A DNA stretch of 64,000 bases from Clostridiaceae bacterium (GTDB taxonomy: Bacteria > Bacillota > Clostridia > Saccharofermentanales > UBA5734), in the NCBI GenBank assembly GCA_034927345.1, contig JAYFQE010000002.1, positions 99,615 through 163,614 on the forward strand, written 5' to 3'. The notes below the pieces were generated by a model. That model searched no databases, was not told where the DNA came from, and worked only from the letters and a program-made list of their open reading frames with translations. Each line of letters opens with the position of its first letter. The stretch's first letter is position 1. This document shows, piece after piece, positions 1 to 64,000 of this stretch. The position numbers and the translations under genes were made by a program.

Positions 1-1428
1 GGCACTTCTTATCTGCCCAGCCAGATCAATTGCAGCAACTGCACTTTCGAAACAATTACCAGCGGGCCGGTGTCCCTGTATCTGCGCAGTTCGCGTTTTG
101 AACATTGCGTCTGGACCGGAAGAAACGGCTATGCTGTTCCTTGTTTTTCCGAACAAGTGCCGGCGGCGGCAGATGACTGGGCCGCGGGTACGCTGCCGGC
201 ATTGCTGACGCATGTTCTCGCCGAACGGATCGATTATCATGCTGATGAAAATCAGGCTATTGTCTGCGTTGACAACCTATTCTGCAGTGAAGACCTGTAC
301 AATTTGTATCAGCAGCTGACTCGGAGTTTGCCGGAACTGCTGCCCGATAATCTGCAGAACTGGGCTTTGAGCGGACAAAAACAAGATGAAATAGACGACG
401 GCGGAACTTTGGATCCATCTTTGGGACTGCGGCTGGATCTGCGTGTTACCGTACCGGATCCGGTTACGCCTGCGCCGGCCTCATCGGCCACAACCGCAAG
501 CGGCAAGGTTCTTTCATCGACATCCGGCACAACATCCGGACCGGCTGCCGCCGAGTCGCTTTATAACCTGGATCGGCTGTTGGCCGATTTACGGCCGCTG
601 TCCGATCTGGACGGCCACCTCGACTCATTGATTACCGGAACGGTGTCTGTCTGCCTCAGCGACCAAAATCAACAGGACTTGCTATCCTGTACGATTCCGG
701 TTAAACAGTTGAAAAAGGTTCTTTCATCAGCTTATTCTTCAATTCTGCTGGAAGAAGCGGACATTCGGCTGAATAATGAGCAAATTGTTCCAGCTCACTT
801 TTATGGCCGGGACAGCGCCGGCCAATTAACCGCGCGCGACCTGACCGCTGTTCTCGGCGCCGGTTTCGGGATTAACCGGACACCGCTGCTTTTGTATCCA
901 TCGCCGGATGAGACCCGCTTTATCGAACAGAATCTTGAATACGACGGTACATCGCTGATTAACGGCGTAGCCCGGCATGATTTTCAATTCAGCATCCAAT
1001 GCAGCGGAACTGAATCCAATCCTGCTGCCGCGTTAAAACTTTTATTTGCCCGAATATCCGTCCGGGCCGATAACGGGGCTAAAACTGATCTGACCGCCGG
1101 CCAATCGGACGGAAGAGCATTTCTTTTAGCGACAGACGAACAGAAGTCAATCCTTTTAAATTGTCTGAGGCAGCCGTTATCAGTTACCCGGCAGGCAACA
1201 GGCAGCGGAGAAGAGACGGCCCTGCAGCTGCAAGCATTGACGGTGGCAGCCGACCCTGCCGGTTCCTATACGCCGGTTATGATTTACGATGCCGGCGACA
1301 GCCGGATCGAAGCTAAAATCGCACTATATGACCAAGCTTTCCAGGTTTATCCGGTCATCGTTGTCTTGCAGCAGACGCAAGGTGTATGGCAAGTCCAATC
1401 GGCGGTTACTTTTAATATAACTGGTTAG
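1..1428 (+). CDS. C-terminal part of a larger protein of unknown function (5' end outside window)
   Basis: The frame of ORF 70..1428 stays open back to nt 1 (GTSYLPSQINCSNCTFETITSGP...), so the GTG at 70 is probably internal. A Pro/Ala/Ser/Thr linker (VPDPVTPAPASSATTASGKVLSSTSGTTSGPAAA) separates two regions. I recognise no catalytic motif. Confidence 0.5.
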   Translation, partial: GTSYLPSQINCSNCTFETITSGPVSLYLRSSRFEHCVWTGRNGYAVPCFSEQVPAAADDWAAGTLPALLTHVLAERIDYHADENQAIVCVDNLFCSEDLYNLYQQLTRSLPELLPDNLQNWALSGQKQDEIDDGGTLDPSLGLRLDLRVTVPDPVTPAPASSATTASGKVLSSTSGTTSGPAAAESLYNLDRLLADLRPLSDLDGHLDSLITGTVSVCLSDQNQQDLLSCTIPVKQLKKVLSSAYSSILLEEADIRLNNEQIVPAHFYGRDSAGQLTARDLTAVLGAGFGINRTPLLLYPSPDETRFIEQNLEYDGTSLINGVARHDFQFSIQCSGTESNPAAALKLLFARISVRADNGAKTDLTAGQSDGRAFLLATDEQKSILLNCLRQPLSVTRQATGSGEETALQLQALTVAADPAGSYTPVMIYDAGDSRIEAKIALYDQAFQVYPVIVVLQQTQGVWQVQSAVTFNITG

Positions 1429-1453
1429 TATATCAAAACCTTTTTCATGGAGG

Positions 1454-1896
1454 TTGATGATGCCGACGATTAAAGAACGAATTCTCAATTCACCAAGCTT
1501 AACAGTTGTCTGTTCCGGTGACAGTCATACCTGGGGACAATGTGCGCAGGGACAAGCTGAAGTCATGCCGGACGCGCAGCCTGGCGAACTTCGTCGTCTA
1601 CCGGAAAATATCCCTTGTTATACGGCCATGCTCGGCAGATATCTGCGCGAAATCCGCGGTTCTCATAAGGAGACCAAGGTTATCAACAGCGGCATCGGCA
1701 ACACGCCTATTACACGATATTATTCAGAGTTCTGGCATGATAGAGTATTAGCCTATAAACCGGATCTCATGGTGATGATGCTCATCAAGGAGACCCGGCT
1801 TATAATGCCCGAACGATGTTTGATAATAATTGGCATGTATCGCAAATTGGTCATTTTATCTATTTAAAAGCGATTACAGACGCTTTAGGCCTTTAG
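1454..1896 (+). pseudogene. SGNH/GDSL hydrolase remnant (frame change plus internal deletion)
   Basis: The N-terminal part has block I (VVCSGDSHTWG) and block II (VINSGIGNT), then runs into non-homologous sequence and stops at 1867. A second frame open over 1759..1896 encodes a block V-like tail (DPAYNARTMFDNNWHVSQIGHFIYLKAITDALGL). Block III GxND and about 60-100 aa between the two parts are missing. Confidence 0.55.
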
Positions 1897-2023
1897 GTCA
1901 TCATTTTTGTTCAGCAGTGCCGTAACCAGTGAAATATGAAGTCTCTCTATTCAGATCAATGGTTACCGTGACTTCGGTCATGATTCCGGGAACACTTCGG
2001 AAATGGAGCCCGCAGGAGAAATC

Positions 2024-3334
2024 ATGTATACATTGAAAGCAAAACAAATTCCTTTTCATTGTGGTTATGATGTCATTGTTATCGGCGGCGGCCCCGCCGG
2101 CTGCGCCGCGGCAATAGCGTCAGCCCGTGAAGGCGCTAAGACCTTACTGATTGAAGCAACCGGAATTTTGGGCGGCATGGGCACCAATGGGCTTGTTCCT
2201 TTCTGGTGCGGATTTTCCAACGGCGGCGACTTGTGCAGTACAGGCATCGGGAAACGGGTTATGGAACAACTTCAGGCTGAAATGCCCCATGTTGGGTCTG
2301 GAACGAAAGGCGGCGCCATAGATGCCGAAGCGTTGAAGCGAGTCTATGATGAATTAGTAACTGACTCGGGCGCTCAGGTTTTATTTCATACGATGCTTTC
2401 TGATGTTGATGTTGATGAAAAAGGAACGGTCAATGCGGTTATTGTCAGTAATAAAGCGGGTTTATCGGCCTACAAAGCTAAAACTTATGTTGATTGTACT
2501 GGCGATGCAGATCTGGTTGCCTGGGCCGGCGGCGATTTTGAACTGGGCGATGAACTAGGTGAAATGCAGCCGGCGACGATGTGTTTTACCTTGACCAATG
2601 TTGATATGGATGCATTCAGCCATATCAAGAATCATCGGGTTATTCATACTGAAGACGGGAAATATCCGTTGATTCCGGATGATCATTGCTGTTTTAGTGT
2701 TGTCGGTCCCAATGCCGTCGGATTTAATGCCGGTCATGTGTACAATGTAAACGGGACTGATCCAATAAACGTTTCTGCGGCATTGATCCGGGCTCGTAAA
2801 ATGGTTGGCCAAATCAAAGCGCTTTTTGCGGAAAAATTCCCCGAAGCTTACGGTAAGGCATATCTGGCCGCAACATCATCCTTGCTGGGTGTCCGCGAAG
2901 GACGCAGAATCAAGGGCGATTATAAATTGTTGCCGGAGGATTATTACGCCAGACGTGTTTTTCCAGATGAAATAGCCCGCAATTGCTATAATTTCGATTC
3001 ACATGAAACGCCGACTGAAATAAAACTTATGGCAGAAAGGAAACTTGCCCATCATCCCGAAGAAGTCGTTTATAAACCGGGTGAGTCGCATGGGATTCCT
3101 TACCGTTGCCTGACACCGGTAAAATTGAGGAATGTTATCGTTGCCGGCCGGTCTATTTGCGCTGAACGTCGTGTAATGGGCAGTATACGGATTATGGCGA
3201 CTTGTTTGTCCTTAGGAGAAGCGGCTGGAATAGCGGCAGCCCTATTGAAAAACGAAGAAGAACCAGATTTTCATCATGCCGATGTTTCTGTTTTACGACA
3301 TAAACTGTTGGAACATGGTGCATTTATTTTATAA
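2024..3334 (+). CDS. FAD-dependent oxidoreductase (FAD_oxidored/GIDA-like family)
   Basis: Dinucleotide-binding motif YDVIVIGGGPAGCAAAIASAREGAKTLLIE at the N-terminus. AGGAGA lies 5 nt before the ATG at 2024. The ORF-track start at 2003 is probably too early. Confidence 0.8.
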   Translation: MYTLKAKQIPFHCGYDVIVIGGGPAGCAAAIASAREGAKTLLIEATGILGGMGTNGLVPFWCGFSNGGDLCSTGIGKRVMEQLQAEMPHVGSGTKGGAIDAEALKRVYDELVTDSGAQVLFHTMLSDVDVDEKGTVNAVIVSNKAGLSAYKAKTYVDCTGDADLVAWAGGDFELGDELGEMQPATMCFTLTNVDMDAFSHIKNHRVIHTEDGKYPLIPDDHCCFSVVGPNAVGFNAGHVYNVNGTDPINVSAALIRARKMVGQIKALFAEKFPEAYGKAYLAATSSLLGVREGRRIKGDYKLLPEDYYARRVFPDEIARNCYNFDSHETPTEIKLMAERKLAHHPEEVVYKPGESHGIPYRCLTPVKLRNVIVAGRSICAERRVMGSIRIMATCLSLGEAAGIAAALLKNEEEPDFHHADVSVLRHKLLEHGAFIL

Positions 3335-3503
3335 AACAGATAAAAATCATAGTATTTCCTATACTGATTACCGAATGTTGTTGGGGCGATTTTTCTGAAT
3401 CCAGACGATGGCCCGACCGGCGGACCGGGTAATCTGATGTTCATCAAGTCCGACGGCGTGATCCGTTCTGGGCACGATATTTACAATCAATTCTAGGATC
3501 TTA

Positions 3504-3532
3504 TTGCATTTTTGCCGCTCATAACGTATGAT
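3504..3532 (+). promoter_or_regulatory. sigma-A type promoter for the T-box leader
   Basis: TTGCAT (3504-3509), 17-nt spacer, TATGAT (3527-3532). Confidence 0.45.
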
Positions 3533-3539
3533 AAACCTA

Positions 3540-3751
3540 TCATTTCGTGTTGAAGGGAAGGAGTACACACCTTCAGGTCGACAGAGAGCGGGATTCATCG
3601 GCTGCAAGATCCTGCGGACCGTCAGTGTGGAAGGTCGTCCCGGAGCGGAGCGGGTTGGCCGCCTCAAGGCCAAGAGTGCCCGTGCAAACGGGAAAACTGG
3701 TGGTACCACGGAAGTCGAGCTTTCGTCCAGTTACTGGACGAGAGCTTTTTT
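3540..3751 (+). promoter_or_regulatory. T-box leader (probable Val specifier GUC) with intrinsic terminator
   Basis: AGAGAG element at 3582-3587. GTC followed by a purine at 3621-3624 in a candidate specifier loop. Near-consensus T-box sequence AAACTGGTGGTACCACGG at 3694-3711. Terminator stem AGCTTTCGTCCAG / CTGGACGAGAGCT (3718-3746) is followed by TTTTT. valS lies downstream. Confidence 0.75.
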
Positions 3752-3848
3752 ATGCCCCGACGCCTTTGCGGCCGCAAATCTTTATTCGGCCGCAAAACCG
3801 GTCTGCAGGCTGACAGCCGGCAAACCGGTGAAAAAAGGAGATAAAATA

Positions 3849-4115
3849 ATGAATGAAACGCTGGAACTGGTCTTGCGTATTCTGGGTCTGGTACTGGCCG
3901 CCGCCGGCCTGGTCGTTGTTTATGCCGCTCCGCACATCGTGGATAAGCGCGGCCTTGTCGAGCGCAAGAAGATTCCGCCGGAGCTCATTGAACACATGAC
4001 GCCGGAAGAAAAGGACAAATTCCGCCGCGACTCTGCGATCCTCGATGTCAAATTCCGCGGCCTGCTTCTGGCAGCCCCCGGCTTCATCCTGATCCTGATT
4101 GCTTTTCACCGTTAA
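3849..4115 (+). CDS. small (88 aa) two-helix membrane protein, unknown function
   Basis: AAGGAG lies 8 nt before the ATG at 3849. Two hydrophobic helices (LVLRILGLVLAAAGLVVVYAA and GLLLAAPGFILILIAF) flank a charged loop. The ORF-track start at 3528 would run through the T-box RNA and is rejected. Confidence 0.6.
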   Translation: MNETLELVLRILGLVLAAAGLVVVYAAPHIVDKRGLVERKKIPPELIEHMTPEEKDKFRRDSAILDVKFRGLLLAAPGFILILIAFHR

Positions 4116-4151
4116 GTTCGGGGCTTTGGCCCCATACCCAGGAGGAATATC

Positions 4152-6827
4152 ATGGCACGAATCGATAACATCCCCAAATCCTTTGAACCCCGGGAAACAG
4201 AATCCAAACTATACGCCGAATGGCAGGATAAGGGTTATTTTCAGCCGCCGGCTGATGACGGACGTCCAACCTTCACGATTGTGATCCCGCCGCCCAATAT
4301 AACCGGACAGCTGCATATGGGTCATGCCCTGGACAACGCCTTGCAGGATTTACTGATCCGCTTCAAACGCATGCAAGGATATGCCGCGCTCTGGATACCG
4401 GGGACCGACCATGCCTCAATTGCCACGGAGGCCAAGATCGTTGAAGCGATGCGTAAAGAAGGCCTGACGAAAGAAGATATCGGCCGCGAAGCCTTCCTCG
4501 AGCGAGCCTGGGCCTGGAAGAAGCTGTACGGCAGCCGGATCATTGAACAGCTGAAACGACTGGGATCATCCTGTGACTGGTCCCGTGAACGCTTTACCAT
4601 GGATGAAGGTCTTTCCGAAGCTGTGCAGCATGTTTTTATCACGCTATATGAAAAGGGTTTGATTTATCGCGGTGAACGGATCATCAACTGGTGTCCGCAC
4701 TGCCGGACCTCGATATCCGATGCGGAAGTGAACTATGAGGAACAGGATTCTCAGTTCTGGCATCTGCGTTATCCTCTGGCCGACGGCAGCGGCGATTTGA
4801 TTCTGGCTACCACCAGGCCGGAAACGCTCCTCGGCGATACCGCCGTAGCGGTCCATCCGGATGATGAACGCTATCGCCATCTTGTGGGCAAGCAAGTGAT
4901 CTTGCCGCTTGTCGGCCGGACGATTCCTGTTATTGCCGATTCTTATGTCGAAAAAGATTTTGGTACCGGCGTGGTGAAGATAACGCCGGCTCACGATCCC
5001 AACGACTTTGAAGTCGGCTTGCGTCACAAGCTGCCGGTGATCAATATCCTGACCGAAGACGCTCATATCAATGAAGCGGGCGGCCTTTATGCCGGCCTCG
5101 ACCGCATGGAAGCGCGAAAGAAGATCGTCATCGATCTAGAAACAGGCGGGTGGCTGATAAAAACCGAGCCGCATAAGCATAATGTCGGCACCTGTTATCG
5201 CTGCCACACGGTTGTCGAGCCACGTGTGTCCTTTCAGTGGTTTGTCCGGATGAAGCCGTTGGCCGAACCGGCCATTGCCGTTGTCCAGGAACATAAAACG
5301 CGTATCGTACCGGAACGTTTTGAAAAAACCTATTTCAATTGGATGGAAAACATCCGCGACTGGTGCATATCCCGTCAGTTATGGTGGGGTCACCGCATTC
5401 CGGCCTGGTATTGTGACGACTGCGGCCATATTACCGTGTCCGGCAGCACGCCGGAGCATTGCGAATCTTGCGGCGGCAGCCGCCTTCGTCAGGACGAAGA
5501 CACACTGGACACCTGGTTTTCATCAGCCCTTTGGCCTTTCTCCACACTGGGCTGGCCTAAAGATACTGAAGATTTTCGCCGTTTCTATCCAACCAGCGTC
5601 CTGGTGACCGGTTATGACATCATTTTTTTCTGGGTTGCGCGGATGATCTTTTCCGGTCTGGAGCATACCGGAAAGACACCGTTTCATACCGTACTGATGC
5701 ATGGCATCGTCCGCGACAGTGAAGGACGGAAAATGTCAAAATCACTGGGCAATGGCATCGATCCGCTGGAAATCATCGACCAATACGGCGCCGATGCTCT
5801 GCGTTACGCTTTGGTCAACGGAAACGCGCCGGGCAATGATCAACGTTTCCAAAAAGATAAAATCGAAGCCGGCCGCAATTTCATCAACAAAATTTGGAAT
5901 GCGTTCCGGTTTACAGTGATGAATTTTGACGATGAAATGGATTTCTCCGCCGTCATGCCGCAGGATCTTAATCTGGAAGACCGCTGGATCCTGTCCCGTC
6001 TGCAGACCCTGAAAGCGGAAGTTACGGCCAATCTTGAAAAATACGAGTTCGGGGTGGCTTTAGCCAAGATAACCAGTTTCCTCTGGGAGGAATTCTGCGA
6101 CTGGTCCATCGAGATGAGTAAACCGCGTTTGAGCAGCGGCGCCGACAAGGCCGGCCGGTTAACCGCCCAGTATGTCCTGAACCGGGTTTTGACGGAAAGC
6201 ATGCAATTGCTGCATCCCTTCATGCCGTTTGTCAGTGAAACGGTTTACCAGCAGTTGATCCATCCGGCCGGCAGTATCATGATGTCCCGTTGGCCGGAAC
6301 CAGATCCGCAGTTGATGTTTCCGCAGGAAGAACAGGCCATGGCCAGCCTGATGGAAGCGATTCGGGGTATCCGCAACGTCCGGACGCAGATGAATGTAGC
6401 GCCGGCCAGAAAGATCCATATGATCGTCGTATCGCCCGACATGGCTGTCTGCGGCCGTTTCCGGGACGGTTTGCCTTATTTGCAGCGACTGGCCGGCATC
6501 AGCGATCTGAAAACGCAGGCGGATAAAACCGGTATCCCTCTGACCGCTGTCGCTTCACTTTTTACCGGCGGCGAGATCTATATGCCCTTGGCCGATCTGA
6601 TCGATCTGGACCAGGAAATTAAACGTCTGCAGCAGGAAACGGACAACCTGGAACGCGAACTGGCCCGGGTGGCCGGGAAACTCGGCAACAGCGAGTTTAC
6701 CGGCAAAGCGCCGGAGAAAGTTGTTCAGGCTGAACGGGATAAGCAGCTTCGTTTTCAGGATATGCGGCAAAGCGCGCTGGAACGGCTGGCTTTGCTGCAG
6801 CAAGAACAGAAAAACCAAGGAAATTGA
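4152..6827 (+). CDS. valS: valine--tRNA ligase
   Basis: HIGH-type motif (PNITGQLHMGHAL), KMSKS motif (GRKMSKSLGN), 891 aa with a C-terminal coiled coil typical of ValRS. AGGAGG RBS. Confidence 0.97.
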   Translation: MARIDNIPKSFEPRETESKLYAEWQDKGYFQPPADDGRPTFTIVIPPPNITGQLHMGHALDNALQDLLIRFKRMQGYAALWIPGTDHASIATEAKIVEAMRKEGLTKEDIGREAFLERAWAWKKLYGSRIIEQLKRLGSSCDWSRERFTMDEGLSEAVQHVFITLYEKGLIYRGERIINWCPHCRTSISDAEVNYEEQDSQFWHLRYPLADGSGDLILATTRPETLLGDTAVAVHPDDERYRHLVGKQVILPLVGRTIPVIADSYVEKDFGTGVVKITPAHDPNDFEVGLRHKLPVINILTEDAHINEAGGLYAGLDRMEARKKIVIDLETGGWLIKTEPHKHNVGTCYRCHTVVEPRVSFQWFVRMKPLAEPAIAVVQEHKTRIVPERFEKTYFNWMENIRDWCISRQLWWGHRIPAWYCDDCGHITVSGSTPEHCESCGGSRLRQDEDTLDTWFSSALWPFSTLGWPKDTEDFRRFYPTSVLVTGYDIIFFWVARMIFSGLEHTGKTPFHTVLMHGIVRDSEGRKMSKSLGNGIDPLEIIDQYGADALRYALVNGNAPGNDQRFQKDKIEAGRNFINKIWNAFRFTVMNFDDEMDFSAVMPQDLNLEDRWILSRLQTLKAEVTANLEKYEFGVALAKITSFLWEEFCDWSIEMSKPRLSSGADKAGRLTAQYVLNRVLTESMQLLHPFMPFVSETVYQQLIHPAGSIMMSRWPEPDPQLMFPQEEQAMASLMEAIRGIRNVRTQMNVAPARKIHMIVVSPDMAVCGRFRDGLPYLQRLAGISDLKTQADKTGIPLTAVASLFTGGEIYMPLADLIDLDQEIKRLQQETDNLERELARVAGKLGNSEFTGKAPEKVVQAERDKQLRFQDMRQSALERLALLQQEQKNQGN

Positions 6828-6856
6828 CCAGGACGCTCTTCGTCTGCGATTAACCG

Positions 6857-6885
6857 TTGACGCAGGGTTAAATCAATCATAGAAT
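6857..6885 (+). promoter_or_regulatory. sigma-A type promoter upstream of fba
   Basis: TTGACG (6857-6862), 17-nt spacer, TAGAAT (6880-6885). Confidence 0.45.
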
Positions 6886-6961
6886 AATAGCGTATGGATT
6901 TGTCAGGCTTCAAACAAACAGATGATTGAAGTCACGAAATACAATTAAGGAGTTGAACTGT

Positions 6962-7897
6962 ATGCCACTTGTCACAACCAAAGACATGTTCCAGAAAGCT
7001 TATGAAGGCGGATACGCCATCGGCGCTTTCAATGTCAACAACATGGAAATTATCCAGGGTATCACCGAGGCCGCCAAGGAATTAAATGCTCCTCTGATCC
7101 TGCAAGTTTCCTCCGGCGCCAGAAAGTATGCCAATCACACCTATCTGGTCAAACTGGTCGAGGCCGCTGTGATCGAAACCAATCTGCCGATCGCTCTGCA
7201 TCTTGACCATGGCGATACTTATGAATTGTGCAAGAGCTGCGTCGACGGCGGTTTTACTTCCGTTATGATCGACGGGTCGCATTATACCTATGAAGAGAAT
7301 GTGGAACTGACCAAACGGGTCGTCGCTTATGCTCATGACCACGGCGTCGTTGTTGAAGCCGAATTGGGCCGCCTGGCCGGTATCGAAGACGCCGTCAAGG
7401 TCAATGCCGCCGATGCTTCCTATACCAATCCGGATCAGGTTTATGATTTTGTAACCCGTACCGGCTGCGATTCGCTGGCGATCGCCATCGGCACCAGTCA
7501 CGGCGCTTATAAATTCAAACCCGGCCAGAAGCCGCAGCTGCGTTTTGACATCCTGGAAGAAGTCGAGAAGAGACTGCCCGGTTTCCCGATCGTTCTCCAT
7601 GGCGCCAGCTCGGTCATCCCGGAATATGTCGCGATGATCAACCAATACGGCGGCAATATGCCCGACGCAATCGGCATTCCGGAAGATATGCTCCGCCAGG
7701 CCGCCCGCATGTCCGTATGCAAGATCAACATCGACTCGGATCTCCGTCTGGCCATGACAGCGACCATCCGCAAGTATTTTGCCGAGAATCCGAGCCATTT
7801 CGATCCCCGCCAGTACCTGGGACCGGCGCGTACCGCGATCAAAGGCATGGTTGCCCACAAGATCAAGGACGTTCTCGGCTGCGACGGCAAAGCCTGA
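6962..7897 (+). CDS. fba: class II fructose-1,6-bisphosphate aldolase
   Basis: MPLVTTKDMF... with LHLDHG and IGTSHGAYKF motifs. AAGGAG lies 9 nt before the ATG at 6962. Confidence 0.93.
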   Translation: MPLVTTKDMFQKAYEGGYAIGAFNVNNMEIIQGITEAAKELNAPLILQVSSGARKYANHTYLVKLVEAAVIETNLPIALHLDHGDTYELCKSCVDGGFTSVMIDGSHYTYEENVELTKRVVAYAHDHGVVVEAELGRLAGIEDAVKVNAADASYTNPDQVYDFVTRTGCDSLAIAIGTSHGAYKFKPGQKPQLRFDILEEVEKRLPGFPIVLHGASSVIPEYVAMINQYGGNMPDAIGIPEDMLRQAARMSVCKINIDSDLRLAMTATIRKYFAENPSHFDPRQYLGPARTAIKGMVAHKIKDVLGCDGKA

Positions 7898-7937
7898 TTT
7901 TCTCCAGCCATAGCCCATTGTCTTTTGCTCAGAGATA

Positions 7938-7988
7938 AAATGCACCGTTCTGTTCTGGATGAATTGTTCAGGACAGAACGGTGCATTT
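7938..7988. terminator. bidirectional intrinsic terminator between convergent fba and sortase
   Basis: 20-bp inverted repeat AAATGCACCGTTCTGTTCTG / CAGGACAGAACGGTGCATTT with one G-U pair and an 11-nt loop. A/T residues flank both sides. Confidence 0.7.
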
Positions 7989-8006
7989 ACGTTTGAAGCT
8001 GTTCTT

Positions 8007-8741
8007 TCAGGATAGAGGTTCGGTTGATGTCAGCACGCCTTTAACCAACAGGCGATGCGAAGCGACGCGTATGGGATCGCAAGTGACCAGCGTGATCCGG
8101 CTGCCTTCGACCGGCGCGTTGAATTCAGTGACCAGTTCGGATGGAAGGATACGGTCGATTTGATCAACCGTATACGTATACCGGTTGGTTTTATCCTCAA
8201 TGATGATCATGTCGCCGATAGCCACTTCATTTAAGCGGTTGAAATGCCGGCCGTATGAATACATGCGGTGACCGAGAAATATACTGTTGCCTACCTGGCC
8301 TAAACCGACGCTGTTGCTGTAATGGCCGATAGCCACCCGCAAATTGTAAACCGTCGATCCTTCGGCGATGGGCATATCTACATTGATGCAGGGGATCCGG
8401 ATCCGGCCGATTGCCTTGATCACAACTTTGGCCGGCGCCGGCGTCGGCGACGGCAAAGCAGACTCAGACGGCAGAGATGGATCAAGGCTTGTATCGGTTG
8501 TCACAGTCGGTTCATTATCCGAAAAATAGTCGACATCTTCGCCGTCGACAATCAGGGCGGAAGGATCAAGATAAATCGTGCCATCGCCATTTTCGTAGTT
8601 TTGCAGCAGATTCTGGGTCATACGGTCTTGCTGCCAGTGAATGACCATGGGCTTGATAATGAGATAGAGACCGACAGCTGCCATGGCGATGATTAAAATA
8701 TCCAGGATGATCAGAAGCGGCGTACGTTTTTTCTTGGCCAT
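8007..8741 (-). CDS. sortase family transpeptidase (N-terminal membrane anchor)
   Basis: TLVTC active-site motif (RITLVTCDP), upstream His (IFLGHR), N-terminal TM helix (LLIILDILIIAMAAVGLYLII). GAGGAGG RBS before the ATG at 8741. Confidence 0.85.
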   Translation of the reverse strand: MAKKKRTPLLIILDILIIAMAAVGLYLIIKPMVIHWQQDRMTQNLLQNYENGDGTIYLDPSALIVDGEDVDYFSDNEPTVTTDTSLDPSLPSESALPSPTPAPAKVVIKAIGRIRIPCINVDMPIAEGSTVYNLRVAIGHYSNSVGLGQVGNSIFLGHRMYSYGRHFNRLNEVAIGDMIIIEDKTNRYTYTVDQIDRILPSELVTEFNAPVEGSRITLVTCDPIRVASHRLLVKGVLTSTEPLS

Positions 8742-8758
8742 GATATCGCGTTTCCTCC

Positions 8759-9259
8759 TCATTGACCGCACTGACTTGAGTCGGTCGTCTGCGCGGCCAT
8801 GAACTCACGCTGCTCCAGACGGCGGCGGCGGCGTTCAACAGCTTGCTGCCATTCCTGGCATTCGGCCGGCGTTGACGGTTTGAATGATTCGACCAGCTGC
8901 GGTTTGCCGTCGACGTCGACGGCGACGAAAACCAGGTAAGCGCGATTGACCAGCTGCCGCCGGCCGTCCAGATGTTCAACATCCGTTTCAACGCGAACCT
9001 CCAGGGATGTACGGCCGGTCCAGGTTACTTCGGCATTCAGGACAATTGTATCGTTCATTTGCACAGGGGCGATAAAATCTAATGCGTCAACGGCCGCCAG
9101 CGTCACATCGCTGTGGGCATGACGGCGCGCTTCAACCGCGGCCGTCACGTCAATCCATTCCATGAGCTTCCCGCCGAAAAGGCGGCGGGCGCCGTTGACA
9201 TGGGAGGACATGATGATCTGAACATGTGTGGTACGCAAAAAAACCACCTCCATGATCAT
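8759..9259 (-). CDS. hotdog-fold acyl-CoA thioesterase
   Basis: The core LFGGKLMEWIDVTAAVEARRHA...VTLAAVDALDFIAPV...TGRTSLEV resembles the YciA/acyl-CoA hydrolase family. The start is taken at ATG 9259. The long ORF-track N-terminus is low-complexity and unlikely. Confidence 0.8.
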   Translation of the reverse strand: MIMEVVFLRTTHVQIIMSSHVNGARRLFGGKLMEWIDVTAAVEARRHAHSDVTLAAVDALDFIAPVQMNDTIVLNAEVTWTGRTSLEVRVETDVEHLDGRRQLVNRAYLVFVAVDVDGKPQLVESFKPSTPAECQEWQQAVERRRRRLEQREFMAAQTTDSSQCGQ

Positions 9260-9439
9260 TTTAGCTGATTTTTCACGAATCAGCCAGTCAGACAACAGAT
9301 AAAGCAATAGGCAGCTGTCCGGTAAAAATGATATGATAGGGAAAAATGGGTCAGCAGTCTGTCCAGAAAGTCTGCCGGACCGCCGGACAAGCGGAAAACA
9401 GGCGGCAGACGATGATGGACTTAGCGGAGGATTATCACG

Positions 9440-11299
9440 ATGCAGGTCATTCTGATTGGACCAGATAAACAACAAATACTGGATATCATGCCTGATGAAA
9501 CGATCTTATCGGCATTACAGCGTTATAGCATCCCTGTCGCGGCGCCATGCGGCGGCAAGGGCACCTGCGGCAAATGCCGGGTGTCCGTCGACGGATTGGG
9601 GATGATATTGTCCTGCCAAATGCATTTGTCACCAGAAGTTTGGCGGCAAGCCGGCCTGACCAGCGATAAACCGCTGGTTGTCCGGCTCCCGGAACCGGTT
9701 CAGGCGCAGATCTCAACCGATGGACTGCTGCCGGCCATGACGTTAAATCCCTTGGTTTATAAAGGCCGCGCGGAAATGCCGGAACCGTCATTAACCGATC
9801 AACGCCCGGATGATCAGCGTTTTTATGATGCCGCCGGGAAAACGATACCCTATTCATTGCTGCCGCAGCTGCCTGCTGTAATGAGAAAATCCGGTTATAA
9901 ACCGTCCTATTATTTCCGCCGGGATACCGGCGCCATCGTTGCGTTTACCCATGAGAACCGGCCGGAACCCCTGGGTATGGCCATCGATATCGGGACGACA
10001 ACTTTAGCGGCCTATCTATGTGATCTGGGGCAGGGCATACGTCTGGCCAGCGCTTCGATGCTAAATCCGCAGAGCATATTTGGCGCCGATGTTATCAGCC
10101 GGATTGAACAGGCGGCCGGCGGACAGCAAAAAGCACTGCGTCAAACGATCGTCCGGGCGATCGGAGATCTGGCCGGCCGTCTGATCGACAAAGCCTGCCG
10201 GAAAACCGGTTTCAATTACCAGCGCGAAGATATTGCCCATCTGGTTCTGGCCGGCAATACGACTATGATACATCTCCTCGCCGGCTTTCCGGCCGACGCG
10301 ATCGCCAGATCGCCCTTTATACCGGTCAGTCTGCAAGCGTTGACCCTGACGGCCGCTGATCTGGAATTATCTTTGAATCCTCATGCTGTCTGTCAGCTGC
10401 TGCCTTCGATCGCCGGATATGTCGGCGCCGATATCACAGCCGGCATTCTGGCCTGTGGATTGAACCACCTGAACGACGATGGCGGGAAGCGGGCATCGCT
10501 CCTGCTCGATATCGGAACAAACGGCGAAATCGTTCTGTCCGGTCCTCAGGGCATGATTGCCTGTTCTACAGCCGCCGGTCCGGCTTTTGAAGGCGCCAAC
10601 ATCACGTGCGGTATGGGCGGCGTACAAGGAGCAATCGATCAGGTTGCCCTGACCGGAGATGATTTGACCTGGACCTTGATAGGCAGCGATCTGGACAAAG
10701 ATAATCCATCCGACTCGCAAACGCTGGCCAGAGGATTATGCGGCTCCGGTCTGGTTGCCGCCCTGGCGGTGTTGCTGGAAGCCGGTCTGGTTGATGAGAC
10801 CGGCCGGATAACCGATGAACCGGAAACCCTGCCTCCTTTACTGGGCAAACGGGTTTGCCAGATAGACGGCCAGGCTGCCGTCATTCTGGCTGAGGCCGCC
10901 AAGAGCGCCGCCGGCGAACCCATCTACCTGAGTCAGAAAGATATCAGGGAAGTGCAGAATGCCAAAGCTGCCATAGCGGCCGGTATCGCTCTTTTGATCG
11001 AGCAGGCCGGTTTGCGGCCGGAACAGATCGATCAGGTTTTTATAGCCGGCGGTTTCGGCAATTATCTTGATGTACGCCATGCTTTCCGCATCGGATTGCT
11101 GCCGGAAGCTTTGAACGGCAGAACTCGCGCCGTCGGCAATACAGCCGGAATGGGCGCTCTGTATTGCCTTCTGGATCAGGATGCTCTTAAAGAGGCGTCG
11201 GCGGCTGCCGAACAGGTCACCTATTATGAATTGTCGGCTGATCGCCGCTTTACCGATCTTTATATTGAAGCCATGCTTTTTCCGGAAGGCAATTTATGA
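9440..11299 (+). CDS. RACo-like ASKHA protein with N-terminal 2Fe-2S ferredoxin domain (putative corrinoid reductive activase, DUF4445 type)
   Basis: Plant-type ferredoxin Cys pattern CGGKGTCGKCRV...LSCQ. Central and C-terminal ASKHA signatures (GMAIDIGTTT, LLLDIGTNGE). 619 aa, as in reductive activators of corrinoid proteins. Confidence 0.8.
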   Translation: MQVILIGPDKQQILDIMPDETILSALQRYSIPVAAPCGGKGTCGKCRVSVDGLGMILSCQMHLSPEVWRQAGLTSDKPLVVRLPEPVQAQISTDGLLPAMTLNPLVYKGRAEMPEPSLTDQRPDDQRFYDAAGKTIPYSLLPQLPAVMRKSGYKPSYYFRRDTGAIVAFTHENRPEPLGMAIDIGTTTLAAYLCDLGQGIRLASASMLNPQSIFGADVISRIEQAAGGQQKALRQTIVRAIGDLAGRLIDKACRKTGFNYQREDIAHLVLAGNTTMIHLLAGFPADAIARSPFIPVSLQALTLTAADLELSLNPHAVCQLLPSIAGYVGADITAGILACGLNHLNDDGGKRASLLLDIGTNGEIVLSGPQGMIACSTAAGPAFEGANITCGMGGVQGAIDQVALTGDDLTWTLIGSDLDKDNPSDSQTLARGLCGSGLVAALAVLLEAGLVDETGRITDEPETLPPLLGKRVCQIDGQAAVILAEAAKSAAGEPIYLSQKDIREVQNAKAAIAAGIALLIEQAGLRPEQIDQVFIAGGFGNYLDVRHAFRIGLLPEALNGRTRAVGNTAGMGALYCLLDQDALKEASAAAEQVTYYELSADRRFTDLYIEAMLFPEGNL

Positions 11300-11940
11300 C
11301 CGAAGGTAAAGCGTATTTACGGAAGCTGATGAACCAGAAGCGTCAGGAATTGACGGCAGCGGAAAAAGATCAGGCTGCAGCCGGCCTGGCCGTTCATCTG
11401 GCCGCTTTTTTACGGCTGCGCTACGGCGGGACGCCGGAAACGCGGCGATTGCAGATTGCCGTCTATGCCGCTATCCGCAGCGAACTCGATCTGACGGAGT
11501 GCTGCAAGCTGCTGCGTCAATGGCAGGCGGACCTTTATTTCCCCGCTGTCTGCCGGGCTACCGGCGGCGATTATCTGGCTTTCGGCCGTTTGCCGGAGAA
11601 TCGGTCTCCGGCAGAATTTCTCCGCCCCGGCGCTTTTGGCGTACCGGAACCGCCGGCCGAGTCGCTGCTGTCCGAAACGCCGCGGCTGGATCTGCTTTTG
11701 ATCCCCGGCCTGGCTTTTGACCGCCGCGGCGGCCGGCTGGGATGGGGAAAGGCTTATTATGACCGGCTGCTTGCCGCGATGAAATCTTCGTCTCTGCGCG
11801 TCGGGATCGGTTATGCCTTTCAACTTTTGCCGACGTTGCTGCCTTGTGATGAACAGGATCAAAACATGGATGTCATCCTTACGCCGGACGGCTGGATCGA
11901 CGCTGATCCGTGCTTTTTACCGGAACAGTCCGGCCAATAA
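11296..11940 (+). CDS. 5-formyltetrahydrofolate cyclo-ligase
   Basis: Family signature LDLLLIPGLAFDRRGGRLGWGKAYYDRLL. Its ATG overlaps the RACo-like stop codon (ATGA at 11296-11299). Confidence 0.85.
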   Translation: MTEGKAYLRKLMNQKRQELTAAEKDQAAAGLAVHLAAFLRLRYGGTPETRRLQIAVYAAIRSELDLTECCKLLRQWQADLYFPAVCRATGGDYLAFGRLPENRSPAEFLRPGAFGVPEPPAESLLSETPRLDLLLIPGLAFDRRGGRLGWGKAYYDRLLAAMKSSSLRVGIGYAFQLLPTLLPCDEQDQNMDVILTPDGWIDADPCFLPEQSGQ

Positions 11941-12056
11941 GCAGAGAGCCGCCGGGTTTTGTCTTATTTTGTCGATTTGAAAAGATATTGACATCAGAAA
12001 AAGTATGGTAAAATAATCTTGATTACTTATTTATCTTGTCGAAGAGGGGTGAACCG

Positions 12057-12788
12057 ATGAAACTAACCGTTTTAGGCGCGTCAGGCGGCTTTCCGGCTGC
12101 AGGCGGAGCGACATCCGGCTATTTGCTGGAGTATGACGGCCGCCATATCCTGATCGACTGCGGCAGCGGCGTTTTATCGAATCTGTTCCGGTTCATCCGT
12201 CTGGAGCAATTGGACGCCGTCATCTTAACCCACCTGCACCAGGATCATATCAGCGATATGCAGGTGATGAAATACGCCATCGATCTGACCCGCAAGTACG
12301 GCGCTGATTTGCCGGCTCTGCCGGTCATCGCCCCGGCCACGCCGGAAGCGGTAGCCGCAAGTCTGCAAAGCGACGGGGATCTGATTATCGGTCAGATCAA
12401 CGCCGGCAGCGAAATGAATATGTACGGCGCCCAGGTCCGTTTCTTTGCCATGGATCATCCGGTTGAAACATATGGCATCGCTGTGGATTATGAAGGAAAG
12501 CGTCTGGCGATGACCGCCGATTCGGTTCCCTGCCCTTCCATGCAGATCCTGCTGCAGGATGCCGATCTGGCTGTGATGGACGCCGGATCCATCGAACGGC
12601 TGCGCAAGCCAAAAATGATGCACATGACTGCGGCGGAGTGCGGCGCTTTGGCACGGGCCTGTCAGGTCCGCACGCTTCTTCTGGCTCATCTGCTGCCGCT
12701 GATTGATCCTCAGGAGGTCCTGGAGGAAGCCAGAAGCCAGTTCCCTGCCGCAGAGCTGGCCAGACCCCTGGTGGTCTACGATATTTGA
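12057..12788 (+). CDS. MBL-fold metallo-hydrolase
   Basis: HxHxDH motif (LTHLHQDHISD). MKLTVLGASGGFPA N-terminus typical of the family. Confidence 0.8.
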   Translation: MKLTVLGASGGFPAAGGATSGYLLEYDGRHILIDCGSGVLSNLFRFIRLEQLDAVILTHLHQDHISDMQVMKYAIDLTRKYGADLPALPVIAPATPEAVAASLQSDGDLIIGQINAGSEMNMYGAQVRFFAMDHPVETYGIAVDYEGKRLAMTADSVPCPSMQILLQDADLAVMDAGSIERLRKPKMMHMTAAECGALARACQVRTLLLAHLLPLIDPQEVLEEARSQFPAAELARPLVVYDI

Positions 12789-12909
12789 TTGATACGAAGC
12801 AGTAACAGATGATGATCATCATGAACCCCAATGCTTGAACCCGGACACGGATCAGCAGCAAAAGGCAGATCCGCGATCCTGTGTGTCAAGGATATAGAAA
12901 GGAAAAATC

Positions 12910-13197
12910 ATGCAGCAACCAAACAAACAGACAGCCGTCATCACGGTCGTCGGCCATGACCAGGTCGGTATTATCGCTGCCGTGGCCACTTTACTCGCCG
13001 ATGCCCAGGTTAATATCAACGATATATCCCAGACGATCCTCCAGGATATCTTTACAATGATCATGCTGGTCGATGTCAGCGCGATGACGATAGGCCTGAC
13101 GGAACTCGGCTGCCGCCTGGATCAGATCGGCGGCAATCTGGGCATCTCCATCCGCGTCCAGCATTCGGATGTTTTTGATGCTATGCATCGGATCTGA
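12910..13197 (+). CDS. ACT domain protein (UPF0237 type)
   Basis: 95 aa with AVITVVGHDQVGIIAAVATLLA, an ACT fold signature. Sits in the conserved pairing with the UPF0210 gene that follows. Confidence 0.8.
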   Translation: MQQPNKQTAVITVVGHDQVGIIAAVATLLADAQVNINDISQTILQDIFTMIMLVDVSAMTIGLTELGCRLDQIGGNLGISIRVQHSDVFDAMHRI

Positions 13198-13207
13198 GGG
13201 TTAAAGC

Positions 13208-14566
13208 ATGTTTAATGAGTTTGATATATTGGAAACAATCCGCATGTTTCAAGAGCAGCATCTCGACGTGCGAACGATTACTCTGGGCATATCCCTGTTC
13301 GACTGCGCTACATCCAGCAGCGCGGAAACCTGCCGGCGCATTTATGACAAGATCTGCCGTAAAGCGGCGAATCTGGTCCGGGTAGGGGAACAGATCAGCG
13401 CCGAATATGGCATACCGATCATTCACAAGCGAATATCTGTCACTCCGGTGTCCCTGATTGCCGCGGCGGGTGAAACAGCAGATTATACCTGTTATGCCCG
13501 GGCGCTTGATCAGGCTGCCAAAACGGTTGGCGTCAATTTTATCGGCGGGTTTTCCGCTTTGGTGCAAAAAGGATATACGGAAAGCGACCGCCGCTTGCTG
13601 GCTGCGATACCCCAGGCGCTGGCTGAAACCGATCTGGTTTGTTCTTCGGTCAATGTCGCTACCAGCCGGACCGGCATCAATATGGACGCCGTACGCGAAA
13701 TGGGCGAGATCATCCTGCGCACCGCCCGGCTGACGGCGGACCGCGACGCCCTGGGCTGCTGCAAATTGGTTGTATTTGCCAACGCGCCGGAAGATAATCC
13801 TTTTATGGCCGGCGCTTTCACCGGCCCCGGCGAACCGGAATGCGTCATCAATGTCGGCGTCAGCGGTCCCGGCGTTGTGAAACACGCGCTGGAGTCGGTA
13901 AGGGGAGAGAATCTGGGTGTGGTAGCCGAAACCATCAAGAAAGCGGCGTTCAAAATAACCCGGGTCGGTCAGCTGGTCGCGCAGGAGGCATCGCGCCGCC
14001 TGGATGTGCCGTTCGGCATCATCGACCTTTCTTTGGCTCCGACTCCGGTGGTCGGCGATTCGGTCGCCCGGATCCTGGAGGAAATGGGCCTGGAGACCTG
14101 CGGCGCGTGGGGGACAACCGCAGCCCTGGCCATGTTGAATGACGCCGTGAAAAAGGGCGGTACGATGGCTTCATCATTTGTCGGCGGTTTGAGCGGCGCT
14201 TTCATTCCGGTCAGCGAAGATGAGGGGATGATTGCGGCTGTGGAAAAGGGCTGCCTGACTTTGGAAAAGCTGGAAGCCATGACTTGTGTCTGCTCGGTGG
14301 GCATCGATATGGTCGCCATACCGGGCGATGTACCGGCCGGCACAATCGCCGGCATCATTGCCGACGAAATGGCGATCGGTACTTTTAACAACAAAACAAC
14401 GGCTGTTCGCCTGATCCCTGTGCCGGGCAAAACAGTCGGCGATTCAGTCCATTATGGCGGCCTGCTGGGTTCGGCGCCGATTCTTGCGGTCAATACTGCT
14501 TCATCGGATGCTTTTATCGCCAGAGGCGGGCGTATACCGGCGCCTATACATAGTATGAGGAATTGA
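13208..14566 (+). CDS. UPF0210 / PFL-like family protein (DUF711)
   Basis: 452 aa with [24 protein letters not shown] at the N-terminus. The partner of the ACT protein in many Firmicutes. Confidence 0.85.
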
Positions 14567-14573
14567 ACGTAGC

Positions 14574-16346
14574 ATGAAAGCCGATTTCGATTGGAGCGCT
14601 ATTCTGGAGGATGAGCAGGCCATTCTCGGCATTTTGCTTGGCGATCTGCCGATGCCCGAATTGTCTACTGATGCAGACAGCCTGGAAAACCGCCTGCTGC
14701 AAATGCTTCAAACCATCTATATGATGATGCAGGGCGAATTTGATGCCGCCGAAACATTTATCGCGGATTCAAACCAGGATCAGCAGCCTTTGGTTTGCTA
14801 TAAATTACTGGCCATCTGGCTGGATGCGGAAACTAATAATCCCCGTCAGGCTTATGAGGAACTCAATACCTGGATGCGCCGCCGGCAAACCCTTCATCAG
14901 AGCAAACGCAGCCGTAAAGAAGACAGCCATCGCATTTATAAGCTGGACGATCGGCTGGCCGGCCGCTGGGCTCCGGTTTTACGGCTCTATCTGACCACTC
15001 TTCTGGATGAATGGACACCGGCGATTATCGCCCGTTATAACCGGGACCGCAGAACTGCCGCGGCGGCCGGCACCGGCGATTATGTGCTCCAGATGATGGA
15101 TCTGATGCTGCACATGGCCAAAGCCCGGCAGAAACGCAATCTTGAAGAAGTCCTGGTCATAACCGAGGCATGGAATCGCCTATGCGAAGCTTACCCGGCT
15201 TATGGCAACAATGGGGAATATATGCTGGATGCCGTTATCGGGCTGGAATCCGATAATCGTTTACCGGAAGCCATGAACTGGATCGAACGATCCCTGGATT
15301 TGAATCCCAATCAATATGACATGCTGCTCGTGAAAGCCAGGATCCTGAAAAGAAACGGCGACACAAATGCCAGCCTAAAAGTCTGCGATGAATTGATCCG
15401 GCGTTATCCCGATGATTTCTCCGGTTATTGCCTGCGATCCAACGCCTACTTTTTACTCGGACGTTATGATCTGGCTATGAAAGACGCAGCTCAAGCCTGC
15501 GAAGTGGCGCCGGATAATCCGAACAGCTTCATGGCCAGGGCTTTTGTCCATATGCAGCTCAATCATTATGAAACGGCATTACAGGATTTTGAACAGACTC
15601 TGCAGCGGGATCCGAATTGTTACGATGCTTTGCGCGGCAAAGGGAAGTGCCTGTCTATGCTGGGCTGCGACTTTGAAGCCCTGGCTAGTTTCAACGCGCT
15701 GCGGCGCACTTACCCGGACGATCCGGATCTGTATTACGAACTAGCCGACGTGCTGTTTTCTGCCGGATATCTGGAAGAATGTGAAAAGGTCTGCCAAAAA
15801 TGCCTGAAACTGGATGACACTTATGTCAGCGCTTATGTCATCCTGGGCATGATAGCGATCCGCCGCGACGAAGACGATCTGGCGCACGGTCTGCTGACCC
15901 GGGCTGTTAAACTGGAACCCGACAATCCTTTTGCGCTCAACGAACTGGCTTACCTGATTCATCTTGAAGGCGACGATGATGCGGCGCTGGAACTGGTTAA
16001 CCGGGCTTTATCCGAATCGGAGGATTATGCCGACGCGATTTGCAACAAAGGCGTCATTCTCTATTACCGCAGTGAATTTGAACAGGCCGCGGCGGCGTTT
16101 GATCAGACACTGAAATTGATGCCGGACCATGTTTCGGCGTGGATCGGCCGCGGCAATACTCTGACGCAGTTATGTGATTTCGATGAAGCCCAGCGTTGTT
16201 ATGATAAAGCGCTGCAGCTTGATCCGGACAGCGCGGATGCCTGTCATGGCAAAGCCGTTTTATACCGTATGCTCGGTTTGGACGATGAAGTCCGCAAATG
16301 GCAGGAACGCGCCCTGTTATTGGATCCGGATATCGAAGACGAATAA
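14574..16346 (+). CDS. tetratricopeptide-repeat protein
   Basis: About 10 TPR-like units over the C-terminal ~360 aa (e.g. AYFLLGRYDLAMKDAAQACEVAPDNP, ALQDFEQTLQRDPNCYDA). The N-terminal ~230 aa has no motif I recognise. Starts 7 nt after the UPF0210 gene. Confidence 0.8.
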   Translation: MKADFDWSAILEDEQAILGILLGDLPMPELSTDADSLENRLLQMLQTIYMMMQGEFDAAETFIADSNQDQQPLVCYKLLAIWLDAETNNPRQAYEELNTWMRRRQTLHQSKRSRKEDSHRIYKLDDRLAGRWAPVLRLYLTTLLDEWTPAIIARYNRDRRTAAAAGTGDYVLQMMDLMLHMAKARQKRNLEEVLVITEAWNRLCEAYPAYGNNGEYMLDAVIGLESDNRLPEAMNWIERSLDLNPNQYDMLLVKARILKRNGDTNASLKVCDELIRRYPDDFSGYCLRSNAYFLLGRYDLAMKDAAQACEVAPDNPNSFMARAFVHMQLNHYETALQDFEQTLQRDPNCYDALRGKGKCLSMLGCDFEALASFNALRRTYPDDPDLYYELADVLFSAGYLEECEKVCQKCLKLDDTYVSAYVILGMIAIRRDEDDLAHGLLTRAVKLEPDNPFALNELAYLIHLEGDDDAALELVNRALSESEDYADAICNKGVILYYRSEFEQAAAAFDQTLKLMPDHVSAWIGRGNTLTQLCDFDEAQRCYDKALQLDPDSADACHGKAVLYRMLGLDDEVRKWQERALLLDPDIEDE

Positions 16347-16391
16347 AAATATAGCCCGGTTCCCAAAGCAGTCTGGACCGGGCTATATTTT
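16346..16391. terminator. bidirectional intrinsic terminator between the TPR gene and argH
   Basis: Perfect 15-bp inverted repeat AAAATATAGCCCGGT / ACCGGGCTATATTTT with a 16-nt loop. The A-run and T-run allow function on both strands. Confidence 0.7.
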
Positions 16392-16424
16392 ATATGATGC
16401 CTGATTGCCGGATTTATGCCGGAT

Positions 16425-17801
16425 TTAATGAAAACGGGCTTCAGCTTGGCCGATAGCCGTCAGAACAGCTTCCGGAGCCGGAGCTCCCGGGATCTGCCGC
16501 CTGCCGACACAGGCTTCCAGGCTGATCGCTTCATATAGATCGGCCTCGATCAACGGTGAAAAGCGTTTAAATTCATCAAGCGACAAATCCTTCAGCGCAC
16601 AACCCCGGTCGATGCAATAACGGACCAATTTACCGGAAACTTCATGGGCGCTGCGGAAGGGCAGACCTCGGCAGACCAGATAATCGGCCAGATCTGTCGC
16701 GTTGGTGAAACCGCCGGCTGCTGCCTGAACCATCCGCTCCGGACGGACGGTCATGGTGGAGAGGAGGCCGGTTAATGCCGGCAAACACAGTAAAACCGTG
16801 TCTACAGCGTCAAATATAGCTTCCTTGTCTTCCTGCATGTCTTTATTATAGGCCAGCGGCAATCCTTTCATAACGGTCAGAAGGGTTGTCAGCGAGCCGA
16901 AAACCCGGCCGGCTTTGCCGCGGGACAGCTCGGCGACATCCGGATTCTTTTTTTGCGGCATAATGCTGCTGCCGGTGCTGAAGGCATCATCCAGTTCAAC
17001 GAAAGCGAATTCCTGGCTGGACCAGAGGATCAGCTCTTCGCTCAGGCGGGAAACGTGGACCATGAACAGAGAGAGCGCAGAAGCCAGCTCGATAGCAAAA
17101 TCGCGGTCGGAAACCCCGTCCAGGCTGTTGGCGCTGATGGCGGCGAACCCCAGATCACGGGCAACTTTTTCCCGGTCGAGCGGATAAGTTGTGCCGGCCA
17201 GAGCGCCCGATCCCAGCGGCATGACGTCCATACGCCGGACACAGTCGTCGAGCCGGCCGATATCGCGGGCCAGCATCTCCACATAAGCCATCAGGTGGTG
17301 GGCCAGCGTTATCGGCTGAGCCCGCTGCAGGTGGGTATATCCGGGCATGATCGTATGCAGGTGCTGGCGGGCCAGCCCGATCAGCGTCCGATAAAGTTTC
17401 AGATAACCTTGCCGGATCTCGGCACAGGCATCTTTCAGATAGAGGCGCAGATCCAAAGCAACCTGGTCATTGCGGCTGCGTCCGGTATGCAGGCGCTTGC
17501 CGGCGTCGCCGATGCGTCGGGTCAGCTCGGTCTCGACAAACATGTGGATATCTTCGGCTTCCGGATCGATTTGCAGCAGGCCGGTCTCCAGATCGCCGAG
17601 GATGCCGGTCAGACCGTCGCAGATCGCCTGGCCGTCTTCCCGCGAAATGATGCCCTGAGCAGCGAGCATAGCCGCATGCGCCATACTGCCGCGGATGTCC
17701 TGCCGAAACATCCGGGCATCGAAACGGATTGAAGAATTATAGGCGTTGACTTGACTGTCGGTTGCTTTACAGAACCGGCCGTCCCATAATTGATGGGCCA
17801 T
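16425..17801 (-). CDS. argH: argininosuccinate lyase
   Basis: Fumarate-lyase signature GSSIMPQKKNPD. 458 aa, with a WDGRF N-terminus. Confidence 0.95.
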   Translation of the reverse strand: MAHQLWDGRFCKATDSQVNAYNSSIRFDARMFRQDIRGSMAHAAMLAAQGIISREDGQAICDGLTGILGDLETGLLQIDPEAEDIHMFVETELTRRIGDAGKRLHTGRSRNDQVALDLRLYLKDACAEIRQGYLKLYRTLIGLARQHLHTIMPGYTHLQRAQPITLAHHLMAYVEMLARDIGRLDDCVRRMDVMPLGSGALAGTTYPLDREKVARDLGFAAISANSLDGVSDRDFAIELASALSLFMVHVSRLSEELILWSSQEFAFVELDDAFSTGSSIMPQKKNPDVAELSRGKAGRVFGSLTTLLTVMKGLPLAYNKDMQEDKEAIFDAVDTVLLCLPALTGLLSTMTVRPERMVQAAAGGFTNATDLADYLVCRGLPFRSAHEVSGKLVRYCIDRGCALKDLSLDEFKRFSPLIEADLYEAISLEACVGRRQIPGAPAPEAVLTAIGQAEARFH

Positions 17802-17810
17802 GAATCCTCC

Positions 17811-19028
17811 TCAGCAAAGCTGGCCGTTGCGTTTTTTCATCTGAGCCACAACCTTCATCGGGAGACCGAAGCAGTTGATGAAACCGCCGGCATCAGCCTG
17901 ATTGTAAACGTCATCTTCGCCAAAAGTAGACAGCGCTTCCTGATAAAGCGAGAACGGCGATGTCGTTCCGGCCGGCTGGATGTTGCCCTTATAGAGCTTT
18001 AACCGTACGGAGCCGGTTACGTTTTTCTGGGTCTGGTCGACAAAAGCGGCCAATGCTTCGCGCAGCGGATGGAACCACTGGCCGAAGTAAACCAATTCGG
18101 CATAACGCAGCGCGACTTGATCTTTGTAGTGCAAGGTGTCGCGGTCCAGGCACAAAAGCTCCAGTTCGCGATGCGCGGCATACATTAAAGTGCCGCCCGG
18201 CGTTTCATAGACGCCGCGCGATTTCATGCCGACCAGACGGTTTTCTACCAGATCAACTAAACCGACGCCGTTGGCGCCCGCCAATTCATTCAGTTTCTTC
18301 AGCAAATCCACCGGCGGCAGCGCTATGCCGTCGACCTTGACCGGAATGCCGTCTTGAAAATCGATCGTAACATAAGTCGGTTTATCCGGCGCTTTTTCCG
18401 GTGAAACCATGAGCTCGAGGATTTTATCATATTGCGGTTCGTTGGCCGGATCCTCAAGGTCCATGCCTTCATGGCTCAGGTGCCAGAGGTTCTTATCCAT
18501 GGAATAATTGGCTTCTTTGGTTACCGGAACCGGGATATTGCGCGCCTGGGCATAGTCGATTTCCTCGTCGCGGGATTTTATATCCCAGATGCGCCAGGGC
18601 GCGATAATCTTCAGCTCCGGCGCCAGCGCCTTGACGGTCAATTCAAAGCGGACCTGGTCGTTGCCCTTGCCGGTGCAACCGTGCGCTACGGCCGTGCAGC
18701 CTTCGCGGCGGGCGATCTCAACCATGCGTTTGGCAATGATCGGCCGGGCAAATGATGTGCCCAGAAGGTATTTCCCCTCATAGACAGCGCCGGCCTTCAG
18801 CGTCGGATAAATATAGTCCGTGATAAATTCTTCGGCGATGTCTTCAATGAAACAGGCGCTGGCGCCGCATTTCAAAGCTTTGGCGCGCAGGGCTTCGTGA
18901 TCCAGGCCAATGCCGACTTCGCCGGCCATGGCGACCACTTCACAATCGTAGTGTTCCAGAAGCCAGGGAATGATGATCGATGTATCCAGGCCGCCGGAAT
19001 AAGCCAGCAAGATTTTTTCATGTGCCAT
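17811..19028 (-). CDS. argG: argininosuccinate synthase
   Basis: [12 protein letters not shown]-pyrophosphatase motif and [13 protein letters not shown]. 405 aa. Confidence 0.96.
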
Positions 19029-19049
19029 ATAAAACCTCCAAATGACTAT

Positions 19050-19070
19050 TTATGCATTGTTTCTGCATAA
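19050..19070. promoter_or_regulatory. candidate ArgR-type operator (palindrome in the argG leader)
   Basis: TTATGCA-N7-TGCATAA perfect inverted repeat, 22 nt upstream of the argG start codon. A related AT-rich box, ATGCATAAATATTTAC, lies at 19157-19172 just upstream of the -35. The assignment to ArgR is by analogy only. Confidence 0.3.
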
Positions 19071-19117
19071 TTATCGAACATGCCATGCGGTGTTCGATTG
19101 ATCATATTTTACGCAAT

Positions 19118-19147
19118 ATTATATCTTGTTACCTTCCTGATTGTCAA
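19118..19147 (-). promoter_or_regulatory. sigma-A type promoter for argG-argH
   Basis: On the minus strand: TTGACA (19147-19142), 18-nt spacer, TATAAT (19123-19118). Confidence 0.55.
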
Positions 19148-19194
19148 AGGAGCAGGATGCATAAATATTTACTGGTGTACGTCCTTTTGATTCA

Positions 19195-19203
19195 TGTTAT
19201 AAT
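19195..19203 (+). promoter_or_regulatory. extended -10 promoter element upstream of the class IV aminotransferase gene
   Basis: TGtTATAAT at 19195-19203. No good -35. Confidence 0.4.
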
Positions 19204-19242
19204 AATATATCATGCTTTTTGCATGTGAAGGAGGCTTGCCTG

Positions 19243-20130
19243 ATGGCTTATCCATTTATCGATGCCTTGACCGGCCGTTGGATTTCGGCGCAAGGCCAAT
19301 TGATTCCGGCAGACAGTCCGGAGGCGCAAGATTATTATGCGCCGACGGAACGTAAAATGTACTATGAAGTCATTCGGTTGGTGCAGGGCGTACCGCTTTT
19401 CTGGGAAGACCACATGATCCGGCTGACTCACTCGGTCGGCGGGGAAATGACCATCCCCAGCAGTCTTTATACTGAGAGCATGGCTTTAATTCGTGAAAAT
19501 TGCCTGAAGGAGGCTAATCTGCGCCTGGTTCTGACAAAGGAAACGCGGATTATTCATCTGACCCCTTCTTATTATCCCGATGAAACGTTGATTCGGGAGG
19601 GCGTTCCGACCGGCATACTGGTTTGGGAACGGACCGATCCGAATACCAAAATCATCCGGTCAGACTATAAGAGCGCTGTAGCCGAACGTTTTGCCCAGCC
19701 CGGCCCGTTCGGGTCCTGCTTTGAATTATTGCTGGCCGACCATCAGGGCTACCTGACCGAAGGCTCACGCTCCAATCTTTTTTTCATCCGCGGCAGCAAA
19801 GTCCTGACACCGCCCGACGACCGGGTTCTCAAGGGCATTACGCGCCAGTACATCGTTCAGGCTATAGCCGAGGCCGGACTGACGCTGCAGATCGGCATGC
19901 TGACTTTAAAGGATTTACAAAAAGATCCGGCGATAACGGCATTTATTTCCGCGTCGCCGATCGATTTGCTGCCGGTAAGGGCCATTGACAATCTGGTCAT
20001 GACTTCGGCGCAGGATCAGAGCTTTCAGAATATTCGCGCCGCCTATATGAAGATTGTCAATACCTATATCCAGGACCGCCGTTTATCAAAAAACGGTCAC
20101 CCCGTTGATTCTGCCGGTTATGGCAGGTAA
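19243..20130 (+). CDS. class IV (branched-chain/D-amino-acid/ADC-lyase type) aminotransferase-fold protein
   Basis: Length and C-terminal pattern (EGSRSNLFFIRGSKVLTPP...VLKGITR) are typical of fold type IV PLP enzymes. AAGGAGG lies 8 nt before the ATG at 19243. Substrate not assignable. Confidence 0.75.
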   Translation: MAYPFIDALTGRWISAQGQLIPADSPEAQDYYAPTERKMYYEVIRLVQGVPLFWEDHMIRLTHSVGGEMTIPSSLYTESMALIRENCLKEANLRLVLTKETRIIHLTPSYYPDETLIREGVPTGILVWERTDPNTKIIRSDYKSAVAERFAQPGPFGSCFELLLADHQGYLTEGSRSNLFFIRGSKVLTPPDDRVLKGITRQYIVQAIAEAGLTLQIGMLTLKDLQKDPAITAFISASPIDLLPVRAIDNLVMTSAQDQSFQNIRAAYMKIVNTYIQDRRLSKNGHPVDSAGYGR

Positions 20131-20169
20131 GATATTATAGACAAGATGTCAAATCAAGGAGGAATGTAC

Positions 20170-22152
20170 ATGATTCAGGAAAGCGGTAATGTTTCGGTCA
20201 ATACGGAAAACATATTCCCCATTATCCGGAAATGGCTGTATTCCGACCGGGATATTTTTCTGCGCGAGCTCGTATCCAATGCAGCGGACGCCAATGCCAA
20301 GCTGCGCCGCCTGTCTGCGATCGGCGAGTTCGATTTGCCGGAAACGGAAGAACTGAAAATCCAGATTGTCTTTGATTCTGCAGCCGGCACGCTCGTTATT
20401 GAAGACAACGGCATCGGTATGACGGTTGACGAAATCCGTAAATATATCAACCAGATCGCTTATTCCGGCGTTATGGATTTCGTGGAAAAGTACAAAGATA
20501 AGGGCGCTGAAAGCGGCGGCATTATCGGCCATTTCGGCCTCGGGTTTTATTCGGCTTTCATGGTTTCCGATAAAGTGCGCATCGACACCTGCTCCTATCA
20601 GGCCGGCTCCGAAGCCGCCAGCTGGGAAAGTGAAGACGGTATGGCCTATGTAATGGGATCATCCGATCGGACCAGCCGCGGTTCGTCCATAACCCTGACT
20701 CTGTCGGATGAAGGTAAAGAATTCCTGACCGGCAGCAAAATCCGGGAGATTCTGGAAAAATACTGCAGCTTCATGCCTTATCCGATTTACTTTAAGGATA
20801 TTGCCGCCGACCAGGCGAAGGCTGAACGGGAAGCGGAAGCAGCTGTTAAAAAAGCCGCCGAAAAGAAAGAAAAGGCCGAGAAAGCAAAAGCTGAAGGCCA
20901 GGAAGCGGAACCTGCCGATGAAGACGGGGAAGATGAAGCGTCCGCCGCTCCGGCCGCGCCGGAGCCGATTAACGATGTGGCGCCGCTGTGGCTGAAAAAT
21001 CCGCGTGACTGCACTGATGAGGAATACAAAACCTTCTTCCGGAAAACGTTCCACGATTACCGTGAACCTCTGTTCTGGATTCATCTGAATATGGATTATC
21101 CGTTCAATCTGAAGGGCATCCTCTATTTCCCCAAATCGGACAATGCTTACGAAAGCCTGGAAGGCCGGATCAAGATCTACTACAACCAGGTTTTTGTCGC
21201 CGATAACATCAAAGAAATTATTCCGGAATTCCTGTTCCTGCTCAAAGGCACGATCGACTGCCCGGATTTGCCGCTTAATGTATCGCGCAGCTTCTTGCAG
21301 AATGACGCGTACGTCAGCAAACTCTCGACTCATATTATCCGCAAGGTCGCCGATAAGCTGACCCAGCTCTTCCAGAATCAGCGGACCGATTATGAGAAAT
21401 ATTGGCAGGATATCGGTGTTTTCGTCAAATACGGCATGATGCGTGAAGAAAAATTCTATGACAAGGTCAAGGATATCGCCTTATTCAAAACAGTCGACGG
21501 CGAATTCAAGGTTCTGGCCGATCTGGGCGACACGCTGTTGTATACGCCGGATCCCAAACAGCAGGTGGCTTATGTGCAGATGGCCAAAGCGCGCAACATG
21601 ACTGTTCTGGTGATGGACCATGAGCTGGATAACCATTTCATGTCCTTCATTGAGTACAAGAACCAAGGCAAGAAGTTCAAACGCGTTGACGCCGAACTCG
21701 GCGGCAGCGATGGCGACAATACCCATGCCGAAGCCTTGACGAAATTATTCCGCGACGCCACCGGCCAGGAAAAACTCGAAGTCAAGATCAAAGCCCTGGG
21801 CGCCGACGCGCTGCCGGCCATGATACTCGAGTCGGAGGAATCGCGCCGGATGCAGGAAATGCGTAAGCAGTTCGAACGGATGCAGGGCGGCGGCGACGAA
21901 GCCATGGATATCGACAGCCTCTTCCCGCTGCAGTTGACTTTAGTCGTCAACGAAGACCAGCCGTTAGTCGGCCGTCTCAACGCTTTGGCCGATATCCCCG
22001 GCAACGAAGCCCAGACAACTTTACTGGCCAAACAGATTTACGATCTGGCCCGCCTGGGCCACGGCTCGCTGACGGCGGAAGATATGGCGGAATTCCTCAA
22101 ACGGAGTACCGGGATCCTCGGTCAGCTGGCGGGAATAACCGATCAGGCTTGA
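20170..22152 (+). CDS. htpG: molecular chaperone HtpG (Hsp90)
   Basis: Bergerat ATP-binding motif FLRELVSNAADA and GHFGLGFYSAFMV, with a charged Lys/Glu/Ala linker. AAGGAGG lies 7 nt before the ATG at 20170. Confidence 0.95.
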   Translation: MIQESGNVSVNTENIFPIIRKWLYSDRDIFLRELVSNAADANAKLRRLSAIGEFDLPETEELKIQIVFDSAAGTLVIEDNGIGMTVDEIRKYINQIAYSGVMDFVEKYKDKGAESGGIIGHFGLGFYSAFMVSDKVRIDTCSYQAGSEAASWESEDGMAYVMGSSDRTSRGSSITLTLSDEGKEFLTGSKIREILEKYCSFMPYPIYFKDIAADQAKAEREAEAAVKKAAEKKEKAEKAKAEGQEAEPADEDGEDEASAAPAAPEPINDVAPLWLKNPRDCTDEEYKTFFRKTFHDYREPLFWIHLNMDYPFNLKGILYFPKSDNAYESLEGRIKIYYNQVFVADNIKEIIPEFLFLLKGTIDCPDLPLNVSRSFLQNDAYVSKLSTHIIRKVADKLTQLFQNQRTDYEKYWQDIGVFVKYGMMREEKFYDKVKDIALFKTVDGEFKVLADLGDTLLYTPDPKQQVAYVQMAKARNMTVLVMDHELDNHFMSFIEYKNQGKKFKRVDAELGGSDGDNTHAEALTKLFRDATGQEKLEVKIKALGADALPAMILESEESRRMQEMRKQFERMQGGGDEAMDIDSLFPLQLTLVVNEDQPLVGRLNALADIPGNEAQTTLLAKQIYDLARLGHGSLTAEDMAEFLKRSTGILGQLAGITDQA

Positions 22153-22159
22153 TTGAAAA

Positions 22160-22190
22160 GCGGCCGGCACGCTATAGCGCCGGCCGTTTG
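22160..22190 (+). terminator. intrinsic terminator after htpG
   Basis: GC-rich stem CGGCCGGC / GCCGGCCG followed by TTTG. Confidence 0.55.
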
Positions 22191-22253
22191 TCGGCGTTGA
22201 ACAGGACATGAAGCCGGGTGGAACCCGGCTCGTCAGCGAAAGGACAAGATCAT

Positions 22254-25200
22254 ATGGACCAGAAAATGACCGTCAGGCGCGTCTATGCCTGTAAACGTCC
22301 CGGTTTCGACATTGAAGCCGCCGGACTGCTTAAAGATCTGCAAGTCAATCTCGGACTGAGCGGCCTTCACGATTTGCGCATTTACAACCGATATGATGTA
22401 TCGGGTCTGACCGATGAACAATACCGCCTGGCGCGAAACCTGGTTTTTTCCGAACCGCCGGTCGATGATCTTTATGACGAGCCTTGCGATTTCGGACAAC
22501 CGGATTTTCTGCTTGCTGTGGAGGCTTTACCCGGCCAATATGACCAGCGCGCCGATTCGGCAGCCCAATGCCTGCAGATCCTGACCTGTGACGAACGCCC
22601 TTTATGCAAAACGGCGCGTATTTATGCTTTTGGCGGTTCACTGGATGATAAAGGCAAGGACAAGATCCGCAAATGGCTGATCAATCCGGTAGAAGCGCGT
22701 GAAGCTTCGCTGAAACCGGCGGCAACGCTTCTTGACGACATCGAGACGCCTGCCGATATTGAATGGCTGAACGGATTCATATCGATGGATCAGTCCAGGC
22801 TGGACGCTTTGCTGGCGCAAGGCGGCTTTGCCATGTCGGCGGCCGACCTGCGTTTCACGCAGGAATGGTTCCGCCGTGAAGGCCGCGATCCCAGCTGGAC
22901 CGAGCTGCGGGTCCTGGACACCTATTGGTCTGATCATTGCCGGCATACAACTTTTTCCACCAGAATTGATTCCGTCGCTTTTCCGGAAGACGATCCGATT
23001 GGCCGCGTGATGAAAAAGGATTACCAGGATTATCTGGCGGCACGCCGGACGGTCCACGGATCCAGACTGGACGAAAAACCGGTTTGCCTGATGGATCTGG
23101 CCACGATCGCCATGAAAGAACTGCGGCGTCTGGGCAAGCTCGCGGATCTTGACCAATCTCCGGAAATTAACGCCTGCAGCATCCGGGTATCAATCCCGGT
23201 GGACGGCAAGCCGGAAGAATATCTGGTGATGTTTAAAAACGAAACGCATAACCACCCGACGGAAATCGAACCTTTCGGCGGCGCGGCGACCTGCCTGGGC
23301 GGCGCGATCCGCGATCCGCTTTCCGGACGGTCCTATGTCTATCAGGCCATGCGGGTGACCGGCAGCGGCGATCCGACCGTACCGGTGACCGATACGCTGC
23401 CCGGCAAACTGCCGCAGCGGAAAATTACAACCACCGCTGCTGCCGGTTATAGCTCCTACGGCAATCAGATCGGTTTGGCGACCGGCCAGGTTGAAGAATT
23501 CTACCATCCGGGCTATCAGGCTAAAAGAATGGAAATCGGCGCCGTTATCGGCGCGGCTCCGGCCTCGCATGTAAGGCGCGAGATCCCGCAGCCCGGAGAT
23601 CTGATCATCCTTTTGGGCGGCCGGACCGGCCGCGACGGCTGCGGCGGCGCGACAGGGTCATCCAAAGCCCATGATGAACAATCGATCCTCCGCTGCGGTT
23701 CCGAAGTTCAAAAAGGCAATCCGCCGACCGAACGGAAGATCCAGCGGCTGTTCCGCAAACCGGAAGTGGCGCATATGATTAAACGCTGCAACGATTTTGG
23801 CGCCGGCGGCGTATCGGTAGCCATCGGCGAGCTGGCCGACGGCCTGCGGATCGATCTTGACAAGGTCCCGCGCAAGTACGAAGGTCTGGACGGAACAGAA
23901 CTGGCGATATCCGAATCCCAAGAACGGATGGCCGTCGTGACGGCTGCCGAAGACGCCGCTAAACTGATCGCAGCGGCAGACCGGGAAAACCTGGAAGCAG
24001 TCGTCGTCGCTGAAGTAACTGCCGAGCCGCGCATGGTCATGACCTGGCGCAATAAAATCCTGGTTGACCTGTCACGCACGTTTATTGATACCAACGGCGC
24101 TCCGCAGCAAACCCGGGTTTCTGTTGCCGCGCCGGACCAGACCGCGAACTGGTTTGACAAAACCGCGGAACAACAGCGCAGCCACGGCAATTTTACCGAC
24201 AATCTGCGCGCCGGCCTTAGTTCGCTGGCAGCTTGCTCGCGCCAGGGTCTGGTTGAACGCTTTGACAGCACCATCGGAGCCGGCACGGTTCTGATGCCGT
24301 TTGGCGGCGTCGATCAGCTGACTCCGGAAGAAGGCATGGCCGCCTTGATCCCGGTCTCCGGTGACAGCCGGACGGATGCCTGTTCTTTGATGGCGTTCGG
24401 CTTTGATCCGGATTTATCAAGCTGGAGCCCCTATCACGGCGCCTTTTACGCCGTTCTGGAATCCCTGGCTAAGATTACCGCGCTGGGCGGCGACGCTGCC
24501 CGGGCCCGCCTGACGTTCCAGGAATATTTTGAACGCATGACCGGTGAAAACAGCTGGGGCAAGCCGCTTTCCGCCTTGCTGGGCGCTTTCCGCGCCCAGA
24601 TGGACTGTGCTGTTCCGGCTATCGGCGGCAAGGATAGCATGTCCGGCTCGTTTATGGATTTGCAGGTGCCGCCGACATTAGTTTCATTTGCCGTTCAGGT
24701 CGGCCGGGCCGGTCAGATCGTTTCGGCGGCGTTTCGGAAGCCGGACCAAGTGGTCTGGCTGCTGCCGGTGCCGCTGGATCCCGGCAATGCCGCCGGCCGT
24801 TTGCCTGATGCAAAATTATTCATGACTAATCTGGCAAAGGTGCATGCCTTGTCCGATCGGGGTCTGGTCCAGGCGGCCGCGACCGTCAAGCAATCCGGCG
24901 TCGCTGTAGCTTGCGCCAAAATGTGTTTTGGCAACCGTCTCGGTTTCATTTTTAATGAGGCCGCCATACCTCTGCTTTTTGCCCCGCAGCCGGCTGCGCT
25001 TTTGTTGGCCTTTGATGCCGCGGACGCGGCGCCGGTTGAAGCGGATCTTCTTGGCGCCGGCGCTTGCCTAATAGGCAGAACTTCTGCCGAATCCTTTTTC
25101 CAGGCCGGAGCGGACCGTTTAACTTGTCAGGAAGCTTTATCGGTCTGGCAAAAGCCTCTTGAACGCGTTTTTCCCACCCGGGCTGATCTCAGCCAGCCGG

Positions 25201-26072
25201 TGCCTGTTTTACCCTTCATGGCCAAACAAGCGGAGGAACCGGTCAAACCGCATTCGACCCATCGTTCTGTGCGGCCTCGCGTTTTTATCCCGGTTTTCCC
25301 AGGCACCAATTGCGAATTCGACACAGCCCGTGCTTTCAGCCGGGCAGGGGCGGATCCGGATGTTTTGATCATTCGCAATCTGACTTCATCCGCAATCCGT
25401 GAAACCTTGGCCGAGATGGAAAAGCGGATTGCCAAAGCGCAGATCGTCATGCTACCAGGCGGTTTCAGCGGCGGCGACGAACCGGAAGGCTCCGGCAAAT
25501 TCATCGCAGCTGCATTCCGCAATCCGGGTGTGGCGGAACAGGTACAGATCCTCATGGAGCAAAGAGACGGCCTGATCCTCGGCATCTGCAACGGTTTCCA
25601 GGCTCTGATCAAATTAGGTTTGCTGCCGTTTGGCCGGATTGAAGACCTGACGCCGGACAGCCCGACGCTAACCTTTAACCGGATTGGCCGCCATGTTTCC
25701 CGTTATGTCACCACGCGGATTCTGTCCAACCGGTCGCCCTGGCTGCAATTCACCAATACCGGCGAATTGCATCAGATTCCGGTATCGCATGGCGAAGGCC
25801 GGTTTGTCGCTTCGCCGGAGCTGATCGCCAGACTGGCTGAGCAAGGACAAATCGCCACCCAATATGTTGATCCGACAGGACGCGCCAGCGGCCTGACTCT
25901 TTGGAATCCCAACGGTTCGATGGCCGCGCTGGAAGGTCTGACCAGCCCGGACGGCCGCATTTTCGGCAAGATGGGCCATTCCGAACGTTCCGGGCCTTTA
26001 CTGGCGAAGAACATCCCCGGCTGTAAAGATCAAAAACTTTTCGAAGCAGGCGTTGCCTACTTCCATTTCTAA
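22254..26072 (+). CDS. purL: phosphoribosylformylglycinamidine synthase, single-chain large form
   Basis: About 1270 aa. AIR-synthase-like repeats (NHPTEIEPFGGAATCLGGAIRD) plus a C-terminal class I amidotransferase (LGICNGFQALIKLGLLP, SHGEGRF). Confidence 0.95.
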   Translation: MDQKMTVRRVYACKRPGFDIEAAGLLKDLQVNLGLSGLHDLRIYNRYDVSGLTDEQYRLARNLVFSEPPVDDLYDEPCDFGQPDFLLAVEALPGQYDQRADSAAQCLQILTCDERPLCKTARIYAFGGSLDDKGKDKIRKWLINPVEAREASLKPAATLLDDIETPADIEWLNGFISMDQSRLDALLAQGGFAMSAADLRFTQEWFRREGRDPSWTELRVLDTYWSDHCRHTTFSTRIDSVAFPEDDPIGRVMKKDYQDYLAARRTVHGSRLDEKPVCLMDLATIAMKELRRLGKLADLDQSPEINACSIRVSIPVDGKPEEYLVMFKNETHNHPTEIEPFGGAATCLGGAIRDPLSGRSYVYQAMRVTGSGDPTVPVTDTLPGKLPQRKITTTAAAGYSSYGNQIGLATGQVEEFYHPGYQAKRMEIGAVIGAAPASHVRREIPQPGDLIILLGGRTGRDGCGGATGSSKAHDEQSILRCGSEVQKGNPPTERKIQRLFRKPEVAHMIKRCNDFGAGGVSVAIGELADGLRIDLDKVPRKYEGLDGTELAISESQERMAVVTAAEDAAKLIAAADRENLEAVVVAEVTAEPRMVMTWRNKILVDLSRTFIDTNGAPQQTRVSVAAPDQTANWFDKTAEQQRSHGNFTDNLRAGLSSLAACSRQGLVERFDSTIGAGTVLMPFGGVDQLTPEEGMAALIPVSGDSRTDACSLMAFGFDPDLSSWSPYHGAFYAVLESLAKITALGGDAARARLTFQEYFERMTGENSWGKPLSALLGAFRAQMDCAVPAIGGKDSMSGSFMDLQVPPTLVSFAVQVGRAGQIVSAAFRKPDQVVWLLPVPLDPGNAAGRLPDAKLFMTNLAKVHALSDRGLVQAAATVKQSGVAVACAKMCFGNRLGFIFNEAAIPLLFAPQPAALLLAFDAADAAPVEADLLGAGACLIGRTSAESFFQAGADRLTCQEALSVWQKPLERVFPTRADLSQPVPVLPFMAKQAEEPVKPHSTHRSVRPRVFIPVFPGTNCEFDTARAFSRAGADPDVLIIRNLTSSAIRETLAEMEKRIAKAQIVMLPGGFSGGDEPEGSGKFIAAAFRNPGVAEQVQILMEQRDGLILGICNGFQALIKLGLLPFGRIEDLTPDSPTLTFNRIGRHVSRYVTTRILSNRSPWLQFTNTGELHQIPVSHGEGRFVASPELIARLAEQGQIATQYVDPTGRASGLTLWNPNGSMAALEGLTSPDGRIFGKMGHSERSGPLLAKNIPGCKDQKLFEAGVAYFHF

Positions 26073-26174
26073 GCGCCGAATCAGATCCGGCCGCCATTTT
26101 TTGTCGGATTTTGTCGTCGGATAGCTGCTGCATCACCGCTCCATCTTCTTTATGCTGATGGGGAGGTGATGTTT

Positions 26175-26894
26175 ATGTTATGCACGAATATCCGCTGCTA
26201 TAAGAATCATGCTGAAAAACCGGGCCGTTTGCCGTTGTGCTCCGATTTTATTTTCACGTTGATCTTGTTGATTTGTTTCCTGACTGCCGGCTGCCAAAAA
26301 ACCGGCAGCCTAATAGCCGGAACCGCTGAACCTGCCGGAACAAGCGCGGCAGTCAAGGAATTCAATAAAAACGTGATGACAGAACGAACGGACGTCATAA
26401 TCAGTTATCGGCGAGCAACCGCCAAATTGTCGCATACCGGTGATAGAAGCGGTGAAAAGGCCTATTCTCCGGCAGCGGAGCCCTTTGGATTACAAGTTGG
26501 GATCGTGGGGTCTATCGGCTATTTTGCCGGGCAAACCAATGATTTGGGCCAAAAAATGCCTGCGGATCCGCATCGTTTTTTAGCTCGGGAAAAGCTGCGG
26601 ATCTATCTGGATTTTACCAGTCCGCCGCAGATGATCAGGATGAGATTTGCATCACAGGAATATAATCTGGCCGGTGTGGAAGGGCAGACCCATTACGAAA
26701 CTTATCTTCATATTCCGGAATTGCCGTCAACGTTATCTTGGACAGACAAAAGACTGGCGCCGCCTATGACGCTGCAGGTGACGGCTGTCGATAAAAACAA
26801 CCCGCCAAATCAAATTGATGCGGTTATCGATGATATTGAACTGACAGGATCTGTTTATGATATCGTTCACGCGCAGATTGCCGACCCGGCTTAA
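26175..26894 (+). CDS. predicted lipoprotein, unknown function
   Basis: Signal peptide ending in the lipobox LTAGC. GGAGG lies 8 nt before the ATG at 26175. The mature part has no motif I recognise. Confidence 0.6.
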   Translation: MLCTNIRCYKNHAEKPGRLPLCSDFIFTLILLICFLTAGCQKTGSLIAGTAEPAGTSAAVKEFNKNVMTERTDVIISYRRATAKLSHTGDRSGEKAYSPAAEPFGLQVGIVGSIGYFAGQTNDLGQKMPADPHRFLAREKLRIYLDFTSPPQMIRMRFASQEYNLAGVEGQTHYETYLHIPELPSTLSWTDKRLAPPMTLQVTAVDKNNPPNQIDAVIDDIELTGSVYDIVHAQIADPA

Positions 26895-26914
26895 TGCCGG
26901 TTAAAATTCTGTGA

Positions 26915-28207
26915 TTAACGAACATGTTCCATTTGATATCTCAGATTGGCCAGTAAAATCTCAGGACTGGCGTCTGCATCCGGCTGCGACGGCGTTTCGT
27001 CAGCTTCGGGAAGCACCGGAATCGCTTCTGCCGGTTCCGCAGAGGCGCCTGGATCAACCTTTGTCTCATCTTTGGCATGGAGCGCTTCCGGATGCTCCGT
27101 ATAGGCGTAGCAGTAGTTATTTTCGCCGTAATAAACATAAAAGTAGGCGACCGGGAAGGCAGCCATCCGGTCTATATAACAAAAAATCGGATGCTTCAGC
27201 TTTTTAGCGGTACGAACCATAGCCCGGAAATTTGTGGCGGCAATACACCACTCCGGTTCCCAGGCTTTATCGCCGATCAACATCAGGCGGCCGCGGGCTT
27301 GCCGCAGCATCCGGCGCAGGTTCTTCTTGAAATGATCTTTCGGCCGGCTGCGCGTGGTTGTCAGCAAGACGACCAGGGAGAGCAGGCACAAAGCCGCCGC
27401 GCCGGCGAAGAAAGGCAGGGGAATGGCTTTTAAAGACAATTGATAACGCAGCACCTGACGGATCGGCTGGAAACCTCCGGCCGGCGTAATCAACTGGCGG
27501 GTAATTTGAAACTGTGGCTGGTTGACGGGGATGATCAAGGTCGGCGAACCTGTAAAAACAACCGGCCCGGTAGATAATTGGGCGATAACCTGAACTTTGA
27601 GCGTGACAGCCAGATCATAGGTGACGGCGACAGAACTCTGACCGGCAAAGAGATCGGCCAGCGCGCGGTATTCGTCCATATCAAGTTGTATTGTGCGGGA
27701 CAGCTGCCAATCTTGTCCGTTCTTTATCTGCTCGCTTTGCGCAGGCAGAACAGAAACCGGCTTTTCAAGCAAAACAGTCGCCGGATTAGCGGCGTCGCGG
27801 ACGCGGACAACAGCATCGATCTGATACGAAGCATCCAGATCGGCCGGCCGGTCGATCTGCAGACGGTAAGTAAATGTTGGTTTAACAGCCTGGGTCAGAT
27901 CGTCGAGATAAACCTGATCCATGCCCAGGGTTTCCTGTTTACTGAACGGGTTATCTTTCAAATAGACAAGATAATCGATAGCGCTGGAAGAATCAGCGCG
28001 CAAAACATTTGTGTTATAGGAAAAAGCGATCGGCCGCCAGGCAGTATAACCGGCAAATAAAGACGCCGTCAGCAGTATAGAAAGGATCAGAATCAACAGA
28101 CGGCGGGGTATCCTGTGCATGCCGTAGCGCTTCAAATGGCTGCGATGCGAGCTGGCCGCTTTCTTCGTCTGGTTTGGTATCAAGGCGGTCCTGGCGTTTT
28201 GTTTCAT
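26915..28207 (-). CDS. bitopic/two-helix membrane protein of unknown function
   Basis: GGAGGA lies 7 nt before the ATG at 28207. N-terminal TM (LLILILSILLTASLFAGY), a ~220-aa extracytoplasmic region, a second TM (IPLPFFAGAAALCLLSLVVLL), then a cytoplasmic Tyr/Cys-rich domain (FPVAYFYVYYGENNYCYAY) and an acidic Pro-rich tail. The architecture recalls DUF5305-type proteins, unverified. Confidence 0.6.
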   Translation of the reverse strand: MKQNARTALIPNQTKKAASSHRSHLKRYGMHRIPRRLLILILSILLTASLFAGYTAWRPIAFSYNTNVLRADSSSAIDYLVYLKDNPFSKQETLGMDQVYLDDLTQAVKPTFTYRLQIDRPADLDASYQIDAVVRVRDAANPATVLLEKPVSVLPAQSEQIKNGQDWQLSRTIQLDMDEYRALADLFAGQSSVAVTYDLAVTLKVQVIAQLSTGPVVFTGSPTLIIPVNQPQFQITRQLITPAGGFQPIRQVLRYQLSLKAIPLPFFAGAAALCLLSLVVLLTTTRSRPKDHFKKNLRRMLRQARGRLMLIGDKAWEPEWCIAATNFRAMVRTAKKLKHPIFCYIDRMAAFPVAYFYVYYGENNYCYAYTEHPEALHAKDETKVDPGASAEPAEAIPVLPEADETPSQPDADASPEILLANLRYQMEHVR

Positions 28208-28398
28208 CAGTCGATCCTCCAAAATCCGGGCAGTCTGGTAAGATATGAACAGACTGATTATGACAATGATATTACAAATTGTATCACGAAACCAGACCGG
28301 TAGCCAGCGCCATATCGTGAATCCGGGCTAAATATAAGGAAATATGAGGGAAAAACGCTTTTATTTTCATACATATATTACGAAAAAATGACCGGAAT

Positions 28399-28427
28399 TT
28401 GACAAGATCTGTGAACCCTTTTATAAT
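28399..28427 (+). promoter_or_regulatory. consensus sigma-A promoter upstream of the G5/3D gene
   Basis: TTGACA (28399-28404), 17-nt spacer, TATAAT (28422-28427). Confidence 0.6.
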
Positions 28428-28535
28428 TAGCCTATGAATTGGATAAATTCGCTCATCAGAATAACCAAAAAGACGGCAGATAAACTGGATTTGCAGCAAC
28501 TGAAAGCAATGTTATTCACCAGACGTGAGGTGACC

Positions 28536-29759
28536 ATGAACAAGTGGTTTTTCCGCACCATCGGGCTGATCATTGTCGCAGCAATGGCCGCAGCAGTTTC
28601 CATTTTACCAGATAGCCAATTACTCCTGGCCGTTGATCAAACACGCATACCTGCCTATGTCGTGATCACATCGCCCGAGGGAACAACAAATCAGATAACC
28701 TTTGCCGATACCCTGGTCAAAGCTGTCGATGAAGCCGGTATTGCTTTAGGCGAATACGACTTGCTCAGCCTGCCCGATGAAACGGCTCTCGAACCGGGGC
28801 ACGAATACGCTGTAACGATCACGCGGCGCAGCCGTGTGACACTGACCTGGAGCGGTTTTGAACTGGATACCAGCAGCGAAGTGATTTCCATGGGCGATCT
28901 GATGTCCCGTTCCGGCTTCAGTGATCTGGACTTAAGCGACGGCAGCCGCATCGAACAGAATAAAACCGATTCTGCGGTCGTTGACGGCGGCGAGATTGCC
29001 TATGTCAATGTCGATAAAAAAGAAGTCCGCACCTATGAAACCATCCCGTTCAGCACAGTTTATATCGACGACGCTACGCTGTACGAAGGTAAAACGGCTG
29101 TAAAGACAGAAGGGCAGAACGGCCAAAGAGCGTTGGTTTTTGAAGAAACTTATGAGAACGGCGTCTTTATTAGTTCGGTTCAGGTGAGAACAGAGATTAT
29201 TACCGAGCCGGTTCAACAGGTGATTCGAAAGGGAACGAAAAAGAAGATTGTTATCGCGGCCATCAATGCCCGAACCGCAAACAGCAAGGTTGTCAGCAGT
29301 TTCAACAAAATCAAGGATCTGTTGATTAAGAACGGGAACGCCAATTACCAGGCCTTTGCCGACAATGGCAACGGAACCATTACCGTTGATGGAAGAACAT
29401 TCGAGTACATCGAAGTGAAAAAGCGAACGATTACCATGTATGACGGTTTAGAGTGTTGTCTGCAGAAAGGCTGTCACACGCCGGCGATCAATCACAACAC
29501 CGCCAGCGGCATATCGGCTCAGCGGGGTCTGGTGGCAACTTATGGCTACCGTGAAAATGGAAAAGTGATCGGCACAGCGCTGCCTTTGGGCGCCACGATT
29601 TTTATCGAGGGTTACGGCCTGGCGGTTGTGGCCGATGTCCATGGCGTCAGCAGTAATCCCAACCTGATCGATGCCTGTTATGACGCGGGAGAAATCAACA
29701 GCGGCGCCGTAACCTGGGGTAAACGCTATAAACGTGTTTATATCCTTTCACTTCCTTAA
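28536..29759 (+). CDS. YabE-like cell-wall protein (TM anchor, G5 domain, C-terminal 3D domain)
   Basis: G5 signature (VYIDDATLYEGKTAVKTEGQNGQRALVFEETYENG...VIRKGTKKK). C-terminal 3D-type lytic domain (GLVATYGY...IFIEGYGLAVVADVHG). Sits directly upstream of rsmA, as yabE does in Bacillus. An in-frame alternative start lies at 28434. Confidence 0.8.
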   Translation: MNKWFFRTIGLIIVAAMAAAVSILPDSQLLLAVDQTRIPAYVVITSPEGTTNQITFADTLVKAVDEAGIALGEYDLLSLPDETALEPGHEYAVTITRRSRVTLTWSGFELDTSSEVISMGDLMSRSGFSDLDLSDGSRIEQNKTDSAVVDGGEIAYVNVDKKEVRTYETIPFSTVYIDDATLYEGKTAVKTEGQNGQRALVFEETYENGVFISSVQVRTEIITEPVQQVIRKGTKKKIVIAAINARTANSKVVSSFNKIKDLLIKNGNANYQAFADNGNGTITVDGRTFEYIEVKKRTITMYDGLECCLQKGCHTPAINHNTASGISAQRGLVATYGYRENGKVIGTALPLGATIFIEGYGLAVVADVHGVSSNPNLIDACYDAGEINSGAVTWGKRYKRVYILSLP

Positions 29760-29780
29760 AGAAACGAGACTGCAACAATA

Positions 29781-30629
29781 ATGGATAAAATGACAGTACA
29801 GGCTTTATGCGCCCGTTTTCAAATTAAGCCTTCCCATACGCTGGGCCAAAATTTTTTAACAGACAGCCGGGTGATCGAACAAATCATTAAAGCCGCCGAT
29901 ATCAGCAAGGATGATCTGGTTCTGGAGATCGGTCCTGGCTTGGGCGCGCTTACACATGACCTGGCCCGGCAGGCGGGACGGGTCATAGCCATTGAACTGG
30001 ACCGGTCGCTGATCATCCCGCTGCAGGACATTCTGGCCGAATTCACCGATACCTGCCAGGTGATCCAGGGCGACGCCCTGCAGGCTGATTTCGCTGCTTT
30101 AACTGTTGAATGGCCGGAAAAAATTAAAGTCATTGCCAATCTCCCATACTACATCACAACGCCGCTCATTGAAAAAGTGCTGCGGGAGTTGCCCGGCAGC
30201 CATCAGTTGATTTTTATGCTGCAGAAAGAGGCGGTTGAGCGTCTGCTCGCTTCACCGGGGACGAAAAGCTATAGCCCGCTGGCTATACTGGCCGCCAGTT
30301 TTGGCCAGGCCAAAAAAATTGCCGATGTTCCGGCTGCCTCGTTTTATCCTCAGCCGCATGTCGATTCCTGCGTTGTCAGTCTGGATGCAACCGGGCAGCT
30401 GCCGATTGTCAATTGGAGTGAATATAACCGCTTTTTGAACGCTTGCTTCGGACAACGCCGGAAGACTTTAGCGAACAGTTTACGTATAGCCGGTTATCCT
30501 GCAAATAGCTTGCAAAAATTACCGGGCATTTTAAGAACCATCGGCGCACCTGATGACGTTCGAGCGGAAAAACTCGACAAAAACCAGTTTTTCAACCTTT
30601 TTCAGCAAATTAAACAACAACAGAAGTAA
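29781..30629 (+). CDS. rsmA: 16S rRNA (adenine1518/1519-N6)-dimethyltransferase
   Basis: GQNFL motif, SAM-binding VLEIGPGLGALT, NLPYYITTP. Confidence 0.93.
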   Translation: MDKMTVQALCARFQIKPSHTLGQNFLTDSRVIEQIIKAADISKDDLVLEIGPGLGALTHDLARQAGRVIAIELDRSLIIPLQDILAEFTDTCQVIQGDALQADFAALTVEWPEKIKVIANLPYYITTPLIEKVLRELPGSHQLIFMLQKEAVERLLASPGTKSYSPLAILAASFGQAKKIADVPAASFYPQPHVDSCVVSLDATGQLPIVNWSEYNRFLNACFGQRRKTLANSLRIAGYPANSLQKLPGILRTIGAPDDVRAEKLDKNQFFNLFQQIKQQQK

Positions 30630-30823
30630 ATATTACATGAATTTTCATATTGAATTGTTAAATTGCGGCTTCACAAGTTGACCAATCCTGTGTTAAGATT
30701 ATCTTGGCACAATTTGGATCAACATTCATTTTGCTGTCACGACAAAATGCAAGATTGACATGTGAAACTTGCAAAATGCTATGAAACCAAACCTCAACAG
30801 AGGCATGAAAGGAAGGTATCAAC

Positions 30824-32581
30824 ATGAAATGTACCAATCAAACCGTCAACAAATGGGTTGAGGAGATGGCCTCTCTGACCAAACCCGATCAGATTGTCTG
30901 GATCGACGGTTCTGAAACAGAAAGAAAAAATCTTGAGCAGCAGGCTTTTGCTACCGGAGAATTGATAGAACTGGATCAGGAAGCTTTACCTGGCTGCGTT
31001 TATCATCGGACAGCAGAAAACGATGTGGCGCGCGTCGAAAACCGGACCTTTATCTGCACGAGCAAAAAAGAAGACGCCGGCCCGACCAATAACTGGATGG
31101 ATCCTAAAGACGCTTACGCCATGCTGACCAAATTGTTCGACGGATCGATGAAAGGTCGGACCATGTATGTCATTCCCTATATCATGGGCCCTGCCGGATC
31201 TCCCTTATCTAAAATAGGCGTGGAGCTGACCGACAGCATTTATGTTGTTCTCAATATGCGGATTATGACCCGCATGGGCAATATCGCTCTCCGCCAGTTA
31301 GGCGATAGTGACGAATGGGTGCGTTGCCTCCATTCCAAAGCTCAAATTGATCCTGAAAAGCGCTATATTGTTCAGTTCCCGGAAGATAACGCCATCTGGT
31401 CGGTCAACTCCGGCTACGGCGGCAATGTTCTTCTGGGCAAGAAGTGCTTTGCTCTGCGTATCGCCTCCTATCTGGCCAGAAAAGAAGGCTGGATGGCCGA
31501 ACATATGCTGATCCTCGGCATCGAGAATGTTAAGACCGGTGAAACCCAGTATGTAACCGGCGCTTTCCCGAGCGCCTGCGGCAAAACCAATCTGGCCATG
31601 CTGATTCCGCCGGCGTATGCTAAAGGCTATAAAGTTTATACGGTCGGCGACGACATAGCCTGGATGCGTCCCGGCAAGGACGGCCGCCTGTATGCGATCA
31701 ATCCGGAAGCCGGTTTCTTTGGCGTTGCGCCCGGCACCAGCATGAAATCCAATCCGAATGCCTTGCTGAGCACCAAGAGCGGAACAATCTTCACCAATGT
31801 CGCTCTGACCGACGATAAAAAAGTCTGGTGGGAAGGCATGGGCGTTCCTGCTCCGGCTCATATGACGGACTGGACCAATAAGGACTGGACTCCGAACAAC
31901 GGCGTCAAAGCAGCTCATCCTAATTCCCGTTTTACTGCTCCGGCTAAAAACTGCCCCTGCATTTCTCCGAAATGGGAAGAGCCGATGGGCGTGCCGATCT
32001 CTGCCATTTTGTTCGGCGGACGCCGCGCCCGCACCGCGCCGCTGGTATATCAGTCTTTCGATTGGGAACACGGCGTCTTTGTCGGATCTACCATGGCTTC
32101 CGAAACCACAGCCGCCGCATCCGGCGCTGTTGGTGTTGTGCGCCGCGATCCGATGGCCATGCTGCCGTTCTGCGGCTACAACATGGGCGACTATTTCCAG
32201 CACTGGCTGGACATGGGCGCGAAAATCGATCACAAGCCGCTCATTTTCAATGTTAACTGGTTCCGCACCGACAGCCAGGGCCATTTCATCTGGCCGGGCT
32301 ACGGCGACAATTTCCGCGTTTTGGAATGGATTCTCAAGCGCTGCAACAATCAGGTTGATGCCCGCAAAACGCCGATCGGTTACATCCCGTATGCCAAGGA
32401 TATCAATCTGGAAGGTCTGGACGACTTTACCGAAAAAGATATCGAAGGCCTCCTGAGCATCGAAAAGGATGTATGGGAAGAAGAGATTGCCGGCATGGAA
32501 ACCCACTTTGCCAAATTTGACCGTTTGCCGGCTAAACTGAGCGAACAGCTGAGCGCTTTGAAAGCCCGTTTCGAAGCCTGA
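30824..32581 (+). CDS. pckG: phosphoenolpyruvate carboxykinase (GTP)
   Basis: 585 aa. Kinase-1a loop GAFPSACGKTNLAML and a GDDIAWMR motif diagnostic of GTP-type PEPCK. Confidence 0.95.
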   Translation: MKCTNQTVNKWVEEMASLTKPDQIVWIDGSETERKNLEQQAFATGELIELDQEALPGCVYHRTAENDVARVENRTFICTSKKEDAGPTNNWMDPKDAYAMLTKLFDGSMKGRTMYVIPYIMGPAGSPLSKIGVELTDSIYVVLNMRIMTRMGNIALRQLGDSDEWVRCLHSKAQIDPEKRYIVQFPEDNAIWSVNSGYGGNVLLGKKCFALRIASYLARKEGWMAEHMLILGIENVKTGETQYVTGAFPSACGKTNLAMLIPPAYAKGYKVYTVGDDIAWMRPGKDGRLYAINPEAGFFGVAPGTSMKSNPNALLSTKSGTIFTNVALTDDKKVWWEGMGVPAPAHMTDWTNKDWTPNNGVKAAHPNSRFTAPAKNCPCISPKWEEPMGVPISAILFGGRRARTAPLVYQSFDWEHGVFVGSTMASETTAAASGAVGVVRRDPMAMLPFCGYNMGDYFQHWLDMGAKIDHKPLIFNVNWFRTDSQGHFIWPGYGDNFRVLEWILKRCNNQVDARKTPIGYIPYAKDINLEGLDDFTEKDIEGLLSIEKDVWEEEIAGMETHFAKFDRLPAKLSEQLSALKARFEA

Positions 32582-32611
32582 TTTAGCTGATCATTCCTGA
32601 TATCGAACGAG

Positions 32612-32656
32612 AGCCCGTTCATCCGGTTGAAAATGTGCCGGATGAACGGGCTTTTC
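32612..32656 (+). terminator. intrinsic terminator after pckG
   Basis: Perfect 15-bp stem AGCCCGTTCATCCGG / CCGGATGAACGGGCT with an 11-nt loop and a T-run. Confidence 0.75.
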
Positions 32657-32696
32657 CATATTTTTCTGATTCATCCGGCCGATGCCGACAATTCAT

Positions 32697-32725
32697 TTGC
32701 CGAAGTGATGAAACTGATTTATACT
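32697..32725 (+). promoter_or_regulatory. sigma-A type promoter upstream of zapA
   Basis: TTGCCG (32697-32702), 17-nt spacer, TATACT (32720-32725). Confidence 0.45.
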
Positions 32726-32794
32726 GATGAACAGAACCGGTGTGAACCGAATGACTGGCATCATGGCGCCGGATTGCATGCCGAATCGAGGTGG

Positions 32795-33427
32795 ATGTTT
32801 TTGTCTGATGAAATTAAAAAAATCAGTGTCAGGATCGGCGGCATGTCTTATCAGCTCGTTACAGCCGAAAACGATTTATATACAAGACAGATAGCCGCTA
32901 AAGCCGATGAAATGATTCATCGGGTCCTGCAAAATAGTCCTCAGCTCAGCGTAAATATGTGTACGGTGCTGGCGCTGGTCAATGCCGTGGATGAGATGAC
33001 CGGCCTTTATCAAAAGCTCAGTTCGATCGACGGCCAGAAAAACGAAACGGAAAAGCAGGCCGGTGAAGCCCGCAAAGAATTGATGCGGCTGCGTGAACAG
33101 AACTGGGAAATGAAGAAGGAGCTTTTGCGCCTGAATGATTTATGCAAAGAATACCAGGCTTTGATCAATAAATTGACTACGCCGGAAATCGCTGCCGATC
33201 AGACGGAACCAGCCGAAAACGAAATTACCCCGACTCCCATAGAGACAGCGGCCGCCGCGGCTGAAACCGCGCCGGAAACAACCGTGCCGGATACAACCGC
33301 GCCGGCAGAAAACCGGCCGGAAAATCCGCCGACGGTCAATCCGTCTTTGCGGCAAACCGATCTGGATGAATATCTGCGCGCCAATGGTTGGCCTCAGACT
33401 TTCGAGAATAGAAAACATGATTCTTAA
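32795..33427 (+). CDS. zapA: cell division protein ZapA with a long C-terminal extension
   Basis: ZapA core ISVRIGGMSYQLVTAENDLYTRQIAAKADEMI, followed by a coiled coil and a Pro/Thr/Ala/Glu-rich tail. The ORF-track start (32627) lies inside the pckG terminator loop, so the ATG at 32795 is used. Confidence 0.75.
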   Translation: MFLSDEIKKISVRIGGMSYQLVTAENDLYTRQIAAKADEMIHRVLQNSPQLSVNMCTVLALVNAVDEMTGLYQKLSSIDGQKNETEKQAGEARKELMRLREQNWEMKKELLRLNDLCKEYQALINKLTTPEIAADQTEPAENEITPTPIETAAAAAETAPETTVPDTTAPAENRPENPPTVNPSLRQTDLDEYLRANGWPQTFENRKHDS

Positions 33428-36092
33428 ACGATCTGAAGAAAGAGAAAACAATCCGGACGGACGGTTTATGCCCCCCCTGCCGGAACTTTTAGCGCCGGCC
33501 GGCGACCGGGCTTCTTTGCTGGCAGCCATAAAAAACGGCGCGAATGCGGTATATCTGGGCGCAAGCGCTTTTAACGCCCGTCAAAAGGCAGCTAATTTTG
33601 ATGAAGACCAGCTGGCACAGGCGATCGATCTGGCCCATCAGCATGCCGTGCGCGTCTATCTGACGCTTAATACGCTGATTGCCGATGACGAACTGGCCGA
33701 AGCCTGTTCCTTGGCCGCCCGGGTTTATGCCGCCGGCATTGATGCGATTATCATACAGGATGCCGGCCTGATCCGCTTGCTGCGCCAGAATCTGCCGGAC
33801 CTGCCGCTGTATGCCAGCACACAGATGACGATCGCCGATGCCGCCGGCATTGCCCAGGCTGTCCGGCTGGGTCTCAGGCGTGTAATTCTGGCGCGGGAAT
33901 TGTCAATTGAAGAAATCAGCCGCCTCAGCGAGCAGGCATCACATAATGGCCTGGAGACCGAGGTTTTTATCCATGGCGCGTTATGCGTCTGCCTATCCGG
34001 GCAATGTTTGTTCAGCAGCCTGAACGGCGGCCGCAGCGGCAACCGCGGCGCTTGCGCTCAGCCCTGCCGCCTGGCTTATCGCCTGTCGGGCGCGGCCGGC
34101 CGGACCGCTGCCAATACGACGCCATATCCCTGGCTCAGCCCGCATGATCTGGCATTATTCGCCGCGTTGCCGGCTTTGCGTCAGGCTGGCGTCGCATCCC
34201 TGAAAATAGAGGGCCGCATGCGGGGCGAAGCTTATGTCGGTCAGGTTGTATCCGTCTATCGCGACCTGTTGGATGCGCCGGCCGGATCGATAACGCCGGA
34301 ACGCCTGCTGCAGGCTCAAAGACATCTGCTTTTAGCCTTTAACCGCGGCAGTTCGTTTACCGACCGTTATTTGACCGGCAAGAACACTCCGGATTTTCTC
34401 TCCGGCGCTTATACCGGCAGCCATGGGGTGTATCTTGGCGAAATTATAGCGCTTGACAGCCGGCAAGGCTTTATCCGGGTGATCCTGCCGGCTGATTATC
34501 CGGCCGATCAGATCCCGGCCCGCGGCGACATCTTATCCGTCAGACGTCCGAATGCCGAGTCGGAAACCGCCAGTGCGCCGATCGGCACCATGGAACTGCG
34601 CGGCCGAGTGATCACCGTGCGCGGATTTCATCCGGATGTCATCAAACGCTTGCGGGAAGGCGATCCGGTATACCGCATGTCGGACCGGCTCTTTGAGCAG
34701 CAGGTTGACAAAGCCGACCGCGGAAAAACGGACCTGCGGCTGGATATCGCTCAGAATCCAGCAGGAACCATTATCCTGACGGCTGCCGTTGTCAATGGAC
34801 CGCAAGCCGGCATGAAACTGACGGCCGAGGAACCGGCGCAGACGGTTGAGCCGCTCGACCCTGAACGGGTCGGACAGCAGCTGGCTAAAACTGGTCAAAC
34901 CCCCTTTCATGTCCTGACGTTGGATGTAAAGCCGCCGATTCCTTTAACGATATCTGCCCTCAATGATCTGCGCCGTCGATTACTGCAGCATTTGGCCGGC
35001 GATATAGCCGGGCGTTGTCGCCGCGTTCCGCCGTTGATTCCGCCTGTGGCCGCGGCCGCGACTGCGGCGGCAGGGGCGCCGGGCGTATCCCTTCCGCGGC
35101 AGCCGGAGCAAAAAAACGGCGAAGCCAAAGTAAACGCCTATTTTTATACTTTACCGGATGATCCGGCGGAATTGCCCTGCGGAGCCGATCGTTATTATCT
35201 GCCGATCCTGGCTTTGACAGAAGCAAACGCGGCTCTGTACAGCCGGGCGATCGCCGCTCAGGAACCGGATAGTGAAGTCTTCGCCATCCTGCCGGCTGCG
35301 TTGTTTGGCGCCCAGCAAGAAGTCCTGACGCCATTATTGGCCGCTTTGCCCGATCTGGGCTTTAACGGGATATGTTCCGTTAAATCCGGTCCGGATATCT
35401 GGCGCGGCTTTAGGATCCCGACCCCGCAATGCTCCTGGGTGCTCGATACCGGAGCCAATATCTACAATTCTTCAGCATTACTGGACGCCTGCCGGCAGGG
35501 CGCGGCGGGCGTTTGTCCAGCGGTTGAGCTTCCGGCCGGCCGACTCAATGATCTCTTCCGCCGTGAGTATCCTGATCCGGCAGAATGGCCGACGCCGGTC
35601 GGCTTCGAGGTACCGATTTATGGACATCTGCGCATCATGACCAGCGCGTTCTGTCCGATCGGCCAGAATTTGCCCGGATGCCGGCGGTGCCACCGGCAAA
35701 CACCGGATCAGACACAGCCCGATCCCGGTTCGGTCTATAACCTGGAAGACCGGCATAAGAAAGCTTTTCCCCTGATCACACATCCCCGGTTCTGCTACAG
35801 CGAAATTCTGCAGCACGAATTGCTCTGCAATCCGTTCGGTCTGCAAAGTCTGCAGCACGAATCAAATCAGCCGGCGCCTTTTCAACTGCAGGCCAGGCTT
35901 TATTTTCACCAGGAAACTGCCCGGGAATGTCGCAGCTTGATTTCCGCCTGCCGTCTGGCGCTGAAGACAGCCGATGAACAATCCGCGCCGCTCACGGCCG
36001 GCCAAAGACGACAAAACGCCGAATCATTTATCGATACGGCCGCTGCGGCCGCCCGGCGGCTGAATCGTCCTGTCAGACAGGAAAATCCTTGA
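33417..36092 (+). CDS. U32 family peptidase (long form)
   Basis: PELLAPAGDRASLLAAIKNGANAVYLG N-terminal signature and the E..IHGALC motif (EVFIHGALCVCLSGQC). The start is uncertain: ATG 33417 overlaps the zapA stop, and ATG 33468 gives the more typical MPPLPELLAPAG. Confidence 0.85.
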   Translation: MILKRSEERENNPDGRFMPPLPELLAPAGDRASLLAAIKNGANAVYLGASAFNARQKAANFDEDQLAQAIDLAHQHAVRVYLTLNTLIADDELAEACSLAARVYAAGIDAIIIQDAGLIRLLRQNLPDLPLYASTQMTIADAAGIAQAVRLGLRRVILARELSIEEISRLSEQASHNGLETEVFIHGALCVCLSGQCLFSSLNGGRSGNRGACAQPCRLAYRLSGAAGRTAANTTPYPWLSPHDLALFAALPALRQAGVASLKIEGRMRGEAYVGQVVSVYRDLLDAPAGSITPERLLQAQRHLLLAFNRGSSFTDRYLTGKNTPDFLSGAYTGSHGVYLGEIIALDSRQGFIRVILPADYPADQIPARGDILSVRRPNAESETASAPIGTMELRGRVITVRGFHPDVIKRLREGDPVYRMSDRLFEQQVDKADRGKTDLRLDIAQNPAGTIILTAAVVNGPQAGMKLTAEEPAQTVEPLDPERVGQQLAKTGQTPFHVLTLDVKPPIPLTISALNDLRRRLLQHLAGDIAGRCRRVPPLIPPVAAAATAAAGAPGVSLPRQPEQKNGEAKVNAYFYTLPDDPAELPCGADRYYLPILALTEANAALYSRAIAAQEPDSEVFAILPAALFGAQQEVLTPLLAALPDLGFNGICSVKSGPDIWRGFRIPTPQCSWVLDTGANIYNSSALLDACRQGAAGVCPAVELPAGRLNDLFRREYPDPAEWPTPVGFEVPIYGHLRIMTSAFCPIGQNLPGCRRCHRQTPDQTQPDPGSVYNLEDRHKKAFPLITHPRFCYSEILQHELLCNPFGLQSLQHESNQPAPFQLQARLYFHQETARECRSLISACRLALKTADEQSAPLTAGQRRQNAESFIDTAAAAARRLNRPVRQENP

Positions 36093-36111
36093 CATAGGAG
36101 AAAAAGACTTC

Positions 36112-36867
36112 ATGAAGCAAATGGACTCTGAAAAACAGCCGAGTCGGGCAACACAGCCGGTCAAACCCGCTGAACGGCCGGATGCCGGAACCAAAACTAA
36201 TGAGGAAACCCGTCCGGACGAAACAACCGTCCTGATTCGCCTGGGACCGGCCGGCCGCCGGCCGCTGTACGCAACATCCGGTTCAGCCGGCTGCGATCTG
36301 TTTTCCGCCGATTCGCTGATCCTGCGCCCCGGCGAAACCCGGCTGCTGCCGCTGGATCTGGTCATGGCCCTGGAACCGGGCGTAGAAGCCCAGATAAGAC
36401 CGCGCAGCGGACTGTCGCTGCGAACCGCCCTGCGTTTGCCCAATACGCCGGGTACAATCGACAGCGATTACCGCTCGGAAGTTTGCGTTTTACTGCAGAA
36501 CACCTTCAACCAGGCCGATCTGCTGCTGCAGATGGCTGTCAATCCGCAGATTCTGATCGATCTCGTCACGAACGGCCGAAGAACAACACTGGCCGAATAC
36601 TGGCAAAGCCAAGGCATTGATCCGGAGATGCCCGGATCTGGTACGGACCAGATCCGAATGAGCCGGGAAATCGCACTGTGGCGCAGCCAGGCCTTATATT
36701 TAGATGAACAGGGCAATCCTTACGGAACACTCTATTTTCAGCCGGGGGAACGGATTGCGCAAATGGTTTTCAGCCGCTGCCTGAAAGCGCGGTTTGCCGA
36801 TCATCCCAGTCCGGAAACAGTCGGCGTCGACCGCGGCGGCGGTTTTGGCTCGACAGGTTCCCATTGA
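36112..36867 (+). CDS. dut: trimeric-type dUTP diphosphatase with N-terminal extension and a ~70-aa internal insertion
   Basis: All five dUTPase motifs are present: SAGCDL, RPRSG, GTIDSDYRSE, GERIAQ, DRGGGFGSTG. At 251 aa it is about 100 aa longer than canonical Dut. Confidence 0.85.
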   Translation: MKQMDSEKQPSRATQPVKPAERPDAGTKTNEETRPDETTVLIRLGPAGRRPLYATSGSAGCDLFSADSLILRPGETRLLPLDLVMALEPGVEAQIRPRSGLSLRTALRLPNTPGTIDSDYRSEVCVLLQNTFNQADLLLQMAVNPQILIDLVTNGRRTTLAEYWQSQGIDPEMPGSGTDQIRMSREIALWRSQALYLDEQGNPYGTLYFQPGERIAQMVFSRCLKARFADHPSPETVGVDRGGGFGSTGSH

Positions 36868-36882
36868 GAGAAAGCTGACACG

Positions 36883-37767
36883 ATGAAAGTATTAGTGACC
36901 GGTTCGACGGGATTTATCGGCAGAAATATAGTCGGACAGTTATCCCGCCAATACACGCTTTATACGCCCGGCCATGCCGAACTGGATCTTCTGAATCAGG
37001 AAGCTGTGTTGGCTTACGTTCAAAAAAACCAGATCGATATAATCGTCCACGGCGCCAATAAACCGGGACACCGCGCTGCCGGAGATACCCGCGATGTCGC
37101 TCTGCATAATCTGATGATGTTCACAAATCTTTATGAATGCTGCCGGCAGCTCCCGGTCCGCCGGCTGATCCTGTTGGGTTCCGGATCTGAATATGACATG
37201 AATCATTACCAGCCGCGTATGACCGAACAGTATTTTGGCCAGCATATTCCCAGGGATGAAACCGGATTTTCCAAATATCTATGCTCGCGCTTGATCGAAA
37301 ACGATCCGAGAATGGTGGACCTGCGTATTTTTGGCATTTTCGGACCTTATGAAAATTATGAAATCCGTTTTATATCCAACGCTATCTGCAAGGCAATCAA
37401 GGGACTGCCGATCACGATCAAACAAAACCGACGCTTTGATTATATCTGGATTGACGATGCCGTACGCATCCTGTGTTATTTTATTGAAAACGACGCCCCG
37501 CACAGAGCGTATAATATTACAACAGACGAAACAGTGACGTTGCTTTGGCTGGCCGAACGCGTCCGCGACATTTCCGGCGGAACAGTGCCGATCCACGTCG
37601 GCCAACCCGGCATGGGCCTGGAGTATTCCGGCGATAACGGGCGATTGAAGGCCTTGCTGCCATCGTTTCAATTTACTGAACTTATTGATAGTGTCCAGAT
37701 CTTATATGACTGGTATAATAATAGATCAGACATGATCGATATATCCTTGTTAATGGAAGATAAATGA
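36883..37767 (+). CDS. extended-SDR NAD(P)-dependent epimerase/reductase (candidate CDP-4-keto-sugar reductase, RfbJ/RfbS/YerF-like role)
   Basis: Rossmann motif VLVTGSTGFIGRN. 294 aa. First gene of the CDP-sugar operon. The role is inferred from context only. Confidence 0.7.
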   Translation: MKVLVTGSTGFIGRNIVGQLSRQYTLYTPGHAELDLLNQEAVLAYVQKNQIDIIVHGANKPGHRAAGDTRDVALHNLMMFTNLYECCRQLPVRRLILLGSGSEYDMNHYQPRMTEQYFGQHIPRDETGFSKYLCSRLIENDPRMVDLRIFGIFGPYENYEIRFISNAICKAIKGLPITIKQNRRFDYIWIDDAVRILCYFIENDAPHRAYNITTDETVTLLWLAERVRDISGGTVPIHVGQPGMGLEYSGDNGRLKALLPSFQFTELIDSVQILYDWYNNRSDMIDISLLMEDK

Positions 37768-37803
37768 AAAGATGACCAGGTGTCATGCGGGTAAGGAGCG
37801 AAG

Positions 37804-39618
37804 ATGAGCATTCGAGTAGCTGATTTTATTGCCAATACTCTGGTAGAACACGGAATCACGCAATTATTCATGATCACCGGCGGCGGCGCCATGCATCTTA
37901 ATGACGCCCTGGGCAAACATCCCGGCATATCCACGCTTTTCAATCACCATGAACAAGCCTGCGCCATAGCGGCCGAAGGATATGCCCGCGTGACCGGCGT
38001 CCCGGCGGCGGTCTGCGTGACCACCGGCCCCGGCGGAACCAACGCGATAACCGGCGTGCTGGGCGCCTGGCTGGACTCCATACCGATGATCGTCATCTCC
38101 GGCCAAGTCCGCTACGATACGACGGCCCGGTCGACCGGCTTGCCGCTGCGGGCTGTCGGCGACCAGGAGTTCGATATTACGAAAGCAACCGGTTGTATGA
38201 CAAAATACGCGGTGATGGTTGTCGATCCCCAAAGCATCAAATATCACCTGGAACGGGCTATTTTTCTCAGCACGGCCGGAAGGCCCGGCCCGGTGTGGCT
38301 GGATATCCCGCTTAATGTGCAGAGCAGTCTGATCGAACCGGCAGAACTGCCGGGATATGACTGGCATGAAGACGGAGGCGAAGTTCCGCCGCAGCCTTCG
38401 CAGAAGATCATCGCGGATGTCGTCGGACGGTTGAAACAGGCAAAACGCCCGGTCCTTTACCTGGGTTCGGCTATCCCGCAGAACCACCTGCAGGAAGCCG
38501 TCAAATCCCTGGCCAAACAATTGAAAATACCTGTCGTAACAGCCTGGAACGGTATTGACGCAATGGAGTCGGATAATCCTTATTATATCGGCAGGCCCGG
38601 TAATCTGGGTGACCGTCCCGGCAACTTTGCCGTGCAAAACAGCGATCTGATCCTCTCATTAGGCTGCCGGCTCTCAATCCGTCAGGTCGGCTTCAACTGG
38701 AAAGCCTGGGCTCGCTGCGCTTATAAAATCGTTGTCGATATCGATCCTGTCGAACTGAAAAAACCGACTGTTCAGCCGGATATGCCGATTCATGCCGATA
38801 TCCGCGATTTTATTCCTGCTTTGGCGAAAGCTCTGGCTGAAACCGATATCGGCGACAAATCCGACTGGCTGCAGTGGACGGTGGAGCGGAAGAACCGTTA
38901 CCCCGTCGTCTGCTGCGAATACTGGAATAAGCAAAAACCGGTCAATCCATATTGTTATACCGATTTGCTGACCCGATTGCTGCCGGCAGGCGAGATCGTG
39001 ATCACCGGCAACGGAACCAGCTGCGTCGTGACCAGTCATTGCGCCATTGTCAAGAAAGGCACGAGAGTGATCATCAATTCGGGCGCGGCATCCATGGGAT
39101 ATGATCTGCCGGCGGCGATCGGCGGCTGCCTCGGCAATCATAGAAAACCTGTCATCTGTCTCAGCGGCGACGGCAGTATCCAGATGAACATTCAGGAATT
39201 GCAAACGATCGTTCATCATCAGCTGCCCATCAAAATATTTGTTGTCAACAATCACGGTTATCATTCCATCCGCCAGACCCAGTCGAACTATTTCGGCCGG
39301 CCGCTGGTCGGCGTGGATGAAGAAAGCGGTATCTCATTTCCCGATCTCGGTAAACTTTGCGCCGCCTATGGCCTGGCATACCGAAAAATAGAGACCCATG
39401 AACATATGGAAAGCCAGCTGAACGAAGTGATCGCCCTGGACAAGCCGGTCCTTTGTGAAGTCATCGTTGACATCGATCAACCCTTCGCTCCTAAGTCGTC
39501 GGCCAAAAAACTTCCTGACGGACGGATGGTCTCGGCGCCGCTGGAAGAGCTGTGGCCTTTTCTGCCCGATGAAGAACTGATGGATAACATGCTGGTCGAA
39601 CCTTGCCGCGAGGAGTAG
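37804..39618 (+). CDS. thiamine-diphosphate-dependent enzyme of the acetolactate-synthase fold (YerE-like candidate)
   Basis: 604 aa. N-terminal Pyr domain (GGGAMHLNDAL...TTGPGGTNAITG) and C-terminal ThDP motif (GDGSIQMNIQEL...VVNNHGY). Embedded among CDP-dideoxyhexose genes rather than ilv genes. Confidence 0.85.
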   Translation: MSIRVADFIANTLVEHGITQLFMITGGGAMHLNDALGKHPGISTLFNHHEQACAIAAEGYARVTGVPAAVCVTTGPGGTNAITGVLGAWLDSIPMIVISGQVRYDTTARSTGLPLRAVGDQEFDITKATGCMTKYAVMVVDPQSIKYHLERAIFLSTAGRPGPVWLDIPLNVQSSLIEPAELPGYDWHEDGGEVPPQPSQKIIADVVGRLKQAKRPVLYLGSAIPQNHLQEAVKSLAKQLKIPVVTAWNGIDAMESDNPYYIGRPGNLGDRPGNFAVQNSDLILSLGCRLSIRQVGFNWKAWARCAYKIVVDIDPVELKKPTVQPDMPIHADIRDFIPALAKALAETDIGDKSDWLQWTVERKNRYPVVCCEYWNKQKPVNPYCYTDLLTRLLPAGEIVITGNGTSCVVTSHCAIVKKGTRVIINSGAASMGYDLPAAIGGCLGNHRKPVICLSGDGSIQMNIQELQTIVHHQLPIKIFVVNNHGYHSIRQTQSNYFGRPLVGVDEESGISFPDLGKLCAAYGLAYRKIETHEHMESQLNEVIALDKPVLCEVIVDIDQPFAPKSSAKKLPDGRMVSAPLEELWPFLPDEELMDNMLVEPCREE

Positions 39619-39621
39619 GAT

Positions 39622-40629
39622 ATGAACGACACAGATGACAGAAAACTGATAACCATCATGACGCCCTGCTATAATGAGGCGGAAAATGTTAAGCCTCTGT
39701 TCCAGAGCGTTGCCCGGATCATGGCGGAACAACTGCCGGAATACCGCTGGGAGCATCTCTTCATTGACAATTGTTCAACCGATCACACTGTGGACATCCT
39801 GAAGGGTATGGCTGCCGATGATCCTCGCATCAAGATTATTGTCAATGCCCGCAACTTCGGCCACATCCGCTCGCCCTATTATGGCTTGCTCCAGAGCCGC
39901 GGGGACGCGGTCATCAGTATGGCCGCAGATTTCCAGGAACCGCCGGATATGATTCCCCGATTTGTCCGGAAATGGGAAGAAGGGAACAAAGTCGTTGTCG
40001 CCGTAAAGAAGACATCCAAAGAAAACCGGATCCTCTACGGCATCCGTTCGCTCTATTACAAATTTGTCCGTTCGATTTCGGATGTCGAGCTGATCGACAA
40101 CTACACCGGGTTTGGCCTGTATGATCAGCGGATTATTGAGGAAATGCGTAAATTGGATGATCCCTATCCCTACATCCGGGGCCTGATCTGTGAAATCGGC
40201 TTCAAACATACTACAATCGAATTCGACCAGCCGAAACGGATTCGCGGCATTACGAAAAACAACTTCTACACCTTATATGACATGGCCATGCTGGGTATCA
40301 CCAGCCATTCAAAGCTGCCTTTGCGTCTGGCCACCATGGTGGGTTTTATCCTCTCCGCCCTGAGTCTTCTGGTGGCCGTGGTTTATTTGATTCTCAAGCT
40401 GGTTATGTGGCAGAACATGCCCATGGGAACGGCGCCGATCCTGATCGGCGTGTTTTTCTTCTCGGCCGTGCAGCTTTTTTTTATCGGCATTCTCGGCGAG
40501 TATATTCTGATCATTCTGACCCAGGTGCAGCATCGGCCTTTGGTCGTCGAAGCGGAACGCGTTAATTTTCCCCCGGATCATTCCACGGTACAGGATCCTG
40601 AAACGGAGCATTATCATGGTGACACGTGA
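39622..40629 (+). CDS. GT2 polyprenyl-phosphate glycosyltransferase (GtrB/ArnC type)
   Basis: N-terminal GT-A domain (ITIMTPCYNEAENV, FIDNCSTD, MAADFQEPP) plus two C-terminal TM helices (LATMVGFILSALSLLVAVVYLIL, APILIGVFFFSAVQLFFIGILGEY). Confidence 0.85.
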   Translation: MNDTDDRKLITIMTPCYNEAENVKPLFQSVARIMAEQLPEYRWEHLFIDNCSTDHTVDILKGMAADDPRIKIIVNARNFGHIRSPYYGLLQSRGDAVISMAADFQEPPDMIPRFVRKWEEGNKVVVAVKKTSKENRILYGIRSLYYKFVRSISDVELIDNYTGFGLYDQRIIEEMRKLDDPYPYIRGLICEIGFKHTTIEFDQPKRIRGITKNNFYTLYDMAMLGITSHSKLPLRLATMVGFILSALSLLVAVVYLILKLVMWQNMPMGTAPILIGVFFFSAVQLFFIGILGEYILIILTQVQHRPLVVEAERVNFPPDHSTVQDPETEHYHGDT

Positions 40630-41959
40630 ACAAATTCTGAATATGGTTGAACAGTATTATCATGAGCAAAACGAAGAGGCACACGTTTTCCAGCCGGGTG
40701 AACGCGTTAATTACGGCGGCAGATTCTACGACGCGTCGGAGATGCGCGCGCTTGTTGACGCGTCGCTGGATTTCTGGCTGACCAACGGCCGTTATGTCGC
40801 GCAGTTCGAAACATCGCTGGCCCGGTTTTTGGGCGTCAAGCATTGCCTGACGGTCAATTCCGGGTCCTCGGCCAATCTGCTGGCTTTCATGACCCTGACC
40901 TCGGCCAGGCTGGGCGCCCGGCAGATAAGGCCGGGCGACGAAGTGATCACTGTGGCCGCCGCCTTTCCGACAACCGTGGCGCCGATTATCCAATACGGCG
41001 CGATTCCGGTTTTTATCGATATCGGGCTGCCGTCCTATAACATCAATCCTGACCTGCTCGAACAAGCCTTTTCAACGAAAACAAAGGCCGTCATGGTTGC
41101 TCATACTTTGGGTAATCCGTTCAATATTGAGGCTGTCACGAAATTCTGCGCCCGGCATCAGCTGTGGCTGATCGAAGATAATTGCGACGCGTTAGGTTCG
41201 CAATACAGCCTGGACGGCCGGATCCGCTATACCGGAACTTTCGGCGACATCGGGACTTCCAGCTTTTATCCGCCGCATCATATAACCATGGGCGAAGGCG
41301 GAGCGGTTTACACCGAAAATGACGAGCTGCACCGGATCGCCCTGTCCTTAAGGGATTGGGGACGCGACTGCTGGTGCCCGTCCGGTAAAGACAATACCTG
41401 CCGGCATCGTTTTGACCGGCAATATGGTGAACTCCCTCTCGGATACGATCATAAATATGTTTATTCACATTTTGGCTATAATCTGAAAATAACCGAAATG
41501 CAGGCGGCAATCGGCTGCGAGCAATTGAAGAAATTGCCGCGGATCATCAAAGCCAGGCAAGAGAACTGGGCTTTCCTGCGTTCGGGGTTAGCCGGACACA
41601 AGGACGACCTGATCTTGCCGGAACCAGAACAGAACGCTATTCCCAGCTGGTTTGGCTTCTTGATGACTGTCCGCGATACGGCGGGCTTTACACGCGATGA
41701 ACTGGTCCAATGGCTGGAAAAGCACAATGTGCAGACCCGTATGCTCTTTGCCGGCAATCTGACCAAACACCCCTGTTTTGATCAGCTTAAAGCTGAACGG
41801 CGGGGTTTCCGGATCGTCGGTTCCTTAGAGCGTACGGATGAAGTGATGGCAAGCGCCTTCTGGATCGGCGTCTATCCGGGGATGGATGATGAGAAATTGG
41901 CTTATATGGCCAAACTGATCGATCAGTTTATCACTGAGCGCAAGGGGATGAAAACATGA
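40616..41959 (+). CDS. rfbH: CDP-6-deoxy-L-threo-D-glycero-4-hexulose-3-dehydrase (E1, RfbH/DdhC)
   Basis: DegT-fold protein with His-His (41276-41281, FYPPHHITMGEGG) where aminotransferases carry the Schiff-base Lys. Cys pattern C190...C252-x-C254-x7-C262 (DCWCPSGKDNTC, 41369-41401) matches the E1 [2Fe-2S] motif. Confidence 0.9.
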   Translation: MVTREQILNMVEQYYHEQNEEAHVFQPGERVNYGGRFYDASEMRALVDASLDFWLTNGRYVAQFETSLARFLGVKHCLTVNSGSSANLLAFMTLTSARLGARQIRPGDEVITVAAAFPTTVAPIIQYGAIPVFIDIGLPSYNINPDLLEQAFSTKTKAVMVAHTLGNPFNIEAVTKFCARHQLWLIEDNCDALGSQYSLDGRIRYTGTFGDIGTSSFYPPHHITMGEGGAVYTENDELHRIALSLRDWGRDCWCPSGKDNTCRHRFDRQYGELPLGYDHKYVYSHFGYNLKITEMQAAIGCEQLKKLPRIIKARQENWAFLRSGLAGHKDDLILPEPEQNAIPSWFGFLMTVRDTAGFTRDELVQWLEKHNVQTRMLFAGNLTKHPCFDQLKAERRGFRIVGSLERTDEVMASAFWIGVYPGMDDEKLAYMAKLIDQFITERKGMKT

Positions 41960-42729
41960 AGACAGTCATTCTGGCCGGCGGGTTCGGCACACGGATCAGC
42001 GAGGAATCGCATTTGAAGCCTAAACCGATGGTAGAAATCGGCGACAATCCCATCCTTTGGCATATCATGAAAATATACTCGTCCTATGGTTTTAATGATT
42101 TCATCATTTGCTGCGGATATAAGGGCTTTGTCATTAAATCGTATTTTGCCGATTACTATCTGCATATGTCGGATATTACTTTCGATTTTTCCAGAGAAAA
42201 CAAGATGGAGATCCATAGCAATGTCGCCGAACCCTGGCGGGTCACACTGGTTGATACCGGATTGAAAACCATGACCGGCGGCCGCATCAAACGCATCCAA
42301 TCCTATATCGGAGACGAACCGTTTTTCTTGACTTATGGCGACGGTGTGGCCGACGTCGATATACCGGCTTTGCTTGAACAACACCGGCTGAGCCGGAAAA
42401 CTGTTACGCTGACCGCTGTTCAGCCGGACGGACGCTTCGGGGCTCTGGATATCGATGAGGATCATTCAGTTCGTAGTTTTATAGAAAAACCGCGCGGCGA
42501 CAGCGCCTGGATCAACGGCGGATTCATGGTGATGAATCCAGATGTTTTTAGTTATATCAAGGGCGACAACACAATATTTGAACAGGAATCCCTGAGACAG
42601 TTGGCTATCGACCAAAAACTCGGCGCTTACGAACATAAAGGCTTCTGGATGCCGATGGATACCATGCGGGATAAAAATCGTCTGGACGAATTGTGGAATA
42701 CAGGGAAAGCACCCTGGAAAAGGTGGTAA
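41956..42729 (+). CDS. rfbF: glucose-1-phosphate cytidylyltransferase
   Basis: MKTVILAGGFGTRISEES N-terminus. 257 aa. Overlaps the rfbH stop (ATGA). Confidence 0.92.
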   Translation: MKTVILAGGFGTRISEESHLKPKPMVEIGDNPILWHIMKIYSSYGFNDFIICCGYKGFVIKSYFADYYLHMSDITFDFSRENKMEIHSNVAEPWRVTLVDTGLKTMTGGRIKRIQSYIGDEPFFLTYGDGVADVDIPALLEQHRLSRKTVTLTAVQPDGRFGALDIDEDHSVRSFIEKPRGDSAWINGGFMVMNPDVFSYIKGDNTIFEQESLRQLAIDQKLGAYEHKGFWMPMDTMRDKNRLDELWNTGKAPWKRW

Positions 42730-42731
42730 TC

Positions 42732-43838
42732 ATGTCGTCATTTACGGATGTTGATCCGGCATTCTGGTCTGGAAAATCAGTTTTCCTGACCGGCGAATCC
42801 GGCTTTAAAGGTTCCTGGCTGTCCCTTTGGCTCAGCAGTCTGGGCGCCGGGGTGACCGGGTATGCGCTGGAACCGCCGACTGTGCCGTCGCTGTACGCGC
42901 TGGCCCGCGTGGACCGGCTGGTCGATTCTGTTCGGGGCGACATCCGGGATGAAGCCAGGCTGATCCGGAGCATGCAGCAGGCCGCTCCGGAGATCGTTGT
43001 GCACATGGCGGCCCAACCCCTGGTCCGCCGGTCATATGCCGATCCGGCCGGGACTTATGAAACCAATGTCATGGGAACCGTTCATGTTCTCGAAGCCGTC
43101 CGGCAGACACCTTCCGTTCGGGCGGTTGTCATCATCACAACCGACAAGTGTTATGAAAATAAAGAATGGGTCTGGAGCTACCGTGAAGATGAGCCGATGG
43201 GCGGTTATGATCCCTATTCCAGCAGCAAAGGCTGCGCTGAACTCGTTGTTTCCGCTTACCGGCGTTCCTTTTTCAATCCGGCAGATTATCAGAAACACGG
43301 GGTTGCCATCGCAACCGCCCGGGCCGGCAATGTCATCGGCGGCGGGGATTGGGCGCAGGATCGTCTGGTGCCGGATATCATCCGTTCACTCGAACAGGGG
43401 CAAGCCGTGGAGATCCGCAATCCTCATGCCACGCGGCCCTGGCAATTTGTCCTCGAGCCCCTGAGCGGATACTTGATCCTGGCGCAAAAGCTTTACTTGA
43501 ATGGTCCGGAATATAGCGGAGGCTGGAATTTCGGTCCGCGTGATGAAGACGCCCGGGAAGTTCTGACGATCGTCAGGGAGTTATGCCGTTTATGGGGCGG
43601 TAAGGCTTCTTACTTTTTATCACAGGGCGACCATCCGCATGAAGCTTCTTATTTGAAACTCGATATCTCCAAAGCGGCCATAAAACTGGGTTGGAAACCG
43701 GCATGGCATCTGGACGAGACTTTGGCGGCTATCGTCGCCTGGCAGCGCGGTTACAATGCCGGCGCAGATATGCAGGAAATCTGTCTGAATCAAATCTGCC
43801 AATATCAGAAAGCACGAGAGAACATGCAACATGACTGA
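42732..43838 (+). CDS. rfbG: CDP-glucose 4,6-dehydratase
   Basis: VFLTGESGFKGSWLSLWL Rossmann motif and the YSSSKGCAE catalytic YxxxK. AAAAGGTGG RBS before the ATG at 42732. Confidence 0.92.
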   Translation: MSSFTDVDPAFWSGKSVFLTGESGFKGSWLSLWLSSLGAGVTGYALEPPTVPSLYALARVDRLVDSVRGDIRDEARLIRSMQQAAPEIVVHMAAQPLVRRSYADPAGTYETNVMGTVHVLEAVRQTPSVRAVVIITTDKCYENKEWVWSYREDEPMGGYDPYSSSKGCAELVVSAYRRSFFNPADYQKHGVAIATARAGNVIGGGDWAQDRLVPDIIRSLEQGQAVEIRNPHATRPWQFVLEPLSGYLILAQKLYLNGPEYSGGWNFGPRDEDAREVLTIVRELCRLWGGKASYFLSQGDHPHEASYLKLDISKAAIKLGWKPAWHLDETLAAIVAWQRGYNAGADMQEICLNQICQYQKARENMQHD

Positions 43839-44280
43839 GCGAATTCAAAACAGCCGCATTTATCAGACCCTGACCGGGAAATTCCCCTGGATGGCCCAAT
43901 TCATTCGTTTCGGCTTTGTCGGTGTCAGCAATACTTTGATCGGCCTGGCCGTTTACTACTTGCTGGCCGGATTATTCTCCATGGACATCCAATTATCCAA
44001 TGCGATTTCCTTCGTCGTCAGCGTATTGAACGCTTATATCTGGAATACCGTCTGGGTTTTTAAAAAGCAACAGGACCCTTCCCGAAAGAGCATCCGTACG
44101 CCGCTTAAGTTCTTCATATCATATGGCACAACTTATTTATTAAGCGCGGTTTTACTGTGGCTCTGGACCGATGTTTTAGGTATCAGCAAATTTCTGGCTC
44201 CGCTTATTTCGCTTCTGATAACGGTGCCGGTTAATTTTTTGCTGAATAAATTCTGGACTTTTAAAGCGGTGAGGAACTAA
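43831..44280 (+). CDS. GtrA family membrane protein (putative lipid-linked sugar translocase)
   Basis: 149 aa with 4 TM helices. FIRFGFVGVSNTLIGLAVYY and the C-terminal NFLLNKFWTFK are GtrA hallmarks. Confidence 0.8.
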   Translation: MTERIQNSRIYQTLTGKFPWMAQFIRFGFVGVSNTLIGLAVYYLLAGLFSMDIQLSNAISFVVSVLNAYIWNTVWVFKKQQDPSRKSIRTPLKFFISYGTTYLLSAVLLWLWTDVLGISKFLAPLISLLITVPVNFLLNKFWTFKAVRN

Positions 44281-44282
44281 GC

Positions 44283-45815
44283 ATGGTGAGAATTCGCATA
44301 GATTTAATCAAAGTATTTTCCTATATGGCGCTCACAATTCCGGTTATCATCTTTATCGCCGGCTGGCTGAAACTGGTGATTGCCATTCCTGCTATCCTGG
44401 TGATCCTGGTCGCCTTTTATGCTGTGGCGCAGGACATCATCAAACAAAATGCCGCGAGTCTTAACGATAATATCCTGATCATCAGCAGAAAAAGCCTTGC
44501 ATTTATCATTGTCACGATTCTGATCTGGTGCTGGTTAGGCGGACAGGGGGGATTTTTCTACCAAACTGACGATTACAATTGCCGAAATGCCATCTTCCGC
44601 GACCTGATCAATTTAGATTGGCCTGTCGTGTACAGCAGCACTCAGGCATCGCTGGTATATTATATTGCCTATTGGCTGGTACCCGCTCTATTTGGCAAAG
44701 TTTTCGGTCTCCTGTTCGGCGCCGGCCCAGCCTGGTTGTTTGCCAATATCATGATGTTGATCTGGTCTTGTAGTCTGGTTTTTTTCATCACCATCCTTTT
44801 GCTGTTTTATGTCAAAGCGCAGTCTTTTCGCAGAATATTCTTATCCATGCTGGTATTGGTTTTTTTTAGCGGCATGGATATCATTGGCGTCCTGCTTTAT
44901 AACAACATCAATTTTTCCAGCCTGCCCGGACATCTGGAATGGTGGTCCGGCATTTATCAATATAGCGCCAATACGACTCAGTTGTTTTGGGTTTTTAATC
45001 AATCGATACCGGCTTGGCTTGGTGTTGTCCTGCTCCTGAATGAAAAGACTGTTAAAAATTACGCTTATCTGGGATTTACATTGCTGGCCTTTTCGCCGCT
45101 GCCTTTTGTGGGTTTCGTGCCGTTTTTTATCATTTTGGCAGCGCGCTGCCTGACTAAAGCTATCCAGGAACACCGGCTCGAACGTTTCATCCGGCAAATT
45201 CTCAGCGTACAAAACATTGCCGCATTTCTGGTTATTCTGCCGTTGTATTACCTTTATTATAAGAGCAATATATCCGTAACCAATAATGGATTTCGATTTG
45301 ATATCGGTATCAGTAAATATGGGTTTGACTGGAGTATCGTGCGGTTGATTCTTTTTTATCTTCTGGAATTCGGCATCCTTGCGGCTATTCTCTATAACAA
45401 CCAACACAAGAGTGTTTTTTACGGAATATCTGTTTTCTCACTCTGTCTGACCGGCCTCTTCCGGATCGGAGGCGGGTACGATTTTACAATGCGGGCATCG
45501 ATTCCAGCACTGATGGTTCTGATGATCCTGGCTTTGCAGGAACTGCTCGCCGGTATCCGGATTGAAAAGAGCGGCAGGCAGCAATGGTTGTGCCTGAACA
45601 AGACCGTTCTGTCTTTAATCATCATTTTAATCCTCGGCACTTGTACGCCTGTTATCCAGTTTGCCAAAGGCTTCCACCAGGTTCTGGACAATAATAAAAT
45701 TGCATTGGTTGCCGATAATGTTGGAACCTTCGCCAATAAGCCGATCGATCAATACAGAAATTTTTTAGCTGCCAATTATACTCAAACTCTTTTCTTTAAA
45801 TATCTGGCCAAATAG
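44283..45815 (+). CDS. polytopic membrane protein, candidate GT-C-type glycosyltransferase (GtrC-like role; Wzy-like alternative)
   Basis: 510 aa with at least 10 hydrophobic helices. An acidic DD pair lies in the first predicted outer loop (FFYQTDDYNCRN). Sits directly after GtrA. Visibly lower GC than the preceding genes. Confidence 0.55.
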   Translation: MVRIRIDLIKVFSYMALTIPVIIFIAGWLKLVIAIPAILVILVAFYAVAQDIIKQNAASLNDNILIISRKSLAFIIVTILIWCWLGGQGGFFYQTDDYNCRNAIFRDLINLDWPVVYSSTQASLVYYIAYWLVPALFGKVFGLLFGAGPAWLFANIMMLIWSCSLVFFITILLLFYVKAQSFRRIFLSMLVLVFFSGMDIIGVLLYNNINFSSLPGHLEWWSGIYQYSANTTQLFWVFNQSIPAWLGVVLLLNEKTVKNYAYLGFTLLAFSPLPFVGFVPFFIILAARCLTKAIQEHRLERFIRQILSVQNIAAFLVILPLYYLYYKSNISVTNNGFRFDIGISKYGFDWSIVRLILFYLLEFGILAAILYNNQHKSVFYGISVFSLCLTGLFRIGGGYDFTMRASIPALMVLMILALQELLAGIRIEKSGRQQWLCLNKTVLSLIIILILGTCTPVIQFAKGFHQVLDNNKIALVADNVGTFANKPIDQYRNFLAANYTQTLFFKYLAK

Positions 45816-45825
45816 GTTTGATTGA

Positions 45826-45854
45826 TTGACACACAATATATGAAAGCTTATAAT
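45826..45854 (+). promoter_or_regulatory. perfect-consensus sigma-A promoter for the M-box leader
   Basis: TTGACA (45826-45831), 17-nt spacer, TATAAT (45849-45854). Confidence 0.65.
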
Positions 45855-45879
45855 CAATTTGCTGCAGAAACCATCTGCT

Positions 45880-46050
45880 ACCCATTGTTAGGTGAGGCTT
45901 CTGTGTGAATAAATGCTGCTACCCGGAAACGTCGAGAGACGCCAATGGGTTAACAGGTTTTGCCGGATTAAGGCTTAATCTAATGCAGCTGGAGCGGTGC
46001 GAGCCGAAGCCAAAGTCACACAGTGCCAAAGCTCAATCAGGACGGGTTGG
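45880..46050 (+). promoter_or_regulatory. M-box (ykoK leader) Mg2+ riboswitch aptamer
   Basis: Strong match to conserved M-box segments: GTTAGGTGAGGCTTCTGTG, GCTGCTACCC, GAGAGACGCCAATGGGTTAACAG, TAATGCAGCTGGAG, CACAGTGCCAAAGCTCAATCAGG. corA lies downstream. Confidence 0.88.
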
Positions 46051-46096
46051 CCGCGATATTGGCCCAGGCTGATATTATGAACCCTGCTGATATGAG

Positions 46097-46127
46097 CCCG
46101 CCGGGATATGGGATCCGACGGGTTTTT
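46097..46127 (+). terminator. candidate riboswitch expression-platform terminator
   Basis: Imperfect stem CCCGCCGGG / CCGACGGG (one mismatch) followed by TTTTT, located between the aptamer and the corA RBS. Confidence 0.5.
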
Positions 46128-46191
46128 CTACGTTAGTAAGCCGGCTGAGCCTGCAGTTATAATGCGCCGGTTCGAGAGAGGAGGGTTGGTC

Positions 46192-47169
46192 ATGCTTGAA
46201 ATATTCAACACGCGCATGAAAGAAATCAATGGACGGATGGTGAGTGAACTTGAACGATTGGACCAGATCGTCCCGGAATGCTGGATCAATCTCTCGTCTC
46301 CCACCGAAGACGAACTGCTGCAAGTTGAAGAAGCGCTCACTCTGCCGCCGGAATTCCTCCGCTATCCTTTGGACGAAGAAGAACGTCCGCGTATCGATAT
46401 AGACGATGAGACGGATCACCTCCTGATCATCGCCGACTTCCCGTATCTGCGCCGTGAAGGCACTTATACAAAATACGAAACCCAGCCGGTCGGCATCGTC
46501 CTGGCTAATAAATGTCTGGTTACCGTGTCCCTGCGTGAATCCAGCGTCCTCGAACCCTTTAAAAATAACCGGGTGCGCGACTTCGTCACCGGTTTTCGGA
46601 CCCGTTTCATTTATCAGATCATGTACGCCGGCGCCAAAGAATACTTGAAACTGCTGCGTTTTATGGATAAAACCATTGATGCTGCCGAGCACCAGCTTAA
46701 CAAGTCGATCAATAATAAGGAACTGTTTAAACTGATGGAACTCGGTAAATCACTGATTTACTTTTCCACCTCTCTGAAATCCAACGAATCAGTCCTGGAA
46801 AAGATGATGCGCGGCAAGTTTTTAAAGCAATATGAGGAAGACCGCGATCTCCTGGAAGATGTCATCATCGAATACAAACAGGCTCTGGAAATGGCCAACA
46901 TCTATGCTTCGATCATCAACGGCACGATGGACGCCTACGCTTCGATCATTTCCAACAATTTAAATATGGTTATGAAATTCATGGCGGCGATGACCATCGT
47001 CCTGGCTGTTCCGCAGGTCATAGCCAGCTTTTTCGGACAGAATATCGCTTTTCCATTTAATGGCGCCGATTTTGCCGCCGCGCCGTGGCCATTTATTTTT
47101 ACCCTGGTTATCAGCGTTGTCGCTACGGCGCTGACCGTCTGGTGGCTTAACAAGAAGGATATGTTTTGA
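46192..47169 (+). CDS. corA: CorA-family divalent cation transporter (GQN variant of the GMN motif)
   Basis: Cytoplasmic CorA domain plus two C-terminal TM helices. The signature reads FFGQNIAFPF (GQN at 47035-47043). GAGAGGAGGG RBS before the ATG at 46192. M-box upstream. Confidence 0.85.
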   Translation: MLEIFNTRMKEINGRMVSELERLDQIVPECWINLSSPTEDELLQVEEALTLPPEFLRYPLDEEERPRIDIDDETDHLLIIADFPYLRREGTYTKYETQPVGIVLANKCLVTVSLRESSVLEPFKNNRVRDFVTGFRTRFIYQIMYAGAKEYLKLLRFMDKTIDAAEHQLNKSINNKELFKLMELGKSLIYFSTSLKSNESVLEKMMRGKFLKQYEEDRDLLEDVIIEYKQALEMANIYASIINGTMDAYASIISNNLNMVMKFMAAMTIVLAVPQVIASFFGQNIAFPFNGADFAAAPWPFIFTLVISVVATALTVWWLNKKDMF

Positions 47170-47183
47170 AACCGCTGGCCGGT

Positions 47184-48419
47184 ATGAAAAATTTTGTCTG
47201 GATCAGTCTGGGTAGCGCATCCAACACCCTGACATCCTTATTTTTCCTGATGATTGTCACGCGCACGCTGGGTGTCAATGATGCCGGCATTTTTGCGATT
47301 GCTTTCACGACGGCGCAGATTTTACTGACCGTCGGCCTCTATGGGATCAGAAATTATCAGGTAACCGACTTGAAAGACCAGTTTTCATCTGGCATTTATA
47401 TCGCTTTACGGGTCATGACTTCCGTAATGATGGTTGTGATCGGCTTGATTTTTTGTATTTTAAGCCGTTACGACCTTCTTAAGAGCCAGATCGTACTTAT
47501 ACTCATCCTGTATAAAATGTCTGAGGCCATATCAGACGTTTATTACGGTATATTACAAAAAAAGAACAAGCTCTATATCGTCGGATTTTCCATGACCCTG
47601 CGATCTGTTCTCTCATTGATCTTTTTTTTCATTTATCTGGCATATGTGCCGCAAGCCAACTTGCTGACCGCTTGCCTGGGTTTAATGGTCACCGGATATT
47701 TGCCGATCATCCTGGTTGACATACCCTGTGCCGGCAGGATAGAAAAAACAAGGCCAGTTTTTGATAAAACAGAAATCGGCCGTTTGTTAAGCCTTTGTTT
47801 CCCGATCTTTGTGGTTTCTTTCCTGTCCATTATCGTCGTCAATATACCGAAATATATCATCGACAGCAGCTTATCGGAAGAAGTTCAGACAATCTATAAT
47901 ATCATTGTCATGCCGGGAACATCTATAGCTTTATTCAGCCAGATTATCGTTCAATCGCTTCTGGTGAGAATGGCGGAGAGCATCAATCGGCAAAGCAAAA
48001 CAGATTTCAAAAAACTAATCGGCAGCATTCTTTTGCTCGTTGTATTATTTACCGCCTTGTTTACTGTGTTTTGTGGTTTTTATGGCGAAACGCTGCTTTA
48101 CTTTTTATATAAAATCGATGTCGCGGCATATATTCCATATTTAATCGTCATTGTTGCCGGCGCGATGTTCAGCAGTATCGCCAATGTTTTTTCCGTCGTA
48201 CTGACAGCATTAAGAAAAATGAATATACAGATGTATGTTTATCTGATCTGTCTGGCGTTATCTTTTCCGATTTGTTGGCTGCTCATTCCTCAGTACAGCA
48301 TAGCGGGAGCATCGATATCGTATTTGCTGATCATGTTCATCCAATTTGCGCTTTGTTCGGCGGCATGCTATACCTTATATAGAAAAATGATCAAGAACAG
48401 CGGAGAACCGGTATCATGA
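47184..48419 (+). CDS. Wzx-type (MOP superfamily) polysaccharide/oligosaccharide flippase
   Basis: About 410 aa and about 12 TM helices, in a glycan-locus context. The start is either TTG 47166 (overlapping the corA stop) or ATG 47184. Confidence 0.75.
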   Translation: MKNFVWISLGSASNTLTSLFFLMIVTRTLGVNDAGIFAIAFTTAQILLTVGLYGIRNYQVTDLKDQFSSGIYIALRVMTSVMMVVIGLIFCILSRYDLLKSQIVLILILYKMSEAISDVYYGILQKKNKLYIVGFSMTLRSVLSLIFFFIYLAYVPQANLLTACLGLMVTGYLPIILVDIPCAGRIEKTRPVFDKTEIGRLLSLCFPIFVVSFLSIIVVNIPKYIIDSSLSEEVQTIYNIIVMPGTSIALFSQIIVQSLLVRMAESINRQSKTDFKKLIGSILLLVVLFTALFTVFCGFYGETLLYFLYKIDVAAYIPYLIVIVAGAMFSSIANVFSVVLTALRKMNIQMYVYLICLALSFPICWLLIPQYSIAGASISYLLIMFIQFALCSAACYTLYRKMIKNSGEPVS

Positions 48420-49399
48420 AAGTATCGATTATCATACCCGTTTATAATGCTGAAAGAACATTAAGGCGCTGCTTGGACAGCATTTTAAAACAGACCTATA
48501 AAGACTATGAAATTATCATCATCAATGATGGATCAACTGATCAATCCTGGGCAATCATGCAGAATTACGCTGGAAAATTTCCAGAAGCCATCCGCATATG
48601 GAACCAGGAGAATATGGGAGCAGCGGCTGCCCGAAACAACGGAATCGACATGTCAGGCGGGGAGTATATTATATTCATCGATAATGATGATTATATACCT
48701 GCCGACTATGTTCAGTGCTTTGTACAAAAAGCTGAATCAACGCAATCCGATATGGTTGTGGGCAATTATTGCCGGATCAGAGAAAACGGGAAAGTGATTT
48801 ATACCCGTAAAGCTCATGCATCCGAATGGGTTATCTTCCAATTGCAAGCTCCCTGGGCGAGAATTTACCGGAAGAGCTTTCTCGTTGACCATAAAATTCG
48901 ATTTCTGGCTTCACCGATCGGCGAGGATGTTTATTTCAATATCGTTGCTGCCTGCGTATGCCAATCATGGGCCTGTGCATCGACCAATTACTATTGGGTT
49001 GACAATTCGCAATCTGTTTCCAACACAAAGCAAAAGGGCATGAAGACGTTTTGTTCACCGCTTTACATGTTGGATTGCCTGTATAACAGAATAAAGAATG
49101 AAAAAATATCCCCTGAGAAACAGGACTACTGCGAATACTTTTTTATTCGCTATCTGGTCTGGCATATCCTGTTCAGCGGTAAACAGTCAGATTGGCAAAC
49201 TGCTTACTCTGTCTATACCGATGAAATACGATTCTTATCCGATCGGTATCCAGGATTCCAAAAGAATAAAAATATTAGTTTGTTCAAGCCTAAGGGCGAA
49301 ACCTGGTTTAATCGGATTACTGTTCTCGTTTTTATGCTCTTGCATCGTTTTCACGGGATCAAGCTATTGCTGAAAATATACTGCAAAGAAAAAATGTGA
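48416..49399 (+). CDS. family 2 glycosyltransferase
   Basis: VSIIIPVYNAERTL, INDGSTDQS and FIDNDDY (DxD) motifs. Overlaps the flippase stop. Confidence 0.85.
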   Translation: MKVSIIIPVYNAERTLRRCLDSILKQTYKDYEIIIINDGSTDQSWAIMQNYAGKFPEAIRIWNQENMGAAAARNNGIDMSGGEYIIFIDNDDYIPADYVQCFVQKAESTQSDMVVGNYCRIRENGKVIYTRKAHASEWVIFQLQAPWARIYRKSFLVDHKIRFLASPIGEDVYFNIVAACVCQSWACASTNYYWVDNSQSVSNTKQKGMKTFCSPLYMLDCLYNRIKNEKISPEKQDYCEYFFIRYLVWHILFSGKQSDWQTAYSVYTDEIRFLSDRYPGFQKNKNISLFKPKGETWFNRITVLVFMLLHRFHGIKLLLKIYCKEKM

Positions 49400-49416
49400 A
49401 GTGCAGGTAAATCGAT

Positions 49417-50202
49417 ATGGCAGATCATAGTTATGTTATCCTTGTTTACAAGCAGTCGGAGTTTCTGGAAGCTTGCCTTGAATCATTAATCCATCAGTCG
49501 GAACCAAGTCCAATTATTTTATCGACATCGACGCCTTCGGAATGGCTGGATAAGATTGCGCGGCGCTATCATGTGCCGATCAGGGTAAGAACGGGCAAAA
49601 GCGCCATAGCCGATGATTGGAATTTTGCCTTAAAGCAGGCCGATACACCTTATGTGACCTTAGCGCATCAGGATGATGTTTATCAACCCGGATTCGGCGC
49701 TGCAATCAAGCATGATTTGTATCGATATCCAGACACGTTGATCCATTTTACCAATTATGCCGAATGGATAGACGGCAAAGTCCGGACCAATAATGCCAAT
49801 TTAATCATCAAACGGATTTTGTTATTTCCTTATTATATAAAACGATCTATCAGATCAAAGCGCATGAGGAAACTGTGTCTGTCTGTCGGAAATCCTGTCT
49901 CCTGTCCGACAGTGACCTATCATAGGGATCGGTTGCAGGATTTTCAATTCAATCAAGACTACACCATAAATTTGGATTGGGATGCCTGGATCCGTCTGGC
50001 AGAGAAGGAAGGGCGTTTCATTTATCATAAACCGGTTCTTGTCTGGCATCGCCTGTATCGGGCTTCTGAAACATCTTCCGGACTACAGGAAAACAGGCGG
50101 CAAGAAGATGACAGACGGATTTTTCAACGCTTATGGCCGAAGTCAATCGCTTCGCTTCTGATTTATTTTTATCGGTTAAGTTACCGTTCCAATGAAAAAT
50201 AG
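49417..50202 (+). CDS. family 2 glycosyltransferase (divergent)
   Basis: YVILVYKQSEFLEACLESL and LAHQDDVY (DxD-like). 261 aa. Confidence 0.7.
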   Translation: MADHSYVILVYKQSEFLEACLESLIHQSEPSPIILSTSTPSEWLDKIARRYHVPIRVRTGKSAIADDWNFALKQADTPYVTLAHQDDVYQPGFGAAIKHDLYRYPDTLIHFTNYAEWIDGKVRTNNANLIIKRILLFPYYIKRSIRSKRMRKLCLSVGNPVSCPTVTYHRDRLQDFQFNQDYTINLDWDAWIRLAEKEGRFIYHKPVLVWHRLYRASETSSGLQENRRQEDDRRIFQRLWPKSIASLLIYFYRLSYRSNEK

Positions 50203-50237
50203 TGGACACGAAAAAGGATGATTGAAAGGATCCATAC

Positions 50238-50945
50238 ATGAGCATCAGTGCAATTCTCTTAGCAAAAAATGAAGCCGAAAACTTGAAAATTCTCTTGCCC
50301 AGACTGATAAGTGCGTTAAACAAGACAAACGCCGCTTACGAAGTGATTGTCGTTGATTCCATGACGCCGACTGATAATACTCCGTCAATCTGCTCCCAAT
50401 ATGATCATGTCAGGTATATCAATCAGACATCACCCGGTTATGCCGGCGCATTCCGAACCGGAATAGAGGCAGCCGGGATGGATTGTTTATTAAATCTGGA
50501 TGCCGACGGATCACATAATCCAGACGCCATACCGGATCTATACGAGAAATACCGTGAAGGTTATGACCTGGTCATTGGTTCGCGTTATTGCCAGGGCGGA
50601 AAAACCAACGATTCACGAATGTCGATTATTATGTCCAAGATTCTGAATTTTGTCATGAGAATAATTATCGGTGTGAAGGCAAAGGACATATCGACAAGTT
50701 TTCGCATTTATAATATGGCACAAATTAAAGCCGTCAAACTGACCTGTACGAATTATGAAGTCTTGCAGGAAGTAATTCTTCGCATGAGAATGAACAAACG
50801 CCATTTGACAATAGGCGAGGTCCCGATTATTTTCGAAAAAAGGATTTATGGTCAATCAAAACGCCGGTTGATGCGCTTTATCGCGTCTTATATAAGCGTT
50901 CTATTCCGGTTTACGAAAATTCGTCTTGGTCATCAACACGATTGA
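50238..50945 (+). CDS. GT2, dolichyl/polyprenyl-phosphate sugar synthase-like (DPM1-like, no TM segment)
   Basis: ISAILLAKNEAENL, VVDSMTPTDNT, LNLDADGSH and DLVIGSRY, as in polyprenol-monophosphate hexose synthases. Confidence 0.75.
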   Translation: MSISAILLAKNEAENLKILLPRLISALNKTNAAYEVIVVDSMTPTDNTPSICSQYDHVRYINQTSPGYAGAFRTGIEAAGMDCLLNLDADGSHNPDAIPDLYEKYREGYDLVIGSRYCQGGKTNDSRMSIIMSKILNFVMRIIIGVKAKDISTSFRIYNMAQIKAVKLTCTNYEVLQEVILRMRMNKRHLTIGEVPIIFEKRIYGQSKRRLMRFIASYISVLFRFTKIRLGHQHD

Positions 50946-50979
50946 GATAAAATCGACCGGATTCTGATGTAATAAACCG

Positions 50980-51960
50980 CTATATATGGCTGCGCCAGTA
51001 ATCCAATGTATCTTGAAGCGACTGTTCAAGGGAAATCGTCGGCTGCCAGGCAGTATCCTTTTGTATTTTAGAAATATCCGCTCGGATCTCGGGTATTTCG
51101 ATTGGCCGCAATTTCGCCGGATCGACGACAACCTGAATCCTGGTTTTCGAAAATGATAATAACTGGTCAAGGATAGCTTGAATCATGACAGATATCCCGG
51201 AACCAATATTATAAACTTCGCCGGGATGGCCGGACAAAAGTAACTGATAATAGCCGCGAACGATGTCCCGCACATCCGTAAAATCCCTTCGGGCGGATAA
51301 ATCGCCAACCTTCATGATTGGTTCTGCCTGATTAGTTTCGATAAGAGCGATCTGGTGTGCAAAATCTGATACAACGAATATCGGCAGCTGGCCTGGGCCG
51401 ATATGATTAAAGGCTCTGACCATGATGATGGGCGCCTGATAACTCCGGACATGGATTCTGGCCATAGCTTCGGCAGCTGCTTTTGATACAGCATAGGGAC
51501 TTACCGGCTCAGAGCTCGCAGATTCACGAATCGGCAGTTGGTCAGATATGACACGACCATATTGTTCAGAAGATCCGACGAGCAGAAGCTTACAAAGCGG
51601 GCAAACATCCCGTATAGCCTCCATGACATGGATGGAACCGATCAGGTTAATCTGCATGGTCAGGTCCGGCTTGGCAAATGATAATCCAACCGAACTCTGA
51701 GCAGCCAAAAGCACTAAGTAATCCGGCATAATTTGGCGGAACAACGACTTGGTTTCCATAGCGGACGTTATATCAAGATCATAAACATCAACATGTCGAA
51801 ACTCATCAGCGTCAATGATTTCTCCCGTTAATTTTGTAGCCGATATAGCCAGATGCGGCATCGAAGACAGAAAGCGTAATAAGTGCTTACCGACAAAACC
51901 GGCAGCTCCGACAACCAGGATCTTTTTAGCAACACAAATCTCTTGATTGATCATATTCAT
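50980..51960 (-). CDS. rmd: GDP-4-dehydro-6-deoxy-D-mannose reductase (Rmd-like; GDP-D-rhamnose or GDP-6-deoxy-D-talose forming)
   Basis: GFVGKHL, QINLIGS, PYAVSKAAAE, RAFNHIGPGQ, SARRDFTDVRD and VYNIGSG closely track Pseudomonas Rmd. Located directly downstream of gmd. Confidence 0.8.
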   Translation of the reverse strand: MNMINQEICVAKKILVVGAAGFVGKHLLRFLSSMPHLAISATKLTGEIIDADEFRHVDVYDLDITSAMETKSLFRQIMPDYLVLLAAQSSVGLSFAKPDLTMQINLIGSIHVMEAIRDVCPLCKLLLVGSSEQYGRVISDQLPIRESASSEPVSPYAVSKAAAEAMARIHVRSYQAPIIMVRAFNHIGPGQLPIFVVSDFAHQIALIETNQAEPIMKVGDLSARRDFTDVRDIVRGYYQLLLSGHPGEVYNIGSGISVMIQAILDQLLSFSKTRIQVVVDPAKLRPIEIPEIRADISKIQKDTAWQPTISLEQSLQDTLDYWRSHI

Positions 51961-51962
51961 GT

Positions 51963-52952
<990 letters not shown>

Positions 52953-52988
52953 TTAGCGGTTTTTCTGTACAACAGGATAATACTGAAC

Positions 52989-54077
52989 CTACAGTAAATC
53001 CTCGCGATCAACCTGTTTCAATTCATCGACAAGCTTTTTAACCTCTTGTGCACGATCCTTCTGGCAGATCAAGAGGGCGTCGCCCGAGTCCACGATAATC
53101 AAATCTTTTATACCCAGAGTGGAAATTAACCGAGTCGGCGAAACGCTGCTGATGATGCAGTTTTGCGTGTCGATGCCCAGATGCTGGGCATGAATAACAT
53201 TATTATCATCGTCGGGCGTAAAAATTTCACTGAGTGAATCCCAGCTGCCGACATCATTCCAACCAAATTCAGCGGGTATGACGTGAGCTTTTTGTATCCT
53301 TTCCAGAATCCCGTAATCAATGGAAACGGCGGTCAGATCGCCATATATCGATTGTATTGCATCCGATTCCTGATTTGTTCGCAGTTGCTGGTAAATTTGT
53401 GTCATTTTTTGGTATAAATCGGGCAGATAGGTTTGGAAAGCTTGTAGTATAACAGATGATTTGCCTAAAAACATGCCACTGTTCCACAGATAACGGCCTG
53501 AACGAACATATTCCTGAGCCAGAACCTTTTCCGGCTTTTCGACGAATCTTTGGATGCGATAGATGCCGGATGTTTTTTCCATATCAGTCGGTTCGGCAAA
53601 ACGGATGTAGCCGTAGCCTGTGTTGGGCTGCGTCGGCCATAAACCGACGGTTATGATCTCGTCGTACTGCTCCGCAGCATGAAAAGCGAGATTCATGATC
53701 TGTTCGTATTCAACAGTATCGGTTATATGATGATCAGAAGGCAATACGCTAATGACGACATCATCGCCATATAGCTTCTGGATGACCAGTGTGGAATACA
53801 AGATACACGGCGCTGTATTTCGTCCTGCCGGTTCAATCAGAATATGGGTGCGGTCGATATCGGGCAGCACCTTCTCATACATCAGATCCTGTTGCGTATG
53901 ATTGGTGATAATAAATAAATCTTCCATCGCAATGATGTTCTTCACCCGATTGATGGTTTCGTTAATCATTAACTGATCGCTAGTCAAAGAAATTAACTGC
54001 TTGGGTCTTGCCAATCTTGATATGGGCCAGAAACGCGTACCACCACCGCCGGCCATGATCACGCCAACTCTTTTCAT
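52989..54077 (-). CDS. manC: mannose-1-phosphate guanylyltransferase (no PMI domain)
   Basis: GVIMAGGGGTRFWPISR nucleotidyltransferase loop. About 360 aa. AGGAGGAAG RBS before the ATG at 54077. Confidence 0.88.
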   Translation of the reverse strand: MKRVGVIMAGGGGTRFWPISRLARPKQLISLTSDQLMINETINRVKNIIAMEDLFIITNHTQQDLMYEKVLPDIDRTHILIEPAGRNTAPCILYSTLVIQKLYGDDVVISVLPSDHHITDTVEYEQIMNLAFHAAEQYDEIITVGLWPTQPNTGYGYIRFAEPTDMEKTSGIYRIQRFVEKPEKVLAQEYVRSGRYLWNSGMFLGKSSVILQAFQTYLPDLYQKMTQIYQQLRTNQESDAIQSIYGDLTAVSIDYGILERIQKAHVIPAEFGWNDVGSWDSLSEIFTPDDDNNVIHAQHLGIDTQNCIISSVSPTRLISTLGIKDLIIVDSGDALLICQKDRAQEVKKLVDELKQVDREDLL

Positions 54078-54105
54078 AGCTTCCTCCTGAATAAATCCCA
54101 AGCCA

Positions 54106-55542
54106 TTATACGGCTTTTAGAAAATAAATAATCAAGGTAGGAATAATATAGATATAAATCAATCCCAGATTACCCCAGATCAAACGGTGATCAAAATCCG
54201 ATTCCGGTTGATCGTTTCCGGCTGGCAGAGAAGGAGCCGGCTTGAATAGATAGGCAAAGCTCAAACCGCAGCCAATAAGCAGCGTATTGTAAACACTGAC
54301 CGGCAATTTCAGTTTATCCAGTAAAGAAGCATAAGTCACACTGTCCGGTGACAAATATTTGCCCGTTAACAATGGAAGAATACCATTGTTAATCATAGCC
54401 TGATCAACATTTTTATAGAAAACCATATATGTTTCGATCAGAAAAAAAGCGAACATGAAATACTGAAGATAGACTGACAACTTAAACTCGGAAAACATGA
54501 ACGTATTAATGACCAGGAAAGGTACAAGGATAATCATCCATTGCGGATGCCAATGAATAGACAAGATCAGGGCTGCATTGACGAGAAATGAAAGATAATA
54601 GCTATAGGGTGTAACAATCAGCGGGTCTTTCTTTTGTCTGTAAGCAAAAACACATACGAAAACCATAACGATGCCCAATAAAAAAACCGGGCCAACCTGG
54701 AGATTGACGCCATAATTATAAATTCGTTTCATGAAGCCATATGTATCATGAATATAGTTCTTCGAGAGGCTGCAGTATGGATCATTCAAGAACAACAGAC
54801 GTTCCAGGATCATACACCAGGATGATATCAGCAAGTATTTGATAATATGAAGGACTCTCTTTTCAATCAACAAAATCAACGGAATCAGAATGAAAAGCAT
54901 GTAAGCCTTGAAGGTTATCGCTAAACCAAACATAATGACAAATTTGTAATATTTCTTCTTATAAAAAAAATATATGCCGCATAAAGCCAAAAAGACACAG
55001 ATGATGTCAAATTGTCCGAAAACAACGACAGTAAATAAAGTTATCGGGGATGACATGAAAAAGAACGACATCCACTTTGACCGGTTCTTCATTAATCCAA
55101 GCTGTCTGCCAATTTTATAGATCATAAGGACTGACAAGACTAAAAACACAAGAATTAAAAGTTTTGACCAAAACAAATAGACGGATAGAGGTGGGAAAAA
55201 GATGAATTTGCTGATTATTTTAATCGGTAAATTCCATAGGGCGATCAAACCATAAAGAAAAAAGGAGTAAGAAGCAACATTCAAATCTACAGCTATACCG
55301 GGAGCATAATAAGCAGATTGATGTGCCAAATTATAGACATACTCATAATAATGAAAAAACTTACCTTCATGAATTGCACCATAAAGACTCAAGGATTGTT
55401 GAACGGTGATGGACAGATCGTAAAATTGATTAAAGAATAAAAAACAAATCACAATTGTGATGCCCAAAAAAAACCATTCAACCAAAGATACAGGTCGGTC
55501 ATTTCGTTTAATATGATTACGTGAATTATTGAACATGCTCAT
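54106..55542 (-). CDS. polytopic membrane protein, candidate GT-C-type glycosyltransferase
   Basis: 478 aa with more than 10 helices. Very AT-rich coding sequence (about 30-40 % GC in sampled lines). Overlaps the upstream GtrA-like gene by 17 nt. Confidence 0.55.
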   Translation of the reverse strand: MSMFNNSRNHIKRNDRPVSLVEWFFLGITIVICFLFFNQFYDLSITVQQSLSLYGAIHEGKFFHYYEYVYNLAHQSAYYAPGIAVDLNVASYSFFLYGLIALWNLPIKIISKFIFFPPLSVYLFWSKLLILVFLVLSVLMIYKIGRQLGLMKNRSKWMSFFFMSSPITLFTVVVFGQFDIICVFLALCGIYFFYKKKYYKFVIMFGLAITFKAYMLFILIPLILLIEKRVLHIIKYLLISSWCMILERLLFLNDPYCSLSKNYIHDTYGFMKRIYNYGVNLQVGPVFLLGIVMVFVCVFAYRQKKDPLIVTPYSYYLSFLVNAALILSIHWHPQWMIILVPFLVINTFMFSEFKLSVYLQYFMFAFFLIETYMVFYKNVDQAMINNGILPLLTGKYLSPDSVTYASLLDKLKLPVSVYNTLLIGCGLSFAYLFKPAPSLPAGNDQPESDFDHRLIWGNLGLIYIYIIPTLIIYFLKAV

Positions 55543-56041
55543 GCTCTTTTCTCTTCCCGCGAAAGGAGAAATATTTACTTAAGAAAAAATTAATGGGAGT
55601 AACCAAAATAACGCTGAGCACCGGAGCAAACTTCTCCGGTACTGAAAAGGCTTCAACCCATAAAATATTTAATAGATTAGTTAAAATGTAGGACGTAAAA
55701 ATATAGGAAGCAAAAAAACGAAGAATGGATCCCTTTACCGCATTGGCGGCTTCCCGTTTAAATACCCATAAACGATTCAAAAAGTAAGAACTCAAAACGC
55801 TGATGATAAAGCCTATTGTTCCGGCGATAACATAATCCCATCGGAAAAAGAAAGACACAATTGCCTGATTTGAATGATATCCAGAAGGATAAAGCCTGAA
55901 AATTTCTAAAACAATAGAATAAATAGACCATGAGACAGCAAAATTGACAACACCGACAAGACCAAAACGGATAAATTGAAATACTTTTTTATATAAAGTG
56001 CTGGAAGCAATACTGTGGACTAAACTAATCATAGGTTCCAT
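55526..56041 (-). CDS. GtrA family membrane protein
   Basis: FIRFGLVGVVNFAVSWSIY and the C-terminal NFFLSKYFSF are GtrA hallmarks, with 4 helices. The start is ambiguous (56041 or 56032). Confidence 0.75.
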   Translation of the reverse strand: MEPMISLVHSIASSTLYKKVFQFIRFGLVGVVNFAVSWSIYSIVLEIFRLYPSGYHSNQAIVSFFFRWDYVIAGTIGFIISVLSSYFLNRLWVFKREAANAVKGSILRFFASYIFTSYILTNLLNILWVEAFSVPEKFAPVLSVILVTPINFFLSKYFSFRGKRKEHEHVQ

Positions 56042-56053
56042 CAACCCTCGCAA

Positions 56054-56228
56054 TTCAGAATATCAACACCAGATATCATAGCAAAGAAAGCTTGATTTGA
56101 ACATAACGAATATTGTAATTTGTTGAATTTGTTTAAGATTATATCATGGTGATGAAGATAGAATCATGATATAATAAACCGAAAATATACTTGCAGCCTA
56201 AATCGATCGGGGGAACCTATAATTTAGT
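56054..56228. promoter_or_regulatory. divergent promoter region with extended -10 elements on both strands
   Basis: Plus strand: TGaTATAAT at 56167-56175. Minus strand: TGaTATAAT (56146-56138) and TGcTATGAT (56083-56075). AT-rich 175-bp gap between divergent operons. Confidence 0.4.
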
Positions 56229-56951
56229 ATGAACAAGCGAGTGCTCCTTATTATACCAGCGTATAATGAAGCTGCGAATATTGTCGGTTTAGTCCATGAG
56301 ATTCAAGCAAAAGCACCGCAAGTTGATTATCTGATTGTCAACGACGGATCAACGGACAATACGAAATCAGTATGCGAAAACAACCAAATCAATGCTGTTC
56401 ACCTGCCTTGTAATTTAGGTATCGGCGGCGCTGTGCAAACCGGATATCTGTATGCCTACCGCCGACAATATGATATCGCCGTCCAGCTGGACGGCGACGG
56501 TCAGCATGATCCTGCTTATATATCAGAACTGATCCAGCCGATTATCGATCAAAAAGCGGATTTTGTCATCGGTTCCAGATTTATTGAAGGCTGCGGCTTC
56601 CAGTCTTCTAATTTTCGCCGGTTAGGTATTCGCTGGCTGAATGGCATTCTCAAAAGAATAACCGGACTGAACATAACCGATGCGACTTCTGGATTCAGAG
56701 CCGGGAACCGGTCTGTTATGAGTATATTTTCTGATTATTATCCGAAAGATTATCCTGAACCGGAATCTATCGCGGATTTATACCGTTATCATCAAAAAAT
56801 CGTTGAAATTCCTGTCATTATGCGGGAAAGAAAAAGCGGCGTCAGCTCGATCCGGCTTCTGAAACCGATTTATTATATGATAAAAGTGACTTTTGCCATC
56901 CTGATATCCCGGCTCAAGAAACATACAATAAAGGAGGATATCCAGAGATGA
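56229..56951 (+). CDS. GT2 polyprenyl-phosphate sugar synthase (GacI-like)
   Basis: LLIIPAYNEAANI, VNDGSTDNT, QLDGDGQHDP and DFVIGSRF. Followed by an overlapping DUF2304-type gene, as in the streptococcal GacI/GacJ pair. Confidence 0.8.
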   Translation: MNKRVLLIIPAYNEAANIVGLVHEIQAKAPQVDYLIVNDGSTDNTKSVCENNQINAVHLPCNLGIGGAVQTGYLYAYRRQYDIAVQLDGDGQHDPAYISELIQPIIDQKADFVIGSRFIEGCGFQSSNFRRLGIRWLNGILKRITGLNITDATSGFRAGNRSVMSIFSDYYPKDYPEPESIADLYRYHQKIVEIPVIMRERKSGVSSIRLLKPIYYMIKVTFAILISRLKKHTIKEDIQR

Positions 56952-57328
56952 ATTTGTATACACAGATTTTTGTTATTCTGGTTATTGCTTTGTTTTTATT
57001 CTTTGTTGTTTCAAAGCTCCGAAGAGAACAGATAGAGTTTAAGGTTGCTTTTGCCTGGCTTGGCTGCGGTTTGGTCATGCTTCTGTTTGCTTTATTCCCG
57101 GGCGTCCTTGCTGCGTTGGCCGGTGTTCTGGGTATCGGGATCCCCCTCAATCTGGTTATCTTCCTTGGTATTCTCGTAAATCTGATTCTGACATTTTCTA
57201 TTACCTTAGCTTATTCGAAAGTAAAAGATATGCTTTATCGCACCGTACAAAACCTCGCTATACTGGAACATGAACTCGATGAAATCAAAAAGGCAAGAGA
57301 ATCCGAACCGGAAAAACTTAATAAATGA
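56948..57328 (+). CDS. small DUF2304-type membrane protein (GacJ-like accessory subunit)
   Basis: 126 aa, three or four helices plus a C-terminal amphipathic/charged tail. The ATGA overlap with the preceding GT2 suggests translational coupling. Confidence 0.65.
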   Translation: MNLYTQIFVILVIALFLFFVVSKLRREQIEFKVAFAWLGCGLVMLLFALFPGVLAALAGVLGIGIPLNLVIFLGILVNLILTFSITLAYSKVKDMLYRTVQNLAILEHELDEIKKARESEPEKLNK

Positions 57329-57356
57329 ATGTTAACGAGAAAGGTGTGACAAGACA

Positions 57357-58241
57357 ATGAAGGGCATTATCCTTGCCGGCGGCGCCGGTACACGATTATA
57401 TCCATTAACGATGGTAACCAGCAAACAACTGCTGCCTGTTTATGACAAACCGATGATTTATTATCCTTTGTCGACCTTAATGCTGGCTGGTATAAGAGAC
57501 ATTCTTATTATTTCCACGCCGGAAGACACGCCTAGATTTGAAACGCTGCTTGGTGACGGAGCACAATTCGGCATCAATCTGAGTTACGCCGTGCAGGAAA
57601 GACCGGAAGGTTTAGCGCAAGCTTTCGTGATCGGCGCTGATTTTATCGGTACGGATAGCGTAGCGATGGTATTGGGAGATAATATTTTTTACGGCAGCGG
57701 ATTTATCCGCATGTTGATGGATGCAGCCGATAAGCAGAACCGGGCGACAATATTTGGTTATTATGTTGAAGATCCTGAACGTTTCGGCGTTGTTGAATTT
57801 GATGAGGCCGGAAAGGTGTTGTCCGTTGAAGAAAAACCGCAAAAGCCAAAATCAAATTACGCTATAACCGGCCTATATTTCTACGACAACCGGGTTGTCA
57901 ACATCGCACGCAGTCTGAAACCAAGCTCGCGCGGCGAACTGGAAATTACCGATCTTAATCGGGTGTATCTGGAAATGGGCCAGCTTGATGTTAAATTGAT
58001 GGGAAGAGGGTTTGCCTGGCTGGATACGGGAACCATGGACAGCCTGCTTGACGCCGCCGACTTTATCCGAATGATTGAAAAGCGGCAGGGTATTAAAATC
58101 TCGGCGCCGGAAGAAATATCCTATCGCAAAGGGTGGATCAGTACACAGCAATTGAACGAAGCCGCAGATAAATATGGAAAATCGCCTTATGGCCAGCATC
58201 TCAAACATGTGGCAGAAAACATCGTCCGTGATTTGCGTTGA
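57357..58241 (+). CDS. rfbA: glucose-1-phosphate thymidylyltransferase
   Basis: [18 protein letters not shown]...[18 protein letters not shown]. 294 aa. Confidence 0.96.
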
Positions 58242-58286
58242 ATGGACGAATCGATTATAATGCATCCGTTAATGGAAGGTGAGTAA

Positions 58287-58853
58287 ATGGAGCTTATTAA
58301 AACAGAACTAAACGATGTATATATTATAGAGCCAAAAGTTTTTGGCGATCACCGGGGCTGGTTTTATGAAACCTATTCTTATAAAATCATGAAAAATCTG
58401 GGGATAGACACCGCATTTGTCCAGGACAATCATTCTTATTCTGCAGTCAAGGGGACGCTGCGCGGTCTGCATTTCCAAAACAATCCGCACGCCCAGACCA
58501 AACTGGTCCGCTGTACGAAAGGCACGATCCTGGATGTAGCCGTCGATATCCGCAAAGGTTCGCCGCAATATAAAAAATGGATTGCCGTCGAACTCTCTGC
58601 TGACAATAAGCGGCAGCTCTATATTCCGCGCGGTTTTGCCCATGGCTTTTTAACTTTGACCGACGATGTTGAAATCCAATATAAAGTCGATGATTATTAC
58701 GCGCCCGACTGTGACCGGGGCATTCGTTATAACGATCCGGCCATTGGTGTCGAATGGGGCGATATCCAGCCGATTTTATCCAGGAAAGACACCGAATCCC
58801 CCTTCTTGCAGGATAGTGACTGTAATTTTAACTATAGCAGCCAGGAGGCATAA
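58287..58853 (+). CDS. rfbC: dTDP-4-dehydrorhamnose 3,5-epimerase
   Basis: FGDHRGWFYETY, GTLRGLHFQ and YIPRGFAHGF. Confidence 0.95.
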   Translation: MELIKTELNDVYIIEPKVFGDHRGWFYETYSYKIMKNLGIDTAFVQDNHSYSAVKGTLRGLHFQNNPHAQTKLVRCTKGTILDVAVDIRKGSPQYKKWIAVELSADNKRQLYIPRGFAHGFLTLTDDVEIQYKVDDYYAPDCDRGIRYNDPAIGVEWGDIQPILSRKDTESPFLQDSDCNFNYSSQEA

Positions 58854-58859
58854 GCAGAT

Positions 58860-59879
58860 ATGAAATTATTAGTGACTGGCGGAGCCGGTTTTATCGGGTC
58901 GAATTTTATTTATTGGCAAATGGAGCATCACCCTGAAGACAAAATCGTCTGCCTTGATGCCCTGACTTATGCCGGTAATCTGGAAACATTGGCAGATGCC
59001 TTGAAAAACACGAACTTTCGTTTCGTTAAAGGCGATATAGCAGACAGGGAAACTGTCGATGCTTTATTTGCTCAGGAAACTTTTGATATTGTTGTCAATT
59101 TTGCAGCCGAGTCTCATGTGGACCGTTCCATTGAAGACCCGGCCTTGTTTGTGAAAACCAATGTCCTGGGCACGCAAGTCCTGCTTGATGCCAGTCGTAA
59201 ATGCAAAGTGGGACGTTATCATCAGGTTTCGACCGATGAAGTTTATGGCGATCTGCCGCTGGACCGACCGGATCTTTTCTTTACGGAAGAGACGCCGATC
59301 CATACCTCATCACCTTATTCCGCCTCCAAAGCATCGGCCGATCTGCTGGTACTAGCCTATTATCGGACCTTCCGGTTACCGGTCACCGTGTCGCGCTGCT
59401 CGAATAATTACGGCCCCTACCATTTCCCGGAGAAATTGATCCCCTTAATGATCTCACGGGCTTTAGCCGATGAATCCCTGCCGGTTTACGGCAAAGGGGA
59501 GAATGTACGCGATTGGCTTTATGTAGCCGATCACTGCTCGGCAATCGATCTGATCATCCGAAAAGGGCAGGTGGGCGAAGTCTATAATATCGGCGGTCAT
59601 AATGAAAGAACCAATCTTGAAGTTGTTAAGGTTATTTTGAGGGAGCTTCATAAGCCGGAATCATTGATTCAATATGTTACAGACCGGCCGGGCCATGATC
59701 GCCGTTATGCGATCGATCCTGCAAAAATCAGGCGCGATTTGGGATGGCAGCCGGAAACCTGTTTTGAGGCGGGTATCAAGAAAACCATCAACTGGTTTCT
59801 GGACCATCGTTCATGGTGGGAACATATTATCAGCGGCGATTATCAGCAATATTATCAAAATATGTACGGTAATCGATAA
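58860..59879 (+). CDS. rfbB: dTDP-glucose 4,6-dehydratase
   Basis: LVTGGAGFIGSNF, QVSTDEVYG and PYSASKASAD. Confidence 0.96.
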   Translation: MKLLVTGGAGFIGSNFIYWQMEHHPEDKIVCLDALTYAGNLETLADALKNTNFRFVKGDIADRETVDALFAQETFDIVVNFAAESHVDRSIEDPALFVKTNVLGTQVLLDASRKCKVGRYHQVSTDEVYGDLPLDRPDLFFTEETPIHTSSPYSASKASADLLVLAYYRTFRLPVTVSRCSNNYGPYHFPEKLIPLMISRALADESLPVYGKGENVRDWLYVADHCSAIDLIIRKGQVGEVYNIGGHNERTNLEVVKVILRELHKPESLIQYVTDRPGHDRRYAIDPAKIRRDLGWQPETCFEAGIKKTINWFLDHRSWWEHIISGDYQQYYQNMYGNR

Positions 59880-59906
59880 TTAGTAAACAGGCGGTGAAGG
59901 TTGAAT

Positions 59907-60755
59907 ATGAGAGTATTAGTAACAGGTTATAACGGGCAACTGGGATATGATGTCATCAAGCGGCTGACTGCCCGCGGTATCGAATGTAAGGGCGTGGATA
60001 TCGATGATTTTGATTTGACCGATGCTCAGGCGACAGAAGCATATATCAAAACCTATGCTCCGACCGATGTCATTCACTGCGCTGCTTATACCGCGGTGGA
60101 TCGTGCGGAAGAAACGAAAGAACTCTGTTATGCGGTCAATGTCAACGGAACGGAAAACGTTGCGCAGGCCTGCAAGCATGTTCATGCCCGGATGGTCTAC
60201 ATCAGTACAGACTATGTTTTTTCCGGCGAGGGAGATGCTCCGTTTGAAGTAGACGCGCCTAAAGCTCCCCAAAGTCAATATGGCCTGACCAAATTACTAG
60301 GCGAAGAAAAAGTCAAAGCCTATCTGAACCAATATTTTATTATCCGCATATCCTGGGTGTTTGGCGTTAACGGCAAGAATTTTATCAAGACCATGTTGCG
60401 TTTAGGTGCTGAAAAAAGTGAGTTGACTGTCGTTAATGACCAAATCGGTTCGCCAACCTATACCTATGATTTAGCGATCCTCATTGCCGATCTGATTGCT
60501 ACAGATCATTATGGCACTTATCACGCCACCAACGAAGGTTATTGTAGCTGGTATGAATTTGCCTGTGCCATTATGAAGGAAGCCGGCCTGCCGATGGTGA
60601 TAAAACCGGTTACTTCGGACCAATATCCTGCTAAGGCTGTTCGTCCGAAAAATTCGCGTCTATCAAAAGCCAGTCTTGATCAGATCGGTTTGGCTCGGCT
60701 GCCATCCTGGCAGGATGCGCTCAAACGGTATCTGGTTGAGTTAAAAGAACGCTGA
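59907..60755 (+). CDS. rfbD: dTDP-4-dehydrorhamnose reductase
   Basis: MRVLVTGYNGQLG, ISTDYVFSG and YGLTKLLGE. The ATG at 59907 is preferred over the TTG at 59901. Confidence 0.93.
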   Translation: MRVLVTGYNGQLGYDVIKRLTARGIECKGVDIDDFDLTDAQATEAYIKTYAPTDVIHCAAYTAVDRAEETKELCYAVNVNGTENVAQACKHVHARMVYISTDYVFSGEGDAPFEVDAPKAPQSQYGLTKLLGEEKVKAYLNQYFIIRISWVFGVNGKNFIKTMLRLGAEKSELTVVNDQIGSPTYTYDLAILIADLIATDHYGTYHATNEGYCSWYEFACAIMKEAGLPMVIKPVTSDQYPAKAVRPKNSRLSKASLDQIGLARLPSWQDALKRYLVELKER

Positions 60756-60760
60756 GTTCA

Positions 60761-61636
60761 ATGAATACAAAAGCTGTATCTGCAGAACCGGCGACAGGAT
60801 GTATCATTGTCCTTTATAATAAGGTATGCGATTGTATATCATCTTTACAGACGCTTCTCCATGACTGTTCTGGCGTTCTTCAATTTTGCGTTGCGGATAA
60901 CAGCACCGATGGGGCGATAAAAGGCAAAAATGAGGCCTGGTGTTTTCAACATCATGTCCTCTATATCGACATGGCAGGCAATAAGGGCTTGTCGAAAGCA
61001 TATAACCGCGCGTTGAACCTTGTAGCCAGCCAATGGGGCTGGATAGTCTTACTCGATGACGATACGCTAATAACAACCGAATATTTTAAACAGCTCAATC
61101 AATATAGAGTCATGTATCCTGAAACAGACATATTTCTGCCGCTGGTTTATGATCAAAAAGGTTTGTTGTCGCCATGCCTGATTCGCCATGGCCGATTCAC
61201 CCGTTTGACAAGACGGGACCTGGACCGTTCCGTCCTCCGGCATGGACCTGGCCGGCTTTCTGCCATTAATAGCGGCTTAGCCATAAAAGCGGCCTGTTTT
61301 AAGGATTATCGATATGATGAACACTTGTTTTTAGATTGTATTGACCATTTGTTCCTTTCAGAAATGAAAACCGCAAAAGCGCAGATAAACCTGCTGGATA
61401 TTCATTTACAGCATGACTTTGCCGATAATTTAGCCAATAAAGACGAAGCGCTCAAGCGGTTTAAAATATATGCCTGTGATTATCAGTATTTTTGCAGTAA
61501 AATTGATTTACCGCGTTTATATTGCCGATTCCTTTTAATTTGCCGGGCCATAAAGTTAAGCCTTAAATATAAGAACGTAACATTTATATCAGTACTTCGG
61601 GGATGCAAATCTCCCGGACAACTTCTGCGAGGTTAA
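60761..61636 (+). CDS. family 2 glycosyltransferase (rhamnosyltransferase-like context)
   Basis: GCIIVLYNK, VADNSTD and VLLDDDT (DxD). Directly downstream of rfbABCD-type genes. Confidence 0.7.
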   Translation: MNTKAVSAEPATGCIIVLYNKVCDCISSLQTLLHDCSGVLQFCVADNSTDGAIKGKNEAWCFQHHVLYIDMAGNKGLSKAYNRALNLVASQWGWIVLLDDDTLITTEYFKQLNQYRVMYPETDIFLPLVYDQKGLLSPCLIRHGRFTRLTRRDLDRSVLRHGPGRLSAINSGLAIKAACFKDYRYDEHLFLDCIDHLFLSEMKTAKAQINLLDIHLQHDFADNLANKDEALKRFKIYACDYQYFCSKIDLPRLYCRFLLICRAIKLSLKYKNVTFISVLRGCKSPGQLLRG

Positions 61637-61638
61637 AT

Positions 61639-63072
61639 ATGCAGCTGCTTGATGAATCGTCGAAATCAAGAAAAATCGAACTCACTTTTATTAAGCTGGC
61701 CTTGATCTTTGGCATATTATTTGTATTCTTAACGCCGCCGATGCAATCGCCGGATGAAGACAGCCATTACAGGAAAAGTGTCTCGATAGCTTTCGGATAT
61801 CTGCTGCCGCAAGGCACAACGGGTTCCGCAACCATGAAAATACCAAAAGCAGCGTTGGATTTTGCCAGCGCCTATAATGGACTGATCGGAAATATGGACC
61901 AAAAGTACACCTTTTCGCAAATGGTCTTTTCGAATTGGCTGCCGGCCGATTGGAGTCAGGTTGTTGATGTGCCTTATTCAACAGCCGAAAGTTGTTTCAT
62001 CCTGCATCTGCCCCAGGCAGCCGGCATGGTAATCGGCCGTTTATTGTCATTTGTTCTTGGCAAAAACAGTTTTACGCCCATTACGGCAATGTATATGGGG
62101 CGTTTGGGTAATTTGCTGTTTTACATCTTTTTAATTACGCTGGCAATAAAGCTGTCTCCGGTTTATAAAAGACTGATCTTTGCAGCAGGACTATTGCCGA
62201 CGATGCTGTTTCTGGCTTCAACGGAGAGTTATGATGTCTTTGCTTATGGCGGCGTAACTTTATTGATCGCCTATATATTAAATCTTTGGCATAATAAAAA
62301 AATCGCCAATATATCATACAAAGAACATTTGATCCTTGCATTCATCGCTCTACTGATTGTACTGGGAAAATTCGTTTATATTCCCGCGATTTTATTAGCC
62401 TTATTTATTCCGAGCAGCAAATACCGTTCCCTGAAAAATAAAATCCTGTGCAATGTATTAACAGGCGGTGTCATTCTGGCCTTATATCTGTTGTTTAAAA
62501 CCGTTAATGGAATTTATCTTAACGCTGCTGCCGGCGGAGCGAGCCAATCCAGCCAGCAGGTCGCTTTTATTCTGGCCAATCCTTTTCAATTTATCTGGAT
62601 CGTCTTAAGGACGATAAAAAATATGGCTTTCCTGTATCTGAAAAATGGATTAGCAACCCTGGGGGCCATAGACACCAACTTCCCTTCGATTATTGTAATC
62701 TTTGTTATTTTCTATCTATTGTTCATGATCTTGGCCGACGGGCTTCATTCCGTAAACAACGGCATCGGGTATCGCCTCGCCATCTTGGCTATGACTCTGG
62801 GCATTGTTGGTCTGATTGAAGCGGCCTTATATGTCAGCTGGACTTCTTTGCCGCAATATGGCGGCGTTGGCGCGCCCATCGTGGACGGCGTGCAAGGCAG
62901 ATATTTTTTACCGTTGATACCAATCTTTGCCCAATTGTTTTCTTTTAAACCATCCGGAAACAAAATCCGTGAGAAACTGGACAATATGGCAGAAACAATC
63001 TATGTTCCGTGCAGTAAATTTTTCCTGGCAGCATCCGGCTTTATCTTGCTGCTGAGATACTGGGTCGGGTAA
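61639..63072 (+). CDS. DUF2142-type polytopic membrane protein (candidate GT-C-like transferase)
   Basis: About 12 helices. The conserved PPMQSPDEDSHY element after the first helix is typical of DUF2142. The ATG at 61639 lies just after the GT2 stop. Confidence 0.6.
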   Translation: MQLLDESSKSRKIELTFIKLALIFGILFVFLTPPMQSPDEDSHYRKSVSIAFGYLLPQGTTGSATMKIPKAALDFASAYNGLIGNMDQKYTFSQMVFSNWLPADWSQVVDVPYSTAESCFILHLPQAAGMVIGRLLSFVLGKNSFTPITAMYMGRLGNLLFYIFLITLAIKLSPVYKRLIFAAGLLPTMLFLASTESYDVFAYGGVTLLIAYILNLWHNKKIANISYKEHLILAFIALLIVLGKFVYIPAILLALFIPSSKYRSLKNKILCNVLTGGVILALYLLFKTVNGIYLNAAAGGASQSSQQVAFILANPFQFIWIVLRTIKNMAFLYLKNGLATLGAIDTNFPSIIVIFVIFYLLFMILADGLHSVNNGIGYRLAILAMTLGIVGLIEAALYVSWTSLPQYGGVGAPIVDGVQGRYFLPLIPIFAQLFSFKPSGNKIREKLDNMAETIYVPCSKFFLAASGFILLLRYWVG

Positions 63073-63105
63073 TGATTAACTTCGGTTATTGATGGGGGTT
63101 CATGA

Positions 63106-63879
63106 ATGAAATATATCGCCAATTTCCTAAAATATAAGTATTTGCTGCATGAATTGGTATCGCGGGATATCAAAACAAAGTACCGCCGTTCGGTCTTGGG
63201 ACTGTTGTGGACTGTTTTGAACCCCATGCTGATGATGCTGGTTCTGACTTTTGTATTTTCGAAATTATTTCGGTTCGATATTGAAAATTTCCCTGTCTAT
63301 CTGCTTTGCGGACAACTAATCTTCAATTATTTTGCCGACTCTACAGCGAATGCCATGAATGCGATCATTTTTAATGCTTCACTCATCAAGAAAGTCTATG
63401 TGCCGCATTATATGTTTCCATTATCGCGGGTGGCCTCGTCGCTCATCAGCATGCTGGCGTCGTATTGTGCCATGATTATTGTTATTTTGGTAACCAAAAC
63501 GCCGCTTTACAACATGGTTCTGCTATCCTTTATCCCCATCGTGCTGGTTGCCTTGTTTTCAACCGGTGTCGGATTGTTTCTTTCCGCATTAGCCGTGCAG
63601 TTTCGGGATGTCGTTCATTTATATTCTGTCTTTCTGACGGCGTTAACTTATGTGACACCCGTTTTTTACCCGATATCCATTCTCCCGGAAAAGGTGAGAA
63701 GAGTTGTCGAAATGAATCCGATGACCGTCTACATCGAGATGTTTCGTGACCTGATGATGCATAATACTTTTCCTGACGCTTTTACTCTCGCAAAAGGTGT
63801 TATTTTTTGCATAGTGAGCCTGACTGTCGGCCTCTATGTATTTTATAAACGACACGATTCGTTTATTCTTTATATATAA
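63106..63879 (+). CDS. ABC-2 type polysaccharide/teichoic-acid export permease (Wzm/TagG-like)
   Basis: 257 aa. The N-terminal YKYLLHELVSRDIKTKYRRSVLGLLWTVLNP signature of ABC-2 exporters, with 6 helices. Confidence 0.85.
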   Translation: MKYIANFLKYKYLLHELVSRDIKTKYRRSVLGLLWTVLNPMLMMLVLTFVFSKLFRFDIENFPVYLLCGQLIFNYFADSTANAMNAIIFNASLIKKVYVPHYMFPLSRVASSLISMLASYCAMIIVILVTKTPLYNMVLLSFIPIVLVALFSTGVGLFLSALAVQFRDVVHLYSVFLTALTYVTPVFYPISILPEKVRRVVEMNPMTVYIEMFRDLMMHNTFPDAFTLAKGVIFCIVSLTVGLYVFYKRHDSFILYI

Positions 63880-63896
63880 TGAGGGAGGCCAACAGA

Positions 63897-64000
63897 GTGC
63901 CAGATATTATTCTTGATGTAAATAATGTATCGATGAAATTTAATCTTTCGAGAGAACGGGTTGACAGCTTGAAAGAGTATTTCATTAAGTACATAAAAGG
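63897..64000 (+). CDS. ABC transporter ATP-binding protein (Wzt/TagH-like), 5' fragment
   Basis: GAGGGAGG RBS 8 nt before the GTG at 63897. The N-terminus (DIILDVNNVSMKFNLSRERVDSLKEYF) resembles Wzt/TagH. Truncated by the window edge before the Walker A motif. Confidence 0.6.
   Translation, partial: MPDIILDVNNVSMKFNLSRERVDSLKEYFIKYIK

Follow-up and report, generated by a model that had tools for sequence, protein, structure and literature searches.

Can an M-box riboswitch, an RNA element known as an OFF switch at high Mg2+ (PMC12810186, PMC4072509) and found 'almost always' upstream of corA, mgtE or mgtA alone (PMC4072509), also place the assembly of a cell-surface glycan under the control of magnesium? 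The question is raised by a 64-kb stretch of DNA from a Clostridiaceae bacterium (the window, by which we mean the whole stretch analysed), in which an M-box and a corA gene are followed on the same strand by genes for a flippase and three glycosyltransferases. The features of the locus are:

36883-45815, + strand: eight co-directional glycan genes, a lineage-specific insertion that separates the riboswitch promoter from the dUTPase gene
45826-45854, + strand: SigA/Sigma-70-type promoter, TTGACA-17-TATAAT
45877-46050, + strand: M-box (ykoK-type) Mg2+ riboswitch aptamer, RF00380
46094-46125 (hairpin) and 46123-46127 (U-run), + strand: intrinsic terminator, the expression platform of the M-box
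46192-47169, + strand: corA, CorA-family (2-TM-GxN) cation channel, 325 aa (PF01544, 176 bits)
47166-48419, + strand: wzx-like MOP-family flippase gene, 417 aa, TTG start (Pfam Polysacc_synt)
48416-49399, + strand: GT2 glycosyltransferase a, 327 aa, 4-nt overlap with the wzx stop (Glycos_transf_2, 134.8 bits)
49417-50202, + strand: GT2 glycosyltransferase b, 261 aa (Pfam, 31.5 bits)
50238-50945, + strand: GT2 glycosyltransferase c, 235 aa (Pfam, 96.6 bits)
50980-56053, - strand: convergent low-GC block of fcl, gmd, manC, a 478-aa membrane protein gene and GtrA
56229-56951, + strand: GacI-like GT2 gene
56948-57328, + strand: GacJ-like DUF2304 gene

The M-box leader and corA

The promoter, with 12 of 12 consensus positions in our scan, is the sole match of this quality between 43.5 and 52.5 kb (chance alone would give about 0.02 of them in 64 kb), and an equivalent 12/12 promoter stands at the same position in all five relatives with scan coverage (L003, L005, L092, L093, L094). 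The aptamer, the single match in an Rfam search of the whole window, covers model positions 1-169 of 169 with 141.0 bits (gathering score 44, E=8.4e-32), and orthologous aptamers in nine related loci reach 134-147 bits. The terminator was overlooked by the scanning tool because of its 8-nt loop and a stem mismatch; a hairpin with a U-run occupies the same position in 7/7 close relatives tested (-16.6 to -24.9 kcal/mol), the stem in the window (-14.4 kcal/mol) being the weakest of the clade. The terminator 3' arm (46118-46125) repeats an 8-nt segment, GACGGGUU, of the aptamer P1 3' strand (46041-46048); thermodynamic folding of the leader did not yield a clean antiterminator/terminator alternative. 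The perfect promoter, the high-quality M-box and the terminator-like hairpin with a T-run, all claimed in an earlier note made from the sequence, are therewith confirmed. By the identity of its elements, the leader is a real and ordinary M-box/corA attenuator, and a terminator-type OFF switch ahead of a CorA-family gene is supported.

Transcription would start at the consensus promoter, and with enough cytoplasmic Mg2+ the aptamer would fold and P1 close, so that the terminator (46094-46127) could form and stop transcription ahead of corA. At low Mg2+, GACGGGUU in the P1 3' strand would compete for the terminator 5' arm, and RNA polymerase would read into corA. We infer this Mg2+ response from the leader sequence.

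The corA gene, preceded by GGAGG at 46180-46184, was likewise placed correctly in the earlier note, and its product carries two TM segments at the C-terminus. Its signature is GQN, not GMN; the best solved relative, M. jannaschii CorA (E=6e-23), aligns its GMN to this GQN, which is invariant or nearly so across 28 orthologues. Orthologues from more than 80 loci are 52-87% identical.

Ancestral and derived gene orders

Comparison with about 90 related loci from Saccharofermentanales MAGs identifies, by synteny, U32 peptidase – dUTPase – M-box – corA as the ancestral order. The module of promoter, M-box, terminator and corA is accordingly ancestral and ordinary, normally monocistronic and placed right after the dUTPase gene. 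The idea of an M-box inside a glycan locus, as put forward before, holds for the location, but not for the module itself, which is normally monocistronic; it lies inside such a locus because lineage-specific insertions occurred on both sides. The eight genes inserted upstream encode an epimerase, a TPP enzyme, an ArnC/PgfS-like GT2, a DegT aminotransferase, an NTP transferase, a dehydratase, GtrA and a 510-aa protein with 11 TM segments. No priming transferase was found within the 64-kb window, and the pathway is therefore initiated outside the corA-wzx-GT2 unit.

In the CorA tree, all lineages carrying polysaccharide genes 3' of corA belong to one clade, whose ancestor within Saccharofermentanales probably gained a polysaccharide locus at the corA 3' end. 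In L003 and L005, corA is followed, with neither promoter nor terminator intervening, by a Bac_transf priming transferase gene (+13 and +29 nt), 52-56% identical to the Bac_transf preceding Wzx homologues elsewhere, and past it by a new promoter and a c-di-GMP riboswitch; from the M-box promoter to the end of the Bac_transf gene, L003 has no promoter match, and L005 has up to that end only two 9/12 matches, both within corA. In L093, an entire cps-like locus lies 126-133 nt 3' of corA (distance by gene call), the interval containing neither a promoter nor a terminator match, and corA is there probably followed directly by a priming glycosyltransferase. In L092, a terminator-like hairpin and a 12/12 promoter lie between corA and the glycan genes, and in L002 and L094 a TTGAAT-16-TGnTATAAT stands immediately past the corA stop, ahead of the glycan genes. 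Since sister lineages differ in this way, some fused and some with an own promoter, the coupling is labile rather than a fixed design. In the lineage of the window, the priming-transferase gene that stands ahead of wzx in other genomes is absent and wzx is butted onto corA, while the insertion immediately ahead of the riboswitch promoter added a second glycan block, of 9 kb; on this comparison the corA-wzx-GT2 arrangement is derived.

The corA-wzx-GT2 unit

The flippase (Polysacc_synt 37.9 bits, cut-off 28.2; MurJ-like as well) has at least nine hydrophobic segments. The earlier note had left its start between TTG 47166 and ATG 47184. The TTG, the earliest start codon of the ORF, overlaps the corA TGA (47167-47169) as TTGA; the residues KPLAG ahead of the internal ATG align with KPISE, KPATE and KPVSA of homologues, and the NCBI call is likewise 417 aa, which together support the TTG start and therefore a corA-wzx junction of -4. 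With a Shine-Dalgarno sequence AAGGA at 47155-47159, within corA, this overlap of start and stop is the anatomy of translational coupling. The further junctions are -4 (wzx/GT2a), +17 (GT2a/GT2b) and +35 nt (GT2b/GT2c), which agrees with the spacing of the GT2 genes noted earlier, and, again as claimed, no terminator intervenes up to 50945: our scan gave no terminator-like site in any junction of the five genes. The next gene, fcl-like (50980-51966), is convergent.

As to the glycosyltransferases, GT2 a has EpsD/TuaG/EpsE-like NCBIfam matches below their cut-offs. GT2 b is 51-52% identical to the gene directly 3' of wzx in L081 and L084, and is the orthologue of the GT2 that comes after wzx in unrelated loci. 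GT2 c, with NCBIfam matches to AglJ, dolichyl-P hexose transferase and ArnC (E=1e-16 to 1e-19, all below cut-offs), resembles polyprenyl-phosphate sugar synthases of the AglJ, DPM, ArnC and GacI type.

The promoter scan, which covers Sigma-70-type promoters, gave on the + strand no match of 9/12 or better satisfying its hexamer criteria from the riboswitch terminator to the wzx start, and none of 9/12 or better within corA. The only + strand candidates in this interval are an 8/12 match at 47072 and TAGTAA-18-TATAAT at 46134-46163, upstream of corA. The latter reaches 9/12 with only 3/6 in its -35; sitting past the terminator, it would bypass the riboswitch. The five genes are thus supported as having the anatomy of one operon, and most likely all stand on the read-through transcript, because their junctions lack a terminator or a recognisable promoter. 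Under Mg2+ shortage, flippase and glycosyltransferase genes would then be induced along with that of the Mg2+ channel. Given this anatomy and a real OFF switch, it is a reasonable idea that their expression is tied to Mg2+ limitation; we regard co-transcription of the glycan genes with corA, and hence their repression by Mg2+, as likely, if well short of certain, and as evolutionarily labile. Cell-surface glycan synthesis is hence probably switched on at low magnesium; any benefit of such a link we can only infer. Against the coupling weigh the weak terminator stem, the folding result, the promoter candidates, the own promoters of sister lineages and a pathway initiated outside the unit.

Alternative explanations

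The M-box might also lie as a gate within a far longer transcription unit, read from upstream promoters too, its terminator ending the upstream operon at high Mg2+ and, at low Mg2+, allowing that operon to continue across corA–wzx–GT2, so that a 14-kb glycan directon would be split into a constitutive and a Mg2+-conditional half. Only 10 nt separate the stop of the 510-aa gene (45815) from the -35 of the M-box promoter, and the first inserted gene lies only 15 nt past the dUTPase stop (36867). A scan of 45400-45880 on the + strand found no terminator-like site between the upstream genes and the riboswitch, and upstream transcripts should therefore also enter the M-box. In two relatives, too, the dUTPase gene leads directly into the promoter, namely in L001, where the end of its ORF falls in the -35 hexamer, and in L003, where its stop lies 15 nt upstream of the -35, which would make read-in from upstream ancestral. 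However, the perfect, conserved promoter of the riboswitch argues for it as the main start, and folding of the aptamer in a long read-through transcript is no more than plausible. Such a gate, which we think possible but on the doubtful side, would add to control of the five genes by the M-box and not replace it.

Alternatively, the neighbourhood may be accidental: after a rearrangement the M-box would meaningfully control corA alone, and wzx and the GT2 genes would be transcribed mainly from an unrecognised promoter, within corA or of another sigma class, their Mg2+ dependence being minor noise. Glycan loci are notoriously mosaic. The corA-wzx junction occurs in 0/80 species-level relatives, the nearest Wzx homologue (56% identical) sits behind a Bac_transf priming transferase and not behind corA, and no Wzx above 56% identity was found in 5.8 billion proteins besides the entry of the window itself. 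The junction is thus a singleton of this one genome, so that no selection for the coupling can be demonstrated. The GC content is 49% over corA (46-47 kb), 44% at 47-48 kb and 41-42% at 48-51 kb, a fall compatible with a recent, possibly neutral juxtaposition. An accident would further agree with the independent promoters, with or without a terminator, of sister lineages, with weak promoter-like sites at 47072 (TTGCCG-16-TATTTT, 8/12) and 47254 (TTGTCA-17-AATGAT), and with the splitting of the wzx–GT2–GacI–GacJ module in the window. Against it stand the wzx start overlapping the corA stop with its Shine-Dalgarno sequence in corA, the lack of a 9/12 promoter match in corA, and tight fusions of corA to glycan genes in two or three other lineages, and we hold it to be unlikely. 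That switch and channel serve a cation other than Mg2+, to which the glycan genes would then be linked, could draw on the near-invariant GQN and on a score below the TIGR00383 equivalog cut-off (107.7, cut-off 200.75) with a weak ZntB match, but is very improbable with a canonical, full-length, high-scoring RF00380 aptamer and M-boxes being reported as Mg2+-responsive and as having served to mark atypical transporters as specific for Mg2+ (PMC4072509).

Comparison with known systems

Returning to the five-gene unit under the M-box, a close counterpart is the B. subtilis ykoK/mgtE M-box, which shares the aptamer family and the succession of promoter, aptamer, intrinsic terminator and Mg2+ transporter gene. 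In the window, however, the first gene is of the CorA family (GQN variant) instead of mgtE, and the unit runs unbroken into a flippase and three glycosyltransferase genes. An M-box heading a multigene operon with genes other than Mg2+ transporters, some of them cell-envelope-associated, is known from M. tuberculosis, where the pe20 operon (PE20-PPE31-PPE32-PPE33-Rv1810-MgtC) is induced at low Mg2+ (PMC12810186). That operon uses a translational platform with Rho-dependent termination and uORF control and is conserved across the genus, whereas the window has an intrinsic terminator, glycan-assembly genes as cargo and a singleton junction.

In physiological logic, the unit resembles enterobacterial PhoPQ(/PmrAB)-arn/LPS remodelling, in which PhoPQ, responding to low Mg2+, switches on the arn operon (PMC12748115), low Mg2+ leading to polyprenyl-phosphate-sugar decoration of a surface glycolipid or glycopolymer; the ArnC model matches GT2 c (E=1.5e-16) and the upstream GT2 at 39622-40629 (E=6e-33), both below its cut-off. 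The regulators are without homology: PhoPQ is a two-component sensor of periplasmic cations in Gram-negatives, whereas in the window, from a Clostridia-class organism, a cis-acting RNA would sense Mg2+ in the cytoplasm.

The cargo itself recalls the GacI/GacJ/GacK/GacL side-chain modules of rhamnose-rich cell-wall polysaccharides, with a Wzx-type (GacK-like) flippase, a GacI-like GT2 and a DUF2304 GacJ-like protein. To our knowledge, no riboswitch has been reported at Gac-type loci. GacI-like proteins are small GT2 enzymes making polyprenyl-P-sugar, the likeness to streptococci being at the level of gene families alone; the roles of GacI, GacJ and GacL have been described (bioRxiv 10.1101/180810). 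Wzx homologues elsewhere show the order Bac_transf–wzx–GT2–GT2–DUF2304, and in other genomes GacI-like and GacJ-like genes come directly after wzx-GT2, whereas in the window this pair (56229-57328) is parted from wzx by the convergent GDP-fucose block. The wider locus, with rmlA, rmlC, rmlB and rmlD at 57357-60755 and an ABC-2 permease at 63106-63879, fits such a module.

The riboswitch leader

The unit considered here lies wholly on the forward strand and is composed as follows.

45826-45854, +, promoter TTGACA-17-TATAAT
45877-46050, +, M-box aptamer
46094-46127, +, terminator hairpin with U-run
46192-47169, +, corA, CorA-family channel gene
47166-48419, +, wzx, MOP-type lipid-linked sugar flippase gene
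48416-49399, +, GT2a, glycosyltransferase gene
49417-50202, +, GT2b, glycosyltransferase gene
50238-50945, +, GT2c, glycosyltransferase gene

The M-box proposed in the earlier note was borne out by the covariance model: RF00380 matches 45877-46050 (+) over its full length (model positions 1-169 of 169) with 141.0 bits against a gathering threshold of 44 (E=8.4e-32), and it is the sole family that the Rfam scan of the 64-kb window found. The perfect promoter and the terminator-like hairpin with a T-run, claimed on the same occasion, are present as well. TTGACA-17-TATAAT (45826-45854) lies 23 nt 5' of the aptamer and is the sole 12/12 promoter in the 9 kb scanned, and a 12/12 promoter also occurs in the leaders of five relatives. 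The hairpin at 46094-46125 (-14.4 kcal/mol) runs into UUUUU at 46123-46127, and the leaders of all seven closest relatives have a hairpin and U-run of their own (-16.6 to -24.9 kcal/mol in individual folds). Folding the eight terminator segments as an ungapped alignment yielded no structure; the 3' arms are out of register in that alignment. The octamer GACGGGUU occurs twice, in the 3' strand of P1, the closing stem of the aptamer (46041-46048), and in the 3' arm of the terminator (46118-46125), a repeat that is expected if the P1 strand and the terminator arm compete for one 5' arm (46097-46102). In constrained MFE folding the P1 strands formed competing long-range pairs with 46079-46112; neither a textbook antiterminator nor a clean two-state switch emerged.

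In B. subtilis the M-box switches transcription OFF when Mg2+ is high, and the majority of M-boxes work through an intrinsic terminator (PMC12810186, PMC4072509); the leader in the window would act likewise, terminating transcription at high Mg2+. The CorA-family gene begins 142 nt 3' of the aptamer, a layout found in more than 25 orthologous loci, and we regard control of corA by Mg2+ as highly probable.

Two features could let transcription enter the unit in other ways. Between terminator and corA, TAGTAA-18-TATAAT (46134-46163) is a candidate promoter that could bypass the riboswitch; were it active, the whole unit would have basal expression independent of Mg2+. Its -10 is perfect (46158-46163), its -35 fits at only 3/6 positions and the motif is absent from the leaders of relatives, and we set it aside as a caveat. 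Furthermore, the stop codon of the preceding membrane-protein gene (510 aa; stop at 45815) is only 10 nt from the -35 hexamer of the M-box promoter with no terminator between, so that read-in from upstream genes is possible.

A CorA-family protein with a GQN signature

The corA start codon (ATG, 46192) is preceded by GGAGG at 46180-46184, and the product of 325 aa matches Pfam PF01544 over residues 30-321 (176 bits against a cut-off of 27), with two C-terminal transmembrane segments (263-281 and 301-319). Among solved structures M. jannaschii CorA is the closest (E=6e-23), and its GMN aligns with GQN in the window protein (residues 282-284, window 47035-47043); across 28 aligned orthologues G282 and N284 are invariant and Q283 nearly so. 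Lacking the GMN signature at the end of TM1 and scoring under the TIGR00383 CorA equivalog cut-off, the protein is by its sequence a GxN-type member of the family, not a canonical CorA. The M-box upstream suggests that it still handles Mg2+. A literature search on CorA with the GMN motif and a GQN variant found no papers.

From corA to three glycosyltransferase genes

The flippase start that had been proposed to overlap or abut the end of corA is indeed found there: the earliest possible wzx start, TTG at 47166, overlaps the corA TGA (47167-47169). The overlap is real, since this TTG is the first start codon, AAGGA sits 6 nt 5' of it, the residues KPLAG, ahead of the internal ATG, have aligned counterparts in homologues (KPISE, KPATE and KPVSA), and NCBI annotates the identical protein with 417 aa. 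The product carries at least nine strong hydrophobic segments and matches PF01943 (Polysacc_synt) with 37.9 bits against 28.2, the MurJ match (23.7 bits) staying under its cut-off. Translation of wzx would be coupled to that of corA via the TTGA overlap.

The junctions from corA through wzx, GT2a and GT2b to GT2c measure -4, -4, +17 and +35 nt, all on one strand, and those of the three GT2 genes agree with the earlier reading. GT2c is similar to synthases of polyprenyl-phosphate sugars (AglJ, DPM or ArnC type); the gene 3' of it is fcl-like and convergent. A consensus scan detected no terminator-like site in any junction of the unit, as had been claimed by eye. With promoter matches defined by at least 4/6 positions per hexamer and at least 9/12 overall on the + strand, none occurs in 45855-47253 (+). 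Under laxer settings TTGCCG-16-TATTTT (8/12) appears at 47072 inside corA and TTGTCA-17-AATGAT (9/12) at 47254 inside wzx, and internal + strand matches generally reach at most 8/12 within corA and 9-10/12 within wzx and GT2a. M-box–corA–wzx–GT2a–GT2b–GT2c thus has the strand, the short junctions and the freedom from intervening terminators and promoters of a single operon. Polymerases escaping the leader would carry corA, wzx and the three GT2 genes on one mRNA, and we favour co-transcription of the glycan genes with corA, if with some reserve.

The ancestral arrangement in relatives

We compared 80 species-level loci with CorA orthologues at 52-84% identity, nearly all of them in MAGs labelled Saccharofermentans, Saccharofermentanales, Mageeibacillus or Oscillospiraceae, plus nine metagenome contigs chosen for closer CorA proteins; the metagenome relatives stem from ENA, JGI and Logan assemblies such as ERZ27294292 and SRR28386958. 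Most orthologues of at least 66% identity have an M-box 5' of corA (nhmmer; Rfam 134-147 bits in the nine loci tested). None was found with orthologues of about 64% identity or less (L032-L080; Rfam confirmed this in L034 and L038), and three closer loci (L007, L013, L029) also lack it by Rfam. The ancestral order reads ZapA – U32 peptidase – dUTPase – [promoter – M-box – terminator] – corA, and 3' of corA come a convergent alpha/beta-hydrolase gene, bacA and tsaD. In L001 the dUTPase reading frame extends into the -35 hexamer and stops there; in L003 its stop lies 15 nt 5' of the -35. Synteny and the distribution of the M-box across relatives therefore mark the M-box–corA unit as an old, usually monocistronic attenuator, and on comparative grounds riboswitch and corA are in themselves ordinary.

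Two observations concern the relatives only. In L032-L080, which have no M-box, corA is followed by a co-directional alpha/beta-hydrolase gene, the two often overlapping by 4 nt, and then by tsaD; in lineages that carry the M-box this hydrolase gene lies in the opposite orientation, convergent with corA. Moreover, in L022 (M-box 152-317, corA ATG 322), L041 (9834-9997, ATG 10001) and, similarly, L015 and L025, only 4-11 nt lie between the end of a full-length aptamer and the corA start codon, leaving no room for a terminator, so that the ribosome-binding site must lie in the aptamer 3' strand; these M-boxes look like a purely translational platform. The M. tuberculosis case was called the first translational Mbox described (2026 paper).

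Glycan genes on both sides of the unit

In the window the U32 and dUTPase genes lie at 33.4-36.87 kb and the M-box promoter at 45.83 kb, and the spacer that is short in relatives (15 nt in L003) is occupied by a glycan block. The neighbouring blocks are the following.

36883-45815, +, between dUTPase and M-box promoter, eight co-directional glycan genes: epimerase, TPP enzyme, ArnC/PgfS-like GT2, DegT aminotransferase, nucleotidyltransferase, dehydratase, GtrA and the 510-aa 11-TM protein
after GT2c, within 50980-57328, convergent, low GC (34-46%): fcl, gmd, manC, a 478-aa protein and GtrA, splitting the wzx module
further downstream: rmlACBD and an ABC-2 permease

The logic of the first block resembles that of the arn pathway (amino sugar to polyprenyl-phosphate carrier, flipping, transfer). 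The 510-aa protein (44283-45815, +, about 11 TM) and the 478-aa protein (54106-55542, -, about 7 TM) each come directly after GtrA, and no significant Pfam family was found for either; a single weak NCBIfam match of the latter reads 'cell surface glycopolymer formation protein'. From sequence, both are candidates for GT-C-type transferases belonging to a family that no model covers yet. The convergent fcl-gmd-manC block suggests an inserted GDP-fucose side-chain cassette.

Synteny with relatives stops exactly at the corA stop codon, the genes that lie downstream of it in relatives have no counterparts in the window, and GC content is lower across wzx and the GT2 genes (41-44%) than across corA (49%). 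The best Wzx homologue is 56% identical, no closer one having emerged from a protein search that included metagenome sources. In three loci with Wzx homologues (L081, L084, L085) the order is Bac_transf (priming glycosyltransferase) – wzx – GT2 – GT2 – DUF2304, with neither corA nor M-box beside wzx; GT2 genes follow wzx in the window too, and the homologues elsewhere follow Bac_transf. GT2b is orthologous to the first GT2 of this module (51-52%), and the wzx–GT2b order is conserved. Orthologues of the second GT2 and of DUF2304 (70% and 54%) are found 5 kb on, at 56229-57328, behind the convergent low-GC GDP-fucose block; elsewhere wzx – GT2 – GacI-like GT2 – DUF2304 are contiguous. No Bac_transf was found in the 64-kb window by tblastn. 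Traces of a deleted priming transferase between corA and wzx were sought with a negative outcome: no space is left for one there, and tblastn gave no trace of one anywhere in the window. With tblastn of 16 window proteins, corA–wzx adjacency was seen in none of the 80 species-level loci, nor in the extra metagenome contigs. The synteny break and the distant, module-bound homologues hence identify the junction as a product of local rearrangement, unique in public data.

Polysaccharide genes 3' of corA in one CorA clade

A neighbour-joining tree of CorA, built without bootstrap, puts all lineages with polysaccharide genes 3' of corA into one clade (the window, L092, L093, L001, L002/L094, L003 and L005), and the hydrolase-flanked lineages outside it. 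L004 belongs to the same clade, its contig ending too early to show the 3' flank. Judged from this tree, the neighbourhood of corA and polysaccharide genes is not random; what the clade shares is only the looser link of corA with some polysaccharide gene.

Genes 3' of corA in relatives of the window
L003: Bac_transf at +13 nt; no promoter match up to its end; then an 11/12 promoter and a c-di-GMP-I riboswitch open a flagellar operon
L005: Bac_transf at +29 nt; only two 9/12 promoter matches, inside corA
L093: cps-like locus (Bac_transf, CpsB, CapD, LCP, Wzz, CpsD, NusG paralogue) at +126-133 nt; gap without promoter or terminator match
L002/L094: CapD-like gene; TTGAAT-16-TGnTATAAT right after the corA stop
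L092: terminator-like hairpin after corA, then a 12/12 promoter; CapD-like gene follows
L001: glycan genes converge on corA
L087 (frameshifted contig): NusG-like fragment and HTH gene, then Bac_transf

The Bac_transf proteins of L003 and L005 are 52-56% identical to those preceding Wzx homologues elsewhere. Most economically, a polysaccharide locus headed by Bac_transf would have been placed 3' of corA once and would then have diversified, the window lineage ending with wzx directly on the corA stop codon.

Other regulatory elements were seen in these loci. RF01051, the c-di-GMP-I riboswitch (68-73 bits), precedes a flgB–fliF–fliG operon in L003 (12534-12619) and L005 (15079-15163), in both following the corA–Bac_transf pair, in L005 with a PAS–GGDEF–HD-GYP gene intervening. 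NusG paralogues occur in the corA-adjacent polysaccharide loci of L087 (10828-11067) and L093 (18412-18885), which hints at processive antitermination of glycan operons, by analogy with LoaP/UpxY-type factors.

Possible meaning of the coupling

M-boxes are treated as markers of Mg2+ transporters. They are described as standing almost always upstream of corA, mgtE or mgtA (PMC4072509), and our literature search found no paper with both an M-box riboswitch and a glycosyltransferase. The earlier note had proposed that flippase and glycosyltransferase expression may be tied to Mg2+ limitation. Its description of the elements agrees with the sequence on all points, and this interpretation is supported in part. 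The operon structure behind the proposal is convincing and has looser parallels in sister lineages. In its details the extension into glycan genes is unique, and it is evolutionarily labile. If read-through is not real, the window holds one more M-box/corA attenuator beside a mosaic glycan locus. If it is real, cytoplasmic Mg2+ would set surface-glycan assembly in an anaerobic Firmicute via a cis-acting RNA, and the link between low Mg2+ and envelope remodelling known from Gram-negatives would extend to Gram-positives by another mechanism.

A wider and tentative reading, to which we give the smaller share of belief, is that one Saccharofermentans-like clade uses the M-box–corA leader as a Mg2+-sensing gateway to its surface polysaccharide locus, low cytoplasmic Mg2+ inducing the priming transferase (L003, L005, L093) or Wzx and the three GT2s of the window together with the channel, and so remodelling a cation-binding wall glycopolymer. 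On this reading it would be the first known M-box regulon with glycan-assembly genes, and a Gram-positive, RNA-based parallel to the LPS modification driven by PhoPQ. That the coupling of riboswitch and glycan genes has a selected physiological role seems rather unlikely. The clade also amounts to a natural experiment: among sister species the same riboswitch–corA unit is in some joined directly to glycan genes and in others insulated from these.

Comparison with known systems

The ykoK/mgtE prototype and the window leader both belong to RF00380; what sets the window apart is its cargo and the GQN-type CorA-family channel encoded by its first gene. An M-box at the head of non-transporter genes has its closest precedent in the pe20 operon of M. 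tuberculosis, whose platform is translational and Rho-dependent (PMC12810186), whereas the window leader has an intrinsic terminator. Physiologically, the nearest analogue is the activation of the arn operon by PhoPQ at low Mg2+ in enterobacteria (PMC12748115), whose logic is the same although the sensor is of a wholly different kind. The cargo itself is of a kind with the Wzx/GT2/DUF2304 side-chain modules of rhamnose-rich wall polysaccharides, for example GacI/J/K/L (bioRxiv 10.1101/180810).
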